In this document: piece by piece, positions 1-64,000 of the stretch
Position numbering within the stretch: position 1 is the stretch's first letter
How the letters are laid out: each line of letters starts with the position of its first letter
Source: an archaeon
Lineage (GTDB): Archaea; SpSt-1190; DYHY01
Length of the DNA stretch: 64,000 bases
Assembly (NCBI GenBank): GCA_037442745.1
Contig: JBBIPP010000004.1
Coordinates: 1 to 64,000, forward strand
Reading direction: 5' to 3'
The notes under the pieces: generated by a model
Database searches by the model: none
Seen by the model: the letters and a program-made list of their open reading frames with translations, nothing else
Told to the model about the DNA's origin: nothing
Made by a program: the position numbers and the translations under genes

Positions 1-13
1 GAAGGATTGCGAG

Positions 14-97
14 TGCAGGGAGAGGGATTTGAACCCACGAAGGCACTAAGCCACAAGGACCTGAACCTTGCTCCTTTGACCGCTCGGATATCCCTGC
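14..97 (-). tRNA. tRNA-Leu(CAG)
   Basis: Reverse complement folds as a cloverleaf: anticodon stem CAAGG/CCTTG with loop TTCAGGT, long variable arm, GGTTCAAATCC T-loop. Confidence 0.95.
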
Positions 98-130
98 GTT
101 TGTCGGGAGGTTGCGCGTTTTCTTAGGTTT

Positions 131-1291
131 TTAATCTTTCCAATTCCGGGCAACAGCCGATGCGACCGCCTTTGCAACCCTCTTGTCCAAGGCGTCCGGG
201 ATTATCTTCGTCCTTGTCGGGCTTTTCACAAGTGATGAGATTGCCTCGGCTGCCGAGAGCTTCATTTCAGTCGTTATTCTCGTTGCTCCTGAATCAAGAG
301 CTCCCCTGAAAATCCCGGGGAACGCTAGGACGTTGTTTATCTGGTTCGGATAATCGCTTCTTCCGGTTCCGACAACATAAGCTCCCCCTCTTTTCGCCTC
401 TTCAGGCATTATCTCAGGGACAGGGTTTGCCATTGCAAGGACAATTGCCTTTTTTGCCATCAGACGGATGTCTGAGGAATTGGCAATCCCCGGGGCAGAG
501 AGTCCGATGAAAACGTCCGCGTCCTTCATGGCGTCCTGAATTGTTCCCGTTGTCCTCCGCCACGTCATGTTCGCAATTTCCATTTTGTAGCTGTTCAAGT
601 CAGTTCTGTCTGACGAGACAATTCCTTTGCTGTCAAGAAGGACTAGTTCCCTCGGCTTTTCCGTGGATGCCAAAATGAGCTTTGCAACAGCGATTCCGGC
701 GGCTCCTGCCCCGCTTATTGCTATTTTGGACTCTTTCGCTTTCTTTCCGCACACCCTGAACGCGTTCTTGAGGGCAGCGAGGACAACAATTGCTGTTCCG
801 TGCTGGTCGTCGTGCATCACAGGAATCCCAATGTCTTGGAGCGCGTCTTCCACTTCAAAGCATTTTGGGGCGGATATGTCTTCCAGGTTTATCCCTCCGA
901 AAACAGGGGATATTCTCCTGACAGTCTCCACAATTTCCGAGGCGCCGGGAGTCCCTTCAAGGCAAATCGGGAAGGCGTTGACGCCTCCCAGTTCCTTGAA
1001 AAGCGCAGATTTTCCCTCCATCACGGGAATTGCGCCGAACGCCCCGATGTTCCCTAGACCAAGAACTGCCGAACCGTCGGACACGACCGCAACAGTGTTT
1101 TTCTTTATTGTGAATTCCTTCGCCCTCGCGGGGGAACTGGCAAGAATCCTCGACACTTGGGCAACCCCCGGAGTATAGACGAGAGAAAGAGTCCTTTTGT
1201 CCCCGATCTCCTCCTTGCTTGAGACCTCAAGTTTGCCCCCTAGCTTCTTGTGGAGAGCTAGGCTTTTTTTGTAAATCTCTTCTAGCGCCAT
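131..1291 (-). CDS. NAD(P)-dependent malic enzyme
   Basis: Motifs YTPGVA, DGSAVLGLGNIG, PVMEGK, INLEDI, HDDQHGTA, GAGAAG, TGRSDYPNQINN. Start taken at MALEE to avoid overlap with the upstream gene. Confidence 0.93.
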   Translation of the reverse strand: MALEEIYKKSLALHKKLGGKLEVSSKEEIGDKRTLSLVYTPGVAQVSRILASSPARAKEFTIKKNTVAVVSDGSAVLGLGNIGAFGAIPVMEGKSALFKELGGVNAFPICLEGTPGASEIVETVRRISPVFGGINLEDISAPKCFEVEDALQDIGIPVMHDDQHGTAIVVLAALKNAFRVCGKKAKESKIAISGAGAAGIAVAKLILASTEKPRELVLLDSKGIVSSDRTDLNSYKMEIANMTWRRTTGTIQDAMKDADVFIGLSAPGIANSSDIRLMAKKAIVLAMANPVPEIMPEEAKRGGAYVVGTGRSDYPNQINNVLAFPGIFRGALDSGATRITTEMKLSAAEAISSLVKSPTRTKIIPDALDKRVAKAVASAVARNWKD

Positions 1292-1295
1292 TGGA

Positions 1296-3689
1296 TCAGA
1301 CAATCTCATTTGCCAGCTGAACTGATGCGTCCTCTTCAACTGTCAGCTCAATCGGAATCTCGTCATTAGCATATTCCGGACGGTGTTTCTCCTCCGTGAC
1401 AATCTCCTCCGAGAACGCGAAAGTGTCTATTCCATCCAGGGAGAATAGCTTGTTCGATTTTATGAACTTTTCTGAGAGTGTGTAGAGGGTGTCACCAATA
1501 TAGAAGCTCCGGGTGACTGCTGAAGGCGATCTCCATGTGAAATAGCTGTTCTCAAAGCTCGAGTGCTCCACAGTTCCAGCAAGCCCGATTCCGGTCTCGT
1601 TGACCTTGAAGACATATGCCCCCGTCCAGATTCTGTACTTGTATCTCGGGTAATACGGGCTTCTTTCTCTGTTCGGAAGTATTTCCTTGTTTCCGGTATC
1701 CTCGATGTATTTTGTTTCGCTTATTGGTATTGAGAGAAGGCCGTCCTTTCTTTCTGAGAAAAGGAATGCCTTATGCTCATAGAGCGCCGTGCTGTCAGTC
1801 TCCTGCGTCCCGATTTCGAACTTGTCCACCTCTTTTGGGTTTGAGACATCTGAAACGTCAAAGAGGGAAATCTTCACGCCCAGTATCTCGTTTCGGTTCT
1901 CGTCAATTTCCTTCGTTTCCCTCCCTATTCCTATGAGATAATTGTTCCCATATGGATGGAGATATGTGCTGAATCCGGGTATTTTCAGTTCGCCCAAAAC
2001 CTTCGGAGAATCCGCCAAGTCAATTACGAACAGAGGGTCGGTCTGCCTGAAAGTGACCATATAGAGCCTGTCTCCGATGAACCTTGTCGAGTAAATCCTC
2101 TCTCCAGATGCAAGGTTCTCGAGTTTTCCTATTGTCGTCATTCCGGAATCAAGGACATAGACGTTGTTGAATTGGCGGGTCTCCCCTGATGAGGATGTCC
2201 AGCTCGAGAATGTTGTTGCAACACGGAGTTTCCCCCCGTGTTCATCGAGGGAGAACTGGTTCAAAAGGGTCCCCGGAACCTGCCCTTTCGCGGAATATTC
2301 TATCTTTCCGGTTTCCCCCGAAATAAGGATTTTGTGTATAATTGTCCCGTGGTTCTCAAGAGCCTTTTTCGTGTCATAGTCAGAGAGGGCGTCCTGTATT
2401 TTCCCGAATCTTTCCTCAACTGCGTCAGGAATTTCCTTTCCTTCCTCTTCGAGAGCCCGGATTCCTTTGAAATATCTCGAGAGTTCTTCTGATATTTTCG
2501 CCCATTCATCGTCTTCTGCCAGACCCTGTGAGGATATTGCACCTATTCGGGATTTCAAGTCCACGTCAAGAAGTGGCAAGACAACCTCGAAGAAGCGGGC
2601 TCGCTCGTATTCGTCGGCGCCGTAGCATCCTCCCATTCCCCAGAACCGCCATGAGCAAGGGCTCGCTTTCTGGTATGCGATATATATTGCGTTCTCAGAG
2701 ACAATCAGAGTGTTCGAATACCCGAGAAGGAAGCTCTTTGCCTCTACGAATTCCCCAGTCTCAATGTCGAACGACGAGACTGTTGAGAGCTGGTGCGACG
2801 ATTCAACGTTGTCAAAGTAGTATATTTCGGGAGAGATTCTCCCGGAACTCTTCGCGAAAATTACCGGAGGAAGTGGCTTTGAGTAGTAGTTCGGATGTTC
2901 GCTTGAGACGAGGAAAACTTTTTCCCCAATCATCCGTGACTGGTAATAGGACCCGCTGACCGAATAATTCGAAAGAAGGGCTGGATTTTCCCTAGAAGTA
3001 ATGTCATATATGGAAACTTTTGTGAGTTGCCTGTAATAGTCCTGGGGCATTATGTCATATTTCTGGAAGTAAAATCCCCTCTCATATCCGTCTGAGACGA
3101 CAAGAAGTCGGTTTCCTCTTACGAAAATCTCCCTCGGGCTTGAATGGTAATAGCCTGAAGGGGAGATTTCCGAAAAGTCGATTTCTGACACTTTTTCCAT
3201 CTGCCCGGCAGAAACCCGTATTATTGAGAGTATTCCGTTCGAGAGCGCGTATATGTAATTCCCGTCCGTCTTTACGAAATCTGCCTCGTCAACGCCTTCG
3301 TACTGGACATTTGTCCCTGAATAGTCCGAGGTGGAAGTGGTTGTAATTTGAGCTCCAGAGGGAGCCACTCCGCCGGTCTTGACAACTGCGTCCGAAAGCC
3401 CTCCGGCCATTTCAATACGAGTTCCTCCGAAAGAGGACTGCCTTTGCTGGGTTTGGGAAACCGAGAAGAATGCCCGGAACTCCTCAGGGGAAGAGAATTT
3501 CCGCATTTCTCCAGTCGATTCTCCGGAGAAAAACGAGCTAGCGTTGTATTGGGAATATCTTCCTGAGGTAGGGGAGATTATGCCCGAAAAGACGAACGCT
3601 CCGGAAACAACTCCAGCGGTAATAAGAATTGTCAGGGCAACTAGCCCAGCATTTCCCCTTCTGGCCATAATTGCCTTCCCGGGAGCCAC
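1296..3689 (-). CDS. Secreted/membrane-anchored beta-propeller domain protein (COG4880-like)
   Basis: N-terminal TM helix; motifs YSGTNVQYEGVDEADFVKTDG, LNQFSLDE, ERIYSTRF, VTFRQTDPLFVIDL, GELKIPGFSTYLHP. Confidence 0.88.
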   Translation of the reverse strand: MAPGKAIMARRGNAGLVALTILITAGVVSGAFVFSGIISPTSGRYSQYNASSFFSGESTGEMRKFSSPEEFRAFFSVSQTQQRQSSFGGTRIEMAGGLSDAVVKTGGVAPSGAQITTTSTSDYSGTNVQYEGVDEADFVKTDGNYIYALSNGILSIIRVSAGQMEKVSEIDFSEISPSGYYHSSPREIFVRGNRLLVVSDGYERGFYFQKYDIMPQDYYRQLTKVSIYDITSRENPALLSNYSVSGSYYQSRMIGEKVFLVSSEHPNYYSKPLPPVIFAKSSGRISPEIYYFDNVESSHQLSTVSSFDIETGEFVEAKSFLLGYSNTLIVSENAIYIAYQKASPCSWRFWGMGGCYGADEYERARFFEVVLPLLDVDLKSRIGAISSQGLAEDDEWAKISEELSRYFKGIRALEEEGKEIPDAVEERFGKIQDALSDYDTKKALENHGTIIHKILISGETGKIEYSAKGQVPGTLLNQFSLDEHGGKLRVATTFSSWTSSSGETRQFNNVYVLDSGMTTIGKLENLASGERIYSTRFIGDRLYMVTFRQTDPLFVIDLADSPKVLGELKIPGFSTYLHPYGNNYLIGIGRETKEIDENRNEILGVKISLFDVSDVSNPKEVDKFEIGTQETDSTALYEHKAFLFSERKDGLLSIPISETKYIEDTGNKEILPNRERSPYYPRYKYRIWTGAYVFKVNETGIGLAGTVEHSSFENSYFTWRSPSAVTRSFYIGDTLYTLSEKFIKSNKLFSLDGIDTFAFSEEIVTEEKHRPEYANDEIPIELTVEEDASVQLANEIV

Positions 3690-3696
3690 CCTTTAA

Positions 3697-4845
3697 TTGT
3701 TTTTTGCCGAAAAAGCAAAAATAGGAGTGTTGTCGGTTGATGCTCGTATTCCAATGGCAAAATCAAATGGGTTTTTGCACGTGAGCAAGATAAAACGCAA
3801 GGCGGACATATTTGTCAGGGCTCCTTCGGAAGGGGCAATCAAGCCAGCCGAGAAAGTTCCCCTGAAAATAGAGGTTTTCGAATATTGGGCGGACGGGTTT
3901 ACCGAGAAATCCTCTTCCTCTCTGTCGGAAATCGACCTCTCGAGGAAAAGGCCTGACAGCGTCGTATGGGTCAACATTGACGGCTCAATTGGATATGACT
4001 TGGCCGAGGAAATACGGGTCAAGTTCGGTCTCCACCCGATAATTGTCGACGACATTGTGAACCCTGTTCAGCGCCCCAAGTCAGAAGATTTCGACGAATA
4101 CGTCTACATTGTCATGAAAATGTTCTCTATTTCCGGTGCGGAAAACCCGGAAACCCTTTCCGAGCAGGTTGGAATAGTGCTCCAAAACAACCTTGTCCTC
4201 TCAATACAGGAAAAGCCGGGCGATGTCTTCGACTGGGTAAGGGACAGGATACGGACTGGCAAGGGAAAAACCCGGAAAAGCGGGGCAGACTATCTTCTCT
4301 ATCGTCTCCTTGACGCAGTTGTTGAGAACTATTTCCAGGTCCTAGAGAAGATTGGCGAGCGAATTGAGGACTTGGAGGAGGAGCTCGTGAACAATCCTAC
4401 TCCGGAGCTTCTGACAAAAGTCTACAAAATGAAGCAGGAAGTTCTCTTCATGAGAAAGTCAGTATGGCCCCTCAGAGAAGCCATACGAAAAGTCGAGACT
4501 GACGAATCTCCATTTATATCGGGCTATTCGAGGATATATCTAAGGGAAGTATATGACCACACAATACAGGTAATTGACACTGTCGAGACCTTCATTGAAA
4601 TGCTCTCGGAGATGCTCGACACCTATCTCTCGAGCATCTCGAACAAGACTAACGAGGTGATGAAAGTCCTGACAATAATTACGACAATTTTCATGCCTCT
4701 GACTTTTATTGTCGGCATATATGGGATGAATTTCCACCATATGCCCGAAATCTCCTGGAAATGGGGCTACCCGACAATCCTCGGGGTAATAGCGCTAATC
4801 TCATCCGGAATGGTTGTCTATTTTAGGCGGAAGGGCTGGCTCTGA
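3697..4845 (+). CDS. corA: Magnesium/cobalt transporter CorA
   Basis: GIYGMNF signature, MPEISW and two C-terminal TM helices; true start may be 3754 or 3781. Confidence 0.95.
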   Translation: MFFAEKAKIGVLSVDARIPMAKSNGFLHVSKIKRKADIFVRAPSEGAIKPAEKVPLKIEVFEYWADGFTEKSSSSLSEIDLSRKRPDSVVWVNIDGSIGYDLAEEIRVKFGLHPIIVDDIVNPVQRPKSEDFDEYVYIVMKMFSISGAENPETLSEQVGIVLQNNLVLSIQEKPGDVFDWVRDRIRTGKGKTRKSGADYLLYRLLDAVVENYFQVLEKIGERIEDLEEELVNNPTPELLTKVYKMKQEVLFMRKSVWPLREAIRKVETDESPFISGYSRIYLREVYDHTIQVIDTVETFIEMLSEMLDTYLSSISNKTNEVMKVLTIITTIFMPLTFIVGIYGMNFHHMPEISWKWGYPTILGVIALISSGMVVYFRRKGWL

Positions 4846-6096
4846 TTTTTCAGCAAGAAACATTTTCATTTTTGAGAGCGCTTCTTCGAATTCAGCATTC
4901 TCCCCTGCTATTTTCTCAAACGGGCAGGAATCCGTCCTCTCCGGGTCAAGTATTTTCTCCACAAGCTGGTTGAAACTGACTCCAATTCCCGCCCTTTCCA
5001 GGAAATCCTTTCCTTCCTTTGAAAGAGTCTCCGCATAAACCCGCTTGACATGCAGTTCCGAAAATATTCTCGCCGCTGCAAGGCCGACAATAGTGTCCCC
5101 GGCAGAAGCGCCTGCAAACGATTTTCCGGATTCGAGCGCCTCAATAAGGGGCGCGACTCCCCCCTTTTTGCTCTGGAAAATATCCTGTCCGCCTGAAAAG
5201 AAAGATACTTTGGCCTTTCCCAATGAAACAGCCTCCTTTGCAAGGCAGATATCATAAGTTGCGTCGAGTTTTTTCACTGCAAGCCTGAGGAGCCGTATGA
5301 AATCCTCTCCCCTTGTTCTCATTATTTCCTGAACTTCCTCGTCAGTTACCTTTTGCTCGCCCTTCTTCTGCGCGGAATTAGTCACAATGCAGACTGTTCC
5401 AAGGGGAAGCCCGACTTGCTTTGCGAGTTTCGCCTCAGTTCCAGCAGTCATGCTGACCATGTCATAACCGAGTTTTTCGAGATCTTCAACTTCCTTTGCA
5501 GTCTCGAATTCCGGTCCTCTCTTTATTGCATAACTTCCCCCGTCGTGTATTGGGAGGCCTAGTTCTTCTCCCGCCTCAATCAGGGCTTTTCTTATCAGAT
5601 TGTCGTATGCCGGGGAAATTCCATAATGGGTCGGGGAATATACCCAATTGTTCCTCCCAGTGAAGAATTCTCCGGTGTCGTCCGGGACAACAAAGTCCCC
5701 TACTGAATACTTTGGATTTATTCCCCCGACTGCGGAAGTTGTTATTACTGCGTTCGCCCCGAGCTCCTTTAGGGCGGCAATTGTTGCCTGATATTTTACC
5801 TCGTGCGCAAGCCTGAAATGCCCCCTTCCGTGCCGGGATATGAAAACTGCTTCAATTCCTTCGACTTTTCCTTCCTGAACAAGGGGAACAGAGAATTCGT
5901 CATCCTTTCTTCTTGCCTCTTCAGTCAGTCCTAGCCGGGAGAGCCAATGAAGAAGCCGTCCGAACCAGTTGTATTTCCCCATCTGCCTTTCTTCGAGAGT
6001 TTTTGCCCGGTAGTTTTTAGTTTCCGAAAATGAGTTTCCGTCGAAAAGTGGAAGGTTCCCGTATAACCCAGAGCCCCCGACAATCCCTATTTTCAT
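4801..6096 (-). CDS. MTAP/purine nucleoside phosphorylase fused to C-terminal DUF1893 (TM1506-like) domain
   Basis: N-terminal IGIVGGSG, SRHGRGH, SAVGGI, GPEFET, VSMT, TN; C-terminal GVAPL..DTIVGLAAA..VYAETLS..ILD....CPFE. Confidence 0.82.
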   Translation of the reverse strand: MKIGIVGGSGLYGNLPLFDGNSFSETKNYRAKTLEERQMGKYNWFGRLLHWLSRLGLTEEARRKDDEFSVPLVQEGKVEGIEAVFISRHGRGHFRLAHEVKYQATIAALKELGANAVITTSAVGGINPKYSVGDFVVPDDTGEFFTGRNNWVYSPTHYGISPAYDNLIRKALIEAGEELGLPIHDGGSYAIKRGPEFETAKEVEDLEKLGYDMVSMTAGTEAKLAKQVGLPLGTVCIVTNSAQKKGEQKVTDEEVQEIMRTRGEDFIRLLRLAVKKLDATYDICLAKEAVSLGKAKVSFFSGGQDIFQSKKGGVAPLIEALESGKSFAGASAGDTIVGLAAARIFSELHVKRVYAETLSKEGKDFLERAGIGVSFNQLVEKILDPERTDSCPFEKIAGENAEFEEALSKMKMFLAEKSEPALPPKIDNHSG

Positions 6097-6224
6097 TCAG
6101 CAAGCGAAACTTAAACACCTTATAAAAATTAATATTTCCGCAAAATACCCAGAATCCTACGCAGTATTCTGAATACAACGGAAAAGGATAAAAAGGCCTC
6201 CTCTCCCCGGAGAAATCCCGCGAA

Positions 6225-6656
6225 ATGGCTGAGAAAAACTATCTTAATTTCATAGAGAACCGCACATTCTCAGAGGACGGCTCAATTGTGATAAATTTCC
6301 GGAAAGAAGCCCCTCTTCCAAAGAGCCTGGCGGACGGAATCGTCTCCCGGGCCCTCCTTTCACTGAACTACGGGAACAATGCACGGACAGGTGATTTTGC
6401 CAGAAGGATTATTCCATTCCTCAAGGCGCGGGAAAAGTTCAAGTGCGAGACTGTGGAAATTCCTTCAGAGGGCGGGCTATCGAGCGTTGCCAAGTTCGTT
6501 GACCGAAAGAGCGGTCAGGAGGCAATTCTTGCCAAGTTCATACCTTCCGAGACTGACCCCGATTCCTCCACAAAGTTGGAAATAAGGGCAATGAACCTTT
6601 CCTATTCAAGGGATCTCTCGGCAGTCTATTCCGACGTTTTCGGGAAAGGAAATTGA
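6225..6656 (+). CDS. Hypothetical protein
   Basis: 143-aa ATG ORF filling the intergenic space with host-like codon use. Confidence 0.6.
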   Translation: MAEKNYLNFIENRTFSEDGSIVINFRKEAPLPKSLADGIVSRALLSLNYGNNARTGDFARRIIPFLKAREKFKCETVEIPSEGGLSSVAKFVDRKSGQEAILAKFIPSETDPDSSTKLEIRAMNLSYSRDLSAVYSDVFGKGN

Positions 6657-6769
6657 GTGGAAGAAAGAGCGTATTTGCAGGAAAAACAAACTTTTCCGGA
6701 TGCCGGCTCCTTTTTGCACCTGTCGCAGAGCTTTCCGGCTTTCCCTAGAAACTGCCCGAAAATTTCCAT

Positions 6770-7537
6770 TCATTTTTCAAGATAGTCTGAATATAGTTTT
6801 AGCTTGAAGCCAAGGGAAAGCTTTTCCCCTTCATTTAGAAGCCTTTCCCATTTCGCGGTTTTTGGTTCCATAGAATATTCGCATTTCTCCCAAAGATGCG
6901 GGATTTTTTGGATCCTTGCATAGATTAGTATCTCGCGTTTTTTGAACAGGCAAAATGGCCTGACTTTTTTTCCGAATCCTTCGAGGCCCTCGGCAACGGG
7001 AAATCTCTGCCCTAAAACGTCCGGATTGAAGTTAATTAGAGCCTCAAAGACAGATCCCTCCTCGTCGTCCAAGTGATTGCCTGTTGCGACAGGAATTTTC
7101 CTCTCCCTTGAAAGCCGGTTAAGGAAAAAGTTCCTTAGCTAGCTGCAGGTAGCGCAAGGGTTTTTGCCATTCCTTCCGACAATCTGCGGACCTGTCGCTA
7201 TTTCTTCAAGGGCAAGTCAGGCCCTATAAGATGCCTTTCTTGCATATTCAAGGGATTTACCGAAATAGCCACCTTTTCCGAGAACAACATGCACAGGAAT
7301 TTGCCGAAATCCAGCATTCTTCGATGCGAAAAGGAGGACTGCGCTGTCAACCCTTCCGGAAAACACGACAAGAACCTCGCCCTTTTTCGGGAACATCCGA
7401 AAGCGCCCGACTGCGTAAATCACCCTTCTTTTGAACAATTCCAGATAGTGGGCTATGCAGAGAATGTGCTTGTGCGCAGGAAGTGCAATTGTCCCTTTTC
7501 AATTTCCCTCAATTTTCAGGCAAATTGAGCAGGCCAC
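6770..7537 (-). pseudogene. ttuA: tRNA 2-thiolation protein TtuA/Ncs6-family pseudogene
   Basis: One continuous frame with CSIC, C..H, degenerate PP-loop SGRVDS, PCATC and ATGNHLDD, interrupted by in-frame stops at 7499-7501 (TGA), 7217-7219 (TGA) and 7139-7141 (TAG). Confidence 0.85.
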
Positions 7538-7593
7538 ATCTTAGTGGGCGGAAAAGTTAGGCTTAAAACACCTGCCCTTTTTCAGGTGTCGGA

Positions 7594-8280
7594 ATGGCTC
7601 TAGGAAAGATAGAGGATGACCTGATTTCTTCCGGGGATTCGAACGAGATTTTCAATTCAATTAGCCACGGGGCGGGAGCGGGTCTCTCAATTGCAGGAAT
7701 GGTTGTCTTGATTGTTCTCTCCTCTTTTCAGGGCGACCCTTGGAAAATAGTGTCCTTTTCGATTTACGGAGCAACCCTTTTCCTATCAATGCTTGCGAGC
7801 ACTCTTCTCCACACCTTCCTAGCTTTCGGAAAATACAAGAGGGCTTTAGGGATTCTTGACCATGCGGCAATATATCTCCTGATTGCTGGGACGTTCGCCC
7901 CAATCTGCCTAGTTGTTATCGGGGGTTCCCTTGGGATAGTTCTTTTGTCAATTGTATTCGGCGTGGCAATTGCCCTTCTTTCAATAAAATCGGCTCTCTT
8001 CTCAAAGCTCAACCGCAGGTATTCAATAATTTCCTACCTTTCCCTTGGCTGGGCAGGGGGGATTGTCGGTTTCTTGTCATATAAGGAGCTTGGCGCAGTT
8101 CCACTGCTATTCTTCCTGTTGGGGGGCCTGTTCTATACACTAGGGTCAATAATATTTTTCACGGGAAAGCCAAATCCATTCCCCCCGGTTTTCGGAAGCC
8201 ACGAGATTTGGCACGTCTCGGTCCTTGCGGGAAACTTTGTCTTCTATTTCTCAATGGTCTTTTTTGTCCTGCCCCTGTGA
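7594..8280 (+). CDS. Hemolysin III / PAQR family membrane protein
   Basis: NSISHG, STLLH, LDHAAIYLLIAGT, HEIWH motifs; about 7 TM helices. Confidence 0.92.
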   Translation: MALGKIEDDLISSGDSNEIFNSISHGAGAGLSIAGMVVLIVLSSFQGDPWKIVSFSIYGATLFLSMLASTLLHTFLAFGKYKRALGILDHAAIYLLIAGTFAPICLVVIGGSLGIVLLSIVFGVAIALLSIKSALFSKLNRRYSIISYLSLGWAGGIVGFLSYKELGAVPLLFFLLGGLFYTLGSIIFFTGKPNPFPPVFGSHEIWHVSVLAGNFVFYFSMVFFVLPL

Positions 8281-8674
8281 ACCAGAGTAAAAATATTTCT
8301 CAAAGGTGGGGGCATATGCACTCTCAATTTCGCCGATAACTTCCGCAAGCTTTCTCGGCTCAGAGCCAGTCTCAATGAAAAGAATTTCCGGGACTCCTCC
8401 ATTAACAGGGAAGTTTCCATAGGGCGTCTCGAGTTCTTGTGCTTTTTTCCTGTTTTCGGAGACTTGCCAGCAGTTCTCACTGGATACGAAATCAATAACC
8501 TCGCCGGGTCGGAAACCTTTGGAACTGACAGATTGACTGAGATTGAGCAATTTCCGAATAGTCCGGCTTTCCCTTTTCCGAGAGAATTCCTTGGTAAAAT
8601 GGCCTAGGCATCCAAGATATTTTCCCTCAACTTAGGAACCCTTTTTCAAGGGTAAAATATCTGGTTAAAGACAT
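8251..8674 (-). pseudogene. Hypothetical protein, probably frameshifted
   Basis: ATG at 8674 directly after the glyA stop; one extra base near 8630 separates it from the 8251..8550 frame (424 nt = 3n+1). Confidence 0.4.
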
Positions 8675-8677
8675 TTT

Positions 8678-9958
8678 TCAAAGATCTGGATAGAGAGGGA
8701 ATTTCCTAGCAAGTTTTCTCACACGCTCCCTCTGCGCTCTTGCTTTGGAAGGATTTTTTCCAATTTCAGAAATTATTTCCCCGATTTCCCTCATTTCTCC
8801 CTCCTCCATACCCCTTGTTGTGAGTGCGGGAGTTCCAAGACGGACTCCACTAGTAACATAAGGAGGCCGGGGGTCTCCCGGAACTGTGTTCTTGTTTGCG
8901 GTAATACCAGAAACTTCCAATGCGTTCTCAAAATCCTTTCCTGAGAACTCCATTTTCCGCAGGTCAATTAGAATCAGGTGGTTGTCAGTCCCACCAGTCA
9001 CAAGATCTAGGCCTCCGTCAACAAGCGTTCCCGCAAGAGCCTTGGAATTCCTGACAATCTGCCTCGCATATTTTTTGAAGGAAGGCTTCAATGCCTCTCC
9101 GAGAGCGACCGCAATCCCGGCAGTGGTGTTGTTATGTGGCCCTCCCTGGAGGCCGGGGAAAACTGCCCTGTCAATTAGGGTAGGAATATTCTCCTTTGTC
9201 TTTTCCTTTTGGGGCTTTAGGGGTTCTGAAGGGTTTCCGTTGCAAAGAATTATTGCTCCCCTCGGTCCCCGAAGCGTTTTGTGGCTGGTAGTTGTTATCA
9301 CGTCCGCATGCCCGGCAGGGGAATTTATTAGTTTCGCCGCAACAAGCCCAGCCTCGTGGGAAATGTCCGCAACATAATAGGCCCCAACAGAGCGAGCAAT
9401 TTCCCCGACTCTGGCATAGTCCCAAATCCGCGGATATGCCGTTGATCCCGAAAAAATAATTTTCGGCCGGATTTCCATTGCAACCTTTTCCAAGCTGTCG
9501 TAGTTAATTAGCCCGTCTTCCCCGACTGAATAGGAATTTGCAGAGTAGAATTTGGCGGAGAAATTGACTTTCCAGCCGTGCGTAAGGTGACCTCCCGAAA
9601 AAAGGTGGAGGCCGAGGATTTTGTCTCCGGGTTCTGCCAGGGCGAAATATGCAGCCATGTTCGCCGGGCTTCCCGAATAACCTTGGACATTTGCATGGCT
9701 TGTCCCAAAGAGCCTCTTTGCCCTCTCAATTGCGAGTCTCTCTATCCTGTCAACGAATTTCGCCCCTCCATAATACCTCTTTCCAGGATAGCCCTCAGAA
9801 TACTTGTTCATTACAACGGACCCGCACGCCCGCATAACCGCAAGGCTCGGATAATTCTCGGAAGGAATCATTTCAAGACCTTCCCTTTGCCTTTTCAGTT
9901 CCCCGTCAATTGCCGAAAACACATTTCCATCGGAGTTTTTCCCCTGCTTTTTTTTCAT
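8678..9958 (-). CDS. glyA: Serine hydroxymethyltransferase
   Basis: IPSENY, NKYSEGYPGKRYYGG, GGHLTHG, TTSHKTLRGPRG, SGVRLGTPA. Confidence 0.97.
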   Translation of the reverse strand: MKKKQGKNSDGNVFSAIDGELKRQREGLEMIPSENYPSLAVMRACGSVVMNKYSEGYPGKRYYGGAKFVDRIERLAIERAKRLFGTSHANVQGYSGSPANMAAYFALAEPGDKILGLHLFSGGHLTHGWKVNFSAKFYSANSYSVGEDGLINYDSLEKVAMEIRPKIIFSGSTAYPRIWDYARVGEIARSVGAYYVADISHEAGLVAAKLINSPAGHADVITTTSHKTLRGPRGAIILCNGNPSEPLKPQKEKTKENIPTLIDRAVFPGLQGGPHNNTTAGIAVALGEALKPSFKKYARQIVRNSKALAGTLVDGGLDLVTGGTDNHLILIDLRKMEFSGKDFENALEVSGITANKNTVPGDPRPPYVTSGVRLGTPALTTRGMEEGEMREIGEIISEIGKNPSKARAQRERVRKLARKFPLYPDL

Positions 9959-9972
9959 GAAGCAAGCTCCCC

Positions 9973-11556
9973 TCAAATAGGCCCAATCCCTTCCCTCTTC
10001 TCAGTCGCAATCTCCGCTCTCAGGCGCCCGAGCTCCTCCTCCGTGTAGTTGCAAACAATATATTTCGACAAAAGCGGATATTTCTTCCTAGTTTCCTCAA
10101 AGATTCGATATGCTATTTTCCTGTAGGACTCGTGGGCAAGGGGAGTGGTCCTTGTCTTGACGAAATGGTGTATTTCCCTGAGATTCATTGTAATTAGGAA
10201 TCGCCTTCTGTATCCTAGTGGGACTAGATACTGCGCCTGAATGGGAAGTTTTTCTCGCACAATGTCAAAGACCCGCTTTGCCTCATCCATTGCTGCCTTG
10301 TATTTTTCCCCGTAGCCTGACGCAATTATGTCCTCCGGAACATCATAGCCAAGATCAGTTGTGAAGGGAGGGATTGTCTGTGTTGCCATCCGGTGTCTCT
10401 GGAGATCCCGGAAAGCTCCATAGTCAATGACAATTTCAAAAGTCATCTGAACGTGCTCTAGCTCCCTTTGGGGATAGTCGAATTTCCCCATTTTCCCGAG
10501 ATATTTGGCAAATAGCTCCTCCCGCGCATCTGGAGACATCTCCCTTGCCATATTTTCAGCATCCTTGAAAGGGATGTTGCCGAATCTGTATATTATTGAT
10601 GCGAGGACGAGTTCTTCGGCGTGCGCATTCTCCGGACCGCTGACAAGGAGCACGCTTTTTTTGCAAATTCCGGGATTTTGCGAAACTCCGTTTGCAATCA
10701 TCCGGGAATTAGTTTCAAAAAGATATTTGTTCTTCTCGGCAAAGCGAAGAAGTGACGGAAGGAGTTTTTCAGCCTCCCTTTTAGTCTCTTCCCCAATCTC
10801 GTTCAGTTCTGCGAGCGGGCTTGAAAGGAGCTTTTCGATTGCGTGCGCGAGGGCTCTTGCGTTTATTGTCCAGCCGAGGCTGGTTTTCGTTGCAGTCGGG
10901 AGTAGATATCTTATTGCGTCAAACCTCCGGGCGGCGCACGCCCGTTCCCAGGCCGGTTTGTTGTCCCCTTCCTTGAAAGGGACTTGTTTTTTGACATACT
11001 CAAGGACGGGCCCTTCCAGCTCCTTGTATGTCCCAATCAGGAGGTCGAGGAGACCTTTTACTTCGTGGAAGAATTCGGATTCTTCGAGCTTTGGGTCGAT
11101 GTAAAATGAGCTCCCGTCAAACGACACATATCTCGTTGATTTTTCAATATATGATGCCAGTCGGTTGTCCTCAATTGTCTTTGTTGCGAGAATGCTCACT
11201 CCCTCCAAGCCGAGACCAACTGTCGCCCCTTCGGCAACGGAAGCGTGGCCATATCCAAGGACCCATTTTTCCATGAACTGTATTGCCTTGTCAATTGCGG
11301 CTTTTGATCGGATTCCCCCGTCGTTCTTTTCGATTTCGGAGAGGAGATTTTTGAAGTTTTCAGGGTTCTCTTTTAGGAGGGACAAGAAGCTTTCTCGAAG
11401 GCCCTCCTTTGCCCTAGAATATCTTGCCTGCATCAGAGCCCAGACTTCTGGATGCATGTTTTTCGCCCCGAAAATCCTGCCATCCCTGTTCGTGAAGAAA
11501 TAGTCAATTATTTTTCCGTCAGCCTCGTCCAAACCAAACCCCTGATTTTCAGCCAA
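9973..11556 (-). CDS. thyX: FAD-dependent thymidylate synthase, tandem two-domain form
   Basis: YGHASVAE, EKSTRYV, RYLLP in domain 1; RELEH, FRDLQRHR, MNLRE in domain 2; cotranscribed with glyA. Confidence 0.9.
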   Translation of the reverse strand: MAENQGFGLDEADGKIIDYFFTNRDGRIFGAKNMHPEVWALMQARYSRAKEGLRESFLSLLKENPENFKNLLSEIEKNDGGIRSKAAIDKAIQFMEKWVLGYGHASVAEGATVGLGLEGVSILATKTIEDNRLASYIEKSTRYVSFDGSSFYIDPKLEESEFFHEVKGLLDLLIGTYKELEGPVLEYVKKQVPFKEGDNKPAWERACAARRFDAIRYLLPTATKTSLGWTINARALAHAIEKLLSSPLAELNEIGEETKREAEKLLPSLLRFAEKNKYLFETNSRMIANGVSQNPGICKKSVLLVSGPENAHAEELVLASIIYRFGNIPFKDAENMAREMSPDAREELFAKYLGKMGKFDYPQRELEHVQMTFEIVIDYGAFRDLQRHRMATQTIPPFTTDLGYDVPEDIIASGYGEKYKAAMDEAKRVFDIVREKLPIQAQYLVPLGYRRRFLITMNLREIHHFVKTRTTPLAHESYRKIAYRIFEETRKKYPLLSKYIVCNYTEEELGRLRAEIATEKREGIGPI

Positions 11557-11621
11557 TTTCCAATACTAAATATGCTTTATGGAACTTTTGTTGAATAAGT
11601 TTTCAAAATAACCATTGAGAA

Positions 11622-12184
11622 ATGGTTTCTCCTAGGATATTCTGGCAAATATTCGGCATTAAGGTTGTAGACAACCAACTATTTGGAGAAAAACGAGCGT
11701 TGAATTGCAATGTGGCTCTCCAATTTTGACAATCTGGCAGTTGCGCCGGCCGCGGAATATTCTACCTACCAATTCACAAGTAATCCAGTCAAGATTGCGA
11801 CAGCCACAAGGGCGGCAACCATTGCTTTGGACCTGCTAGCCTCCAAATTTGTCTACGAGGGATCAATTTACCTTATTCGCAAAATCCGAATGGTTCCTTG
11901 TGACAAAATGGAGCTCCCGAAAAACTACCTGAAATACCGGGCGGGCAATTTCCTTGAGCCTCTTCAGGAAGAGTGTCTGAACAGGAATGTTAATTGATGC
12001 CGGAGTTTCACAGCAAGTCTCGGCCAGAGCAGTCGAAGCGGCGAGCAAGTTCATTGTCCTGCCACGGCTAAATTACAAAGAATACTGGTTTTTGGAAAAG
12101 GCTGGAGACAAATTCGGAATGCACGTCAATTTGGGAGGGCATTCTCATGCGCACGGCAACAACTCTTCCGACCGCGAATATTGA
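11622..12184 (+). pseudogene. Fragmented hypothetical protein (three overlapping short ORFs)
   Basis: Consecutive short ORFs in shifted frames (from 11622, 11710..11997, 11987..12184); no recognisable motif. Confidence 0.3.
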
Positions 12185-12199
12185 AGAACCCGGCGAGAG

Positions 12200-12820
12200 T
12201 CAGCCGAAATCCTCAAGTGGGCCTTTCAATTTGCCTATTTCCGAAGCCCACGCATCTTTTCTTTCCCTAACTACTAGATTGCCGAAAACGCAATTTTTCC
12301 CAATCCGAACCCTTTCGCGCAGAACCCCTTCGAATTCAATATTGTTTCTGTCAGTCCAGACAAGACAGACTCCGGTGTCAATGTCGCCAGCTCTTTTCAG
12401 GCTTGCGAGATAGCGTTCTGCCGATTCGTTTGACGAGAACCGGCCAAGCTCTAAGAACAGGTTGGAATAGGAATAGCTCTCGTTCGACTGCCCCGGGGTT
12501 TCGCTATAGGATAGCACTACTGCCGCCCCGTCAAGGAAGCTCGAGTTGTGGGGTTCTCCCCCGAGGAACGGGGCGTAAAGAGGGCCTTCCTCCGGATATT
12601 CTTCCTTTTGGCCAATTATCACAAGCCGGCTCTCCCTTGTCCAGTTGGCTGTCGCGTTCCTTGCAAAGTAGGCAATTAGCTTGTCTGAGCTCTGCGGGAA
12701 AAAAAGCGCCTCCCGTGTTTTTTGGGAGTTGTTAATGTCTCCATAAGGAATCCCCACCCCCTTTTCAGAAACACATCCAGAGAGGAGAATTGCGAGAATG
12801 AAAATTGCCGGAATTTTCAT
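12200..12820 (-). CDS. Putative lipoprotein
   Basis: MKIPAIFILAILLSGC lipobox-like signal peptide. Confidence 0.65.
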   Translation of the reverse strand: MKIPAIFILAILLSGCVSEKGVGIPYGDINNSQKTREALFFPQSSDKLIAYFARNATANWTRESRLVIIGQKEEYPEEGPLYAPFLGGEPHNSSFLDGAAVVLSYSETPGQSNESYSYSNLFLELGRFSSNESAERYLASLKRAGDIDTGVCLVWTDRNNIEFEGVLRERVRIGKNCVFGNLVVRERKDAWASEIGKLKGPLEDFG

Positions 12821-12937
12821 GTCAATTCGGAATTGCAACTGAACCGGGTTTTATTTCTTTTCACAGCGGAAACTAAACCCCTTTTCCGGGGCTATCTTCC
12901 GGAAACTTATTTAAGGCGTTTTCAAATCCGCCTTCCA

Positions 12938-13674
12938 ATGGCAGATGTTAGGGACAGAATTTTCATTTTAATTGCCGGGCCGAAGGGCGCGGGAAAGGGA
13001 ACTTTTCGACTGGGGATATTTTCAGGAGAAATGTTGCTGAAAAGACAGAGCTAGGGAAGCTTGCCAACGCGTATATGACCGGGAAGATTGGCCGAAGCAC
13101 CCTTGTTCTTACTGATGTCACAACCCGGATGCTTCTTGAAAATCTGAGAAAGCCCGAATATTCAAACGGCGCGATAATTGACGGCTTTCCAAGAGAGCCG
13201 GGCCAGACGACCGCCCTTTTCGGCCTTCTTGAAGAAGGGAAACTGCCAAACATAAACGCAGTTGTCTTTCTCGACACTGCAATAAACTCTGATCTTTCCG
13301 GAAACTATTCAATATTTACTGCAAGCCCCGGAAAAGGGGAGGTAAGACTGCCGGAGGAATATGCGGATGTTGCGAACAGGATTTTCGCAAGGAGGACCTG
13401 CTCTAACAGTGCGCACGTCTATGTCATCGCAAACCCGGTTCCGGAGAACGGAAAATGCTCAATTGACGGGGCGGAACTCTTCGTTAGAAAGGAAGACGCC
13501 CACGAAACTCTTGCAAGGCGCCTTAACGAATATGCCGAAAAGACCCGGCCAGCAATAAGGGCGCTCAAGGCAAAAATGCCGGAAAAGTTCGTTGAAGTGA
13601 ATCCGTTCCAGTCGCCTGATGAAGTATATTCCCGGGTTGAAGCTGGCCTCGACAGGATACTTGCCCGATACTAG
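12938..13674 (+). pseudogene. adk: Adenylate kinase (bacterial-type, LID domain) with internal deletion and frameshift
   Basis: P-loop GPKGAGKGT joins out of frame at ~13005 to STGDIFR..ELGK, followed by DGFPR, RRTC and RKEDAHETLARRL..Y...T. Confidence 0.85.
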
Positions 13675-14513
13675 CGCCCGGAAATCCTAGCCAGTTCGTC
13701 AATCAAAAGGCTTGTTTCCCTCTCACTAGAACCCCACGGATGCCAGTCCCGGAAATACTCCCCGTGCATTTCAAGAAAGCCAATTGCTCTTGCTGGGTTT
13801 CCCTCGCCAGAGCGCATCATTGAAAGGACGTCTCGTGCAATTCCCTTGACGAATTCCGGTCCGTGCCTTTTGGAATAGCGTAGCGTGTAGTATGTTGCCT
13901 GGGCGCTCTCGAAATCGGGGTCAAGAAGCCTCTCATCGAAATCGAAGAAGAGGGCGCCTTTTCCAGGTAAAATGAACTCGTTTGGGCCCCACCTGTCCCC
14001 GAGCACTGCGCCCTTGGAATGCGCGAGTCCGATTTTCCCGAGGAACTCTTTGGCCGAAACCAGAGCCTCTTCCCACGTTCCTGAGGAGAGGATGTCTTGG
14101 TAGATTGCCGACTTGCAATTGACGAACGGATATAGGAGAGAAGAGTTGCCGTCTCCTGAAATCGGGACAAGGACAGGAATTCCTCTGCTCTCCAATTCCA
14201 GCGCCTTTTCTCCCTGCTCTTCCAAGGAATAAAAGCCCCATGCCCCGCCCGACAGCCCAAGAATTCCGAACTCCTTTTCGACATATTCCTTGCCCTGCCT
14301 AGTCTCTTCTGCCATTTTCGGGATTCTGAGCACAACTCTTTCCCCGGAGGGTTTTTCCATTACATAGTTCCTGTTGAACCATCCAGACATTTCCCCGGCC
14401 AGTGTCGTTCCTTTGGGCAGGACGCCTTTTGAGAAATACGGTTCAGCTTCCAGAGGCAGAGGATTATATGCCATTTTTTCGGGAAAACTTTCGGATGCAG
14501 GCGGACTTTTCAA
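13671..14513 (-). CDS. Protein-kinase-like / phosphotransferase fold hypothetical protein
   Basis: VVLRIP, H.KG.VLGDRWGPN (catalytic-loop-like) and FFDFD (DFG-like). Confidence 0.6.
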   Translation of the reverse strand: MKSPPASESFPEKMAYNPLPLEAEPYFSKGVLPKGTTLAGEMSGWFNRNYVMEKPSGERVVLRIPKMAEETRQGKEYVEKEFGILGLSGGAWGFYSLEEQGEKALELESRGIPVLVPISGDGNSSLLYPFVNCKSAIYQDILSSGTWEEALVSAKEFLGKIGLAHSKGAVLGDRWGPNEFILPGKGALFFDFDERLLDPDFESAQATYYTLRYSKRHGPEFVKGIARDVLSMMRSGEGNPARAIGFLEMHGEYFRDWHPWGSSERETSLLIDELARISGR

Positions 14514-14963
14514 GGTTTTGCACCATTTGGTTCAGAAAAAAGTCCCTTGTGTTCCAAGGGAAACATCCACTTTCCCGGGAGAGGGAGAGCTTTTCCTTTG
14601 CCCAGTAGCCCAAATTTGCGCATTTTTCCGGTCAATTATAAAATAAACAATTTCCCCGAAGAATATTGTCGGGAGCAAGGCTGGCAGGGGGCTTTTATTT
14701 CAGGATTCTTTGGCCACAATCAACTGGCGGAGACGCTTAGCTGGCTCTTGCAACTTATATGGAAATTGTCGAGAAAAGAACAGAGAGAATTGGCCCGGAG
14801 CCAATTGTTAACGACTTGTCCGGACTCTCGGATGCGGTGAAGCGGAAAATATACGACGACAGGGCAGTGAAACAGCAATATTGGGAATATCGCGCATTTT
14901 TCCAAATAGCGCTTCAGAAAACAATAATTATCCCCCAATTCGACCAATTCCAAGGAAAACCCA

Positions 14964-15725
14964 ATGGACCTGATCTCAAGGATGCTGATATCTCCATTGG
15001 CAAAATTCTTATTCAGGATTAAGCACAAGGGCCTAGAAGCCCTCCCAAAGGACGAGAATTTCATTTTCGCAATGAACCACCAGAGCGCTCTTGAGATAAT
15101 TGCAATGCCAGTAATTACAATGCGCTCAAGGGACAGAAAGCTCTCAATACTGATTGAGAAGAAGGCTTACGACAATCCGATAGTCGGTATATGGCTTCGC
15201 ATGCTCGACTCAATCAGAGTAGACCGCTCGCCTGAAGGTGACAGGACAGCCATCTTAAATGAGGCTGCCTCGCGCCTTGCAAAGGGAAACGACATTTTGA
15301 TTTTCCCGGAAGGGGACGTGTTCGGAGGGGATATTGGGAAAATCCAGAGGGCAAAGACGGGGGCCGTTCGCCTGGCAATCCTCTCAAAGAAGAAAATCGT
15401 CCCTGTAGGAATTGCCGGAAGCTATCGCGCCTGGAAGTTTCCTGTTGCAGTCTCCCAGAAAATGGGATATGGAACAGGTGTCGAGAAAGTAAGGTACCAG
15501 CCAAAGTTCCCGAAAATACCCGTATTGAGTTTTGTCATAAATTTCTTCGAGGGTGACCGAAGGCGGGTTGTCCGGATAAGATTCGGGAAACCAATCGATC
15601 TCTCGAAAGTTCGGCTCAACCTTGAGAAGAGGACTGAGAGAACAAGACGAACTCTTCGGAAGTTTACGAACAACTTGATGAGGCGGGTCGCCAGCCTTTC
15701 CGGTGCAAAGTATTTCGCGAGATGA
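14964..15725 (+). CDS. Lysophospholipid acyltransferase (PlsC family)
   Basis: NHQSALE (HX4D variant), IRVDR, IFPEG, KTGAVRLA, IVPVGI, IRFGKPI; may extend upstream to 14759 through a frameshift in a C-run. Confidence 0.85.
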   Translation: MDLISRMLISPLAKFLFRIKHKGLEALPKDENFIFAMNHQSALEIIAMPVITMRSRDRKLSILIEKKAYDNPIVGIWLRMLDSIRVDRSPEGDRTAILNEAASRLAKGNDILIFPEGDVFGGDIGKIQRAKTGAVRLAILSKKKIVPVGIAGSYRAWKFPVAVSQKMGYGTGVEKVRYQPKFPKIPVLSFVINFFEGDRRRVVRIRFGKPIDLSKVRLNLEKRTERTRRTLRKFTNNLMRRVASLSGAKYFAR

Positions 15726-15878
15726 TTTTTCAGAAGCTCATCGATTTTCGGCCAAATTGCTCTAGGAAAACATCCCCGGGCCTGCGAAAAGAAAATTGGT
15801 TCGAGTGGGGCGAGAGGCCTAGACCGCAGTCGAAGTCTCTTGCACCTCCTTCCTTGATTTTTTCGGAATAAAATGAGC

Positions 15879-15955
15879 TGGTGGGGCGAGAGGGATTTGA
15901 ACCCCCGACCTCCAACCCCCGAAGCTGGCATCATACCAAGCTAGACCATCGCCCC
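15879..15955 (-). tRNA. tRNA-Pro(CGG), CCA encoded
   Basis: GGGGCGATGGTCTAGCTTGG..., anticodon loop TTCGGGG, GGTTCAAATCC, CGCCCCACCA. Confidence 0.95.
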
Positions 15956-16046
15956 GTGTGAAGAGAAAGGGGTTGTTCCTCCATGTCCGTTTTTCGTCTT
16001 TAAAAAAGAAACCTTAATAAGCAATTTGTCCGGAAAATCCAATGAA

Positions 16047-16109
16047 ATGATGGCAGGTGAAGGCTGATTGGCAAATTCGCCAGTTGGCTTTGAAACACGC
16101 AGGTTCTGA
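16047..16109 (+). ncRNA. Candidate box C/D guide sRNA
   Basis: ATGATGG (C-like), 10 nt, CTGA (D'), hairpin spacer, TTGAAA (C'-like), 10 nt, CTGA (D); lies in the intergenic region before thrS. Confidence 0.4.
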
Positions 16110-16220
16110 GATACCTAGCCTTTGTTCTAATGGAGGAAATCGGTTTTGAATGGAAAAAAGAGAATCAGGAAGATTGCCGGGAAAAGCGTTTTATAGCTGG
16201 TTTTTCGGGAAGCCCCAGAA

Positions 16221-18134
16221 ATGGTGAAAATAACTTTTCCAGACGGGAATCAAAAGGAGTTCCCTGAAGGGATAACTGCCAAGGATGTCGCGAAATCGAT
16301 TTCCGAGGACCTTATGCGCGAATCCCTTGTTGCCAAGGTAAACGGTAAACTTGTCGATCTCTCCTCAAAAATTGATGCAGACTCGACATTTCAACTCTTC
16401 AAGTTCGATTCTCCAGAGGGAAAATCTGTCTATTGGCACTCTTCCGCCCACATTCTTGCGGCAGCAGTAAGGCGTCTTTTCCCGAAAGCCAAGTTCGCAA
16501 TAGGTCCCCCAATTGACGAGGGCTTCTATTACGATTTCGATGTCGAGCGCCCATTCACCCCAGAGGACCTCGGGAAAATAGAGGCGGAAATGAAGAAACT
16601 CGTTGCCGATGATTTGCCTTTCAATAGGTGGTCTGTTACGAAAGAAAAGGCACTTGAACTTGCTGCGGGAGAGATCTACAAGGAGGAAATGATTGGAGAG
16701 CTTCCTGAGGGGGAGGAAATAACTTTCTATGAAATCGGGAACGCGGTTTTCATGGATCTCTGCCGGGGTCCCCACGTTCCGTCAACCGGCAAAATAAAAG
16801 CGTTCACGCTGACTCTCACTTCAGGCGCATACTGGCGCGGGGATTCATCGAAGAGAATGCTCCAGCGAATCTATGGCGTCTCCTACCCCGAGAAGAAAAT
16901 GCTTGACAACTATCTATGGAGAATTGAGGAGGCGAAGAAGCGCGACCACAGGAAGCTAGGAAAAGAGCTCGAATTATTCACCTTCTCGGAATTCGCTCCC
17001 GGAATGAGCTTTTGGCTCCCAAATGGGACGATTCTCAGAAACTGCCTACTTGACTACTGGCGGGAGGAGCACAGAAAGCTCGGATACAATGAAATAATAA
17101 CTCCAATAGTTTTGAACAAGGACCTCTGGGTCGCTTCCGGCCACTGGGAGAATTACCGGGAGAATATGTACACACTGAAAATAGACGATATTGAGCAGGC
17201 AATCAAGCCAATGAATTGCCCCGGGGGAATTATTGTCTACCGGGAAAGGAGCCATTCCTACAAGGAGTTCCCAATGAAAATGGGGGAAATCGGCCTTGTC
17301 CACAGGCACGAGATCTCGGGCGCTCTCTCGGGCCTATTCCGCGTCCGCTACTTCAACCAGGACGATGCCCACATTTTCATGAGAATTGACCAGCTGAAAG
17401 ACCAGATAAAGGAAGTGATGTCCCTGGCAGACCGCGTTTACAAAAAGTTCGGATTCGACTATTCGGTCGTTGTCTCGACACGGCCAGAAAAGTCGATGGG
17501 CGCCGAAGAGCTCTGGGAGAAATCAACAACTGCCCTGAAGGAAGCCCTCGATGAAATGAAAATTCCCTACAAAATAAACGAGGGTGACGGAGCCTTCTAC
17601 GGGCCGAAAATCGACATCCGACTAAAGGATTCGTTGGGCCGGGAATGGCAGTGCGGGACAATCCAAGTTGACATGAACCTGCCAGAAAGGTTCAATTTGA
17701 CTTATGTTGATGAGGACGGCTCGAACACAAAGAGGCCTGTTATGATTCACAGGGTAGTGTACGGATCCCTTGAGCGGTTCATTGGCGTGCTTACCGAGCA
17801 TTTTGCGGGAGCGTTCCCTGTATGGCTCTCCCCAGAGCAGGCGAGAATTCTTCCAATTGCGGACAGGCACGCTCCTTTGGCTGAGGAAATATCCCGGAAG
17901 CTAGAGGCCCTGAAAATACGCACTTCCGTTGACAAGGACCAGTCGACTTTGGAATACAAAATCAGGGAGGCCCAGATTCAGAAAATCCCCTATATGCTTG
18001 TGATTGGCGACAAGGAGGCGGAGAGCGGGAAAATAACTGTTCGTACTAGGGACGGAAAAGTGAGAAACTCAGTTTCCCTTGAGGATTTTGAGAAAGAGGT
18101 CTTAGAAAAGGTGGCTTCAAGAAGCATTTCCTAG
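16221..18134 (+). CDS. thrS: Threonine--tRNA ligase (bacterial type, TGS and editing domains)
   Basis: HSSAH, DLCRGPHV, RDHRKLG, KPMNCP, QDDAHIF, GAFYGPKID, WQCGTIQ, MIHR. Confidence 0.98.
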   Translation: MVKITFPDGNQKEFPEGITAKDVAKSISEDLMRESLVAKVNGKLVDLSSKIDADSTFQLFKFDSPEGKSVYWHSSAHILAAAVRRLFPKAKFAIGPPIDEGFYYDFDVERPFTPEDLGKIEAEMKKLVADDLPFNRWSVTKEKALELAAGEIYKEEMIGELPEGEEITFYEIGNAVFMDLCRGPHVPSTGKIKAFTLTLTSGAYWRGDSSKRMLQRIYGVSYPEKKMLDNYLWRIEEAKKRDHRKLGKELELFTFSEFAPGMSFWLPNGTILRNCLLDYWREEHRKLGYNEIITPIVLNKDLWVASGHWENYRENMYTLKIDDIEQAIKPMNCPGGIIVYRERSHSYKEFPMKMGEIGLVHRHEISGALSGLFRVRYFNQDDAHIFMRIDQLKDQIKEVMSLADRVYKKFGFDYSVVVSTRPEKSMGAEELWEKSTTALKEALDEMKIPYKINEGDGAFYGPKIDIRLKDSLGREWQCGTIQVDMNLPERFNLTYVDEDGSNTKRPVMIHRVVYGSLERFIGVLTEHFAGAFPVWLSPEQARILPIADRHAPLAEEISRKLEALKIRTSVDKDQSTLEYKIREAQIQKIPYMLVIGDKEAESGKITVRTRDGKVRNSVSLEDFEKEVLEKVASRSIS

Positions 18135-18436
18135 TTTTCTTCCAACAAGGCAGAGTCCGGCCGAAAGGAATAGGGGCAGGCTGGCGATGGAGAAGCTTGC
18201 AATATTTTTACAAGCTCCGAAGAAGACTGCGATGAGAATCCACGGGAGAAAGAAGCTTGTTCCTTCATCGAGGGATTTTTCCGGGACAGAGCAAGGGCTC
18301 CGAGTATCAGAATTGATTGAACTGAATTGATGAGGAATATCAAATGGCTTTGGGAATCAAGCGCGAACACTTAAAGAAGGCCAGCATGGAAAATTGTTAT
18401 TGCCTTCCTAGGAAATGAAGAGCGTTTTCCTCTCAA

Positions 18437-18534
18437 TTACCAATAAACATCAACCTAGTCAACCACTGAGTTTCTAGACTCTTGACTTTCGGGAAATTGC
18501 CTTCCGAAAGCTACCAATATACTTCCACCTCGTC
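18437..18534. repeat. Degenerate duplicate of the kae1 3' end
   Basis: 18437-18460 matches 18511-18534 at 19/24 nt and reads D*VDVYW* versus DEVEVYW*. Confidence 0.55.
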
Positions 18535-19488
18535 AGCTCTTTGGTAGGGAAGAATTCCTGCAGCGTCCGGGGAAATCGTTCTCTTTCTCATAATGGCTCC
18601 GGTCACTGCAATCATTGCCCCGTTGTCCCCGGCATATTCCATTGGAACAATCCTGAATTTTGCGCCCCTCTCTTTGCACATTATTTCAAGCATTTCGGCG
18701 AGCCTTCTGTTGGCCGCGACTCCCCCAGTTATCAGGACCTCACCTTTTCCGGTGTGAGCAACCGCCCTCTCAGTTACCTCAACTAGCATTGCAAAGCAGT
18801 GCTCTTGGAATGAAAAGCAAATGTCCTCAAGCGAATATTTTCTCGATTTGGCGAGCCTTTTGCAGTTTGTCAAAAGGCCAGAGTAGGAGAGATCCATTCC
18901 CTTCACAACATAGGGAAGTTCTATCAATTTCCTGCCATTTTTGGCAAGGCGCTCGATTTCAGGCCCTCCTGGAAAAGGAAGATTTTGGTCCCTTGCGAAA
19001 ACATCCAAAGCGTTCCCTATCGGAATGTCCAAAGTCTCCCCGAAAACCCTGTATTTCCTTTCAGCGAGAGCAATAATTTGGGTGTTTCCGCCCGAAACAT
19101 AGAGAACGACCGGGTCCTTTGATTTCGTCGCCCATTTCCCTACCTCAATATGGGCTACCGGATGGTTGACTGGAATTATCGGCTTTCCAAGTCCTATTGA
19201 AAGCGCCCTTGTTATTGAAAGACCGACTCTCAGTGCAGGGGCAAGTCCCGGGCCCCTTGAATATGCAACATAGTCGATTTCCTTTGGAGAAACCTTCGAG
19301 AAAACCCTTCCCAAAATGTCCCCGCATTTTTGGGAATGATGGTCAGCAACATCCTTTGGAATCATTCCTGAACCCAAGGGAGGTATGAAGCCGTCCTTTT
19401 CATTCGAAAGAATTGAATTTTTCTCAGAGTCAAAGACAGCAATCCCTAGGGTGTGCGCAGTGCTTTCAACCCCGAGGATTTTCGCCAT
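18511..19488 (-). CDS. kae1: KEOPS t6A N6-threonylcarbamoyltransferase Kae1
   Basis: GVESTAHT, GPGL, VNHPVAHIE, YVSGGNTQ, GETLD, GGVAAN, DNGAMIA. Confidence 0.96.
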   Translation of the reverse strand: MAKILGVESTAHTLGIAVFDSEKNSILSNEKDGFIPPLGSGMIPKDVADHHSQKCGDILGRVFSKVSPKEIDYVAYSRGPGLAPALRVGLSITRALSIGLGKPIIPVNHPVAHIEVGKWATKSKDPVVLYVSGGNTQIIALAERKYRVFGETLDIPIGNALDVFARDQNLPFPGGPEIERLAKNGRKLIELPYVVKGMDLSYSGLLTNCKRLAKSRKYSLEDICFSFQEHCFAMLVEVTERAVAHTGKGEVLITGGVAANRRLAEMLEIMCKERGAKFRIVPMEYAGDNGAMIAVTGAIMRKRTISPDAAGILPYQRADEVEVYW

Positions 19489-19524
19489 TTCCGGGAATAC
19501 TTTTTGCAGGTTTTTAACAATTGT

Positions 19525-20274
19525 TCAGACTGAATGCGCTTTTTCAATTGCCCTTGCCAATTCCTGCTCGGGAATTCTCCCTGTCAATTCCTCCAAAAGA
19601 CTGCTTTCAAGCCCAATTGAGGAAATCTTCTCCTTTGCCTCTCTCTTGGAAATCCCTTTGACTCTGACTAGCGCCTCCCGGAGGGAGTTTTTCAGAGCCT
19701 TGTCTTTCTGGAAAAAGAGCTCCCTTGCAAGTTTATCCTTTTCTGAGGGAGCATCAGTTTTCCTAAAAGATAGAATCACTGTTCGTGTGTCCGGATGAGG
19801 GGAAAAAGCGCTTGCTGGAACCTCTTCCGTCTCTATTTCGGAATAGAATGCCTTGAAGAACACCCCTTCTTCAATTGTTTTCTTTGCGAAAGTCAGGGGG
19901 ACAATTATGGAGCCTCCGGAAATCCCGAGCCCAATTGCAATGGAAAAGATCGCCGGAAGGTAATCAAAGGGCGGGTTTGAAACAATTTTGTCGAACCTTT
20001 TCTCCGTTCTCCTAAGACTTTCCAGGGCATTTCCAAACAACATTTCCAAATTTTCCGGCTTGTCCATTTCAAGGACTCTCCTGAAACGCCCGTCAATTTC
20101 AAAGGCAGTCACAACTTTGGCCTTATCGCAGAGCCGCCTTGTTATTGTCCCGTTGCCTGCTCCGATTTCAAGAACAGACTCTTCTTTGTTTATTCCCGCT
20201 TTCCTTACTAGAAGCCTTGCTACCTCGCCATCAATTATCAGATGCTGGCCGAAAAGACCGGCCTTTTTGTCCAT
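19525..20274 (-). CDS. ksgA: 16S rRNA adenine dimethyltransferase KsgA/Dim1
   Basis: GQH, VLEIGAGNG, EID, VSNPPF, F.P.P. Confidence 0.85.
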   Translation of the reverse strand: MDKKAGLFGQHLIIDGEVARLLVRKAGINKEESVLEIGAGNGTITRRLCDKAKVVTAFEIDGRFRRVLEMDKPENLEMLFGNALESLRRTEKRFDKIVSNPPFDYLPAIFSIAIGLGISGGSIIVPLTFAKKTIEEGVFFKAFYSEIETEEVPASAFSPHPDTRTVILSFRKTDAPSEKDKLARELFFQKDKALKNSLREALVRVKGISKREAKEKISSIGLESSLLEELTGRIPEQELARAIEKAHSV

Positions 20275-20279
20275 TTAGG

Positions 20280-20492
20280 CTACTTGCTTTCGTTCTTCGC
20301 CTTGTCGGCAAAAACTGTATAATGGCATCTTCCGCAGTATTCCCTGTCCTTGTGTTTTGCCATGAATGTCGCAGGACCGCACCTAGGACAGCTCTTGAGA
20401 GTCCGCTCGGCAGAGTCTCCAAAGACTTTATAGAACTTGTATTTTGGAACATATTTGTGGGGCTTTTTCGCCTTTTTTCCGTCTCCAGCCAT
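20280..20492 (-). CDS. rps27ae: 30S ribosomal protein S27ae
   Basis: CPRCG..FMA.H.DR.YCGRC zinc ribbon. Confidence 0.95.
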   Translation of the reverse strand: MAGDGKKAKKPHKYVPKYKFYKVFGDSAERTLKSCPRCGPATFMAKHKDREYCGRCHYTVFADKAKNESK

Positions 20493-20642
20493 TGTGCCAA
20501 AACACCTTTTTGACCGTTTATAAAGGTTTTTTCCACCTATTGGGGCGAAAACAAGCCCGCCTTCGAAGGACGAAAAGTGCTGGACTGAAATGCAAGCTTA
20601 AGGACGGAAAGCCAATAAAAGGAGAGGTCCGGAATTTCAAGA

Positions 20643-21207
20643 CTGCCAGAAAAGAAAGTAATCGATTTTGCGACTTCGAACCCGGGCAAAATACTCTCCC
20701 TAAACAATTTCGCAAAAGAGCTCGCCCTTCCCCTGGAAATAATGGTCCTAAGCCAGCCACCCCGAAGTCAAAAGGGACAACACTCTTCGGACAATTGCCC
20801 TTGACAAGGCAGTCTGGCTATCAGAGAAATTCAACAAGCCTGTTTTCTCAACTGATGTCGGGATTTTCATCCGCGCCTTGAATGGCTTTCCCGGGGTGAA
20901 TACGGCTTTCTCAATTGACCGGATTGGAGTTGCGGGAATTTCTAGGCTAATTGAAGGAAATAGTGACCGGAAAGTTTCTTGGGAATGCGCCCTTGCCTAC
21001 AAGGAGCCGGGAAAAAAGCCCCTTTCATTTTCAGCTAGCCTCAGAGGAGAAATTCCTGAAAAGCCCCGCGGAAAAAAGGGGTTCGGATGGGACCCGATTT
21101 TTGTCCCGAGAGGATTTAATGAGACTTTTGGCGAGCGTCCGGACTTGCGCGACTCGCTCTCTCCGCTCAGAGCCTGCCTGAAAAAACTTGCAAGGGAGAT
21201 TTGCTGA
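20643..21207 (+). pseudogene. rdgB: Non-canonical purine NTP pyrophosphatase (Ham1/RdgB/ITPase), frameshifted
   Basis: FATSNPGK in one frame; PE.., DVG..I.ALNGFPG and GFGWDPIF in the next; +1 shift at the C-run near 20760; CTG in the start position; SHR motif degraded to SPL. Confidence 0.8.
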
Positions 21208-21210
21208 GAA

Positions 21211-21795
21211 ATGGCATATGACGACACTGAAGTAGAAATACAGCTCGTGGTAGGGAGGAAAGTTTTCCTATCAGTAAAGAGACTCCTAGAAAAAGAGGGA
21301 AAATTCCTCTCAGAAACTCGGCAGGCGGACACGTACTACAACCACGCTTCCCGGGACTTTCTCTCACCGAAATACCCTTTCGAATGGCTCTCGATAAGGA
21401 GGCGGGAAGGGAATGCAATTGTCAACTACAAGCATTGGTATCAGGAGAATTCCACGAGAAACACCCATTGCGCAGAGTTCGAGACAAAGATAGAGGACCC
21501 GGCGAAGCTTGAGAAAATATTGGCTTCCCTGGGAATGGAGAAGCTGGTCACAGTCAAAAATACCCGGAGGAATTACTCTTTCCGAGAATTCACAGTCTCC
21601 CTTGATTCGGTCTTGGGCCTCTGGACCTTCATTGAAATCGAGGCCGAGAAAAGTTTCAGCTCTCCAGAGAAGACGCTCAGGAAGGTGTTGGAGATTGCGA
21701 GAGAAATTGGGATAGCCGAATATTCGGAGAGCCTTCGCGGATATCCCTATCTTCTGATGGAAAGCAAGGGGCTGTTCCCAAAAAAGAGGAAATGA
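21211..21795 (+). CDS. CYTH-domain protein (class IV adenylate cyclase CyaB-like)
   Basis: EVEIQ, Q.DTYY, LSIRR, EFET, LDSV.GL.TFIEIE, GY. Confidence 0.88.
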   Translation: MAYDDTEVEIQLVVGRKVFLSVKRLLEKEGKFLSETRQADTYYNHASRDFLSPKYPFEWLSIRRREGNAIVNYKHWYQENSTRNTHCAEFETKIEDPAKLEKILASLGMEKLVTVKNTRRNYSFREFTVSLDSVLGLWTFIEIEAEKSFSSPEKTLRKVLEIAREIGIAEYSESLRGYPYLLMESKGLFPKKRK

Positions 21796-21798
21796 TCA

Positions 21799-22188
21799 AT
21801 GGAGCACGTTGCAATAATGAAGAAATCCCTCGGGCTCCTCCCGAAAATCCTCTCCGGGGAAAAGACAATTGAATCGAGATGGTACTCTAAGAGAAGGGCT
21901 CCTTTCGGGAAAATCTCTCCAGGGGAAAAAATCTATTTCAAAAACTCGGGGGAGCCGGTCTCGGCCGTGGCGGAGGTCGAGCGAGTCCTCGAGTTCGAGG
22001 GACTGGATTCGGAAAAGCGCCTAGCCCTCGCCAAGAAATATTTCAGGGAAATAGATTCCTCTTCAGAGCAAGCCCTCTTCGAATTTACGGAGGGAAAAAC
22101 AATCGCAATATTGATTTTCCTAAAAAACGCCCTTCCTTGCAAGCCCTTTGAAGTCGACAAGCAGGGTTTCGGGAACATGTGCGCCTAG
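21799..22188 (+). CDS. ASCH-domain protein (possibly C-terminally truncated by TAG)
   Basis: H.AIM...L..ILSGEKTIESR ASCH signature. Confidence 0.85.
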   Translation: MEHVAIMKKSLGLLPKILSGEKTIESRWYSKRRAPFGKISPGEKIYFKNSGEPVSAVAEVERVLEFEGLDSEKRLALAKKYFREIDSSSEQALFEFTEGKTIAILIFLKNALPCKPFEVDKQGFGNMCA

Positions 22189-22251
22189 ATAACCGCCGAA
22201 AAACTCCCCCGGAAAAGGATTTAACCATAAAAGATCTTCGGCCCTTTCGGA

Positions 22252-22572
22252 ATGGAAATATCCGAAATCCAAAAATTCGCGAAATTGCAGAACACCCATT
22301 TCAGGGAAAAATGGCCAGAGCTCTCCGACAACCGGAAGCTAGCCCTTGCCCAAGGGGTGAAGCTCTCTGAGGAAGTGGGTGAGCTCTCCGAGCAGATTCT
22401 GAAGGAGCAGGGTTTCCAGAGAAAGGAGAAGACGGCCGGGTCCGTCGGGGAGGAAGTTGCGGATGTCATTTTCGCGGCAGCGCTCATTGCCGAGGATTTC
22501 GGCGTTGATCTTGAGAATGCCCTTCGGGAAAAGCTAAAGAAGCTCTATTCCCGGATTGAATCTGACAAATAA
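22252..22572 (+). CDS. MazG-like nucleotide pyrophosphohydrolase
   Basis: KLSEEVGELSE...EEVADV. Confidence 0.88.
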   Translation: MEISEIQKFAKLQNTHFREKWPELSDNRKLALAQGVKLSEEVGELSEQILKEQGFQRKEKTAGSVGEEVADVIFAAALIAEDFGVDLENALREKLKKLYSRIESDK

Positions 22573-22573
22573 T

Positions 22574-22964
22574 TCACCTGACGCGCCTTTCCATGTTTTC
22601 GGCAAGCTCTCTCCCTATCGGGGCTGGAACCTTCGCCCTTTTCTGGGAATCCCTCAACAGTATTAAAGGCTTGATATCTAGAATTGGTTTTCCCTGAAGG
22701 GCGTCAAGGCCGGATACCCTCAGAGTGTTGCCATCAATTTCCAAAAGTTTCGCTGTCGAGATCCCCAATTTGGTCGGAAGGGGCCTGTTGAAGGATAAGA
22801 CGACTATTATGTGGGAGAATCCGGAAAGCCCCCAGAGACCTGCCCAGTATTTTTTCCCGACAATTATTTCGACCGAGCAAGTCTCCACTTGATTGAAGCT
22901 TTCCGTGCTTTTGGAGACTTTCCCTATAACCCCAATCTTCCCAAGAACAATCCCTACCTGCCAT
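22574..22964 (-). pseudogene. trmO: tRNA t6A37 methyltransferase TrmO/TsaA, degraded
   Basis: GL.GFSHIIV and L.V.GLDA..G.PILDIKP present; central GVFATRSP segment missing; ATG at 22964 is out of frame by +1. Confidence 0.72.
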
Positions 22965-24189
22965 CTTCAATCTCCGCCGAAAGCCTTGCCTTGAAATCGG
23001 CGAGAATCGCGATGAAGCTCGCATATGCTTCGTATGGGTTCTTGATGTGAGCAAAATACGAATGGACGTCTCCGTCCCCGAGCCATTTCGTGCACATGTA
23101 GTAATAATGGTCGCTCGTCTGGAGAAGCTTCCAAACGCGCCTGTGCTCTGGCTTGCTGGTCTTTTTGACAAGCTCGCCAATTCCTTTGATCTCCTCGAAC
23201 GCAATCTGTTGCATCCTGTTGCCTAGCCAGGCTGAAGTGTCCCTCTCAAGATCCGCCCAAGAGATTGTCGAGTATTCAAAGACGTCTATTTCCCCAACTG
23301 GTTTGAACTTTTCGACAAGCTCAGTCGGTTTGGAAAACGATAGCTGGGGATAGTCAAGGATTTTTTCCGGAAGCTTTTCAACGAAGGAGAATATCCCGGT
23401 GTCCTTCCACTGGTGCTCTCCGAATGTCTCGAAATCAATGCAGATGTTCGCAAAATCCCCGGTTGTCTCAGAGAGCCAGGCAGAATATTTCTCGGCTGTC
23501 AGGGGCCACTCGTTCCACCACCTAGCGGAGAACCTGTATCCAATGTCGTCTGAGAGGCGGTAGTTCCTCAGAAGCGCCATTATTCCGGGGGAGCCTTTGA
23601 CCGAATAGAGGTGGTTCGGGCTCTTCCAGCCGTGGAGAATCCAGTCAATCCCTTCAGTGTAAATACCCTTGTATCCGAGGCCTGCGACAGTCTTTGCAAT
23701 TGCGTTGTTGAAAATGAATTCCGTGTTCCTGAAAATTTTCGGGCTCTGCCCGAACAATTCCCCAATCCTGTCCCTATGCTCAATTATCTGGTCGACGAAT
23801 TCTTCCCTATTGTCCCCAAAGAGGCTTGAGAGCGAGTGGTAATATGTTTCGTCAATGAATTCGACCGCGCCGGTGTCCGAGAGATGCCGAAAGTTTTCCA
23901 AGACTTCAGGGGCATATTCCTCTGCCTGCTCAATGAAAGTTCCTGTGAGGGAGAAAGCCATCTTGAACCTTCCCTTGAGCCGGTCGGCCTCCTTCAGGAG
24001 AATGAATGTTGCCGGGAGATAGCACTTTTCAGCAACCTTCCTGAAAATCTTCCTGTTCGTTTCCGAGTCAAAGTAGACCGATTCCAGTCTGTCTGGAGCT
24101 ATCCTACCTGAAGGCAGGAGCTTTCCCGGGGAGAGGAAAACAGTTCTTCTTGGCTGGTGGACTTCGAACTCTAGGGAAATTGAGACCAT
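22954..24189 (-). CDS. GH57 alpha-amylase
   Basis: FEVHQP, CYLPA, ETYYHSL, FRNTE, LSDDIGYRFS, DFETFGEHQW, LQTSDH.YYM. Confidence 0.94.
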   Translation of the reverse strand: MVSISLEFEVHQPRRTVFLSPGKLLPSGRIAPDRLESVYFDSETNRKIFRKVAEKCYLPATFILLKEADRLKGRFKMAFSLTGTFIEQAEEYAPEVLENFRHLSDTGAVEFIDETYYHSLSSLFGDNREEFVDQIIEHRDRIGELFGQSPKIFRNTEFIFNNAIAKTVAGLGYKGIYTEGIDWILHGWKSPNHLYSVKGSPGIMALLRNYRLSDDIGYRFSARWWNEWPLTAEKYSAWLSETTGDFANICIDFETFGEHQWKDTGIFSFVEKLPEKILDYPQLSFSKPTELVEKFKPVGEIDVFEYSTISWADLERDTSAWLGNRMQQIAFEEIKGIGELVKKTSKPEHRRVWKLLQTSDHYYYMCTKWLGDGDVHSYFAHIKNPYEAYASFIAILADFKARLSAEIEDGR

Positions 24190-24214
24190 TGGGAAAGACA
24201 GGCCGGTTTCAGCT

Positions 24215-26098
24215 TTAAATCTCTATTCTTCTTTCCGGTAGTTTCCTGCCGTCAATGAGAACGCCTCCGTCAGAACTTATTTTCAGATGGCAGGACCTTC
24301 CCGCTATTTTTCCAACCCGCTCTATTTCGCCGAATTCCCCGTTCCTCGGAGAGAAAGATATTTCCCCTTTCCTAGGGTCTGGCGTTATTCCGAACACGCA
24401 GTCGTCAAATATTCTCGGGACAATTGAAGAGCTCCACGATTGGGTTACGGCCCCTTGCGGATTCCCCTCCCCGTCGTAGAGCTCATCTAGGGAGGCAAAG
24501 CACCTTTTTCCGAGATTTCCAGAAAGGATTTTCAAATATTCCTTGCCTTTCCGGTCCCGGCCAAGCCTGAACTCTGAGAGGGACATTAGGGCTGTTGTCA
24601 GGTTCCAGACAGCTCCAGTGTGATAGCCGGAACCGTTGAAATTGCTGTTTCTTCTTGAGGCCGTCCTTACTCCCCAAGAAGTTGAAAATTCCCCCGACTC
24701 TAGGATGTCTAGCGCGTCCAGGCACGCCTCCTTTCCCTTTTCCGGGATTTCTGAAAAAGCGAGGCCGAACAGTACGTTTGACGAAAGGATATTCTCGCTG
24801 AATCCCCCCAAAGTGTCGAGGAAAAGACCATTTTCAGGACTCTTGAAACTTTCAAAAGCCCTCTCAATGAGAGCCCTTCCTTTAGATTCGAAAGACTTGT
24901 CCCCGAGAAGAATTCCTCCCTGCCTCAAAGCTTCCCCCCACAGGAACTGGATTTCAATTGCTCTTCCGCTCCTCTCAATCGAATCCATCCAAGTTGTCCA
25001 ATGGAGAAGCGGTTCAAAGCAAGATCCCCGGTCAGTTTCCGAGAATCCGTCTGAATCTACATCGGTTTTTCCAAAGAACTCACACGCCTTTGAAATTCGC
25101 CCGAGGTCAATTTCGCTTCCCCCAGACCATTTCCAAAAATCAATTGCGGAAAGAACGAAGAGCGGAGTTGTGTCAGCGCCGGAATAGTCGGTTTTCCCCG
25201 CAAAGTTCGGGATGCACCCGTCCTTCCTTTGGGATTCGCCGATTTTTTTCAGGAAATTGTCGGCGAGGGAATATTCCCCCGCCCTTGAGAGCGCAGGAAT
25301 TGAGATGCAGGCATCCCTTGTCCAAAACTCCGTGAAATATGGAAAGCCAGCAAAATAACCGCGTTCAGAGGAAAATCCCCTCGCCGCAGAAATTGCGGAA
25401 TTTCCGAGTTCTCCGATATTTCCCATTCCGAAATAATGTATTTTTGGGGAGTTTCCAGTTCTCGGAATTAGAGATTGCCCGAGAGCTATTGAGAACCCGC
25501 ACTCATTTTCTGGGAAAGACCCTTTCAGCCTTATCACAAGGCAGTTCTGGGGGCTCTCGTTGAAATATTTCCATCCAACTTGTTCAGAGACCTCCCCCGG
25601 ATAATGGATTTTCTCAAAGCTCTCTGAAATTGAAAACCCGGACAATCCCGATATTTCAATCCTCCTTTCTTTTGACCGGGATTCTGCCATGAGAACCCCT
25701 CCATTGAGGGAAACTAATTTTCCAGGACAAGCAGTCATGTTATCAGACGCCCTTCTCATGTTGATTCCGAGTTCTATTTCCCAATGAGCTTTCTGTTTCT
25801 TTGATTTTGCTAGAGCCCCGAAAAAAAGCCCGCCTTCTTTCCTTTCAATATGGGAATATTCCGAAAAATCCCCGCCTAAATAGGATATTTTCGCTTTGCA
25901 ATCGGAAAGACTGCCTGAAAATCCCGAGAAATTCCCCGGCGATAGCCAAGTTTCCCCGCATTTGAACGCCCAGTAATCGAGTATTTTGTCAGAGCAGTCC
26001 CACAAGCCCATCCATTTTGAGCCGAATCCGCCGTTGTTGAACCTGAAATAGAACTTCCCCTCGCAGGGAATCAAGTGGCAGATTGACTTGTCTAGCAT
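24215..26098 (-). CDS. Amylo-alpha-1,6-glucosidase (glycogen debranching enzyme)
   Basis: AGFPYF..FWTRD, G.IPN, ADTTPLF, TWMDS, GRAIEIQ, YHTGAVW, QSWS. Confidence 0.88.
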   Translation of the reverse strand: MLDKSICHLIPCEGKFYFRFNNGGFGSKWMGLWDCSDKILDYWAFKCGETWLSPGNFSGFSGSLSDCKAKISYLGGDFSEYSHIERKEGGLFFGALAKSKKQKAHWEIELGINMRRASDNMTACPGKLVSLNGGVLMAESRSKERRIEISGLSGFSISESFEKIHYPGEVSEQVGWKYFNESPQNCLVIRLKGSFPENECGFSIALGQSLIPRTGNSPKIHYFGMGNIGELGNSAISAARGFSSERGYFAGFPYFTEFWTRDACISIPALSRAGEYSLADNFLKKIGESQRKDGCIPNFAGKTDYSGADTTPLFVLSAIDFWKWSGGSEIDLGRISKACEFFGKTDVDSDGFSETDRGSCFEPLLHWTTWMDSIERSGRAIEIQFLWGEALRQGGILLGDKSFESKGRALIERAFESFKSPENGLFLDTLGGFSENILSSNVLFGLAFSEIPEKGKEACLDALDILESGEFSTSWGVRTASRRNSNFNGSGYHTGAVWNLTTALMSLSEFRLGRDRKGKEYLKILSGNLGKRCFASLDELYDGEGNPQGAVTQSWSSSIVPRIFDDCVFGITPDPRKGEISFSPRNGEFGEIERVGKIAGRSCHLKISSDGGVLIDGRKLPERRIEI

Positions 26099-27927
26099 TT
26101 TCCGAATTCCTTTTCAGCCCTCTTGCACGCAATTTCGTACGCGGAGACATAATTCCCTATCTGTATTTCCCAGTCAAGCGCCTTTATCATCTCAAGCGCG
26201 TTCTTTTTGACCTCTTCCAGCTCTTCCTCCGAAAGATTGGCGAGAGTCTCCAAAATCGAAGCTATTTCCGAAGAAATCTGCTCGTCAGTCTTCCCAAGAG
26301 TCTCCACAACGCTCACTCCGGGAACCTTTCCGGGCAACGGCTTTCCGAACCTGGTCGCAATGAACTTTCCGAATCCAGAATAGTCGGTTGTTATTGAAGC
26401 GTTCCCGGAGACTGCGGCCTCAACAGGAGTGTAGCCGAATGGCTCGTACCTTGATGGGAAGACTCCAATGTCGCAACCGGCCATCACCTCGTCATATTCT
26501 AGGTTGAGGAGCCCGTCCCCCGGCTTTAGATACGTCGGGTAGAATATTATCTTGACTCTTGTCCCCTTTCCGTTCGAGAGGCCCTCGGATGAGATTCTCG
26601 AGAGTATTGCGTCTCCGGAATAGTTCAGGTCAAAGGCAGAGTTTTTCGCGTTCCCAAAAGCGACAATGTTTTTCCGTAGCGCGGCTATTTCCCTGAACGC
26701 CTTGTCGCTCTCAGCCAGTTTCAGGATTTCGTTCAAGGGGAGTTTTTTCCCGGACACCTCCTCCGCATTCTCCCTCATTCTGTCGACAATTCCGAGATTC
26801 AGGAGAATCTCCTTATTCGGGCCGGAAATGTTTGACGGGACGAAGATGAGGAAATAGAGCTCCTTTGGAAGCCTCCTTTTCAGGAGCTTTCCTGCGGCTG
26901 AGATGAAATAGTCGATTCCCTTGTTCTCGAACTCGTATCTGGCAGTGAGATATATGAAAAGGGCGTTGTCCGTTCTTGGAACCTCCTCTTCCTGGAGAAA
27001 CATTGCATGAACAAGGTTCTCTATTTCCTCGCGCTTGGGCGCCCGCTTCTCCCGGGAAATCGCGCCTTTTGAGAGGGAAATCCCGTTCAGGGTTATCACG
27101 TCAGGCTTCTTTCCGAGAATGTATTCAACTTCTCTTCCGACAGTTTCGCTAACTGTTGTGAAGACGTGGGCGTTTTTCGCGCACGCAACCTCTAAAAAGT
27201 GCTTGCCTTCTAACTTGAACCTGTAAGCTTCGTCAGGTTGCGCTGTTTTTCCAGTCGCAAGCCCTTCTTCCACAACTCTCGATAGGTTCTCGCCGAAGGT
27301 CGTTTTGCTCCGCCCCAGAACTGTCGCATGCGTTGTGAAGACGGTTCCTGTGGGGACTTTTCTCGAACGGAGATAAAGAAGGCCAGCCCCTGATATCCAT
27401 TCGTGGAAATGGCAAGAAACTCTCTTTCCGCGGAAACGGGTCCCCTCAGATGTCAGAAGAGCCTCAATTGTCACTCCGACTGCAGTCGACCAAATGACGT
27501 TTTCGTTGAAATCCCCAGACATGAAAATGGAGTCAACGCCCCAATCCTTCCAGAGAGTGTGCTTGATTGCGTTTATTTTGAAGTCCTTTTCCTTGCCATA
27601 AGGGACGCTCTCTTGCCTTTTTCCGAATTCCCAAGGATCAACAAGAATTAGCTTTGCTCCGTTCCCGTTCGTCCATTTTCCGAGCCTGCATTTTATTGAA
27701 TGCTCTTTCTCAAGAGAACTGAACACCTTTGCGAAATCCTCAGGAACAGGGAGCTCCTCTTGGAATTCCTCCTTTGCGGAAACAAGGTCATAGCGCCCGA
27801 AAAGGAAATAGTTTTCAATTCCGAATTTCCCTATTGCGCTAGCTGATTTTGTTTTGAGAACAGTGTATATTCCACCGACTTTCCGGCCAGCTTCAGAAGA
27901 TATTTCAAAAACGAAATCAGGAGCCAT
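26092..27927 (-). CDS. Glycogen synthase (GT3, eukaryote/Bacteroidetes type)
   Basis: FE.S.E...KVGGIYTV, HFHEW, FTTHATVLGR, RYEFENKG.D, GVFPSRYEPFGYTP. Confidence 0.92.
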   Translation of the reverse strand: MAPDFVFEISSEAGRKVGGIYTVLKTKSASAIGKFGIENYFLFGRYDLVSAKEEFQEELPVPEDFAKVFSSLEKEHSIKCRLGKWTNGNGAKLILVDPWEFGKRQESVPYGKEKDFKINAIKHTLWKDWGVDSIFMSGDFNENVIWSTAVGVTIEALLTSEGTRFRGKRVSCHFHEWISGAGLLYLRSRKVPTGTVFTTHATVLGRSKTTFGENLSRVVEEGLATGKTAQPDEAYRFKLEGKHFLEVACAKNAHVFTTVSETVGREVEYILGKKPDVITLNGISLSKGAISREKRAPKREEIENLVHAMFLQEEEVPRTDNALFIYLTARYEFENKGIDYFISAAGKLLKRRLPKELYFLIFVPSNISGPNKEILLNLGIVDRMRENAEEVSGKKLPLNEILKLAESDKAFREIAALRKNIVAFGNAKNSAFDLNYSGDAILSRISSEGLSNGKGTRVKIIFYPTYLKPGDGLLNLEYDEVMAGCDIGVFPSRYEPFGYTPVEAAVSGNASITTDYSGFGKFIATRFGKPLPGKVPGVSVVETLGKTDEQISSEIASILETLANLSEEELEEVKKNALEMIKALDWEIQIGNYVSAYEIACKRAEKEFGKC

Positions 27928-28053
27928 TTTTACACTGGAATGCTTTACAAGTATAAAGTGTTTTTCGCCGGAAGAGGCGTTCCAATCCCTTGTTTTCCAA
28001 AAAGACTATAAACAACCGGTCTGAAAGTTTACTTGGTAGGGTGACAAGAAATA

Positions 28054-28611
28054 ATGGCAGATGTTTTTTGGCTAAATAAAGCAGATTTCCAGCCTGTCGC
28101 AAAAGTGACGACAGCTCTTGAAATGGCATATGCTCTCAGGAAAGCTCCCAAAGAAGTTGTTTTCCATCACCTGACAGCGAAGAAGAACGATTTCGCTAAT
28201 TGGGCTCTTAATTCACTGAAGAACCCTGATTTGGCTGCAAAGCTCTCAGAAATAAGGCACACTGATTTGGGGGCTCTTGAGAAGCTGATAGTTGCGTTTG
28301 AGGGGAAACCCGAGGGCCGAACTGAAGTGAGGTCTGCACCCGAAGGTGCAGGGAAACCCGAGGGCCGACCCGAGGTCAAACAAACCAATCAGGAAAAAGC
28401 GCAGGCACCAGTCCAAGCGCCAATTCCAGCCAAAATGTCCGCGCCCGGCTTGGCCGGAGGCTTTGCCGGAGGCTTCCCTAGCAAGAGCGCAAAAGAGCTA
28501 GATTCTAACAGGCCCCATCCCCAGGCAGAGGAGCTAAAAAGGCAGTCAGCCCTCTCATCATCTTCAACACATTCAATTGGCCCGTTCAACCTTCCAAGAA
28601 AGAAGAAATAG
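28054..28611 (+). CDS. DUF5752-like domain protein with low-complexity C-terminal tail
   Basis: F.HH....NDFANW....L....LA motif; divergent from the glycogen operon. Confidence 0.65.
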   Translation: MADVFWLNKADFQPVAKVTTALEMAYALRKAPKEVVFHHLTAKKNDFANWALNSLKNPDLAAKLSEIRHTDLGALEKLIVAFEGKPEGRTEVRSAPEGAGKPEGRPEVKQTNQEKAQAPVQAPIPAKMSAPGLAGGFAGGFPSKSAKELDSNRPHPQAEELKRQSALSSSSTHSIGPFNLPRKKK

Positions 28612-28652
28612 AACTGCCGTTCCCGTGAATTTTCTAAAAATTTCAATAGCAA

Positions 28653-28919
28653 TTATTTCTTTATTACAACAGAGTTCCCGATTGACTCCCCGGGAAGACC
28701 CTTGTCAAAGCGCACCCGAAGAGCTCCCTTTGCGCCATGAGAGTGTGTTGCAGTCCCGGTAATTGAGGTCTTTCCGTTTGTCCAGGTAACCCTCGCCCCA
28801 ATAAGTTCTTTGGAGTCGTCCTTGCTCTTTGCGCCGACAGGCATTACAACCATCTGGTTCGGCTTTCTCTTCGTTTTGTAGGAGCCCCTGTAATTGACAA
28901 TTACTCCGGATTTTTCCAT
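28653..28919 (-). CDS. rpl35ae: 50S ribosomal protein L35Ae
   Basis: NYRGS, G.....HG.KGALRVRF.KGLPG. Confidence 0.92.
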   Translation of the reverse strand: MEKSGVIVNYRGSYKTKRKPNQMVVMPVGAKSKDDSKELIGARVTWTNGKTSITGTATHSHGAKGALRVRFDKGLPGESIGNSVVIKK

Positions 28920-29016
28920 TGCGTTAGTCGGGATTTTTCGGAGGTTTTTAAGTCTTTTCTAGGGGCTTTTCTCTCGGGTTTCCTAGGAAAAAATCCGAAC
29001 AATTTTTAACCAGGAC

Positions 29017-29631
29017 GTGTTTTTGACTATCAAATGGTCACAAAATCAACGCGGGTTCAATATAATGACTATTCCCGTCCTTGGAGCTTCCGCTATTGGG
29101 ACTAAAAAACTCCGGCGCCAACAGAGCGAGTTCCCGGCTTTGAAAACCGGTCAATTTGTCAATGTATATGACAGGGAAACCCTTGTCTCTTCTTTTGGAA
29201 CATATGGCTTCAATTACTAGCCAACGAAACCCCTTCTTTCTCCGTCAAAGCCTGATGCAGTTCACGTGGAAGAGGCAATTGTCTTAGGAATTTTGAGACA
29301 GCTCAATCCGAAACTAACTGCCAAAATAAAGGTTTTCGCAATTGCAACGGATGCTGATCCGGAGTTCCCTTGCGGGAATTGCAGGGAAATTCTCAAGCAG
29401 TTCGTTTTTCCGGACTCTATAGTTGTCTCTGGAAATGCCCTTACGGGTGAAGCGAAAGCAGTCAAATATTCGGAGCTTGTTTGTGAAGTCTTCCCCCTTG
29501 CCGAGAAAGGAAAGCTAGCAGGAATTCCAATTGAAAAGGCTCTTCAGGAATATTCTAGGCTCTCATCGAGAAAAGAGCCTCGGGAGTTCTTTCCCTTGCA
29601 TATGGAAAAGAGGGACCGACTGCTTTCTTGA
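29017..29631 (+). pseudogene. Cytidine deaminase-like pseudogene
   Basis: HVEE and PCGNCRE Zn motifs; in-frame TAG at 29218-29220 in the G.N(E) position splits the ORF. Confidence 0.7.
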
Positions 29632-29730
29632 TTGAGATTAAAAATTGCAAGCAAGTATGCCGGACGGGACGGGTTTCTGGCAGTCTCGGGAACTGCCGAA
29701 AAGTTCATTCCCTATCCCTTTTCCCTCTGA

Positions 29731-31071
29731 TTATTTCTTCTCAGGTTCCCCGTCCTTTTTGGGAAGAACAACGTTTGAGAGGTCAACTAGAGCTCTTCCG
29801 GGGAACTCTACTCCCGCCCTGTCAATTCCGGAAAGGATTGCTGGGTCAAGGCTCTTGAAAACGAGCTGAATCAGTCCGGTTGTGACAATTGGTTTGAATG
29901 TGTTGTTCTCAAGGCTTGAAAAAAGGTTCTTCGATTCCGTCTTCTGGAACGCGCCCAGTTTCCCTTCAGTTATCTGGGAGATTAGAACAGTTTCCAAGTT
30001 CTTTCCGACATAGACTGCCGAGAAAATCGATTTCTCAAAGAGCCATGCATATCCCCGCTTGTCCTCCTTTCCGTATGTCCAGAAAATCTTCGGGGTTGTT
30101 TTTATTTTCTCCTTGACATCGTCCGCCCGTTTTTTCCCGTTCATAAGTTCCTTGACGTTAGTCTCCATATATGCGAGGAACTTGTCGCACTTTTTCTTCA
30201 CTTCAGCGACCTTGTCCGGGGACATGTCCTTTATTTCTCCGTGCTCAATTCCCTTGTGGAGCTTGATTATTTCATCAAGAATGTCCGGATATTCCGAAGG
30301 GAGCGTTCCGCTCTCAACGAAATATTTCCGCATTACTGGCGCAAGCTCAGGGACTTCTCCAGGAGGCATTCCGGATGCCATCAAATAGGCGTTCGCAGAC
30401 CAAGTTGCCGCCCTATACATCCTCTCAATTGCCCAGTTCATATAGTCAGTTACCTTGGTAAGGTATGATTTCGCTCCGTCAATGCTCTTGAAAATAGCTT
30501 CATTGGATGGCTTTATTGCTCCTGAAACGAGAAGCCTGTTCATTGGCTTGTAGAACCCTCCATCATAAACAGGAATTCCGGTTCGGAGATAGTTGAAGAA
30601 AAGGGCATCGCCGTTCCGTATATAGTCCCAGAATTCGGTAAGAGTATGGAGCTGGATATGTATTTCCTTGTCAATCTGGGTTCCCAACTCCTGCATCTGG
30701 TTATGGAGAGAGTCCCTGAGGGGCTGGTCAATTGGTTTGTCCGATTCAGTGTCGTCAATTATTACAAGAACGTCAATATCCGAGCCGACTGTATAGTTCC
30801 CGCGAGCGAACGAGCCGAAAACAACAACCGCTTTTACGTATTTCCCGAATTTTTCCCGAAGCTTTGCGGAATAGTCCTTTACTTTGTTCATTGCCCCTTT
30901 CAGAATTAATTGGCGCTTTTTTTTCGCTTTTTCAAGCTGGGCAGGACCAAGAGGTTTTTTTCCTCTCCCTGATTCAGGGTTTGTTTGGGCAATTACCTTG
31001 TTTTCCTCATTCTCCTTGGACGTGTTTGGAACATTATTTGCATTGGCGTTATTTTCAAAAGATTCTGCCAT
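29731..31071 (-). CDS. Nucleotidyltransferase (Pol-beta/MNT) plus HEPN-like domain protein with C-terminal extension
   Basis: VFGSFARG....SDIDVLVIIDD followed by a helical HEPN-like bundle (HKGIEH). Confidence 0.82.
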   Translation of the reverse strand: MAESFENNANANNVPNTSKENEENKVIAQTNPESGRGKKPLGPAQLEKAKKKRQLILKGAMNKVKDYSAKLREKFGKYVKAVVVFGSFARGNYTVGSDIDVLVIIDDTESDKPIDQPLRDSLHNQMQELGTQIDKEIHIQLHTLTEFWDYIRNGDALFFNYLRTGIPVYDGGFYKPMNRLLVSGAIKPSNEAIFKSIDGAKSYLTKVTDYMNWAIERMYRAATWSANAYLMASGMPPGEVPELAPVMRKYFVESGTLPSEYPDILDEIIKLHKGIEHGEIKDMSPDKVAEVKKKCDKFLAYMETNVKELMNGKKRADDVKEKIKTTPKIFWTYGKEDKRGYAWLFEKSIFSAVYVGKNLETVLISQITEGKLGAFQKTESKNLFSSLENNTFKPIVTTGLIQLVFKSLDPAILSGIDRAGVEFPGRALVDLSNVVLPKKDGEPEKK

Positions 31072-31240
31072 GATTTTCGCTTTTTTTCAAGCAAAAGGAC
31101 TATTAAAGGGTTTCTCACAAAATAGGTCTTTTTGACGGCCAGTTAGTTAATTTTTCACTTATTAGTAGCAATGTTTAAAAGGTTCGAGTGCCTAGTTAGT
31201 ATATCTCCCAAAACCAGACAATAGAAAAGAGGCGAATTGA

Positions 31241-32170
31241 ATGGCAAAAAAGGACGAGGCCGAAGAAAAGAAGCCAGATGTTTATTTTGATGTCCTGACT
31301 TCCTTGGTTTCCGCCCCCGATCAAGGCCACGCAATTCTAAGTAAACAATATAGGTTCGACCATGAAACCGGAGAACAGATTCCTAGCGAGCTAGTGTTAG
31401 CGGTTTCCAAATATATTGCGAAGAAGACTGGCGGTATCAAGGAAACAATTGAGAAAATTCTTCCGACCCTTTGGGGAGTGGAGTTCTACCAGCCAATAAT
31501 TGAGGGCGCTCTTGCGCTTCAGACCCCTGAGCTGAAACAATTCGTCAATTCAGATGGCGTTCTTGACCGGGAGAAAGTTGTAGCGTTCCTGGCAACTGAG
31601 CAAGAAGAGGGCGAGAAAGTCGGAGTGGAAGCATACAAATTGGCGGGGAAGATTGAGTCAGCCGTTTCTGAACGGAAGACGGAAATTGAGAATAAGATTG
31701 CTTCTTTCCTGAAACAATATAAGGAAGCTGCACAAAAAGGCTATTCGGAGCTTACAAAGCTAGAGAAAGACTCGCCCGAATACAAGGCGCTCGAAGCCCG
31801 GCTCGGTAAAATGGAGGCGAATGCAGATTCTTATTTGTCCAACCTCAGACGTTCAATTGAAGCTCTCCAAGGGAGCGAAACAAAAGATGGAATCGGGGCA
31901 ATGGAAGCGCGCTCAATAAAGTCTGTTGGAGAGGATATTATTGGCTCCGTAGTACGGGCAGGAAAAGCAAAATACGCCCTTGGAGAAACTGTTACATATG
32001 CCGACGTTCTCGGACTCGGGCGCGAGTTAAAAAACATAATGAAAGTCTCAAAGAACATGCTGGCTGAAGCCAAAGACAAGATGACCAGATATATGGACGA
32101 AGTAGTTTCCAAGGCGGACGCAGTTGTTGCGAATGCATCAAAATACAAGGCACCTGCCCTTGCTTATTAG
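31241..32170 (+). CDS. Hypothetical helical/coiled-coil protein
   Basis: 309-aa ORF rich in K/E/A, with an AT-rich promoter and a GAGG SD-like sequence. Confidence 0.75.
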   Translation: MAKKDEAEEKKPDVYFDVLTSLVSAPDQGHAILSKQYRFDHETGEQIPSELVLAVSKYIAKKTGGIKETIEKILPTLWGVEFYQPIIEGALALQTPELKQFVNSDGVLDREKVVAFLATEQEEGEKVGVEAYKLAGKIESAVSERKTEIENKIASFLKQYKEAAQKGYSELTKLEKDSPEYKALEARLGKMEANADSYLSNLRRSIEALQGSETKDGIGAMEARSIKSVGEDIIGSVVRAGKAKYALGETVTYADVLGLGRELKNIMKVSKNMLAEAKDKMTRYMDEVVSKADAVVANASKYKAPALAY

Positions 32171-32186
32171 ACAATATCCTCTTCGC

Positions 32187-33107
32187 TTATTTCTTGAGAG
32201 CAGAATCGCAGACCGCGCCCATACTCTCGACCAATTTCCAGACGGAATCCTTCCAATAGCGGAGCTCTTCTGGCGAGACTTCCATTTTCTGGCGATGGAC
32301 AATTGATTTCATCAGGTCAAAGATGCCTTTGTAAGTCTTCCTGTCCTCTTCAGTCCCGATTCCCGTTCTCTCCATTTCTTCAGAAATCTTGTCCGGGCTT
32401 GCAGGTGTCGAGCCTTTGGTCATCAGGGCGGAATGGGTTACCTCCACCGCCGCCCAATAGAGGCTTGTTGCGGCAACAGTTGTTGCGTTCGAATAGTCGT
32501 TCATATGGTAGAGCGCCCTGTTCCGGCCGAGCTCAATTGCCTCGTCAGTCGGCCTGATTTTTCCGTGCTTTAGGAGGAGCTTCATTGGGGCGAAGAAACC
32601 GGCGTCAACAATTGGAAGCCCGGTCCTCAGAATGTTTATTATCAATGGGTCCCCTCTTCTGACAGTGTCGAAGAACTCCGAAAGCGAGACTGTCGTAACA
32701 TGGAATTTCAGGGCAGATCCCTCTTTTCTTAAAATAGTCTCAAGCTCCCTGTTGTAGAATGCTATTATTTCCGGAGTGAGCTCAACCGAAGCATCGTCCA
32801 AAATTACCATTATGTCAATATCGCTTTTCTCGTTAATGTTCCCCCGGGCGAACGAGCCGAAAACTGCAATGCTCTTGATTAGTGAGCCGAACTCCTTTAC
32901 AACCTTGAGGGAAAAGTCGTAGACAAGAGTTATCTCTTTCAATGCAACGTGCCGGAGGCCTTCTTCCGTTTTATGGGAGTCAAAGACGCTTTGCCTGTTG
33001 ATTGCGTTCGGGATGTCGAAGGTCTTTTCGCCCGTTTTAACCTTGACAATTGTTGGAGTTTTCTTTTTCTTCGCGGGTTTCCTTGATTTCGGTTTGTTTT
33101 TTGCCAT
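32187..33107 (-). CDS. Nucleotidyltransferase plus HEPN-like domain protein (paralogue of 29731..31071)
   Basis: VFGSFARG....SDIDIMVILDD, LSEF...R.GD....N.LRTG.P..D.GF..PM..LL..G.I.P, MKSIVH. Confidence 0.82.
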   Translation of the reverse strand: MAKNKPKSRKPAKKKKTPTIVKVKTGEKTFDIPNAINRQSVFDSHKTEEGLRHVALKEITLVYDFSLKVVKEFGSLIKSIAVFGSFARGNINEKSDIDIMVILDDASVELTPEIIAFYNRELETILRKEGSALKFHVTTVSLSEFFDTVRRGDPLIINILRTGLPIVDAGFFAPMKLLLKHGKIRPTDEAIELGRNRALYHMNDYSNATTVAATSLYWAAVEVTHSALMTKGSTPASPDKISEEMERTGIGTEEDRKTYKGIFDLMKSIVHRQKMEVSPEELRYWKDSVWKLVESMGAVCDSALKK

Positions 33108-33591
33108 TTTGACGAATTGCCTGCACCCACTATGTCAATTTGCTTAATATCCTTTTTCATTGGAGGCGGTGTTTTCGCAGGCAATCTGGTTGTTTGTTAA
33201 AAACTTTTTTTAAGCAATTTTCACCAATTTTCTAAACCTTTTTTGAATTGTTAATTAATGGGCGACGGCGATTTGGGGGATTATTGCTGGGACTAGGGAT
33301 ATTGATGAGGCGCCTAATTGACACGAAGAGGAGCGGGAGCTTAGCCAGTCGAACACAAGAAAAGGACGCCTGAGGAAGCAGACATATTAACCGGAACAGG
33401 AGTATGAATCCTCTGTCAAAAGAGACACTAATGAAGAAGTGAAATTTACTGGCGGACCATATACGCTTGCCGAAAATTGTGCACGGAAAAGATATTCATA
33501 TTTGCTTGACCTAGTAGAAACTCTGAAACTGGAATCGGCGGATTTGACCAGATAACCGCCCTAACCTGATACATTCCTTACGATTAGGCGC

Positions 33592-35679
33592 TCATTCTTT
33601 GTTCTTCATGCTGTATGTAAATGGCTGGCTCCCTCCCCAGATGTTTGTTCCGGGCATTTGGTGGGAAATTCCTCCCTGGTAGAGAGATGGCGATGCTAGC
33701 GTGCTGTAAGTCGCTCTGAATGGCTGAGCAAGCGATGGTCCGAACGAATAAAGGCTCTTTGAAATCATTCCGCTGTTCTGTGCCGCAAATGATGCGAAAT
33801 AGCTTCCGCCCGGGCTTCCTCCATATGCGGGGGTCGGAACGCCCGCATATCCGAGCTTTCTGATTAATTCCTCTTCCGCCCCTCCCTTGACTCCCGGCAT
33901 ATTCACTGCCTGCAACGTGTCCAATGGAGCTCCCAAAAGAAGGGTTTCTATTCCGCCTTCAACATCCTTGATTCCCCCGCTCCCGGGCTCGAATGTCAAC
34001 GGAACTCCCATTTCAACAAGCTTCTGGAGGAGTTCGGGGTTCTTCCTTGCAACATCGTCCTCAATTGAGCCGAACCCCTTGTGCCCGAAAATTGATGCAG
34101 TGGAACCTCCCCCGACAAGATGGACATGGCCAATCATACCTTCCTTGCCCATTTCCTTCAGTTCTTTGAGGAATTTTGTCGGGTCAGTCTGGCTTCCGAT
34201 TGCAGCATGCTCGGTGTCGAACGTCATTTTGATGTGCTCTTCAGGGATTCCGTGCTTTTTGGCAACTTCCCTGAGAGCCTCTACCGCCTTTGCCATGTGC
34301 TCGGCTTTGTTGAAATATCCGGCAGCGTCAAGGACACCTGCCTCTGGATTCACGCCCCAGAGGTTCTCTGCTGAGAGGACAATTCCGTGCTTGGTCAGGT
34401 TCTCAAGGACTTCTTTGTTCCTGAAAACGTCGTCGAAGGTCTCCTTAAGGTTGTTCACCCACGATTCAGTTGCTCTTTTCGCGTCGGGAGCGGACGATAC
34501 TCCTGTGAGGTCAATCTGCCTGTTTAAGGTCATTGCAATTGCGAAATTCATCCTTCTTGCAGCTTCTTGGCCAGCTCCGCTTGTTTTGAAGTTCTCTTTG
34601 TATGCTTCCCAGGCTTTTTTGTCCCCTCCGAACTGGGATTCGGATGCCATAAAAAGGTCCCTGTTAGGGTCGCCCATCCCGTCATATTCGAATTTTGAGT
34701 CAATAGTTGAGCCGTCCTTGTTTATCCGGCCCCCGGTTGCCATTGTCGCTACCTGCCATTTGGATTCCTTTCCGCGCTCGAGATCCTTGAGAGTTTCATC
34801 AACATCCCTGTTCTTGGCAAGCTCTTTTGCGTTCGCAATGAATCGCTCGAATTCCTCCTTGCTTGCGAGCTGTTGGAAGAAGGCAGACGCGCCCCTTCTC
34901 ACGTTGTCGTTCGCGCTGGTTATGTAGGAGTTGGCGGCTGCAATTGCCTCCTGGCGTATTTTCTCGTCGTTTCTCTCGCCCTTGTTTATAAGCTCAATTG
35001 CTTTTTTCAGGGCGTCAGTCCTTGCGCCCGTTGCCCCGAATTCCTGGGAATACATTGGGGCGGAAGCTGCATAGTGCTGGGTGAATTGCATTGACTGGGC
35101 GTTATACATTATCCCGGCTTCAGTCTGGAGCTTTTCGTAAATTGGGGAATCTTTGCTTATCCCGTTCCTCTCGCACCATTTCGTGAATTCTGTCTTGTCC
35201 CGCATCATCAGGTGGGCCTGGACAGGGGTCGCCTGCCATGTGAACGGGTCCAAAAATGACGCACCTGAAAGATTTGCTGTCGGGTGAAATGTGACATATT
35301 TAGCGCCCATTTCTTTCGCATATTTTATTGACTGCCTCATTATTTCCGCTGCTTCGATTCTTTGTCCCCAGGACTGACTTGAGAAATCGACTTGGTAGGG
35401 CGCGTGCACCGAGAACTGGGCTCCGAATTCCGCCGCAATCTGCTTTGTTATCCTTTTCTGGGCTTCTGGAATCTGGCCGGGAAGGATTTTCTTGTTATAT
35501 GCGTCTGCGAGGTCGAGCTCAACCCTTGTTAGCCCCCGTTCAAACGTCTGCCGAAGGCGCTCTCCCATTGGGAGGTTTTCCCAGCCTCCTCCAGTGGGAA
35601 GCGAGGTTCCCCTCTTTCCGATAAAAGGAAGAGAGCCTACGTTCTTTTCAGCAGTCATTTTTCTCAATATTTCCAACAT
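33592..35679 (-). CDS. AP-endonuclease-2 / xylose-isomerase-like TIM barrel with large helical insertion
   Basis: Metal-ligand motifs VEL, SVHAP, TFHP, SAEN, TFDTEH, HVHL, GH, TFE; roughly 300 aa lie between TFHP and SAEN. Confidence 0.8.
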   Translation of the reverse strand: MLEILRKMTAEKNVGSLPFIGKRGTSLPTGGGWENLPMGERLRQTFERGLTRVELDLADAYNKKILPGQIPEAQKRITKQIAAEFGAQFSVHAPYQVDFSSQSWGQRIEAAEIMRQSIKYAKEMGAKYVTFHPTANLSGASFLDPFTWQATPVQAHLMMRDKTEFTKWCERNGISKDSPIYEKLQTEAGIMYNAQSMQFTQHYAASAPMYSQEFGATGARTDALKKAIELINKGERNDEKIRQEAIAAANSYITSANDNVRRGASAFFQQLASKEEFERFIANAKELAKNRDVDETLKDLERGKESKWQVATMATGGRINKDGSTIDSKFEYDGMGDPNRDLFMASESQFGGDKKAWEAYKENFKTSGAGQEAARRMNFAIAMTLNRQIDLTGVSSAPDAKRATESWVNNLKETFDDVFRNKEVLENLTKHGIVLSAENLWGVNPEAGVLDAAGYFNKAEHMAKAVEALREVAKKHGIPEEHIKMTFDTEHAAIGSQTDPTKFLKELKEMGKEGMIGHVHLVGGGSTASIFGHKGFGSIEDDVARKNPELLQKLVEMGVPLTFEPGSGGIKDVEGGIETLLLGAPLDTLQAVNMPGVKGGAEEELIRKLGYAGVPTPAYGGSPGGSYFASFAAQNSGMISKSLYSFGPSLAQPFRATYSTLASPSLYQGGISHQMPGTNIWGGSQPFTYSMKNKE

Positions 35680-35723
35680 CCCCTATATTTTAACCCTTTC
35701 CACGGGGAGAGAGAAAATTTTCC

Positions 35724-36368
35724 CTAAAAATTGGAATAGTTGCCCCTTTTCTCTTCGTCCTCGTCAGACCGCCCAAGGAGGCGCTTGACAACAGTTTCAG
35801 CGCTAGTGTCAGTTCCGAACCGCACTTTTGCATAGTCGGGAGAATTCCCCCCGCCCGAATAGAGCCCGGACACCGCATCCCCGACAGAGGCATATGGATT
35901 GTCGCTTTTCATCTCATCGCTTTGCCTGTATCCTGAGAAAATCGTAGCAGTCTGAAGCTCGGCTTTCTGGGGATGCTCAATTGCCTGTGTTGGCTCGTTC
36001 ATCACTGGGGAATATTTCCTGATTATTTCTCCCACAACCCCCTCCATTCCCTTCGGAGCCTGGGACATCAGGGCCTTTAATTTTTCAGAGCGGTTCTTCT
36101 CCCCACTCGCAAGAATTTCCCGAATCCGGAGGAAAATGAGATTTCTCATCCTTTCATCCTGGTCGTTCTCCCGCTCCTCTTCCTCTGTTGCTTTTGAAAT
36201 GTCAGGGGAGAATATTTCGGATTGGTCAAGTTCTTTTTGCCTTTTTTTAATCCAGTCCGAGGAAGTTTTTTCCTCAAAATCCCCAAGGCTCCTCTCAAGC
36301 TCGTCTAATGCAAAAAGCTCGCGCTCCTTTTTCTGGCCGGGCTTTTTATTTTCGTCGCTTGAAGGCAT
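35724..36368 (-). CDS. Hypothetical charged protein
   Basis: 214-aa ATG ORF upstream of and co-oriented with the TIM-barrel gene. Confidence 0.7.
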   Translation of the reverse strand: MPSSDENKKPGQKKERELFALDELERSLGDFEEKTSSDWIKKRQKELDQSEIFSPDISKATEEEERENDQDERMRNLIFLRIREILASGEKNRSEKLKALMSQAPKGMEGVVGEIIRKYSPVMNEPTQAIEHPQKAELQTATIFSGYRQSDEMKSDNPYASVGDAVSGLYSGGGNSPDYAKVRFGTDTSAETVVKRLLGRSDEDEEKRGNYSNF

Positions 36369-36411
36369 TATCGAGCCCTATTAGGGCAAACTCCCTTATT
36401 ATTCCTCCGTT

Positions 36412-36426
36412 GAAAAGTTTTATAAA
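36412..36426 (+). promoter_or_regulatory. BRE-TATA promoter of 5S rRNA
   Basis: GAAAAGTTTTATAAA about 21 nt upstream of the 5S start. Confidence 0.65.
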
Positions 36427-36446
36427 CACTTGAAACGCATCCCAAA

Positions 36447-36564
36447 TGTCAGCGGCCAAAGGTTCCGGGCAAGACCCGTTCCCATCCCGAACACGGAAGT
36501 GAATCCGGAACGCGAATGTGGCTGTACTGCCCTTTGTGGCGGGAACCCACGTGCGTTGCTGACA
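36447..36564 (+). rRNA. rrf: 5S rRNA (unlinked)
   Basis: GCGGCCA..., ACCCGTTCCCATCCCGAACACGGAAGTGAA core; terminal helix TGTCAGC/GCTGACA. Confidence 0.92.
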
Positions 36565-36858
36565 CTAAACCAGCTTCTCCTTTTTCAAAAAGTCCGTTTA
36601 CGGGTCAAAAGAAAAATATGTGGGTTTTTCAAACCAGCGATTCTGCATTGTTATTGAATTGCTTTTTGTGGCGGCCGAGCCATCGGGCGAGGTCCGTACA
36701 GCAGTACGGAAAACCCACGTGCGTTGCTGACACTAAACCAGCTTCTCCTTTTTCAAAAAGTCCGTTTACGGGTCAAAAGAAAAATATGTGGGTTTTTCAA
36801 ACCAGCGATTCTGCATTGTTATTGAATTGCTTTTTGTGGCGGCCGAGCCATCGGGCGA
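36544..36858 (+). repeat. Perfect 147-bp direct repeat (period 168) including the 5S 3' end
   Basis: 36544-36690 equals 36712-36858; the 21-nt spacer contains the hairpin CCGTAC-AGCA-GTACGG. Confidence 0.92.
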
Positions 36859-36893
36859 AATTTTGAAAAAGAGAGTGCTTATTTTTCTTGCAT

Positions 36894-37728
36894 ATGAGTT
36901 TTACTTCATTTATTAAAGAGCCCGATGTAAAGGCGCATTTTTTCAAGACGTTTCCTCTTCCCGATGTTGATACTCCTTCTGAAGTAATGGCTCCTCCAGT
37001 AACTGCCAATTATAGTTCAGTAGGCACGCTTTTGACTATTTGTTAGGGTTTTATGTAAAAAGGAAAAATCCATCAGCCAAAACGCGTGAATTGGTTGCCG
37101 AGTCCGCAATATCTAGAATAGAGGATGTTCAGTTAAAGTCAAAGTTGGCGAAGCGCATTGCCGAAGCTAAAAAACTTATTTGGATTATTTGAAAGAAGGG
37201 CGTCTCTCTGAACCAATCATACGCACCGCGATATATCTTGCAAAAATAGATCCTATATATAGGGCGAATTATATTGACTCGAAATTGGATTCTATAGATG
37301 CTGGAGATGTCCAAGATTTAAAGAACCTAATTAATCTTGTCGCGGAAAGCCAATTCAGTTCAAAGAAACTATGTGTGCTAAATCCGACATTCGGAAACGC
37401 CTCCAATTTGGTGGATGGCGCGGATGCAGATTTGATAATTGACTCGAATCTCATCGATATAAAGACAACGAAATTTATTCTACTGAATGAGCAAGATTAT
37501 CATCAGCTGATAGGTTATTGCATTCTTTCAAATATCAGCGACGTTGATGGGGTAGGCAAAGTGAAAATAGATAGGCCGTCACTATACTTCTCTCGGGGCG
37601 GAACTTTTCTCTCTTTAAACGCGCGAACTTCAAAATCATTTATTTTGCATATTTCAAACAAAGAGTTCCGTGAGTTTGTCAAGTGGTTTGTTCATAGAGC
37701 GTCTAACCCGCCACAGTCGCGTCCTTGA
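36894..37728 (+). pseudogene. AT-rich PD-(D/E)XK nuclease-like gene with two frameshifts
   Basis: MSFTSFIK...NYSSVGT/(A)FDYLL...; C-terminal LNPTFG..ADADLI...LIDIKTTK...QL..Y; shifts near 37027 and 37177. Confidence 0.65.
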
Positions 37729-37773
37729 TTTTACTCAAAAGGTTATTAAACCTCAAAATATGCCTCAATTGCA

Positions 37774-38064
37774 ATGGCAGGAAACGACGGGAAAATAAAG
37801 GCAAGCCACATATTGGTAGAAAAGCAGAGCAAGGCGCTCGAAATTCTGGGAATAATAAAGAACAAGCAAAAGACCTTCGAGCAGGCGGCGCAGGAATTCT
37901 CAAACTGCCCTTCGAAGAAGAGGGGCGGTGACTTGGGCTTTTTCGGAAGGGGTCAGATGGTAAAGGAATTCGATGAGGCAGCACGCATGCTACAAATAGG
38001 GCAGATAACGGAGCAACCCGTAAAGACCAGGTTTGGTTATCATCTGATAAAAAGAACGGCATAA
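37774..38064 (+). CDS. ppiC: Parvulin-type peptidyl-prolyl isomerase
   Basis: ASHILV, S.CPS..RGGDLG.F.RGQMVKEF, PVKT.FGYHLI. Confidence 0.95.
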   Translation: MAGNDGKIKASHILVEKQSKALEILGIIKNKQKTFEQAAQEFSNCPSKKRGGDLGFFGRGQMVKEFDEAARMLQIGQITEQPVKTRFGYHLIKRTA

Positions 38065-38186
38065 GTAAAAAATTGGCTCTTTTTTGGGCTCATCTTTTAT
38101 TTTTCCTTATCTTATTACCTTTGGTAGGCCATTGTACTTAAAGTTTATATACTACTTAAAAGTAAATATAAACTAAGGCGAGTAAA

Positions 38187-38489
38187 ATGGTAACTGAACT
38201 TGTGCTGGGGGACAAACTGGTGGAATTCGAGGTTGGTTCAATTTCGGTTACGGAGGAGGAATTGCCTGACGGATTCAGGATTCACGAGGAAGGAAACACT
38301 CTGGGAGTCGACATTGAAAAGCACGGGGAAAAATTAAGATACACGACCCATTCCTGGGACGGGATAAAATTGAAGCTTGCAAAGGATATTGTGGAAAGCG
38401 AGATTTTTTCAGCAGAACTCCGCCACAATTTCGCGGGTATTGGAAAGCGCTTGGCGGAAGAATTGGGTGAAATAGACTCTGCAACCTAA
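38187..38489 (+). CDS. Hypothetical protein
   Basis: 100-aa ATG ORF downstream of an AT-rich TATA region. Confidence 0.6.
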   Translation: MVTELVLGDKLVEFEVGSISVTEEELPDGFRIHEEGNTLGVDIEKHGEKLRYTTHSWDGIKLKLAKDIVESEIFSAELRHNFAGIGKRLAEELGEIDSAT

Positions 38490-38525
38490 CTATTTTAATC
38501 CGAACAGGCATTGATTTCTTCCCTG

Positions 38526-39212
38526 ATGGATTGCTCAATAGTAATTCCAGCCAAAAACGAAGGAGCGAATCTGTCGGCTCTTTTGCCAGTTCTTCGGGAG
38601 AGCTTCCCGGATGCGAATATATTTGTTGTCTGCCCATTGTCCGAGGTTCGCCCCCTCTCGAAAAAATTTCCATGGACGAAAATAATTCCATGCGACTCCG
38701 GATTCGGCCCCTCTGTCCTTTTGGGTCTTTCCAAATGCAAACATTTTCCGGCAATCGTCCTAGATGCTGACTTGTCCCATTCCCCCATTGATGCTGGCGG
38801 ACTGTTGCGGTTTTTCCGGAAAAAAAAGCTGGACATTGCAATTGGCTCCAGATACTGCCCCGGGGGGAAAATCTCCGGATGGAGCCATTTCAGGAAGTTC
38901 CTCTCGGAATCCGCGAACTCGTTCTCGAAAAAGCTTCTCAAGTCGGGTGTTTCCGACCTGACATCTGGCTTCCGGATATATTCAAGGAAAGCAGTTAATC
39001 GGCTTGTTCCTGCTGACAGAAAAAAGAGTTTCCCGATTGATGCCTATCCATTCCAGCTAGCTTCCCTCGCATTCCTTGAGCGGGGCGGGTTCAGAATAGG
39101 AGAATTCCCGATTGAATTCCGGGAGAGGATGTCCGGAACCTCGAAAACATTTTCCCTTCGGGCTCTCGCGTTGTTCTTCAAAAATCTTGTTTCCCTTGCG
39201 AGGAACCCCTAA
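38526..39212 (+). CDS. GT2 polyprenol-phosphate glycosyltransferase (Dpm1-like)
   Basis: SIVIPAKNE, DADLSH, IGSRY..GG, DLTSGFR, EFPIEFRER..G.SK. Confidence 0.88.
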   Translation: MDCSIVIPAKNEGANLSALLPVLRESFPDANIFVVCPLSEVRPLSKKFPWTKIIPCDSGFGPSVLLGLSKCKHFPAIVLDADLSHSPIDAGGLLRFFRKKKLDIAIGSRYCPGGKISGWSHFRKFLSESANSFSKKLLKSGVSDLTSGFRIYSRKAVNRLVPADRKKSFPIDAYPFQLASLAFLERGGFRIGEFPIEFRERMSGTSKTFSLRALALFFKNLVSLARNP

Positions 39213-40069
39213 AAGGAAATCCTGTGCTTTTTTATTTCCCGGAATTTTCCGGAAAAAAGGAGGCTTTCCAATTCCTTTCTGTTCCTCCTAATTGCGCGGA
39301 CAAGCTGCTTTTCCGTCAATAGTTTCCTTTCAATGAGAAAATCCGATATCGGGACGCCCTTTTTTTTAGAAAGCTTCCAAACCAATTCAGGATGCAAATA
39401 GCCCTCTTCAAAAGGGATTCCCATGACCTTTTCAACATACCCAACTAACCCGAGAATTACCATGTCGTCAGAATCGCTCTTAACCTTGGCCGAAAAGCAT
39501 TCCCCAAAAGCTGCCGAGAACTTTTCGACCATTGTCTTTGGGGATAAGAAGAAATCAGGAATGTTCGTTTTCTCCCCGTCGCAACAGAGGTTAGATATCG
39601 GGATTGCGACTGGGACACCTTTCCTTATTGATGAGAATATCCCCAGTATTCCTCCCAAGGGAAATCTCCTGCATGTGAGTGGTCTCTCATTGTGTATTCC
39701 GCAGAGTCCGTCCGCTCCGATAAAGGGGCAACTCGAATAATAGAAAAGCCACTTTGCAATTATTGGGGGTTGTTTTTTGTCCTTTGGAATAATTGCAGTT
39801 CCCGGCTCGAATTTTCCCTGTAGGCCCAATTTTTCGAGGTTTTTCTCAAGGCCCTTTTTTTCCCAATCAAAAATCATTACTCCTTTCAGGCCCCTGCCAG
39901 GAAGGGTTCTGTAAAATGGGCCTGTATTTCCGCGGATTACTTCGAGTTCCCTCTCGCGGGATACTGCCAAATCCCGACAGCATTTTCCGCTCCGGTCGCA
40001 TCTGAACGGAACCGGCTTTTGGAAATATGGCCCAAGAACCCTTTTTTCAAGGAATTCCCGAATACTCAA
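39209..40069 (-). CDS. YkgJ/CxxCxxCC cysteine-cluster protein
   Basis: FRC..SGKCC, CPF....LCGIH..RP.TCRRFP. Confidence 0.85.
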   Translation of the reverse strand: MSIREFLEKRVLGPYFQKPVPFRCDRSGKCCRDLAVSRERELEVIRGNTGPFYRTLPGRGLKGVMIFDWEKKGLEKNLEKLGLQGKFEPGTAIIPKDKKQPPIIAKWLFYYSSCPFIGADGLCGIHNERPLTCRRFPLGGILGIFSSIRKGVPVAIPISNLCCDGEKTNIPDFFLSPKTMVEKFSAAFGECFSAKVKSDSDDMVILGLVGYVEKVMGIPFEEGYLHPELVWKLSKKKGVPISDFLIERKLLTEKQLVRAIRRNRKELESLLFSGKFREIKKHRISF

Positions 40070-40977
40070 AGAGAGGATGTCATTGCCTCCGGAATTGACT
40101 CAACGAGCCACTGGGGAAGAACCCGTTTCCTTTTCTGAAGGCACACGTCTCCGGCAGCGCCGTTAACCCAGGCAGCGGCAGAGCAAGATTCGAATGCTTT
40201 CTCCCCGTCAGACTGCGCCCAGAAAGTTGCCACAATTCCTGCAAGAGTGTCTCCAGTTCCCCCGACGGTCATCTCAGGGTTATGCCTCCGGTTCTCCTCG
40301 AGCTTCTTTCCGTCAGTTATTATGTCAACTCCGCCCTTTAGGAGTATTGTAACCTTTGCCTTGTCAGCGGATTTCTTCACAAATTCTTTCCTTTTTTCAA
40401 ATTCCTTTGCGGGGGGGATTTTCCCGAAAATTGAGAGAAATTCCTTTTCATGGGGCGTTATTATTGATTTTTTCGGCACATATTTCGCCTTGAAAGCGTC
40501 CGCGTCAAGGACAATGTTAGCTTTCATTTTCTCAAGTTTTTTCAGGAGCTCTTCGACTGCCAAAATCGTCTCTTTTCTGTCTCCAAGACCGTTTCCGACA
40601 ACAACAACGTCCGCTTTTTCAGCCTCTTTCAAAATATAGTCAATATGGGTGGAATTGAAATAGTCCCCGGAAAGCTTGAGAGTTATCAGGTGGGGCGCAT
40701 ATGCGTTTATTGCCCAGGCAACATTTTCAGGCGCTGCAATTTTCACAATATCCGCTCCTGCCGCATATGCTGACAGGGCAACCAATGCCGGAGAACCGAC
40801 ATATTCTGGCGATCCTCCGACAACAAGAATCCGTCCATAGTCGCCCTTATGGTTTGAAAAGTTTCTCGGCTTTATTACTTGCTGTATGTACTGCCTTGTC
40901 ATCTGCGTTTTTCTCCTTTCGGTCAAGTTGCCGGGCGCATTAGAAAACGACCCGTTTTTCATCCCTTTTTCGGACAA
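40066..40977 (-). CDS. nnrD: ADP-dependent NAD(P)H-hydrate dehydratase
   Basis: HKGDYGRILVVGGS..Y.GSP, GNGLG, DADA, TPH..EF, LLKG, GGTGDTLAG; start may be 40962 or 40902. Confidence 0.93.
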   Translation of the reverse strand: MSEKGMKNGSFSNAPGNLTERRKTQMTRQYIQQVIKPRNFSNHKGDYGRILVVGGSPEYVGSPALVALSAYAAGADIVKIAAPENVAWAINAYAPHLITLKLSGDYFNSTHIDYILKEAEKADVVVVGNGLGDRKETILAVEELLKKLEKMKANIVLDADAFKAKYVPKKSIITPHEKEFLSIFGKIPPAKEFEKRKEFVKKSADKAKVTILLKGGVDIITDGKKLEENRRHNPEMTVGGTGDTLAGIVATFWAQSDGEKAFESCSAAAWVNGAAGDVCLQKRKRVLPQWLVESIPEAMTSSL

Positions 40978-41088
40978 ATTCTTTTTAAAAATAGTGGTTT
41001 TATTGTCAATTTTAGCTGGAAAAGCCCAATATTTTCATATTATTGCCGATAAAAAGAACAAAAAATAAAAAAGAACTGAATAATCAAT

Positions 41089-41301
41089 TTATTTGTCTTC
41101 TTTTGATGCGCTCATTGCGAAAACAATTAGCCCGACAATTCCTGCGGCAACAAGCCCGTATGTAATGAATTGGCCTGAGAAGTTTATTCCTTCTAGGCCG
41201 AAAATAGTTTTCCATCCGGGCGTTGTAACAACCAGAAGCAATACTATTCCAAGAGCCCCTATCAGTACCAGTTTCTTGTCAAAAATCGGTGCGTCTCCCA
41301 T
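41089..41301 (-). CDS. Small 2-TM membrane protein (homologous to the C-half of 41818..42357)
   Basis: P.W..IFG......I..G.V.G.VGLI...MS motif shared with that protein. Confidence 0.75.
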   Translation of the reverse strand: MGDAPIFDKKLVLIGALGIVLLLVVTTPGWKTIFGLEGINFSGQFITYGLVAAGIVGLIVFAMSASKEDK

Positions 41302-41308
41302 ATTGTTT

Positions 41309-41327
41309 CTCTCTCTCTCTCTCTCTC
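41309..41327. repeat. (CT)9 microsatellite in the ribosome-binding region
   Basis: On the coding strand AAGG(AG)n lies 7 nt before the ATG at 41301. Confidence 0.85.
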
Positions 41328-41422
41328 CTTCATTTTGTTTTATCTACATTTCTTGACCGGCTTCGCCGGATCTCACTTCGTTCTAGTTCGGAACCTCGGA
41401 TTTTCTCTCCTAGGCTCTTAAT

Positions 41423-41743
41423 TTACTCTTTGTTCGCGTTGTTGTTAACGAAGGCATTAACAACAAGGACAATCAGGACAATTATCAGAATAACTCCGGC
41501 TTTCCCTAGTAGCCAAGACAAAAATTCACCGACAATTGGCATGCTTGCGAGGAATAGGGTTGCGACAAGGGCGGATACTGCCGAAATTGCGGCAGCAAGC
41601 CAGACTTCATCAATTACTCCGGAGCTCTTGAGGACAACGAACATCACCAAGAAAATCAGGACGAACGGCAATATTACCGAATAAACTCCCTGCTGTACTG
41701 CCTGATCAATCACTCCTTCAATTGCATTCGCAAATAGGTACAT
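41423..41743 (-). CDS. 3-TM membrane protein, ILPF family (homologous to the N-half of 41818..42357)
   Basis: QG.Y..ILPFVLIF..MF.VL...G..., VG.FLS...GK motifs; start taken at MYLF. Confidence 0.75.
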   Translation of the reverse strand: MYLFANAIEGVIDQAVQQGVYSVILPFVLIFLVMFVVLKSSGVIDEVWLAAAISAVSALVATLFLASMPIVGEFLSWLLGKAGVILIIVLIVLVVNAFVNNNANKE

Positions 41744-41817
41744 GTTCTTTTTTTCCCTCACTTTGTTTTATCCATATTCTTTGGTTCGGAACCTCGGGTT
41801 TACGCCCATCGGCTCCT

Positions 41818-42357
41818 TTAGCTTCCATTTGGCTTGTCGTCGCCTTTGCTCATAATTATTGCGACTAGGCCAACTAGCCCTGCGACAACTCCGACTGTCA
41901 CAAGGGCGTTGTTGTCAATGTTAAAGTCCGCTCCGAATAGTATCTGCCATGTGTTCGGGCTCGAATTGAGCGCGAATACAACAAGTAGGACCGCTCCCCC
42001 GAAAATGACTAGCCCGTATTTCCACTCTTCCCCTTTTCTTATGAAATCGGTCGCGTTTTTCATGACATTGTAGACGAACATTGTTATCATCAGGGTGAAC
42101 ATCAGGACAATTATTGTCAGAAAGCCCTTTCCGGAGAATATTGAGAGGAAACGGCCAACCTGATAGACTCTTGCGAAATAAAGCACGAATAGGCCGAGAA
42201 TCATTGAAACAATTGCGTCAATCCCAGGCTTCCCTCCGAGAATCTTCGCCTGCTGGAGTATTGCATAGATTACAAAGAACGCCAATAGGAAAGGCAGGAC
42301 ATAGTCGAAGAACCCCTGCGCAACCAGATTAGCTATTGTTTCGTCAACGAATGCCAT
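41818..42357 (-). CDS. 5-TM membrane protein, ILPF family
   Basis: GFFDYVLPFLLAFFVIYAILQQAKILG...IDAIVS. Confidence 0.8.
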   Translation of the reverse strand: MAFVDETIANLVAQGFFDYVLPFLLAFFVIYAILQQAKILGGKPGIDAIVSMILGLFVLYFARVYQVGRFLSIFSGKGFLTIIVLMFTLMITMFVYNVMKNATDFIRKGEEWKYGLVIFGGAVLLVVFALNSSPNTWQILFGADFNIDNNALVTVGVVAGLVGLVAIIMSKGDDKPNGS

Positions 42358-42382
42358 TTTTGTATTTCATTTCCCCCATTTT

Positions 42383-42721
42383 CTATATATTATGCTTTTC
42401 CCCGTCAATATACCGCTCAATAAGGCCTCCCAAATGTATGTGCTTGGCATAGACCCGGATTGCCCATAACTCCCTCGCAATTGAGAGTAGCAAGAGGACA
42501 AAGAGCCAAGGAAAGACAAATGTCCGGAATATTGATAGAAGCTCGGTGACTCTCGAAGCTTCCCCGGAAAAGAAGGAAACAACAACCAAAATGGACAGGA
42601 GAACAGTTGCAATTGTAGATGCGATCGCCAGCCTGTCCGAACCCTCCTTGAACTGCGCGAAATTTGTGTGGGTGCCTTGTGAGCCGGTTTTTGGTTGTTT
42701 TTTTGCCATTTTATTTTTCAA
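42383..42721 (-). CDS. 2-TM membrane protein (paralogue of 47567..47923)
   Basis: LLS.ARELWAIRVY..H motif. Confidence 0.75.
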   Translation of the reverse strand: MKNKMAKKQPKTGSQGTHTNFAQFKEGSDRLAIASTIATVLLSILVVVSFFSGEASRVTELLSIFRTFVFPWLFVLLLLSIARELWAIRVYAKHIHLGGLIERYIDGEKHNI

Positions 42722-43235
42722 ACATTTTTATGTCTTTGAATTGGGACTTGCTCGGAGCATCTGAGCCCAAGAACGAGCCGATATTGTCAAGATAAGTAAG
42801 TCCAGAGTCAATTTCCATTCCTGCTTTGTTGATGTCTTGGGCGAACCGGAATCCCCATAGGAAATGCCCAATTGTCCACCAGAAAGCCATAAGAATGAAT
42901 ATCAGAGTCAGCATTGGTATCCAGACACCAGAACCGGTTGCCGAGCTTCCGAGAAAAGTCTGGAGCATCTGGACTACCTGCCAATATACCCCGAACCGAG
43001 CCCCGAAAAGGGAGAATATTATTGCAATCCACATTGCAGTTGTTTTCCTGAAAAAGCCCATCAGATAAATAAAGTCGTAGAGAATGAAGAACATAAGGAC
43101 GCCCGGCAGGATGTATGCGAAAATAACAGTTGACATCGGACTCCCTGTTGTTCCCAAAAGAATGTTTATTATTGAGAGGACGAACCCTCCAATGTCGTTA
43201 ATTACGCTAACAATTGTCCCTGCATCAAATGCCAT
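42711..43235 (-). CDS. Tandem membrane paralogue, copy 1
   Basis: YILPGVLMFFILYDFIYLMGFFRKTTAMWIAIIF core with a unique C-tail; SD GGAGG. Confidence 0.85.
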   Translation of the reverse strand: MAFDAGTIVSVINDIGGFVLSIINILLGTTGSPMSTVIFAYILPGVLMFFILYDFIYLMGFFRKTTAMWIAIIFSLFGARFGVYWQVVQMLQTFLGSSATGSGVWIPMLTLIFILMAFWWTIGHFLWGFRFAQDINKAGMEIDSGLTYLDNIGSFLGSDAPSKSQFKDIKMFEK

Positions 43236-44210
43236 TGTCTTTTCCTCCTATTATTTCTCACCCAATTTTTCAAGCCGTGTCCCAATTGTCTTGAGTAAAT
43301 GAAGTGCAGCCCCCTGTTTGTGCTGTTCGGTTGCGACTGCTTGAGCGAACCGGAATCCCCATAGGAAATGCCCAATTGTCCACCAGAAAGCAATCAAAAT
43401 GAATATCAGAGTCAGCATTGGTATCCAGACACCAGAACCGGTTGCCGAGCTTCCGAGAAAAGTCTGGAGCATCTGGACTACCTGCCAATATACCCCGAAC
43501 CGAGCCCCGAAAAGGGAGAATATTATTGCAATCCACATTGCAGTTGTTTTCCTGAAAAAGCCCATCAGATAAATAAAGTCGTAGAGAATGAAGAACATAA
43601 GGACGCCCGGCAGGATGTATGCGAAAATAACAGTTGACATCGGACTCCCTGTTGTTCCCAAAAGGACGTTGATTATTGTTAGCAAAAACCCGCCAATATC
43701 GTTCAGAAAGCCATTTATTGTCCCAGCATCCAATGCCATATCTTCTTTCTCCTTTTATTTAGATCCCAATTGTTCTAGACGGCTTCCAATCCTGTCAAGA
43801 ACACCGATTGCACTCTCTATTTTGTCGCTTTCCTTGTAAACAGCACTGGCAAACCGGAATCCCCATAGGAAATGCCCAATTGTCCACCAGAAAGCCATAA
43901 GAATGAATATCAGAGTCAGCATTGGTATCCAGACACCAGAACCGGTTGCCGAGCTTCCGAGAAAAGTCTGGAGCATCTGGACTACCTGCCAATATACCCC
44001 GAACCGAGCCCCGAAAAGGGAGAATATTATTGCAATCCACATTGCAGTTGTTTTCCTGAAAAAGCCCATCAGATAAATAAAGTCGTAGAGAATGAAGAAC
44101 ATAAGGACGCCCGGCAGGATGTATGCGAAAATAACAGTTGACATCGGACTCCCTGTTGTTCCCAAAAGGACGTTGATTATTGTTAGCAAAAACCCGCCAA
44201 TATCGTTCAG
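42843..44210. repeat. Three near-identical ~315-360 bp cores at an exact 504-bp period
   Basis: CCGGAATCCCCATAGG at 42846, 43350 and 43854. Confidence 0.95.
43251..43739 (-). CDS. Tandem membrane paralogue, copy 2
   Basis: Same core with LIAF variant and a unique C-tail; SD AAGGAG. Confidence 0.85.
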   Translation of the reverse strand: MALDAGTINGFLNDIGGFLLTIINVLLGTTGSPMSTVIFAYILPGVLMFFILYDFIYLMGFFRKTTAMWIAIIFSLFGARFGVYWQVVQMLQTFLGSSATGSGVWIPMLTLIFILIAFWWTIGHFLWGFRFAQAVATEQHKQGAALHLLKTIGTRLEKLGEK

Positions 44211-44243
44211 AATGCTTACGAATGTCCCCGAATTTATTGCCAT
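43755..44243 (-). CDS. Tandem membrane paralogue, copy 3
   Basis: Same core with unique N- and C-termini; SD AAGGAG. Confidence 0.85.
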   Translation of the reverse strand: MAINSGTFVSILNDIGGFLLTIINVLLGTTGSPMSTVIFAYILPGVLMFFILYDFIYLMGFFRKTTAMWIAIIFSLFGARFGVYWQVVQMLQTFLGSSATGSGVWIPMLTLIFILMAFWWTIGHFLWGFRFASAVYKESDKIESAIGVLDRIGSRLEQLGSK

Positions 44244-44401
44244 TTTCTCTTTTCTCCTTTTTTGATTATTTATTCGGCCAGTTCCCTTTATTTTCTCTTT
44301 CTAGCATTTATAGTTTGCCGATTTAAGGGCAGTGTCCAAATAACAGCAACCCCAAAATCCTTAATGGTATTACCACTCGATAATTTATATAGTTTCCCAT
44401 C

Positions 44402-44962
44402 TTATTTGAACTTGCTGAAAGCTGGAGCCCAGCCAGAACTTCTCTCAGCCTTTTGGGAATTGACAATTGACTGCTTGTTTGAGCCCTCCCTGTTCCCGAG
44501 CCGTGCAGCAGTCTGACCAATCAGGGTCAATATCTGCCCGCCCCCCGAGAGCTCAGCCAAGCCCTTGGAAGCTGCCCTGGCAGTGACAAACCCTATGAAG
44601 AAATTGCTCATGAACCAATAGACAATCACGAAAGTGAAGACTGTTATGAACATTGCAATGAATAGTCCTGTTTCCCCGAAAATCGGCTCTAAAAAGAGGG
44701 AGTTAACGAATGTGTTATAGTCGTCATAAAATCCGAAATGGGCGAACATTAGGGCGAAGACCGCAGCCATTACTGTTGCGGTTATTTTCCTGAAAAACCC
44801 CATCAGATAGAAGAGGTCTTCCAGCGTGAAAAAGACGAGGAGCGCAGGAATTGCATAGAGGAAAATTATCTCATACCAAGGCTGTCCCTTGCCCCCGAAA
44901 ATCATGTTGAAAATTGTCCAGAAGAATTCCGGGACATTGAAATAAAGTTCCTCTCCTGCCAT
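44402..44962 (-). CDS. Divergent paralogue of the tandem membrane proteins
   Basis: YAIPALLVFFTLEDLFYLMGFFRKITA...FG.Y...W....F..GF...L..IG....LG. Confidence 0.82.
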   Translation of the reverse strand: MAGEELYFNVPEFFWTIFNMIFGGKGQPWYEIIFLYAIPALLVFFTLEDLFYLMGFFRKITATVMAAVFALMFAHFGFYDDYNTFVNSLFLEPIFGETGLFIAMFITVFTFVIVYWFMSNFFIGFVTARAASKGLAELSGGGQILTLIGQTAARLGNREGSNKQSIVNSQKAERSSGWAPAFSKFK

Positions 44963-46800
44963 TATTTGTTCCCCCCGAATTTCGAGCCCAAGTTCCTGAA
45001 GAATCCGCCAATCGAATTCTTTGCCGCCCCCAGCACTCCTGCTGGAACAACCCCGATGTCCTTGTTAATGTTGGCGTATTTCCACTTTTCCTGCTGGTTA
45101 GGAGTCATGGTTTTTCCTTGCCAAGGATTCACCGACTTAATCCGGGTTGTCCAAGAGTCTTTTGCCTTTTCAACAGAGCCACCTATCTCGTCAGTAACAT
45201 CCCCGAACTTGTCTTTTCCTTTCGAGACTTTCTGGGAAATCTTGCCATATGCGCTCGTGCTCTTGATCATTCCGAGGATGAATTTTGGAAGAACGGTTAC
45301 TGGGAGAGTGAGATAGAGGAAAAGCACCCTTATTCCGATTGAAGTCACTATAAGGAGAAGGTAGAAGAGCGCGGCAACTATTGCGTTCATGAAGAGGTCC
45401 AGTGGGTTTGCTGGGACGGCTGTCCCTGAAAGGGGTTTTGCCAAGGAAACAATATAGAGGGTTCCCAAGAACTGGAATGCGAGCCGAATAAGGGAATTTA
45501 GGACAGGTATTGGTCCTCCGTTGAAGGGCAAAAGTATCCAAATAACTACTGGTCTTGGAAGGAAGACTGCCAGGAGAAAGACAGACTTTTCCACAGCGAA
45601 TGCGACAATCTGCCACATCCAGAACGCCCAAAAAGTCGCGGGGATTATTGATGCCCAGATGTTGACGCAGCTCGTCGGCTCCCTTACCGGAATATATTCG
45701 TAATAGGACGCAATTCCGAAAATATTCATGCTTGTTGCAAAAGCCACTACAAGAAGAAAGATCCACACATATCCGAGCTCAATTACTGAAAATGCCCTGA
45801 AAACGTCGTATATTGTGGATTTTATAGCTTCCCTTCCGGCAATGGCGCCCTTCTTCGCTCGGAGGCGCTCTGACGCGTCATTGCTTTTGCTTGCGCCGTC
45901 ACCGGCGCCTCCGGCAACTCCTCCCATCAGCCGATCGTCAACTCCGGGAATTCCGGTAGATTTGTCCAAGAACTGGTCGGCAAGATGCGTTGCTTTCTGG
46001 ACGAAACTGAGCTCGTCATAGTCGCTGTCCGCAGTTGCCGCGACATCGAGAATTCTCGAGTATTCAGTATCTCCTATTGTGCTTTGGATTACTTCCTTTG
46101 CAAATGTTGCCTTCCAATTGTCCGGCTCGAGGAATTCTTTTTGCAAGTCCTCCGGAGGAGCGGCAAGGGTCTCGAAAAGTATTATCAGGAAAAGAATCCA
46201 TCCGAAAAGAATCCATGCGGCAATGTTTGTCGATAGGGTGAATATCACAAAAAAAAGCGCAGCAACTATCTTTATCCAAGACGCATTTTTGAAAGCGAAA
46301 CGCCCTAGAATCATCAGGACAATCCCGATTCCGAGGAAAACATAAGAGAGTTCTTTGCTCACATTTATTAGGGGCCTGTCATAATCCGGTCCGCACGCAT
46401 TCTCAAGCTCGTTTTCCGAAATCCCATAGCTCTCGACAACCCTCGGGCCAAAGTTCTCCGGCGGTTTAGCTGGCAGATTGTCCCATTCCCTTGCGGATTG
46501 CGTTATCTGCCCGAAAAGTGGGGCAATTCCTTTGTCCCAGAATGTCTGAAGTATGCCAAAGAAGCTGTTGTCGCCTACCGAAGAAAAGTCGAGGCAAAGG
46601 CCGGTTGTTGTGCAGGATTCGGGGGTTCCTCCCGTAAGGCCGGACTCTCCGGAAGGATCTCCCCCGTCAATCGGGGAAAGAAGAGGGTCCTCTGAGAATG
46701 CCGGGGCAGGCGAAAGAGCAAGAATGAAAACAAGGGTTAGGATGGGGAAAATTTTCCAAATGCTCGAGAATTCCCATCTCATTTTCCGGGAAGCCCCCAT
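44962..46800 (-). CDS. Large secreted multi-TM membrane protein (~610 aa)
   Basis: Signal peptide (PAFS), Cys-containing exterior segment, about 9 TM helices, basic cytoplasmic tail; start taken at MGASRK. Confidence 0.78.
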   Translation of the reverse strand: MGASRKMRWEFSSIWKIFPILTLVFILALSPAPAFSEDPLLSPIDGGDPSGESGLTGGTPESCTTTGLCLDFSSVGDNSFFGILQTFWDKGIAPLFGQITQSAREWDNLPAKPPENFGPRVVESYGISENELENACGPDYDRPLINVSKELSYVFLGIGIVLMILGRFAFKNASWIKIVAALFFVIFTLSTNIAAWILFGWILFLIILFETLAAPPEDLQKEFLEPDNWKATFAKEVIQSTIGDTEYSRILDVAATADSDYDELSFVQKATHLADQFLDKSTGIPGVDDRLMGGVAGGAGDGASKSNDASERLRAKKGAIAGREAIKSTIYDVFRAFSVIELGYVWIFLLVVAFATSMNIFGIASYYEYIPVREPTSCVNIWASIIPATFWAFWMWQIVAFAVEKSVFLLAVFLPRPVVIWILLPFNGGPIPVLNSLIRLAFQFLGTLYIVSLAKPLSGTAVPANPLDLFMNAIVAALFYLLLIVTSIGIRVLFLYLTLPVTVLPKFILGMIKSTSAYGKISQKVSKGKDKFGDVTDEIGGSVEKAKDSWTTRIKSVNPWQGKTMTPNQQEKWKYANINKDIGVVPAGVLGAAKNSIGGFFRNLGSKFGGNK

Positions 46801-46819
46801 ATCTGTCTTTTTTAGCTCT

Positions 46820-46840
46820 TTCCAATATAAATAATGTCTC
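46820..46840. promoter_or_regulatory. Putative bidirectional TATA element between the divergent membrane operons
   Basis: AATATAAATA between the starts at 46800 (-) and 46900 (+). Confidence 0.45.
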
Positions 46841-46899
46841 CCGAGTGGGAAAATTGGCAAAGTATAAAAGTAAGATTTTCCCGAGAGTCCCAGTCAAAC

Positions 46900-47550
46900 A
46901 TGGCGAAAGGCAGGGGATTATTTTCAAGAATTGCCGGGCGAAAGGGGGAAGGCGACAACGATGTTTTCATGTATGCTTTCATTGTTGTCTTGCTGGTTGC
47001 TGTAGGGACTTATGCAAGCAATTCAGGTGTCGGAGGGGTTTTTTTCAGCGCAATTAACAACGCATTTTCCAAGCTCGGTCTGCTTACTTCCTCCTCGTGC
47101 CCTTTCTATAGCAATGTTAATACTGCCGCATGGGCGTGCATTGTTGTTTTCGGGATAATCCCATTCATTATTGTCTATTACTTTACATTTGATGCATTGA
47201 GCTTCACTTTCATGACAACGCGGACAAAGGGAATGCTTTCCCTCGGAGTTTCAATGATTGCAACAGTTCCAATGAACGGACGCTCACTTATTGCGAGCCT
47301 CAGCGCTACTCTTGAGCAGTTTACAGTACTGCTCCTTCCTCCAATTGGTCAAGGAGGACTTGGTAACTGGGGCGGATTCCTTGCAATAATGCTGATAATG
47401 GCGCTTATTTCAGGTTTCTTGGGTCAGCTTGCTCTTACTTCCCAGATGGCGAATGCAGCAGTCCTGTCCCTGCAGGAGACAATATGGGGATACAGGGCAA
47501 TGAACCAGATAGGAAAAGCGGTTACTGCGACTGGAAAGAAAGAAGGTTAG
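46900..47550 (+). CDS. Membrane paralogue of the tandem family
   Basis: IIPFIIVYYFTFDALSF.FM..RTK..LSL core and C-terminal M..IG......GKK helix. Confidence 0.78.
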   Translation: MAKGRGLFSRIAGRKGEGDNDVFMYAFIVVLLVAVGTYASNSGVGGVFFSAINNAFSKLGLLTSSSCPFYSNVNTAAWACIVVFGIIPFIIVYYFTFDALSFTFMTTRTKGMLSLGVSMIATVPMNGRSLIASLSATLEQFTVLLLPPIGQGGLGNWGGFLAIMLIMALISGFLGQLALTSQMANAAVLSLQETIWGYRAMNQIGKAVTATGKKEG

Positions 47551-47566
47551 GGAGCAGTTTCCTGAA

Positions 47567-47923
47567 ATGGCGCCCGCAGTGAAAAAAGGGGAAAAGAAAA
47601 AGCCCTTTGAGACTGCATCAATTTCCCTTTTTCTCGAGCATCTGGACGGCTTTCTTTTATCAGTCCTCAAATACGTCCTCTCGGCAATCCTCCTTTTCTC
47701 CCTTGCAATTGCCCTCTATTCATTCTTCTCCGGAAACGCATGGTCCGACTTTTCAGTTACGCAGGCCGGAGCGAACACAATTTCCGCGGTTGTCGCCCTT
47801 TCGTTGATAATTTTCTGGAGGGAGCTACGGGAACTCCGGCTCTGGCTTGAGGGAATGTCAGAACACCATTCAAGGCATACTTATTCCCGCTTGGATTATT
47901 CCGCAAAAAGGAAGGGGGCATAA
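47567..47923 (+). CDS. 2-TM membrane protein (paralogue of 42383..42721)
   Basis: IIFWRELRELRLW....EHH motif. Confidence 0.75.
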   Translation: MAPAVKKGEKKKPFETASISLFLEHLDGFLLSVLKYVLSAILLFSLAIALYSFFSGNAWSDFSVTQAGANTISAVVALSLIIFWRELRELRLWLEGMSEHHSRHTYSRLDYSAKRKGA

Positions 47924-48672
47924 TGCCAGTTTTTTCTCTCGGGAAATTGGAGAAACTGCAGTTCGTTTCACTTGCCTTGCTTCTCCTCCTTTTGGCTCCT
48001 GCACATTCCGCCACTTCGGGCGCCGCGAACACAGATCTTGTTTCAAAAGGAAGGGGCTTTGCGGACGAGCTCTTTGGCCCGATGTTTGCGCTCCTTGAGC
48101 CTTTCGGATTTGGGGCGAACAACCAGTATTCAATGATCCAATTCCTTGCAGCATTCACGCTGATATTCTTCCTTGTGAAGGAAATTACGCCCGGAACCTC
48201 TGACTTTGCCGCATTCATTGCAACAATGCTAGGAGCTGGCGCAATAAACTTCATTTTCCGGCTGGACTGGTACACTTTCTTGATACATTTCTCCCCTGCT
48301 CTCCTGATGTTTTTCTTCCTTCAGGACATCCTCGCTAGGTTCTCCTTCATGTTCCGGAGCACGGCCAAATGGATTGCCCTCTTCGGAATGATTCTTGTCT
48401 TCTACACAGACTATGCGCTCTTCACTGACAACGGAATTTTTGGATTTTTCTTCAACAAACTGTTCGGGGAAGGGTATTCGTTTTTCCTCGAGCCTTGGTC
48501 AATAATACTTTTCGCGCTTCTTGCGACTCTTGTGCGGATGTTCGGTCTCATTGAGAAGGTCTTCAAGTCTGAGAGCGCTAACCAATACAGGTACCAGATG
48601 CAGGCGGCAGTGAACATTATTCAGCAGGAAGTTGTAAAGGGAGGAATGAAGGACCTTGCAAAGAAAAAGTGA
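47923..48672 (+). CDS. Signal-peptide multi-TM paralogue
   Basis: FSPALLMFFFLQDIL..FSFMFRSTAKWIALF repeats the family motif. Confidence 0.78.
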   Translation: MPVFSLGKLEKLQFVSLALLLLLLAPAHSATSGAANTDLVSKGRGFADELFGPMFALLEPFGFGANNQYSMIQFLAAFTLIFFLVKEITPGTSDFAAFIATMLGAGAINFIFRLDWYTFLIHFSPALLMFFFLQDILARFSFMFRSTAKWIALFGMILVFYTDYALFTDNGIFGFFFNKLFGEGYSFFLEPWSIILFALLATLVRMFGLIEKVFKSESANQYRYQMQAAVNIIQQEVVKGGMKDLAKKK

Positions 48673-48705
48673 GGTTTTTATTCCGGAACAGGAGGGCGTC
48701 TTGCA

Positions 48706-49317
48706 ATGGACCTAATAATCCTCATAATAACCTTGGTCTGCCTAACTACAATAATAAAGCCATTCACATTCCCCGGAGACAGCAATTTCGAGGACGCTTC
48801 GTCAACTCTAGCCATTTTCCTCGGAATCCTCGCCTATTTCTACGGAGTCGATTTCTTCCCGGCAACCTCGTTTTTAGCGCCCCTCCACATTATAACAATA
48901 GGCCTGGTGAACGCATTTTCAATAATAGATCTTTTCATACTGACTATTCTTGGAACCCCCCTGACACTGAACCTCATTTTCGTTGTAATAGTCCCCTCAA
49001 TGGTTGTCTATAAGATTGCAAAGGAGCTCTTCTCATATACGGAGATACTCTCAAAGACAACCGAGAACTTCATTGCATCAATAGTCGCTTTCATCTCAAT
49101 GGTTGCGGCAGTCAGGGGCGACTTTAACCTGATTCAGATTGTCTGGAGCGCTCTCACATATTTGGTGAGCTATGTTACCGGTCAGAGCTCATTATACCTG
49201 ATGACTGTCTCAATAACGGTTATTTCGGTAATTGTTCTTGCAGTTGCCATTGCATTCGAGACAATGACTGTCAAGTTCGTCCTTCTTCTTTCTAACGGTT
49301 CCGCAGAAGCAGAATAG
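48706..49317 (+). CDS. Multi-TM paralogue
   Basis: IVPSMVVYKIAKELFSYTEILSKTTENFIASIV is a variant of the family motif. Confidence 0.75.
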   Translation: MDLIILIITLVCLTTIIKPFTFPGDSNFEDASSTLAIFLGILAYFYGVDFFPATSFLAPLHIITIGLVNAFSIIDLFILTILGTPLTLNLIFVVIVPSMVVYKIAKELFSYTEILSKTTENFIASIVAFISMVAAVRGDFNLIQIVWSALTYLVSYVTGQSSLYLMTVSITVISVIVLAVAIAFETMTVKFVLLLSNGSAEAE

Positions 49318-49449
49318 ATTTAGAACTATTCTTAGGCCTTTAATAAAATAACACATCATTTGGCCTTTGTAAAGACAATAAAAAGAAAACTTTAAAAGCA
49401 AGATTGAATATATTACTATTAAATAACAAAAAAGGATTGATGATGAAAA

Positions 49450-49992
49450 ATGGCAAAACCTGAAAACGCACGTGAGTTGTGGGGGGAAATGTTCGTTAAC
49501 AATGAGGGTATAATTAAGAGGTATGTAAATGATCTTGCAAACTCAGCCAAAGAGTTTCCTTATTATGGAGGTTTGGCGGGATTTTTGGGAGAAGGCGCTT
49601 CAAGAATAGGCAAGGCAGTAAGTTCTTATGCAAGAGGTCCTGTGGCAGCTAAAAAGCCGGCAGAAGGGCCGGCAGAAGGGCCGGCAGAAGGGCCGGCAGA
49701 AGGGCCGGCAAAAACCGATGACGGCCCAGGCGGAGACGTGAAGACTCTCGGCTATAAGGAGATACTTAATCGCCTTGAGGAACTTGCGAGGGGGCAACAG
49801 AATTCTCCTTCCATCCCGTTCACTGCGAAAACTCCCGCTAGTTCGCTCTACAAACCCCAACCGAATGAACCTTCAAAGCTAAATAAGGGACTGGAATATC
49901 TGGCGTTTGTTCTTGGCCCGGACTTTGAAAGTTATGTTCCCCAGCTAAATGATCTCGGAGCACGTGGAGTTATAAAGACGTACCCAATCTAA
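49450..49992 (+). CDS. Hypothetical protein with (PAEG)4 repeat
   Basis: ORF with an AT-rich leader and an internal 12-bp tandem repeat. Confidence 0.7.
   Translation: MAKPENARELWGEMFVNNEGIIKRYVNDLANSAKEFPYYGGLAGFLGEGASRIGKAVSSYARGPVAAKKPAEGPAEGPAEGPAEGPAKTDDGPGGDVKTLGYKEILNRLEELARGQQNSPSIPFTAKTPASSLYKPQPNEPSKLNKGLEYLAFVLGPDFESYVPQLNDLGARGVIKTYPI
49657..49710 (+). repeat. 12-bp tandem repeat CCGGCAGAAGGG x4.5
   Basis: Perfect in-frame tandem copies. Confidence 0.95.
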
Positions 49993-49998
49993 ATTTCA

Positions 49999-50322
49999 TC
50001 AATCCAAGAAAAACGGGATGGAAGAAATCTCCCCTCCCGCCCGCCTTTTCTTTTCAATTGTGAATGTTCCTAGAAATTCTTCCGGAACCCGGAACTTACC
50101 GAAATGCAGGCCCGAATCAACATATCCCCAAGAAATTATCGCCGCTTCGAACGCCTCGACAAATTTTCCCTCTTTCAGGAAATGTTTTGCGTCCGAAAAA
50201 TAGGACTTGGCCAGAAGAAGAACTTGTCTTGTCTCTTCGGACTCCTCAACAATTTCAACCTTTTCAATGAACGAGCCAGTCCGTTCAACTTCTCGCCGGG
50301 CAACCTTTTCCATCCTGTTCAT
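49999..50322 (-). CDS. DUF357 domain protein
   Basis: A.SY.SDAKHF...G..V.AFEA...SWG..D.G; downstream of dph5. Confidence 0.85.
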   Translation of the reverse strand: MNRMEKVARREVERTGSFIEKVEIVEESEETRQVLLLAKSYFSDAKHFLKEGKFVEAFEAAIISWGYVDSGLHFGKFRVPEEFLGTFTIEKKRRAGGEISSIPFFLD

Positions 50323-50323
50323 T

Positions 50324-51025
50324 CTAATCGAACCTGAACCATTTGAGGAAAGCCTCCTCAGTGAAATGGAGCTTTGCCGGAATTACCAAGCAGTGGGGAG
50401 CCTTCCCGAACTCGAGTGCTTCCAATTTTTCGGCTTCCCCCCAGGCAATTTTCATGTCGGGCCTGTTCGCACGGGAGAGGACAACGAACTCCGGGAAGAA
50501 CGCTTTCAGGTGCCTTATTGCTTCCTTCGGATTCATTCCAATATCAAGAAGAACGAGCGTGTGGAGGTCTGCCGAGAGGTTCTTCTTCGTGTATTCGACA
50601 ACTGAAGGGAATTCTCCAAATGATGGGAGGGAGACAGTCCGGCCGAACTTGTAAAGCTGGAGGCCCGTCTTTCCGACTGCAGTGAAAATCGATGGCGCAG
50701 AGACAATCTCGCATTGGACGCCCTTCTCCCTCGCCTCTTCAATCAATGCAAGATGGGTTGTCGCGGCAAGAGGGTCTCCGGAAACTAGTATTGCCACTTT
50801 CTGCCCAAGAGCCTTTTCAATCAATTCGGCAGAATTGTTCTCGAAATCCTCCCGTTTTGCCCTTAAAAATTCCCGCCCCGTGACTTTCTCAAGATAGGCA
50901 ATCTGAACCGGGGAAATTGTGTTTGTATAGTCCTCAAGATAGACAATATCCGCCGACTTTACTTCGTTTACCCCTTTGAGTGTTATTTCCGACACATCAA
51001 GCCCAAGACCTATCAGGACAAGCAT
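50324..51025 (-). CDS. dph5: Diphthine synthase
   Basis: LIGLGL, YLE.YT, GDPLAATTH, GLQLYKFG.TVS, HTLVLLDI, PHCLVIP..LHF.E. Confidence 0.95.
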   Translation of the reverse strand: MLVLIGLGLDVSEITLKGVNEVKSADIVYLEDYTNTISPVQIAYLEKVTGREFLRAKREDFENNSAELIEKALGQKVAILVSGDPLAATTHLALIEEAREKGVQCEIVSAPSIFTAVGKTGLQLYKFGRTVSLPSFGEFPSVVEYTKKNLSADLHTLVLLDIGMNPKEAIRHLKAFFPEFVVLSRANRPDMKIAWGEAEKLEALEFGKAPHCLVIPAKLHFTEEAFLKWFRFD

Positions 51026-51071
51026 TTTTCGAAACCTCGCAAGGTTTCCTGAATTTAATCTTTAAAAACAA

Positions 51072-52130
51072 TTGTCTGCAATTTGTTCTGTGCAGAAAAA
51101 AAAGGAAAATTCGAAAAGCCCAGCAACAGGCTCAGCCACCGGCCTCGCAGTCCGGGCGAAGCGGGCTCTCGCCGAAAAGACCCGAAAAAGCCTCTCTGAC
51201 GGAGGCCTTATTGACAATGGAAGGCAAATTGTTCCGGACGGGGAATTTATTCTGATTCCAGTTCTCGGGGGAAAAAAAGGTCTTGATATTGTGGAGCGGG
51301 ACCTTCCCCTTCAGGCGCCCCACAGCCAGTCCCTGGAAAAGCTTCTTTCCGGAATAATGCCCAAGGGAAAAAAGTTTTCGAAATCATTCGACATTGTCGG
51401 AACTGTCGGAATACTGGACGTTCCCTCGCTCCCAAGAGAGAGCCAGAAATTCGCCGCACTCGCCCTGAAAAAAGTCTATCCTAATCTCGCCTGCATTTCG
51501 ACAAGGGCTGGGATAATTGAGGACGAATTCCGCGTCCGGCCCCTGAAGAAAATCTGGGGCGCCAAAATGGAAACAATCCATAACGAGAACGGCGTTCGCC
51601 TTAAATTGGACCCGTCGAAAGTCTATTTCTCCCCGAGGCAGGCATCTGAAAGAAAAAGAATCTCCTCTCTTATCGGAAAAAACGAGACAATCCTTGTAAT
51701 GTTCGCCGGATGCGGTCCCTATTCAATCCTTATTGCAAAGGAGCATCCGGACTGCTTTGTATATTCAATTGAAAAGAACCCCAAAGGCGCGAAATACCTG
51801 AAGGAGAACATAAAATTGAACAAGCTTTCCCTTAATTCCGAGGCAATCTCGGGCGATGTTCGGAAAATTGTCCCGAATCTTGCGAAGAGAGGGCTTATTT
51901 TCGACAGAATTCTCATGCCACTTCCGAAGTGTGCGGATAACTTCCTTGACCTAATCCCTCTGATTTCCAAAAAGGGAACGTTTCTCCATTTCTATTCGTT
52001 CGGGCGCGACTTTTCAGACACCGAAAAAACAATTGCTGAAAGGCTTCCTAGCGCAAGAATTATGAACGCCCGGAGGTGCGGGGACATTGCTCCGGGCAAG
52101 TTCAGGCTTGTCTTTGACGTTGTGCTCTGA
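51072..52130 (+). CDS. trm5: Trm5/TYW2-family tRNA methyltransferase
   Basis: SFDIVG, H.ENG...LD..KVYFSPR...ER, MFAGCGPY, EKNP, DRILMPLP. Confidence 0.88.
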   Translation: MSAICSVQKKKENSKSPATGSATGLAVRAKRALAEKTRKSLSDGGLIDNGRQIVPDGEFILIPVLGGKKGLDIVERDLPLQAPHSQSLEKLLSGIMPKGKKFSKSFDIVGTVGILDVPSLPRESQKFAALALKKVYPNLACISTRAGIIEDEFRVRPLKKIWGAKMETIHNENGVRLKLDPSKVYFSPRQASERKRISSLIGKNETILVMFAGCGPYSILIAKEHPDCFVYSIEKNPKGAKYLKENIKLNKLSLNSEAISGDVRKIVPNLAKRGLIFDRILMPLPKCADNFLDLIPLISKKGTFLHFYSFGRDFSDTEKTIAERLPSARIMNARRCGDIAPGKFRLVFDVVL

Positions 52131-52229
52131 TAAGAGGCCTGTTTTCAGGTGGTCAGGAGGAACTAGGAACTGGGGGGCGGAGAACGCCCCGCGGTTTGGG
52201 CTCTTGGCAAGTTCAGGCTTGTCTTTGAC
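52095..52229 (+). repeat. 24-bp direct repeat of the trm5 3' end
   Basis: GGCAAGTTCAGGCTTGTCTTTGAC at 52095-52118 and 52206-52229. Confidence 0.9.
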
Positions 52230-52335
52230 ATTGAACTCCAACTCCAAGAAATTCGGCTGGAGCGAGCAAGAAAACCGCTAAAAATTCTTTTGGGAAGCAA
52301 AGAATTATATAACTTCAAATGGCTCGGCCCTCATT

Positions 52336-54354
52336 GTGGTTGGCCTGATTAGGAAATGGACTTCGCTTGCGTTTTTTTTGGCAGTCGGGCTTGTCGTCGT
52401 GGCAGTTATTGCCGCTTTCCTTTTCGCTCAGAACGGAAAAACGCCCTCCCCAGCTCAGGAATCAGTAAAAGTCTACTGGTTCATTCCTGACGGGCTCCGG
52501 GCAGACCCATACAAGTTCAAAATGTTCGAATGGGCGGACGAAGGAAAACTCCCGAACATAAAATGGATGATGGATAACGGAGCATATGGCTATTCAATTC
52601 CGGATTTCCCGTCCCACACTCCGGTGAATTTCGCAACTCTCCTGACAGGAGCGCATCCGGAAGTCCACGGGATTGCCGACGGGCCGATGCATGTCGAAGG
52701 TTACCCCCTTGACAAGCCGGCGGTTGCTGGGTTCTCGTCTTCCGCGAAAAAGGTTGCGCCAATTTGGACGCTCTTTGAGAATGCTGGGAAAAAGGTTGCA
52801 ATCCTCTCCGTCCCGGGGTCAACGCCCCCAGAGATAAATGAAGGAATAGTCATACGTGGGCGGTGGGGCGGATGGGGGGCCGACACACCCGCACTAAACT
52901 TCGAGTCAGCTGAGAAGCTCGAGGAACGGAAAAAATACGGCCGGGCTTTTCGGCTTTTCTACCTTGGTTCGCCATTGACAATATTCGTGAAAGGCAAGGT
53001 GTCTGAGAATCCAGCCAAGCAAAGCTACCTTCCCGAAATACATGTTGCGCTTCCGGCATACGGAAAGAATTTCTCCGCAATCCTCTCAGGGGAAGAGAAG
53101 TCCGGCTATTCCTCGGCGTCATTTTATTTCGACGGAAATCTTGTGACAACGCTCGAGCAAGGAGAGACTAGCGAGTGGTTTCCTGTGAACCTCACCTGGA
53201 ACAACCTTACATTTCTTTCAGAAGTGAGGTTTACCCTGATAAAGCTGGAAGAAAACGGCCTATTTAGGATTAGGCTGTTCTTCAACAACATAAACGAACT
53301 TATAGTGTTTCCTTCGTCAGTAGCTAGGGAAATCACCGATGCAATAGGCCCTTCGGTCGATTTTGTCGACAACTGGCCGAACCAGCTTTCGTTCGAGCCC
53401 GAGGACAAGAAGGTGTTTTTCGACGAAGCAATGGATTCATTGGAATGGCACAGGAAGGCTGCAGGATTCATTTTCGATAAATACTCTCCAGACCTATTTG
53501 TACACGACACTTACACTCCTAACCAGTTCTTGGAAGCCCGCTGGTGGCACAGGCATGTTGATGAGAACAGCCCGGACTTTTCAGGTGAAACTGATAGCGA
53601 GGCATGGAGCGAGATTCTCACAATGTACAAGGGCGTTGATTCAATAATAGGGGAAATTAGGCAAAAGGCCGGAAGCGACACGATAATAATCCTGTCCTCG
53701 GACCACGGCGTCGCGCCCCTGTACAGGCAGGTGAAACTCAACAACCTGTTCAGGGAAAAGGGGTGGCTTTTTTACACTAACGACGAAAAGACTGGCGAGC
53801 CGAAAATAGACTGGAACAGGAGCAAGGTGATTTTCCTTAAAATGAACCACGTGTATGTCAACCCTTCTGGCCTAGGTGGAAATTACAGGCGCGCGAACGG
53901 GACGGAATATTATGCTCTTAGGCAGGAAGTTATTGACGCTATGCTAGCTCTTGAGGATTCAGATGGTTCCCGCCCGATATTTGCAGTCTCTCCAGGAGAT
54001 CTCTATGAGAAGGTTATTGGGTTTGAGTCAGCATCCTCAGAGTTCTCGCTTCCGGCGGACCGCGTCGGCGACCTCGTTTTCCAGCAGAAGATTGGCTACC
54101 AGACTGTCGAAGAGATGGATTACGGGGATATTTTCATCAATCCTCTCTCCTCAGGATACAAGCAGGCGATTGACCCGAAAAACGAGAGTATGTGGACTCC
54201 TTTCGTGATTGTTGGCCCCGGAATAAGAAAGGGCGTCTTCATAGAAAACCCGATAGACCACGTTGACCAGATGCCAACAATACTGAACCTCACGCGGATG
54301 CCTATTCCGGAATACGTTCAGGGAAGGGTTCTAGTCGAAATATTGGCCAATTGA
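52336..54354 (+). CDS. Membrane-anchored alkaline-phosphatase-superfamily (nucleotide pyrophosphatase/phosphodiesterase) protein
   Basis: N-terminal TM; IPDG.R, PSHTPVNFATLLTGA.P..HGI, SSDHG, VDQMPTIL. Confidence 0.88.
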   Translation: MVGLIRKWTSLAFFLAVGLVVVAVIAAFLFAQNGKTPSPAQESVKVYWFIPDGLRADPYKFKMFEWADEGKLPNIKWMMDNGAYGYSIPDFPSHTPVNFATLLTGAHPEVHGIADGPMHVEGYPLDKPAVAGFSSSAKKVAPIWTLFENAGKKVAILSVPGSTPPEINEGIVIRGRWGGWGADTPALNFESAEKLEERKKYGRAFRLFYLGSPLTIFVKGKVSENPAKQSYLPEIHVALPAYGKNFSAILSGEEKSGYSSASFYFDGNLVTTLEQGETSEWFPVNLTWNNLTFLSEVRFTLIKLEENGLFRIRLFFNNINELIVFPSSVAREITDAIGPSVDFVDNWPNQLSFEPEDKKVFFDEAMDSLEWHRKAAGFIFDKYSPDLFVHDTYTPNQFLEARWWHRHVDENSPDFSGETDSEAWSEILTMYKGVDSIIGEIRQKAGSDTIIILSSDHGVAPLYRQVKLNNLFREKGWLFYTNDEKTGEPKIDWNRSKVIFLKMNHVYVNPSGLGGNYRRANGTEYYALRQEVIDAMLALEDSDGSRPIFAVSPGDLYEKVIGFESASSEFSLPADRVGDLVFQQKIGYQTVEEMDYGDIFINPLSSGYKQAIDPKNESMWTPFVIVGPGIRKGVFIENPIDHVDQMPTILNLTRMPIPEYVQGRVLVEILAN

Positions 54355-55035
54355 TTTTTCGGCGCATACTTTCTCGAGTATTTCCTTCAAATCAGGCGCC
54401 TTCCCGACGCCCCAGTCGGAAGTCTCTGAAAAAAACTGTATTTCCTCGAGGAATCGGCCGCCTTTGCAGTATTTCAATACATAGATTGAATGGTATTTAA
54501 CGAGATCATTCGAACATACCCCATAGTTCCTGCGTTCCCCTGCCGGAAGGTAGTATGCCTTGCCGAGGCCGTCGGGATATTCGAAGGTTTCGGGGAGGAA
54601 TTCCAGAGGGCACTCTATTTTTTGTGTTAGCTCCCCCGGATAAGGAGAGGGGATTTCTATGAAAATTGAATCCAAAAGGGCTGTGCGGGTAATTATTGCT
54701 TTGCGGGCTTCCTCCTTTCCGACAGGGAAATAGGAAAACTCCTTGAAGCTTGTTCCGACATCGGAGTTTTCCAGTATTCCCTCTCTTCTGATTGAAAGGA
54801 TGTTTCCAAAAGTTACGCTAGTGTTTATTGAGTAAGTTCCTCTGTATGAGATGAATGCGTCCGAGACAGTCTTGCCATGGGAGCTCACCGGGCCGAACAT
54901 GCCTGCGACAATTAGGCCGGCAAGCAGAGCGAGGAACGAGACGCCCGCAATAATCCGAAGAGACTTTCCAAGATTTTTCGACTTGCAACCGGCCTCCATT
55001 TCAGCATGTTGTTTGTGTTTTTCCGCCATACGCAT
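54331..55035 (-). CDS. Hypothetical membrane-anchored protein
   Basis: Single TM helix and a Cys-containing exterior domain. Confidence 0.65.
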   Translation of the reverse strand: MRMAEKHKQHAEMEAGCKSKNLGKSLRIIAGVSFLALLAGLIVAGMFGPVSSHGKTVSDAFISYRGTYSINTSVTFGNILSIRREGILENSDVGTSFKEFSYFPVGKEEARKAIITRTALLDSIFIEIPSPYPGELTQKIECPLEFLPETFEYPDGLGKAYYLPAGERRNYGVCSNDLVKYHSIYVLKYCKGGRFLEEIQFFSETSDWGVGKAPDLKEILEKVCAEKSIGQYFD

Positions 55036-55082
55036 TCAGCTGTCCTGTATTCAGAGGACTGAAATTCCCTTGCCTCCGAGCC

Positions 55083-55487
55083 CTATCCTGAAATATGCTT
55101 CATTTCCAGACGGTTTTTTTCAAAGGCCTTCCTCCAGATGAACTCCGCTTCCGCAGCGGTTTTCCCGAAGCTATCGGAGAAAAGCCCGGCTGCTCTACCT
55201 TCAATGAGCGGGCTTTCGAGGATGTGCTTCAGCCCAATTGAGCTAAAAGCCCCCATTCGGATTTCCGGTCGCCTCCCCGGGAAATTGATTATGAGAGGTA
55301 TTCTGAATACCTCCTTGGAAACAATTCCGTGGCCGAAGCTCGATTTGCAGAATAAATGCTTTTCTCCTAATTCGGCCGACAGGGCAGTGTTGAGGCATCC
55401 TACTTGCGCAATTGTCTGTTGATTGGCATGAAGAGGTCTAAGACTTTTCCTGTCTGTAATGACAATCAGCAGAAAGAACAGGTACAT
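55083..55487 (-). pseudogene. Sulfatase C-terminal remnant
   Basis: ELGE....GHG....EV.RIPLII..PG resembles the sulfatase C-terminal motif; the N-terminal catalytic region is absent. Confidence 0.5.
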
Positions 55488-55662
55488 TTAGGAGGGCGAG
55501 CAATCAGGCGAGATCTCTCCCTACGAAAGGAAGAGGGTGTCTGTGCTGCTGCACGGACTTTGTTTCGTTCCCTCGGCAGGAGGAGGTCGGAGAGTTAGCG
55601 GATATCTCCGAACTGCACTTGCGCAGGATAAACTTGGCAGTCAATCCAAAATAGTGCGCAAG

Positions 55663-55746
55663 TGCAGGAGGAGGGATTCGAACCCACGAAGGCACTAAGC
55701 CACATGGACCTCAACCATGCCCCTTTGACCGCTTGGGTACCCCTGC
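55663..55746 (-). tRNA. tRNA-Leu(GAG)
   Basis: Anticodon stem CATGG/CCATG with loop TTGAGGT; long variable arm; GGTTCGAATCC. Confidence 0.95.
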
Positions 55747-56046
55747 GTATATGTTTGGCGGTTTTGAGGGAAATATCCGTCCCTTTTAATAGTTTTTTCT
55801 CTTGGAAACTGTGAGATTTTTCCTCTCTTTTCAATCTTTCTGGAATTCGGGAATCTCTTCGCTTCGGATGCCTACAACTTATTCTTTCCCGAATATCCTC
55901 TCAACCCAACTCTCTTTTGAGAATGCCAGAATGACGGCCCTTGGATTTTCCAGCTCATCGTCAATTTTGTTGCCTTTATCCTTCATCCTCGCATATGAGT
56001 CTGCCTGAGCTTCTCCGTCAAATTTTCGCTCATTTTCCTCAGACGC

Positions 56047-56868
56047 CTACTTACCAGAAAAAAGGTGCTTTCTTTTCGGGCATATTTCCTGATATTCGCA
56101 GTATTCGCACAGCTTGCTCTCGTGCGCCGGAAACTCCTTTGCGCCCCTTATTTTTTCAACAAGCTCTGCAGTCCGTTTTCCGAGCTCCCTAAGTTCCCTG
56201 TCAGTCCTCTCGGAGCGAAGCTCTTTTCCGAAAACGAGGAAATGCCAGACAAGCCTGACTTTTTTCGCGTCCGGATACTGCCGCTTGACTGCCATGGCAT
56301 AGAGCGCTAGTTGCCTGTCCGAATCCAATTCCTTCTGGCTCTTCAGCCGGCTGTTCGTTTTGTAGTCGTGTATTTCGTAAATGCCCTCTCCTCTGGAAGA
56401 AAGCCTGTCAATATAGCCGATTAGCCTCTCCCCTCCCGGAAGAAGGACAATTACCTTCGCTTCAAGGCCGATTGTTGTCCCTTCATTGTTGAATGGGGAA
56501 TGCTCCGAATAATAGTCCCTAATACCCCGCTCACCGAGCGCCCTGTAGCTCTCAACCGAGAGGCAATCTCCCTCTTTTGCAACAAATAGTTCCTCTCCTG
56601 CATTTTCAATTTCCGAAAGAGAGGAGGTCCAGATTTTGTTGTAATACCCGGCTAGCTCTTCCAGGGAAAGGAGGCGCCCGATCTGGAGCGTTTTGTAGAG
56701 ATGCTTCAATGCCTCGTGGACGCGCTTTCCCATGAACTGCTCAATTGTTTCCGATACTTCTACTTGCACCTTGTCAATATACCTGAACTTGAACTTTAGG
56801 GGGCAGGACTCGTATGTGGAAATCCGCGAATTGGAGAAAAGCGTCCAACGGGATTTTTGCTCAGCCAT
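56047..56868 (-). CDS. RecB/AddB-family PD-(D/E)XK nuclease with Fe-S cysteines
   Basis: S.S.I..Y..CP, G..VH..L, GYIDRL, DYKT, QLALY, C..C.Y...CP. Confidence 0.9.
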   Translation of the reverse strand: MAEQKSRWTLFSNSRISTYESCPLKFKFRYIDKVQVEVSETIEQFMGKRVHEALKHLYKTLQIGRLLSLEELAGYYNKIWTSSLSEIENAGEELFVAKEGDCLSVESYRALGERGIRDYYSEHSPFNNEGTTIGLEAKVIVLLPGGERLIGYIDRLSSRGEGIYEIHDYKTNSRLKSQKELDSDRQLALYAMAVKRQYPDAKKVRLVWHFLVFGKELRSERTDRELRELGKRTAELVEKIRGAKEFPAHESKLCEYCEYQEICPKRKHLFSGK

Positions 56869-56875
56869 TTGGGAC

Positions 56876-58222
56876 TTATTCTACCTTTTCAATTTCATCA
56901 GGTGTGGCAACGCTCTCCTTGACTTCGTCAAGCCTTTCCTGCCTTGTCTTGTCTTTTGCAATTTGCTGTTTTTTCTGCTGTTCCGAGGGCTTTCCTTTGG
57001 AATCAGCAGGTCCGGGTTTCCTCTTGAATTTCTTTGAGATTATTATCCCTCCGACAACTCCCGCTCCTAGAAACAGGCCGACCAATCCCCACATTCCCAT
57101 TTTCTTCAGACAATCGTTTGAGCATTCCCCGAGCTTTGTTTCGCATCTGGTCACCTGCTCCTGCATTGTTGTTTTGGTGTCAGAGAGAGCCTTTTCATAT
57201 GATGCGGTCGTGTTTGCGAGGTCGCTTTTGAGCTTACTGGCTTCGGAAAACCATGTTCTGTTCCCTTGGTCGAGCGCAATGTTCTTCGACTGCAGATCAA
57301 GGACCTTTAGAGCAAGTTCGGAATCGCTCTTTAGTGTGATCTCCCGGTTTCCGGTGTCCGAAAGCCAGTTGATTATTGCTAGCCCGAACTTGTCGTTGTT
57401 TATTGTCTCGTTGAAATAGTCCCGGTCATATATGTTGGCGTCGGAGAGTATGTCAAAATCGGATATTACGACTACGGCTCCGCTTCCGAAAAATGCCCGC
57501 GCCGCAATCGGTGGTTCGCTTCCCACAGGAAATGTCCCGGTTTCAGTGTAGGAAAGGTTGCTTCCGGTCGCAATTACCTTCGTTTTTCCGATTGGGGAAT
57601 TCACTCTCACTGACTCGACAAAAAGGGGGTGCGCCTTGTATACTGCAATTTTGTTGACATCCGAGAGGCTTATGCCTTGTGGGTCTGTTTTGTCGGGAAA
57701 GTTCCTGACAAGGGCATAATATTTTCTGTCCTCAACGGGAATTGCGACCCCGTCCGGCCCAGTCTCGTTGAAAGGGAAATTGGCAGTGTCGACAAGCCAA
57801 GTTGTCCTCTTGTCCATCAATATTCCGTAGATTTGCCCTAGATTGTTGACTCCCTCCGGCTCGTCCCCGTTAATCAGGAGGCCTCCCCCCCTCACCCCTA
57901 CATACCATCTGAGAGCAAGGATTTCTTCAGTGTCAAGAGCCTTGTTTAGCCCCTGCATTATCACGACATCATAATCGACAAGCTTTTCTTGGGTTAGTTT
58001 GACGTCAGAACTGCTGATTGAAGCAGTCGAATATCCAGCCCCCTGGAGGAGCGCGTTGAAGCGGGTGTATCCGCTCGATGTTATTCTCATTGTTGTCGCT
58101 GCTTGGACCTCATAGAAGAGGACCTTTTTTCCGCCTGTCGAGAATCCCGGAAGAACTAGGATAATTGCGAAAATAACTGCGAAAACAAAAGCAACCTTGA
58201 AATTTCCTTTTCCTAATGACAT
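56876..58222 (-). CDS. Secreted GIFT/GldG/DUF4350-like domain protein with coiled coil and C-terminal TM
   Basis: Signal peptide, L.DYDVVI, E...L..YV..GGGLLI.G, G.GAVVVISD..I.SD, N..F...IINWL. Confidence 0.72.
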   Translation of the reverse strand: MSLGKGNFKVAFVFAVIFAIILVLPGFSTGGKKVLFYEVQAATTMRITSSGYTRFNALLQGAGYSTASISSSDVKLTQEKLVDYDVVIMQGLNKALDTEEILALRWYVGVRGGGLLINGDEPEGVNNLGQIYGILMDKRTTWLVDTANFPFNETGPDGVAIPVEDRKYYALVRNFPDKTDPQGISLSDVNKIAVYKAHPLFVESVRVNSPIGKTKVIATGSNLSYTETGTFPVGSEPPIAARAFFGSGAVVVISDFDILSDANIYDRDYFNETINNDKFGLAIINWLSDTGNREITLKSDSELALKVLDLQSKNIALDQGNRTWFSEASKLKSDLANTTASYEKALSDTKTTMQEQVTRCETKLGECSNDCLKKMGMWGLVGLFLGAGVVGGIIISKKFKRKPGPADSKGKPSEQQKKQQIAKDKTRQERLDEVKESVATPDEIEKVE

Positions 58223-58361
58223 TGGGGCTTATTTTCCCCGCCAATATTAAAGAATTTCTGGGAAATTTCGGATTATTCCCCTTCAAAATGCTCCGTTTTG
58301 CGGAAGGAGCGTTTGAACTGCTCAATGTGGAAATTGTTAAATATCCCCAAAAAAGGCAATA

Positions 58362-61300
58362 ATGTGTTTGGAAACGGTGGCAGAAAGAAAACTCTCTTTC
58401 TTAGGGATTTCCTTATTTTTAGCCCTTAATCTGTCCTTGTTGTCGTTTTCCCTATTTTCCGGCTATTCCGCCTTTGAAATAACCCTCATTTATCCGGAAA
58501 ATCTCTTCTGGACGAATCTTGACAACTTCTCATTGAATTTCACTTTCAATGCTACTAGCGACATCGATTCCGGAGGAGTGTGCTCCCTATATCTCGGAGA
58601 TGCGGTTGTCGGGACAGTCAATGCGACGAACTCGACTCCCGCAAACATAACTTCAGTGGCAGCGTTTTCTCAGGGGAACAACACTTGGCTAATATCCTGC
58701 ACGAACTCGACAACTGAGAACTCTTCTGTTTCGATTTTCAGGTATGATGGTGTTGCGCCTGCCGTCTCTTCTCTTTCTCCAGCAGTTTCATATTCCACAG
58801 CAGTCAATGAAACAAATTTTACTGGACAGGCAACTGACGCATTTACAATCTTCTCGCTTTCATTGTGGGGCAATTTCACCGGAACTTGGGCCATGAATTC
58901 CTCCAACATCTCATATTTGAACGGAGCCAACTGGACAGTTTCCCCGGGCGCTCTGAGCGAAGGAGTCCATCTCTGGGCGTTTTTTGCGAACGATTCTGCA
59001 GGTAACGGGAATTTTTCAGAGAACAGGACGCTTGTTTTCGACTATACTCCCCCAACCAATTCCCCACTCTTCCCGGACAACCAGTCTTTCAAGAGTTCTG
59101 CCCTCCCCAATTTCTCATTTGCAGTCTCTGATGCGCTCTCCGGAGTCTCCTCATGCAGGGCGCTAATTGGGAACTCGACAGCTAACTATACCAATTCGAC
59201 AATTTCTCCATCCCAAGGCTGGTGCAACTTTACCAACTTTTCCCTCTCAGGCCTCCAAAGCGGGCAATACGCCCTTTTCTTCAAGGTCAACGATTCCGCC
59301 GGAAACGAGGCTTGGAACAGCACAATTTCACTGAATGTCGACGACATTGCCCCCCAAATCTCCTATGTAATCCCGAACAACACAATTTTCCTCTCGAACG
59401 CATCATTTACAATTTCCTTCGGCGAATCAGCGAACCTCTCCTGGATTGCGAATTCGACTGGAAACATCACCAACTCTACCGGTGAATCAATCTCAGTCAA
59501 TTCCCACCTTCCCACAGGAAACTACCAATGGACTGTTTTCGCAAGGGACTCTGCCGGAAACAATAACAAGACAACATTCAATTTCACTGTGAACCGCACT
59601 AGGCCGTTCGTCAATTCAACCATTCCAGCTGACGGCTATTATACGAACGATTCCACAGTCAACTTCACTTTCAATGTGACTGAGGAAACAAACTCCTCAA
59701 TGTATTGCGCAGTCCATCTCGACGGCGTCCTTAACGCGACAACCGCGAACTCCTCAGTCCTGAACAACACTCTTACAACAATATCAATTCCGGGAATTGC
59801 TTTCGGTTACCACACCTGGCGGGTTTCCTGCGCTAACTCTGAAAACACAACCTATTCGGAGACCAAGGATTTCGATGTGAGGAATGTCAACGCTTCATCT
59901 CTCGATTTTCCCTCATATGTCCCACGGAACAAGGTCGTTTACCTGAATGCGTCCGTCCTAGCTTTCAAGAATTCGGAGAACGTTACCCTCTCAGTCTCCC
60001 TTCCATCAGGATTTTCAATTCTTTCGAACATAACTGATGCCTCCAACTGGACAGGTTCAGCGTCAGTCTGGAACTCTGCCATTCCATCTGGAAGCTCCCT
60101 TTGGCTCAATCTGACAATCCTTGTTCGGAACAACGCGTCTCTTGGGAGCTCTTCAATAACAATAACTGCCAACTCTTCCGAAGGGCACGGAGTCTCAAAA
60201 AAGCTCTCTTTCTCAGTTCTCCAGCCATCATCTAACCTGACTTTCTCTCCGGCCCAAATCAACCTGACTGCCGAAAAATCAGTCAACCTAACTCTTCCGA
60301 ACAACGGAACTGGGAATATCACCTCATTCAATCTGACATTCAATCCAGCTTATTTCAACATAACGAACGCCTACAACCTCTCCTCCGGGTGGTTCTGCAA
60401 CCACGCTTCCTTCTATCTGAACTGTTCCGGAGGTGGGATTGTCCAAAATTCGTCCGCTCTCTTCAACCTCTACCTGAAAGCCGGGACATCTGATGGAAAC
60501 TCCACCGGGACAGTCCATCTTTACGACTCCCTCGGCGGGAATTCTACTGTGAACTTCTCCGCCCCGGAAATCCTGAAAATTGGGGTTGTTTCCTCCAATT
60601 CGACAAGGACCTTAACTAGGAACGAAACAAACTCAAAGTCATTCACCCTGAATTTCACGAGCACGGGAATTCTTACGCCGAACACTTTCAACGGGACATT
60701 CTCGCCAGTCAATTTCACCTCGCTTAACGTCACCGGATATGGGGGGAACCTGACTTGCTTCAATTCAACTTCAACATCCCACCCTTCCGCCCCGAACACT
60801 TCATTCTACTGCAACGGAACATCCGGCTATGTAACTTTCCGCTTGACAGCGAACTCCTCCGCTCTCGGGATAACTCAGGGGGCTTTTGTCTCATCAAACG
60901 AAACTACTTCAAGCTTCGCGCTCGACCCGCTCAATTTCACAATCCAAAAGGCTCCGGAAGTGACAATCTTAATTGACGCGAGCCCGACATCAGTCTCAAT
61001 CGGAGGTTCCACTGCCCTATTGGCGGAGATAATAAACTGCTACGGCTCGTCCTATTGCGCAAACATCGTGAACGCTGCCGCAACCTGGAGCGTTATTTCC
61101 TCGAGCGGGACATGCTCCAGCACATTCACAAATCCTTCCTACTACTTCAGTCTCGAATCAAGGACGCCCGAAAATACGACAGTTGAATACAACACAGGCC
61201 AGCAGACAAAGGCGGTCGCCTCGGTTGCGAGCACCTGCATTTACACAATGTCATTCACCGGCCTTGACGCGAACACGGGGGCGAACGTCACATCAGTTTC

Positions 61301-62300
61301 CGTCACCACAAAGACAGTCACTGCGGTGAATTCGACGACAACTACGACCGTTGCTCCGGAAAACCCCTCAATTCCTCCGGTCGTTTCAACCCCAACCCTT
61401 TCCCTCACACTCTCACCTACATCCCTTGCTGTGACAAAGGGTACTTCAAGGACAATAACCGCGACAGTCCGGCTTACCGGCCCTTCCCTTTCCACTGCGC
61501 TCTCCCTTTCGGCGAACGAGACTGGCATATACGCAATATCAATCTCCCCTTCTTCGTTTTCAAGCATATCTAATGCAACTTCCCGGAGCTTTACAATAAC
61601 TTTGACTGTTCCCTCCACAACAGCCACGGGCTCAAGGGCTGTGAAATTCACCGCAACCTCCGGCTCTTACTCGGCGAACGCTGTCCTGACTGTCCTAGTT
61701 CTCGATAGTTCGACAGCTGGGAACCAGACTGTCAATGCAACGAACAGCTCAGTTTCCGATTCAACTGCGAACAATACAAATTCTTCAGGGGGCGGGTCAT
61801 TGGTGGCGAACGTCACAGCGCCGAATACCACAAAGGAGCTTGAAAGCGCGCTTCTGAAATTGGGCCTTCTTTCAAAGGAGCTAGGCGCCTTCAGCCTAGA
61901 GGGCGAGAACACCACAATTGCGAGCGAGCTTGTCCTGAATGCGACTGAACTGCTGAAAAAGGCCTCGGACGCCCTCCTTCGGGGGAACATGTCAGAATAC
62001 GAATGGTTCCTCTCTGCTGGAAAATCGGCGCTCTCCAAGGCAAGCGCGCAGGTATTCTCAATAAAGGTGAGGCGGGCGTGGCCAATACTCCTCTATTCAT
62101 TGGGAGCAGTCCTCTTGATTGGCCTTGTATCTGCAGGAGCATATGCAATTCTCTCTGGAAAGCAGGCAATTCTTCCGAAAAGAGCGACAGTTGCCGGAAC
62201 GAAAAAGGAGATTACCTCAGTTCTCGAAGAGTTTTCAAGCGAGATAAAAGAGCCCTTGGAAAAGAAGAAAAAGGCGAAAGATGAAGGGAGGTCTTTGTAA
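58362..62300 (+). CDS. Large surface glycoprotein (S-layer/adhesin-like, Ig-like repeats)
   Basis: Signal peptide, repeated W...A.DSAGN and D..(A/P)P Ig-like motifs, very dense N-X-S/T sequons, Thr-rich linker, C-terminal TM. Confidence 0.85.
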   Translation: MCLETVAERKLSFLGISLFLALNLSLLSFSLFSGYSAFEITLIYPENLFWTNLDNFSLNFTFNATSDIDSGGVCSLYLGDAVVGTVNATNSTPANITSVAAFSQGNNTWLISCTNSTTENSSVSIFRYDGVAPAVSSLSPAVSYSTAVNETNFTGQATDAFTIFSLSLWGNFTGTWAMNSSNISYLNGANWTVSPGALSEGVHLWAFFANDSAGNGNFSENRTLVFDYTPPTNSPLFPDNQSFKSSALPNFSFAVSDALSGVSSCRALIGNSTANYTNSTISPSQGWCNFTNFSLSGLQSGQYALFFKVNDSAGNEAWNSTISLNVDDIAPQISYVIPNNTIFLSNASFTISFGESANLSWIANSTGNITNSTGESISVNSHLPTGNYQWTVFARDSAGNNNKTTFNFTVNRTRPFVNSTIPADGYYTNDSTVNFTFNVTEETNSSMYCAVHLDGVLNATTANSSVLNNTLTTISIPGIAFGYHTWRVSCANSENTTYSETKDFDVRNVNASSLDFPSYVPRNKVVYLNASVLAFKNSENVTLSVSLPSGFSILSNITDASNWTGSASVWNSAIPSGSSLWLNLTILVRNNASLGSSSITITANSSEGHGVSKKLSFSVLQPSSNLTFSPAQINLTAEKSVNLTLPNNGTGNITSFNLTFNPAYFNITNAYNLSSGWFCNHASFYLNCSGGGIVQNSSALFNLYLKAGTSDGNSTGTVHLYDSLGGNSTVNFSAPEILKIGVVSSNSTRTLTRNETNSKSFTLNFTSTGILTPNTFNGTFSPVNFTSLNVTGYGGNLTCFNSTSTSHPSAPNTSFYCNGTSGYVTFRLTANSSALGITQGAFVSSNETTSSFALDPLNFTIQKAPEVTILIDASPTSVSIGGSTALLAEIINCYGSSYCANIVNAAATWSVISSSGTCSSTFTNPSYYFSLESRTPENTTVEYNTGQQTKAVASVASTCIYTMSFTGLDANTGANVTSVSVTTKTVTAVNSTTTTTVAPENPSIPPVVSTPTLSLTLSPTSLAVTKGTSRTITATVRLTGPSLSTALSLSANETGIYAISISPSSFSSISNATSRSFTITLTVPSTTATGSRAVKFTATSGSYSANAVLTVLVLDSSTAGNQTVNATNSSVSDSTANNTNSSGGGSLVANVTAPNTTKELESALLKLGLLSKELGAFSLEGENTTIASELVLNATELLKKASDALLRGNMSEYEWFLSAGKSALSKASAQVFSIKVRRAWPILLYSLGAVLLIGLVSAGAYAILSGKQAILPKRATVAGTKKEITSVLEEFSSEIKEPLEKKKKAKDEGRSL

Positions 62301-62302
62301 AA

Positions 62303-63352
62303 ATGGATTCTATTGAGAAAAAAGCCCCGCACACATTCTCAATTATATCTGGAAAGGGCGGGGTCGGAAAGACGACAGTCACATCCAACCTTGGAATTCT
62401 TCTGGCCTCGGAGTTCGGAAAAAAGGTTCTTGTTATTGACGGAAACATCAGCACAGCGAACCTCGGGATACATCTGGGCTTCATAAAGTGCCCTGTCTCA
62501 TTCCAGGACGTCATTGACAAGACAATAAAGACTTACCAGGCGGTTTATGTCCACAAATCAGGGCTTAACATAATTCCGGCCTCCCTTTCAATGGAGCACG
62601 AGCAGCACGACTATCCGGCGAACCTTCTTTCAAAAAGGATACAAAAGATTGTCTCAGACGTCAAATTGCACTATGACATTGTCCTGATTGACGGAGCAGC
62701 GGGGATTAGCGGAGAGGCAAAAGCCGCGATTTCCGCGAGCGAATCAGTACTGGCAATAACTGTTCCGGAAATTCCGACAGTCACCGCCACAATAAAGGTT
62801 GTCGAGACTGCAAAAGAGCTAAAAGTCCCTGTTTTCGGGATTGTAATGAACCGCGTCAGGGGGGGAAAAATCGAGGTTTCAAAAGACGAGATAGAGCGCC
62901 TCTGCAAAGCAAAGGTAATATGCATTGTCCCGGAGGATGAGGCTGTCCGGGAGAGCACGTCCCATAGGGAGCCTGTCTCGGTCATACGGCCAAACTCGGC
63001 GTCAGTCAAGGAGCTCAGGAAGCTTGCGGGGAAAATTGTTCTGGCATCCGAAGGAAAATCAGAGGATTGTCCGGCGCCAAAGCCGAAAGGAAAATTGTTA
63101 TTCGGGATTTTCGGGAAAAAGAGGGTGGCTCCGGAAAATTTGCTTCTCTCACAGGGAAACGATAAAAAGGCGCAATGGGCTCTAGCTCCCTCTCAAGGAA
63201 GCCAAAAGGAGGGCAGGGAGTCAGAGGGGGATCAGATAGAGTCAGGGCATAGCAGGCCCGCGAAATCGGACCCTAGGAAAGACAAGGAAAATCCGGGGAA
63301 AATTGATGGAAAGAAAGGATGGTGGTTTTGGTTTTTTGGGCGGAAGAAATGA
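62303..63352 (+). CDS. minD: MinD/ParA-family ATPase with disordered C-terminal tail
   Basis: SGKGGVGKTT, IDGN...ANL, YDIVLID, VMNRV, VPED..V; aromatic tail WWFWFFGRKK. Confidence 0.85.
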   Translation: MDSIEKKAPHTFSIISGKGGVGKTTVTSNLGILLASEFGKKVLVIDGNISTANLGIHLGFIKCPVSFQDVIDKTIKTYQAVYVHKSGLNIIPASLSMEHEQHDYPANLLSKRIQKIVSDVKLHYDIVLIDGAAGISGEAKAAISASESVLAITVPEIPTVTATIKVVETAKELKVPVFGIVMNRVRGGKIEVSKDEIERLCKAKVICIVPEDEAVRESTSHREPVSVIRPNSASVKELRKLAGKIVLASEGKSEDCPAPKPKGKLLFGIFGKKRVAPENLLLSQGNDKKAQWALAPSQGSQKEGRESEGDQIESGHSRPAKSDPRKDKENPGKIDGKKGWWFWFFGRKK

Positions 63353-64000
63353 GCTCCCTTTTCTTTCGGTAATTTTTGCACTTATTCTGGTGATTTCCCC
63401 GGCAGTTTCTCTCGGGGAAATATACAATTCAACCCTTGAATTCTTCTATCCCAACGGGACTTCTGTCCAAAACCCGAACGGCGGGCAGAGCGTTGTCCCG
63501 ATTCTTGTCCTCTATGTGAAGAATGCGGACGCTCCGGCTCCGGCATTCAATCTCACTGGAATAGAGGTTTTCGTGACAAACTCCTCCTTGGCAATCCCCC
63601 AGTGCTACAACTGGAATTTGTGGGGCCTTGACCAGACCGAGCCCCAGAGGCCAAACAACACTTATTCCCACGGAAACGGGTATTCAGTTTCAATCGGAGG
63701 CCCTTTAACACCCGAAGGCTGGCTTGTTTCGACGAACGCTTCGATTTCATGCAACCTTACGTATCTCAATCTCATCAACCAGTCGAATCCCCTGAACCTG
63801 ACAAATGTCTCCAAATGGAACTTTACAAAAGGCTATCCTCTGTCAAACGTCTCGTCTTGGAACGTTTCAGGCAACAACACATATTCTCCAGCGTTCGTTG
63901 TCCGTTTCGGAGGAATTTTTGGCAACACAATCCTTCTTCCTTATGAGAACACTGTTACGCTGGTCTCCCGGGGATTGTTCTCCAACGGAACGCACACCGA
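63336..64000 (+). CDS. Secreted glycoprotein, 5' part (runs off the window)
   Basis: Open frame from TTG 63336 (or ATG 63306) with signal peptide FLSVIFALILVISPAVS and many N-X-S/T sequons; not in the ORF track because it has no stop. Confidence 0.7.
   Translation, partial: MGGRNELPFLSVIFALILVISPAVSLGEIYNSTLEFFYPNGTSVQNPNGGQSVVPILVLYVKNADAPAPAFNLTGIEVFVTNSSLAIPQCYNWNLWGLDQTEPQRPNNTYSHGNGYSVSIGGPLTPEGWLVSTNASISCNLTYLNLINQSNPLNLTNVSKWNFTKGYPLSNVSSWNVSGNNTYSPAFVVRFGGIFGNTILLPYENTVTLVSRGLFSNGTHT

What the first reader, a model, noticed from the sequence alone, without database searches (positions are those of the whole stretch)
41089..49317. Divergent 13-gene array of paralogous membrane proteins: candidate undescribed DPANN membrane machine
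Seen: thirteen consecutive genes, all hydrophobic and none with a recognisable enzyme motif, form two divergent operons. At least nine share one helical-hairpin motif, roughly [I/V]-x-P-x5-F-x3-[D/A]-x3-6-[F/I]-x-[R/K]-x-T-A-x2-I-[A/S]: 41423, 41818, 42711, 43251, 43755, 44402, 46900, 47923, 48706. Five also share a C-terminal amphipathic helix L..IG..(L)..LG.K. A second small family (RELxxxR) occurs once in each arm (42383, 47567), and a large signal-peptide polytopic protein (44962) heads the left arm. Inference: paralogous hairpin subunits plus one large polytopic partner is how hetero-oligomeric rings and export gates are built (by analogy VirB2/VirB6, CedA1/CedA2/CedA, FliPQR). In a host-dependent archaeon this is a plausible host-contact, secretion or nutrient-channel complex. 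No ATPase is visible in the locus, so function is unproven.
Basis: partly seen in the sequence, partly recalled or inferred. Interest (0 to 1): 0.88.

Follow-up and report, generated by a model that had tools for sequence, protein, structure and literature searches.

The report
Membrane-protein array tied to archaeal pilus motor
Thirteen neighbouring genes for small membrane proteins in an Altiarchaeota genome are a real, conserved and unnamed protein superfamily that in many other small-genome archaea lies directly beside the motor genes of a type IV pilus-like machine, so they are probably undescribed membrane parts of that machine.

Summary
Window 41089-49317 carries 13 consecutive membrane-protein genes in two divergent arms, with no Pfam or NCBIfam match.

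Profile comparisons join B, C, E1-E4, G and I into one superfamily. J joins it only weakly, and D and H form a second family. Three E genes are a true tandem triplication with an identical core of about 315 nt and divergent ends.

The cluster is not specific to a host-dependent lineage:
- The whole cluster is syntenic in 3 of 3 other genomes of the family.
- The E family occurs in 16 of 17 Altiarchaeota genomes, including ones of 3.6-3.8 Mb.
- The C/B family occurs in 89 of 401 sampled archaeal genomes, usually as tandem arrays.

The new point is the genomic context.
- All 89 C/B-positive genomes also carry one particular secretion ATPase of about 755 aa.
- In 32 of 55 non-Altiarchaeota genomes with both coordinates listed, the array lies within 10 kb of that ATPase. 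A T2SSF-type platform protein and a FlaC-like coiled-coil protein lie there too.
- In this genome those motor genes sit on another contig.

Best reading (about 0.5): these are integral-membrane accessory subunits of a DPANN-type type IV filament machine. No structure, binding or expression evidence was obtained.

The parts
41089..41301 (-). A: 70-aa protein with two hydrophobic segments. It resembles the C-terminal half of C, so B plus A may be a split C-type unit.
   Evidence: ORF. Hydropathy. blastp to C residues 121-175, E 0.002. hhalign A-C/B 26%. Orthologs sit last in the cluster in G002, G004, G007, G008 and G010.
41423..41761 (-). B: 112-aa member of the C/B family (N-terminal amphipathic helix, conserved Gly, TM1 with an L-P-F motif, two further TM segments).
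   Evidence: (B-C E 8e-10).
41818..42357 (-). C: 179-aa C/B-family protein. This is the family found as tandem arrays beside the T4F ATPase in other small archaeal genomes.
   Evidence: 121 proteins at E<=0.001; 89 of 401 genomes.
42383..42721 (-). D: 112-aa two-TM protein, a paralog of H (the second small family).
   Evidence: D-H 70%; D-like ORFs precede C/B arrays in L068, L081, L082, L083.
42711..44243 (-). E1, E2, E3 (42711-43235, 43251-43739, 43755-44243): a tandem triplication with a 504-nt period. The core of about 315 nt (TM1 to TM3) is identical, while the first ~25 codons and the last ~35 codons diverge.
   Evidence: Contigs of runs X1 and X2 show the 317-nt core at 34.8 against ~13 and at 24.5 against ~9-10 depth, plus single-depth junction pieces.
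44402..44962 (-). E4: 186-aa divergent E-family paralog (33-34% identity to E1-E3) with a basic C-terminal tail.
   Evidence: AF2 model pLDDT 72.6, all-helical.
44962..46800 (-). F: large polytopic protein of about 612 aa. The likely start is the ATG at 46800 or 46782; the longest ORF runs to 46860. It has a signal-like N-terminus, an acidic Cys-containing region, several TM segments and a conserved LPRP...PF.GG motif. It evolves fast.
   Evidence: (found only in its own family, 3 of 3; 33% identity within the genus). AF2 model unusable, pLDDT 35.8.
46801..46899 (.). Divergent intergenic region with two A/T-rich TATA-like boxes (about 46826-46835 and 46863-46869). Each lies 25-35 bp upstream of one of the two first start codons.
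   Evidence: Read directly from the sequence. Their role as promoters is inferred, not tested.
46900..47550 (+). G: 216-aa distant E-family member that shares the C-terminal amphipathic helix.
   Evidence: the E profile hits the G ortholog of G002 at 8.9e-12; E-G 90%.
47567..47923 (+). H: 118-aa paralog of D.
47923..48672 (+). I: 249-aa protein with a signal-like N-terminus and an E-type core in its C-terminal half.
   Evidence: E 1e-4 to E4; E-I 70%.
48706..49317 (+). J: 203-aa polytopic protein, the best conserved of the set (34-56% identity to orthologs). It is only a marginal member of the E superfamily.
   Evidence: E 3.5e-4; E-J 16%.

Best explanation
The 13 genes encode a hetero-oligomeric integral-membrane module built from one diversified superfamily of small polytopic proteins (C/B, E, G, I and perhaps J). 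It also includes a second small family (D/H) and a lineage-specific large polytopic protein (F).

The module is the Altiarchaeota-expanded form of a simpler unit found in many small-genome (DPANN-type) archaea: an optional D followed by 2-6 tandem C/B genes. That unit is genomically coupled to a particular type IV filament (T4F) machine. The machine consists of a T2SSE-family ATPase of about 755 aa, a T2SSF-type platform protein of about 720 aa, a FlaC-like coiled-coil protein (K) and a small coiled-coil protein (L).

The most likely role is as membrane-embedded accessory subunits that surround or anchor the platform and ATPase and dock the K/L cytoplasmic scaffold, in the manner of a ring, anchor or stator. 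Docking could be through their basic cytoplasmic tails, such as the amphipathic C-terminal helix of E and G.

Shown: paralogy, conservation, phyletic nesting and gene neighbourhood. Inferred: physical association with the T4F machine, topology and role.
For: 1. Real and conserved. All 13 genes have orthologs in the same order in G001, G002 and G003. Core parts of the cluster occur in a second order-level genome, in 3.8-Mb Altiarchaeales and in the small-genome family f3. The E profile is found in 16 of 17 genomes of the phylum.

2. Superfamily links are supported by profile-profile and cross-HMM hits.

3. The C/B profile is found in 89 of 401 sampled archaeal genomes, mostly as tandem arrays. 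The sources that name these proteins call them 'hypothetical' in Undinarchaeales, Pacearchaeota and Woesearchaeota.

4. Phyletic nesting. 89 of 89 C/B-positive genomes have an ortholog (E<=1e-80) of the 766-aa ATPase, against 87 of 312 C/B-negative ones. Related genomes are not independent, so the test overstates.

5. Neighbourhood.
- In 20 hand-picked loci, 16 hold the ATPase and 14 hold the platform within the fetched piece (up to 20 kb), and K and/or L lie between the array and the ATPase in most of them.
- In the less selected count, 32 of 55 genomes have the array and the ATPase within 10 kb, 1 has them at 15.8 kb and 22 have them on different contigs.

6. Within Altiarchaeota, K lies beside the membrane cluster in 8 genomes (G002, G004, G005, G007, G010, G013, G014, G015). 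It lies beside the ATPase in 7 (G000, G001, G002, G003, G004, G006, G008), and beside both in G002 and G004.

7. Identity of the partners.
- The ATPase hits PF00437 above its cut-off.
- 9 of 14 orthologs of the platform hit PF00482 T2SSF, best E 1.1e-10.
- 7 of 16 K orthologs hit PF05377 FlaC_arch, best E 1.9e-6.
- Pilin-like ORFs follow the platform in G000.
- One Peptidase_A24 prepilin peptidase is present in the genome.
Against: - In this genome the cluster and the ATPase/platform lie on different contigs. In 22 of 55 other genomes they are also on different contigs, and only 2 of 16 Altiarchaeota genomes keep all parts adjacent.
- Gene neighbourhood is not binding, and no structural, interaction or expression evidence was obtained.
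- 87 of the 176 genomes with the ATPase lack a detectable C/B match at E<=1e-5, so the module is not obligatory for that ATPase, or it is too diverged to detect.
- FlaC_arch hits on a coiled-coil protein can be compositional.
- G000's own platform protein hits no Pfam family by itself.
- No known T4F system is described as using small polytopic subunits. Makarova et al. [quoted passage not shown]
Confidence: 0.5

Rival explanations
1. The module is an independent membrane complex, for example a channel, transporter, envelope or lipid-biogenesis factor, or a membrane-stress system. It shares a neighbourhood or regulon with the T4F genes without being part of that machine.
For: - The cluster is detached from the ATPase in G000 and in most Altiarchaeota genomes.
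- The E family has an invariant Pro, Asp, Lys and Thr in or next to TM1 and TM2, as ion-conducting proteins often do.
- 87 genomes with the ATPase have no detected C/B match.
Against: - There is no hit to any transporter, channel or respiratory family in Pfam, NCBIfam or PDB sequences.
- C/B presence is nested 89 of 89 inside the ATPase's distribution.
- Adjacency within 10 kb in 32 of 55 genomes is far more than chance in genomes of about 1 Mb.
- K switches between the two neighbourhoods.
Confidence: 0.28
2. The C/B and E proteins are unusual filament subunits (pilin-like) that are processed by the prepilin peptidase and assembled by the neighbouring ATPase and platform.
For: - They form tandem paralog arrays next to a T4F ATPase, as pilin genes often do.
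- A conserved Gly is followed by a hydrophobic helix about 15 residues from the N-terminus: Gly in 53 of 60 sequences.
- The termini of E1-E3 are variable.
Against: - The leader is acidic (median net charge -1). The residue before the Gly is hydrophobic, not Lys or Arg.
- The proteins have three or more hydrophobic segments and basic C-terminal tails, which fits poorly with extraction into a filament.
- Separate pilin-like ORFs follow the platform gene.
Confidence: 0.08
3. The locus is a conjugation-like or Ced/Ted-like DNA or protein transfer apparatus, with F as a VirB6/TrbL-like channel and the small hairpins as VirB2/VirB3-like subunits.
For: The Atlas feature search for F lists two TrbL/VirB6-named clusters at 0.84 and 0.83. 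These are below the 0.9 lead level, and the recognition score is low. The architecture of small hairpins plus one large polytopic protein is superficially similar.
Against: - F has no Pfam hit.
- PF03135 (VirB4/CagE/TrbE) was not found in the 94.5%-complete genome.
- F is confined to one family and is replaced by an unrelated 628-aa protein at the same position in G004.
- Fold searches with the E model gave nothing specific.
Confidence: 0.06
4. The locus is an integrated virus or other mobile element that encodes hydrophobic structural proteins.
For: G has one weak PHROG hit, phrog_21437 'membrane protein', E 1.7e-5. The genes are fast-evolving, small and hydrophobic.
Against: - Gene order, and on one side the flank (the dph5-like and DUF357-like genes), are conserved in another genus (L008).
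- The E family is present in 16 of 17 genomes of the phylum.
- The E family was not found in viral contigs.
- GC content shows no break across the region.
- No integrase or capsid hit was seen.
Confidence: 0.03

Closest known systems
Archaeal type IV filament (T4F/T4P) loci: secretion ATPase (ArlI/PilB, T2SSE) plus platform (ArlJ/TadC, T2SSF) plus accessory proteins such as ArlC/D/E or ArlX
   Same: In relatives and in many small-genome archaea the C/B arrays abut a T2SSE ATPase, a T2SSF platform and a FlaC-like coiled-coil protein. The genome also has a prepilin peptidase and pilin-like genes after the platform.
   Different: - The 13 proteins are polytopic, lack class III signal peptides and match no described T4F accessory family.
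- In this genome they are unlinked from the ATPase.
- PMC13705601 (passages and section 11 read) describes DPANN T4F components as scattered and, in what I read, does not mention such arrays. Its supplementary tables could not be opened.
'Additional membrane proteins' of clade-1 (Epd-type) T4P loci in Methanococci and Thermococci (Makarova et al. 2016, PMC4858521, section 9 read)
   Same: These are uncharacterised membrane proteins recurrently encoded in T4P loci. The Atlas look-alikes of C include a cluster of hypothetical proteins from Methanobacteriota, score 0.91.
   Different: No sequence link was tested. The arCOG identities are in a figure and supplements that I could not see. At E<=1e-5 the C/B profile matched only genomes of 0.6-1.6 Mb plus the Altiarchaeota.
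VirB6/TrbL plus VirB2 (T4SS), and CedA/CedA1/CedA2
   Same: The general layout is one large polytopic protein with several small hydrophobic helical proteins.
   Different: There is no profile hit, no PF03135 ATPase, and only a sub-threshold Atlas lead. F is not conserved beyond one family.
FliP/Q/R-type export gate
   Same: Paralogous helical-hairpin subunits.
   Different: Only noise-level fold rows were found: 8axk_C at E 4.9 and TM 0.30, and 7agx_1C at E 7.2. There is no sequence match.

Membership tests
Type IV filament system (as an accessory module) | T2SSE-family ATPase encoded in or next to the locus | tested here: inconclusive
   Not in the window; G000's copy is on contig C6. It is adjacent in G002 and G004 and lies within 10 kb in 32 of 55 other genomes.
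Type IV filament system (as an accessory module) | T2SSF-type platform protein associated with the ATPase | tested here: met
   9 of 14 orthologs of the ~720-aa protein downstream of the ATPase hit PF00482, best E 1.1e-10. G000's own copy alone gives no hit.
Type IV filament system (as an accessory module) | Physical association of the 13 proteins with the ATPase/platform complex | not testable with these tools
   This needs biochemistry or cryo-ET. The one co-folding job gave no verdict (see Tried and rejected).
Archaeal type IV pilins / archaellins | Class III signal peptide: short basic leader, Lys/Arg at -2, Gly/Ala at -1, then a single hydrophobic helix | tested here: not met
   In 60 C/B sequences the leader is a median 14 aa with net charge -1. 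The residue before the conserved Gly is Leu, Val, Ile or Met in 46 of 60 and Lys/Arg in 1 of 60. The proteins have three or more hydrophobic segments. The definition of the signal is from my own knowledge.
VirB6/TrbL-VirB2 type IV secretion or Ced DNA import | Profile match of the large protein to TrbL/VirB6 | tested here: not met
   Pfam scan of F at E<=1 gave no family. The Atlas lead is only 0.84.
VirB6/TrbL-VirB2 type IV secretion or Ced DNA import | VirB4/CedB-type ATPase in the genome | tested here: inconclusive
   PF03135 was not found in G000, which is 94.5% complete. Other VirB4/HerA-like models were not searched.
FliPQR-type export gate | Fold similarity of the hairpin subunits to FliP/Q/R | tested here: inconclusive
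   Foldseek gave only E 4.9-7.2 and TM 0.30-0.33. VIA wide search gave best Z 7.1 to unrelated helical proteins. The model's pLDDT is 72.6.
Known transporter or respiratory membrane complexes (Mrp, Ech/Mbh, Rnf, ATP synthase c, and similar) | Profile match to any curated family | tested here: not met
   No hit above a cut-off in Pfam or NCBIfam for any of the 13. None of the 48 E-family members scanned hits a recurring Pfam family. PDB profile searches were empty or at noise level.

The most novel reading that the evidence does not exclude
The C/B-E superfamily, together with D/H and the FlaC-like K and L proteins, would be a previously unrecognised class of integral-membrane core components of a DPANN-type type IV filament machine: a membrane ring, stator or conduit. 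This would explain why T4F loci in these archaea look 'incomplete or scattered'. In Altiarchaeota it has expanded to about ten paralogous units plus a large polytopic protein. The cores are kept identical by gene conversion while the termini vary, as if one scaffold were diversified for several partners or surface structures.
Probability: 0.35. Interest if true: 0.75.

Novelty: new variant of a known kind. Interest (0 to 1): 0.6.

Why it matters
DPANN and related small-genome archaea depend on cell-surface machinery, yet their type IV filament loci are described as minimal or scattered (PMC13705601, passages read).

A protein superfamily without any database family is found in 89 of 401 sampled archaeal genomes. 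It is nested entirely within the distribution of one ATPase type and usually lies next to it. That makes it a concrete set of candidate missing parts of that machine.

It gives testable targets for cryo-ET, membrane proteomics and co-purification in the few cultivated DPANN co-cultures and in Altiarchaeum biofilms.

The module is not a marker of host dependence, because large-genome Altiarchaeales carry it too.

Tried and rejected
Structure.
- The AF2 model of F from a 6-row alignment was unusable (pLDDT 35.8).
- The AF2 model of E4 (pLDDT 72.6) found no specific PDB fold. Foldseek gave no row at E<=0.001, and VIA wide search gave best Z 7.1 among unrelated helical proteins.

Co-folding. One job paired G000's platform protein (14-row alignment) with C (alignment A8, built from 60 sequences). 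The tool returned 'no answer': score 0.00 against a mark of 0.32, with controls not run. This is evidence neither for nor against binding.

Sequence searches.
- PDB profile searches with the E, C/B and platform alignments gave nothing meaningful. The K profile gave only generic coiled-coil hits.
- Word-indexed searches with F and E4 found only close orthologs at 80-100% identity.
- F's positional analog in G004 (628 aa) is not detectably homologous: hhalign probability 0.4%.

Viral reading.
- The E family was not found in viral contigs.
- The C/B alignments could not be used there, because the tool found no sufficiently conserved stretch.
- PHROGs gave one weak hit in the 10 proteins scanned.

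Expression. No RNA holder was listed for the region, so nothing can be said about transcription.

Habitat. Two runs of one study labelled 'subsurface metagenome' hold 95-98% of the sampled words, and one of them may be the source of this DNA.

Literature. Full-text searches for a description of these arrays found none.
- PMC13705601: read as passages and section 11.
- PMC4858521: read as passages and section 9.
- PMC8204110: read as passages only.
- Supplementary tables of these papers (arCOG and family lists) could not be opened and may name these families.

Sampling caveat. The 20 loci were chosen by me from genomes with long contigs and/or tandem arrays. The 55-genome count uses every non-Altiarchaeota genome for which both and one search printed coordinates. 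Two C/B-positive genomes whose C/B place was printed (G332, G256) had no printed ATPase place. The remaining non-Altiarchaeota C/B-positive genomes had no C/B place printed. Both groups are left out of the count.

Full report
WHAT IS THERE

The window is contig C4 (bases 1-64000) of a 1.136-Mb, 20-contig genome estimated 94.5% complete. Two related records found with the E-family alignment are titled 'MAG: archaeon' and 'MAG: Candidatus Altiarchaeota archaeon'. GC content is 43-51% with no break at the locus.

Thirteen ORFs lie between 41089 and 49317: nine on the minus strand (A to F) and four on the plus strand (G to J). The two arms diverge from an intergenic region of about 100 bp. That region holds two A/T-rich TATA-like boxes, each 25-35 bp from one of the first start codons. 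This is read from the sequence; promoter function is inferred.

All 13 products have two or more strongly hydrophobic segments. The tails of E, F, G, H and I are basic, which suggests a cytoplasmic C-terminus by the positive-inside rule (inference). The next ORF (49450-49992) is soluble.

None of the 13 reaches a curated threshold in Pfam or NCBIfam. In PHROGs, 10 of the 13 were scanned and gave one weak hit.

PARALOGY

Within the genome alone only two groups are significant: E1-E4 (blastp 1e-22 to 1e-99) and B-C (8e-10). No further paralogs exist elsewhere in the genome.

Profiles built from orthologs extend this:
- E-G 90%
- C/B-E 75.5%
- E-I 70%
- D-H 70%
- G-I 46%
- A to the C-terminal half of C, 26%
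- E-J 16%

Cross-hits of the family HMMs on single ORFs of other genomes agree with these links. So 8 of the 9 'hairpin' members are supported, J is marginal, and the D/H family is supported. A resembles the second half of C (blastp E 0.002), so B plus A may be a split C-type unit. This last point is weak.

THE TRIPLICATION

E1-E3 repeat with a 504-nt period. About 315 nt, covering TM1 to TM3, are identical apart from three changes in E2. The first ~75 nt and the last ~110 nt are strongly diverged.

In contigs of two runs from one study (X1 may be the source sample) the 317-nt core has depth 34.8 against ~13, and 24.5 against ~9-10. The inter-copy junction pieces are present at single-copy depth. 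The triplication is therefore not an assembly artefact.

The sharp boundaries point to gene conversion that keeps the membrane core identical while the termini differ (inference).

CONSERVATION

- F is found only in the window's own family: 3 of 3 other genomes there and 0 of 37 other genomes searched. Identity is only 33% within the genus.
- In those three genomes every one of the 13 genes has an ortholog in the same order.
- In G002 the J-side flank (dph5-like and DUF357-like genes) matches the window.
- The E profile finds 46 cluster representatives at E<=0.001 among 1.84 billion, of which 21 are at <=1e-10. None of the 48 members scanned shares a recurring Pfam family.
- The E profile matches 16 of 17 genomes of the phylum, including two of 3.6-3.8 Mb.
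- A core made of E-like genes, an optional D, then C, B and A recurs in G004, G007, G008 and G010. G-, I- or J-like genes on a divergent arm occur in some of these.

The module is thus a signature of the phylum, not of a reduced or host-bound lineage.

BEYOND THE PHYLUM

The C/B alignment retrieves 121 proteins at E<=0.001. The sources that name them call them 'hypothetical' in Undinarchaeales, Pacearchaeota, Woesearchaeota and unclassified archaea.

In whole genomes the C/B profile matches 89 of 401 sampled relatives at E<=1e-5. Outside Altiarchaeota all matching genomes are 0.6-1.6 Mb, and most carry 2-6 tandem copies.

The Atlas look-alikes of C are clusters of hypothetical archaeal proteins without Pfam families: Methanobacteriota 0.91, Aenigmatarchaeota 0.90 and Nanobdellota 0.90.

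CONTEXT: THE MAIN NEW RESULT

In G002 and G004 the cluster is followed by four genes:
- K, a coiled-coil protein of about 260-345 aa
- L, a coiled-coil protein of about 125 aa
- a 760-aa ATPase that hits PF00437 (T2SSE)
- a large membrane protein

In G000 the orthologs of these lie together on contig C6, followed by ORFs with pilin-like N-termini. G000 has five T2SSE ATPases, one Peptidase_A24 and no PF03135 match.

In 20 loci that I chose around C/B arrays in other phyla:
- 16 contain an ortholog of this ATPase (blastp E = 0 in 15, 2e-125 in one).
- 14 contain the ~720-aa membrane protein.
- K and/or L lie between the array and the ATPase in most.
- D-like genes precede the array in four.

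Using every non-Altiarchaeota genome for which both coordinates were printed, the array and the ATPase lie within 10 kb in 32 of 55, at 15.8 kb in 1, and on different contigs in 22.

All 89 C/B-positive genomes have the ATPase ortholog (E<=1e-80), against 87 of 312 C/B-negative genomes. The Fisher p-value of 8e-40 is overstated, because related genomes are not independent.

The large membrane protein is a T2SSF-type platform: 9 of 14 orthologs hit PF00482. K is FlaC-like: 7 of 16 orthologs hit PF05377. Caution is needed because it is a coiled coil.

Within Altiarchaeota, K sits beside the membrane cluster in 8 genomes and beside the ATPase in 7, and beside both in G002 and G004. This either/or pattern links the three gene sets.

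WHAT IT PROBABLY IS

The best reading is a membrane-embedded accessory module of a DPANN-type type IV filament machine.

The proteins are not pilins. In 60 C/B sequences the leader before the conserved Gly is acidic and the -2 position is hydrophobic. The proteins are polytopic.

How they act is inferred only. The most economical model is a hetero-oligomer around the platform protein. Its cytoplasmic tails would dock the K/L scaffold, comparable in role, not in sequence, to the stator and ring proteins of the archaellum (comparison from my own knowledge).

Rivals are given separately: an independent membrane complex, unusual pilins, a T4SS/Ced-like system, and a mobile element.

LITERATURE

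[quoted passage not shown] The parts I read do not mention such arrays.
- PMC4858521 (2016; passages and section 9 read) notes unassigned membrane proteins in clade-1 loci.
- Five full-text searches found no description of the arrays.
- Supplements were closed and may list these families under arCOG numbers.

VERDICT

The families are undescribed, and the likely machine is a known kind (T4F) with an unrecognised membrane module. Interest is moderate to high; the function remains untested.

Noticed in passing
window 49450-49992 (+), repeat at 49644-49715: This is a soluble 180-aa ORF just downstream of J. It contains a 12-nt tandem repeat that encodes about four copies of P-A-E-G (D4). It has no Pfam hit and no ortholog in the three related loci.
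   Followed up: partly
G000 contig C6 (L085 7727-18294): This is a complete T4F-type locus. It holds K and L on the minus strand, a 766-aa ATPase, a 454-aa coiled-coil ORF on the opposite strand, a 711-aa platform protein, and then five or six small ORFs with pilin-like N-termini. The genome of 1.14 Mb carries five T2SSE ATPases in all.
   Followed up: partly
L031 9227-11113 (G004): At the position of F between the two arms, G004 has an unrelated 628-aa polytopic protein (hhalign probability 0.4%). The 'large partner' slot is kept but its occupant is not.
   Followed up: partly
G003 contigs C19 and C32: E-like and C/B-like matches lie on two contigs: C19:159-617, and C32:14569-16745. Either the cluster is split by the assembly or G003 has a second partial copy.
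   Followed up: no
window 36448-36564; 14-97; 15882-15955; 55663-55746: A 5S rRNA gene and three tRNA genes are present in the window. They are unrelated to the finding.
   Followed up: no
ATPase matches: ATPase orthologs fall into two score classes. One is about 45-57% identity (E 1e-196 to 1e-271) and includes most C/B-positive genomes. The other is 34-43% identity (E 1e-100 to 1e-176) and is mostly in C/B-negative genomes, including genomes of 2-3.4 Mb. The C/B module may track one ATPase subclade.
   Followed up: no

Follow-up and report, generated by a model that had tools for sequence, protein, structure and literature searches.

The window analysed here, a stretch of 64,000 nucleotides of an archaeal contig, carries three adjacent genes on the minus strand: copy 1 (W1) at 42711..43235, encoding 174 aa, copy 2 (W2) at 43251..43739 and copy 3 (W3) at 43755..44243, each of the latter encoding 162 aa. 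All three are complete open reading frames with their own start, stop and ribosome-binding site. A first-pass annotation of the sequence had noticed three genes with a period of 504 bp. This is in full agreement with the reading frames and with a repeat search, in which a unit of 300 nt recurs three times at 99-100% identity with start-to-start spacings of 504 and 504. Tandem Repeats Finder reports 0 rows for the array, whose 504-bp unit exceeds the maximum period of 500 that the program considers. The spacer on the 5' side of copy 3 (44244..44401, minus strand, 158 nt) holds the TATA-like motifs ctatataaatt and ctataaatg as well as an AGGAG ribosome-binding site, and its sequence marks it as a possible promoter of the triplet.

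The array is embedded in a locus of membrane proteins. Next to the spacer lies a fourth, old paralogue (44402..44962, minus strand, 186 aa), which is not homogenised with the others (35% identity, E 1.4e-19) and has the motif YLMGFFRK in common with them; this paralogue adjoins the array in the related contigs L010, L012 and L028, too. It is preceded by a polytopic membrane protein of 632 aa with a signal-like N-terminus (44962..46860, minus strand), the first gene of the minus-strand operon. Downstream of the array, four small membrane-protein genes of about 109, 179, 106-112 and 70 aa (41089..42709, minus strand) are syntenic in the sister species described below. Divergently transcribed genes on the plus strand (46834..48672) include distant paralogues of 238 aa (46834-47550) and 249 aa (47923-48672).

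A codon-phased alignment separates each of the three genes into a homogenised core and copy-specific ends. The core, alignment columns 78-392, comprises 105 codons and the transmembrane helices, and is located on the minus strand at 42844..43158, 43348..43662 and 43852..44166 in copies 1, 2 and 3, respectively. Copies 1 and 3 agree throughout (315/315 nt), while copy 2 differs at 3/315 in a single cluster. This triple substitution (43392..43397, minus strand, columns 343, 345 and 348) turns CTT ATG into TTG ATT and thus LMAF into LIAF. A further tract, the NDIGGFLLTIINV segment in columns 34-77, is common to copies 2 and 3 only (43663..43706 and 44167-44210, minus strand), which agree there at 44/44 positions, compared to 32/44 for copies 1 and 2. 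The C-terminal tails (42711..42843, 43251-43347 and 43755-43851 in copies 1, 2 and 3, minus strand) have 31-43 residues and are distinct in each copy, the longest being that of copy 1, AQDINKAGMEIDSGLTYLDNIGSFLGSDAPSKSQFKDIKMFEK; the N-termini are distinct as well. Among the paralogues, tail DNA is identical at 43/95, 45/95 and 54/97 positions. The anatomy given in the first-pass annotation is therefore recovered in all parts: about 105 core codons that are near-identical even at synonymous sites (312-315/315 nt), divergent ends with the tail peptides quoted there, and a mosaic in which copies 2 and 3 share one segment while LMAF unites copies 1 and 3 against LIAF in copy 2.

An array of this kind could also arise in the computer, either from divergent copies that were collapsed or because the assembler created or mis-ordered the units. 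The genome is a bin from a short-read metagenome, and a repeat of 315 nt exceeds typical reads. The read-depth check proposed in the annotation was performed on Logan contigs of two public runs, X1 and X2, which come from one study, may have supplied the assembly itself, and are thus not independent samples. The core appears as a single contig of 317 nt without alternative letters, which maps to 42844-43160 (copy 1) and 43852-44168 (copy 3). Its depth is 34.8 in X1, with flanks at 13.6 and 12.9, and 24.5 in X2, with flanks at 8.76 and 10.2, exceeding the flanks by a factor of approximately 2.6 in either run. A 74-nt piece common to copies 2 and 3 (43635-43708) has depths of 25.3 and 20.2, about twice the flanks, while unique pieces between the cores lie at 8.5-16, and each of the three junction pieces is complete and of unique sequence. 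Segments present once, twice and three times thus stand at about 1:2:3 in both runs, and the array is therefore not a collapse. One synonymous variant, 44121 G>A, was seen in the X2 contigs. A third run, X3, contained no contig of the array, and the list of runs includes none of RNA. None of the listed Logan contigs spans the array, the copy-2 cluster at 43392-43397 is absent from every listed piece, and an alternative order of units (N3-T2, N1-T3, N2-T1) fits the same contig graph equally well; the pairing of N-termini and tails given here therefore rests on synteny with the contig L008 and on the protein P0002. The former, from another metagenome, shows the same three-gene order, and the latter is a full-length N3+T3 protein in an independent ENA assembly. 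Two contigs of relatives, L009 and L010, end within the core. Considering these observations together, we regard an assembly artefact as very improbable.

L008 represents the sister species, which is covered by one lineage, and is syntenic with the window, the flanking genes being 87.5-91.2% identical. It carries the copies in the order K3 (partial), K2 and K1, followed by the same downstream genes as in the window. The orthologue of W1 is K1 (L008:733-1260), with 102/133 identical positions in the tail DNA; that of W2 is K2 (L008:226-720), with 77/97; and that of W3 is K3 (L008:1-210, partial), with 80/97, for which P0002 provides a full-length version with 95% identity. Sister copy 3 was assembled from two partial contigs and one protein record.

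The two parts of the genes tell opposite histories. When the variable sites of W1, W2, K1 and K2 are classified, 37 in core columns 78-392 unite the copies of one genome and 0 unite orthologs, whereas the ends have 1 site of the former and 42 of the latter type (Fisher p = 4.4e-22). If all six sequences are considered, from column 281 onwards, the core has 16 sites that follow the genome and 0 that follow the ortholog, as opposed to 1 and 30, respectively, in the tail. In a tree of the tails, W1 and K1 form a pair with support of 96/75, as do W2 and K2 with 85/91; it is built from 35 columns only, leaves the pair of W3 and K3 unresolved and has no starred branch. Tails and N-termini are thus orthologous between the species, and the duplications must predate the split, as expected for the old paralogues postulated in the annotation. 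Its second postulate, homogenisation of the cores by gene conversion, is in good agreement with the distribution of sites. From the sequence comparison, we conclude that the cores have been homogenised by gene conversion in both lineages, which is concerted evolution.

The tracts differ in length between the two species. In the second half of the core, K1, K2 and K3 are mutually identical at 176-177/177 or 113/113 positions, as opposed to 153-154/177 when compared to the window copies. In the first half, window and sister copies agree at 106-108/138, and here the sister species is not homogenised (K1 and K2, 113/138). The tract of copies 2 and 3 was converted separately in each species: it is complete between W2 and W3, reaches 43/44 between K2 and N3, and drops to 38-39/44 between the species. 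The 3' boundary of conversion is the same in both species and apparently also in a third lineage. Sister copy 3 was considered as donor of the window core, being closest in the first half (79/95 versus 69/95 and 74/95); this signal is too weak, and the idea was dropped.

Could the cores be identical without any conversion? This would call for independent recent duplications in each lineage, or for an extreme constraint on the nucleotides, e.g., by an overlapping RNA or antisense gene, and indeed long antisense ORFs of 89 aa are found in every core. The former is contradicted by the ends, where the 42 sites grouping by ortholog, against 1 by genome, place the duplications before the split. As to the latter, most of the 37 fixed core differences between the species are synonymous when read in the minus-strand frame. 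The second half of the core alone shows 22 synonymous and 1-2 non-synonymous differences (dS about 0.97), and dS is 0-0.05 among the window copies, as opposed to about 1-2 when the same segment is compared across species, so that constraint at the nucleotide level is excluded as the cause of identity. An Rfam search of 40000-50000 was empty, which also speaks against an overlapping RNA. Overall, we give an origin without conversion next to no credence.

While the cores are overwritten, the ends are preserved. Between orthologs, dN/dS is 0.03-0.15 in the tails (dS 0.6-2.9) and 0-0.10 in the N-termini, and these ratios indicate that the tails are held distinct by purifying selection. The ends are kept distinct, as the annotation had assumed; its term "hypervariable" does not fit, since between species the tails are nearly unchanged at the protein level. 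Hydrophobic segments lie at residues 8-29, 32-63 and 98-129, and three or four transmembrane helices are predicted; an AF2 model (pLDDT 77.8) has four or five helices, of which the last extends without a break over residues 105-161. Lysine and arginine residues number 0 in the loops 28-36 and 88-104, 2 in the loop 60-66, and 6 in residues 128-162 of W3, a region that includes the tail. On this basis, we predict the tails to form amphipathic helices on the cytoplasmic side and the loops with 0 K/R to face outwards. The N-terminus is signal-like in nine homologues; in the triplet, residues 1-14 contain no K/R.

These results bear on the proposal that the triplet is a variable host-recognition cassette, in which the three tails would be swapped or switched as surface modules. 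A conserved core with differing ends does recall the cassette systems of pilins and surface antigens, and many small-genome archaea of this kind rely on other cells. However, the tails are predicted to lie in the cytoplasm and hardly change as protein between species, and the units are three full genes, each with start, stop and ribosome-binding site. Moreover, no inverted-repeat switch was found in 41500-45500 by the repeat search, no recombinase domain by Pfam among selected ORFs across 22954-63671, and no silent partial copies elsewhere in the genome, where all four matches are located at the array locus. We therefore hold programmed variation to be highly improbable, and this part of the annotation is not supported.

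A simpler alternative is dosage: the gene would have been triplicated to supply more of one abundant protein, and the tails would be tolerated variants without separate roles. The identical cores, which make most of each protein the same, are compatible with this. So is the copy number, which varies between 1 and 3 across the family-level clade; a genome of the same genus, G004, manages with a single family copy, and three isoforms are hence not essential for the function of the family. Yet every tail is conserved between species at the low dN/dS given above (dS 0.6-2.9), and a conversion boundary shared by both species, and apparently by the third lineage, is unexpected if the tails were interchangeable. 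Dosage as the whole explanation thus appears unlikely to us.

The helical membrane proteins of the triplet belong to a rare orphan family that is restricted to one archaeal phylum, probably the Altiarchaeota, and present in all 17 of the 17 genomes sampled from it. No family was matched by the three copies in Pfam and NCBIfam (E up to 0.1) or in PHROGs and PADLOC (E up to 0.01), and a Pfam scan of all 28 aligned members with an E limit of 1 gave no family that was matched by more than 1/28. A profile search of PDB sequences gave one row only (E 0.69). By structure, Foldseek found no PDB match at E up to 0.001, its weak rows including subunits of the type III secretion/flagellar export gate, with FliP/Q/R-like helical hairpins (8axk_D, E 4.4; 8axk_E, E 9.2; 7agx, E 7.3). 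VIA-align against 48,161 chains reached a best Z of 6.8, with none at or above 8 and generic helical bundles throughout, and the ESM Atlas returned unnamed clusters with a top score of 0.86. A T2SSF platform protein (PilC/TadB/TadC/FlaJ) was rejected as a candidate, there being no T2SSF match in the Pfam scans. In L006 and L024, a T2SSE ATPase of 760 aa is encoded at a distance of 3-4 kb from the locus; its orthologue in the genome of the window is on another contig (C6), and the linkage is kept as a lead only. In literature searches by topic, on archaeal gene conversion or concerted evolution and on the envelope of Altiarchaeota, no title or abstract opening deals with the family.

The neighbours are equally poor in annotation. 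The 632-aa protein has no match in Pfam or NCBIfam; used as a query, it finds homologues in 4/17 genomes of the phylum, all in family f1, and its AF2 model, built from 5 sequences, is unusable (pLDDT 36.6). Against the family libraries, the neighbours yield a sub-threshold DUF5418 and two weak PHROG matches (membrane protein, unknown), none of which points to a function. Links within the locus by hhalign with the family profile are modest (61-89%): 61% probability for the 179-aa protein, and for the divergently transcribed paralogues 89% (E 2e-6, 142 columns) and 74% (55 columns), full-length or partial. A 203-aa locus protein reached a probability of 6%. L005, L006, L024 and L028 have the same arrangement, with a large membrane protein ahead of the family members.

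The explanation we favour, and consider probable as a whole, is that of an old triplet with cores homogenised by conversion and tails maintained by selection, which may encode isoforms of a membrane subunit. The triplication predates the divergence of this organism from its sister species. Since then, recurrent non-reciprocal recombination between misaligned 504-bp units has overwritten the segment of transmembrane helices and left the cores identical within each genome. The conversion tracts all stop where the last transmembrane helix ends; past this boundary, the copies have diverged too far for heteroduplexes to form, and the three C-terminal amphipathic helices are kept different by purifying selection. 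The shorter N-termini likewise differ among the copies. Triplication, conversion and selection on the tails follow from the comparisons above. The subsequent steps, concerning isoforms and complex, are put forward more tentatively, at somewhat below even odds: the three proteins may be isoforms of one membrane subunit that present the same embedded surface and three cytoplasmic tails, and that join a lineage-specific complex with the 632-aa protein and the older paralogues. Identical cores would then fit equivalent positions, while the tails might bind different partners or each other. The interchangeable subunits of one oligomer that the annotation suggested are a conjecture of this tentative kind. 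A complex prediction of W3, W2 and W1 scored 0.00 in both runs, with controls not run; it gives no answer and speaks neither for nor against binding.

A bolder version of the complex, which we regard as rather unlikely, sees the three proteins as core-subunit isoforms of a hitherto undescribed membrane machine that would occur throughout the phylum and nowhere else. Its components would be the 632-aa protein together with as many as eight diverged paralogues of one helical-hairpin family, and conversion would keep the membrane-embedded assembly surface identical. If true, the isoforms would fit the same positions in a ring or lattice, and their cytoplasmic, coiled-coil-like tails would recruit different partners. 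The best-known member of the phylum is reported to have a double membrane.

Tandem arrays of archaellins or type IV pilins are a familiar arrangement of a similar kind. Their members share a conserved hydrophobic N-terminal segment with a variable remainder and are thought to co-assemble; they carry a class III signal peptide, i.e., a short basic N-terminus, a cleavage site and a hydrophobic helix, and have a single N-terminal transmembrane helix. The triplet resembles them as a set of adjacent paralogues with a (near-)identical membrane or assembly segment and copy-specific parts. In contrast to them, it has no class III signal peptide, with 0 K/R in the first 14 residues, and several predicted transmembrane helices, and the part that varies is a short helix at the C-terminus, probably in the cytoplasm. 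Assignment to the archaeal type IV pilins or archaellins, for which there was no Pfam match either, was therefore rejected.

Concerted evolution of prokaryotic paralogues by recurrent conversion is described for tuf, mtrA and others by Wang and Chen 2018 (PMC6053082). As that paper points out, the products of many of these genes are subunits that form complexes or homopolymers, and membrane or surface proteins are frequent among the short-term cases; all 7 archaeal genes in its list are from methanogens. Like these cases, the triplet has paralogues that are closer within a genome than orthologues are, and a duplication older than speciation. Unlike them, conversion is limited to an internal segment of 105 codons with a sharp, shared 3' boundary, and there are three copies instead of two, in an orphan family of a DPANN-type archaeon; the time depth shown here is one species split only. 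The evolutionary process itself is already known, and the triplet is a clear case of it.

What the locus adds is an unusually clean example of conversion and selection partitioning a gene: two sister species independently homogenised one transmembrane segment, with different tract lengths, the same stop and three conserved tails. It also draws attention to an orphan membrane family that occurs in every sampled genome of a poorly known phylum, within a locus that consists almost entirely of unannotated membrane proteins, and which is a reasonable target for studies of the envelope of these archaea.

The three tandem membrane-protein genes W1 (42711-43235, 174 aa), W2 (43251-43739, 162 aa) and W3 (43755-44243, 162 aa) are complete ORFs on the minus strand. 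Each has an AGGAG-type ribosome-binding site in front of it, and gaps of 15 nt separate them. A repeat search found a 300-nt unit three times at 99-100% identity with spacings of 504 and 504 nt, in good agreement with the 504-bp period reported in the first-pass annotation. The roughly 105 nearly identical core codons described there were recovered as well: in a codon-phased alignment, W1 and W3 agree at all 315 core positions (columns 78-392, 105 codons, comprising the transmembrane helices), and W2 differs at 3 of 315, in a single cluster that turns LMAF into LIAF. The sharing is indeed mosaic, with W2 and W3 identical in columns 34-77 (NDIGGFLLTIINV; 44/44) and W1 matching only 32/44, and the tails diverge among the copies, as claimed (DNA identity 43/95 to 54/97). 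The end of W1 is overlapped (42707-42721) by a 112-aa ORF with a TTG start at 42721. In the sister species the orthologue begins at the ATG corresponding to 42709 (MAKKQPK...), and this is the more likely start.

The array was checked in the Logan contigs of two public sequencing runs, X1 and X2, which belong to one study and may themselves be the source of the assembly. The contig graph agrees with the graph expected from the assembly. Depths in X1 and X2, respectively, are 13.6 and 12.9 versus 8.76 and 10.2 for the flanks, 16 and 13 versus 8.5 and 12.8 for two unique junction pieces (43131-43374/7 and 43679-43881), 25.3 versus 20.2 for a 74-nt piece common to copies 2 and 3, and 34.8 versus 24.5 for the single 317-nt core contig. 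This amounts to a ratio of about 1:2:3, so that the depth check proposed at first pass supports three copies in both runs. Collapsed divergent copies would yield several core contigs or listed differences, but the only difference listed in the core contig is 44121 G>A in X2, a synonymous change (coding strand TAC to TAT). The A is the state of the sister-species copies, and the site is a population variant inside the homogenised core. No Logan record of X1 or X2 spans the array, the three-base cluster of copy 2 is in none of their listed pieces, and one alternative unit order fits the graph (N3-T2, N1-T3, N2-T1, each N-terminus N and tail T numbered by copy). The assembled order is preferred, since its pairings recur in the sister species and in P0002, an independent ENA protein in which N3 occurs with T3. 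Altogether, a core collapse or a mis-assembled array is very improbable.

The family is rare. Only 9 proteins among 5.77 billion match at E 0.001 or better, as do 33 representatives among 1.84 billion, 20 of which reach 1e-10; a metagenome scan left four loci out of 64 candidate stretches. Locus L008 is syntenic with the window and carries the orthologues K3 (partial), K2 and K1 (both full), followed downstream of K1 by the window's same four small membrane genes, nnrD and a CxxC gene. Two further loci begin (L009) or end (L010) inside the core, which is where a repeat would be expected to interrupt an assembly. Flanking genes of the L008 lineage are 87.5-91.2% identical to those of the window, so this is a sister species.

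The tails correspond one to one between the two species (W1-K1 102/133, W2-K2 77/97, W3-K3 80/97), with 39-54 of 95-97 positions identical in non-orthologous pairs. Over the second half of the core, the sister-species copies K1-K3 agree mutually at 176-177/177 or 113/113 positions, versus 153-154/177 with the window copies. Variable sites were classified with W1, W2, K1 and K2. Core sites group by genome in 37 cases, by ortholog in 0 and otherwise in 29, versus 1, 42 and 49 in the ends (Fisher's exact p = 4.4e-22, a descriptive figure only, the sites being linked). With all six sequences, from column 281 onwards, the genome/ortholog counts are 16/0 for the core and 1/30 for the tail. Cores grouping by genome and ends by ortholog are the defining pattern of concerted evolution, and bear out the earlier proposal of old paralogues with cores homogenised by gene conversion.

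Two explanations without conversion, nucleotide constraint on the core or re-duplication, were weighed against this. Constraint would account for identity within a genome, but the second half of the core differs between the species by 22 synonymous and 1-2 non-synonymous changes. With an interspecies dS of about 0.97 and a dS of 0-0.05 among the window copies, the core changes at a normal pace, but its copies change together. Re-duplication conflicts with the orthology of the ends, because of which the duplications must predate the species split. Either explanation thus seems most unlikely. Gene conversion has acted on tracts of its own in each lineage. The first half of the core lacks homogenisation in the sister species (K1-K2 113/138), and the N-terminal tract of copies 2 and 3 was converted separately in each species (W2-W3 44/44, K2-N3 43/44, cross-species 38-39/44). 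The three-base cluster of W2 was gained after homogenisation. Identity stops at nearly the same 3' position in the two species, no more than a few bases from column 392, where the last transmembrane helix ends. A genome of another genus in the same taxonomic family, G002, has at least two tandem copies (L029:1777-2746 on G002:C32, at a contig end, and L028:1-614 on G002:C19). The final 55 bases of the core are the same in these copies and the tails then diverge; the contig ends in the core. This short stretch hints at a similar boundary in a third lineage. A genome of the window's own genus, G004, has a single copy.

The termini had been called hypervariable. This holds among paralogues (tail dN 0.7-1.0), but not between species, where the three tails have ortholog dN/dS values of 0.04, 0.03 and 0.15 and the N-termini values of 0, 0.05 and 0.10. 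Judged from these ratios, which the first-pass annotation had suggested comparing, the ends are conserved rather than hypervariable and are kept distinct under purifying selection; a programmed variation cassette has hardly any probability left. The triplet consists of three real paralogues, duplicated before the species split, repeatedly homogenised in restricted segments and selected for distinct ends. The family-wide tail pattern L..IG..LE.L is kept in W1-W3, and direct reading shows hydrophobic positions every 3-4 residues with variable residues in between. Loops 28-36 and 88-104 contain no K/R, loop 60-66 has 2 and residues 128-162 (tail included) have 6, so that by the positive-inside rule the tail would be cytoplasmic. 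In nine homologues the first helix follows a signal-like N-terminal segment. An AF2 model from 28 sequences (pLDDT 77.8) predicts helices at 5-27, 34-59, 64-80, 83-95 and 97-100 and one continuous helix (105-161) from the membrane into the tail.

W1-W3 matched no curated family in family-library searches and no solved structure by sequence or by fold. All 17 species genomes from the window's phylum contain the family (1-4 matches per genome); the window's genome (1.14 Mb, 94.5% complete) carries the archaeal markers L35Ae, Trm5 and DUF357 within the window. The triplet lies among membrane proteins that lack annotation. The locus also holds a polytopic protein of 632 aa, a fourth paralogue (186 aa, E 1e-19) and, downstream of the triplet, four small membrane genes, together with divergently transcribed plus-strand genes, including those for 238-aa and 249-aa proteins. 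Against the family profile, hhalign gave probabilities of 89% over 142 columns for the 238-aa protein, 74% over 55 columns for the 249-aa protein, 61% for a 179-aa protein and only 6% for a 203-aa protein. A large membrane protein followed by family members also occurs in L005, L006, L024 and L028. Homologues of the 632-aa protein, as sole query, were found in 4 of 17 genomes; the protein diverges fast, so this count does not imply absence elsewhere.

In two relatives, a 760-aa T2SSE-domain (type II/IV secretion) ATPase lies 3-4 kb from the family locus (L006:11126-13408, L024:17323-19605), with coiled-coil or Gly/Pro-rich genes in between. One of these, a 345-aa gene of L024 (genome G001), contains Gly/Pro-rich short repeats of 21-45 nt (16240-16707). 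The window's genome has a 62% identical ATPase orthologue on another contig (G000:C6:71183-73426). Elsewhere in the window, the plus-strand operon ends with a 180-aa protein (49450-49992) that has no transmembrane segment and contains a tandemly repeated PAEG peptide (PAEGPAEGPAEGPAEGPA). Three adjacent minus-strand genes of glycogen-type metabolism (22954-27927) encode a GH57 protein (411 aa), an amylo-alpha-1,6-glucosidase-like protein (627 aa) and a glycogen synthase (611 aa), and 58362-63352 holds a 1312-aa protein with a bacterial Ig-like (Big_13) domain, then a 349-aa ParA/MinD-type ATPase.

Identical membrane-embedded surfaces combined with different cytoplasmic tails would suit isoforms of a single subunit in a lineage-specific membrane complex, a tentative reading that we hold somewhat short of even odds. 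Its main rival, dosage amplification alone with tails that have no separate roles, is considerably less probable. It is established that prokaryotic paralogues can evolve in concert: Wang and Chen 2018 (PMC6053082) list 19 genes from bacteria and 7 from archaea, the archaeal ones all from methanogens, and describe many such genes as encoding subunits of complexes or homopolymers. The conversion process found here is therefore already known in kind. The present triplet adds a new family, a triple copy and a demonstration in two species, whose tracts differ in length but share a boundary. Of somewhat more interest than the conversion process is the phylum-wide, unexplored membrane locus itself.
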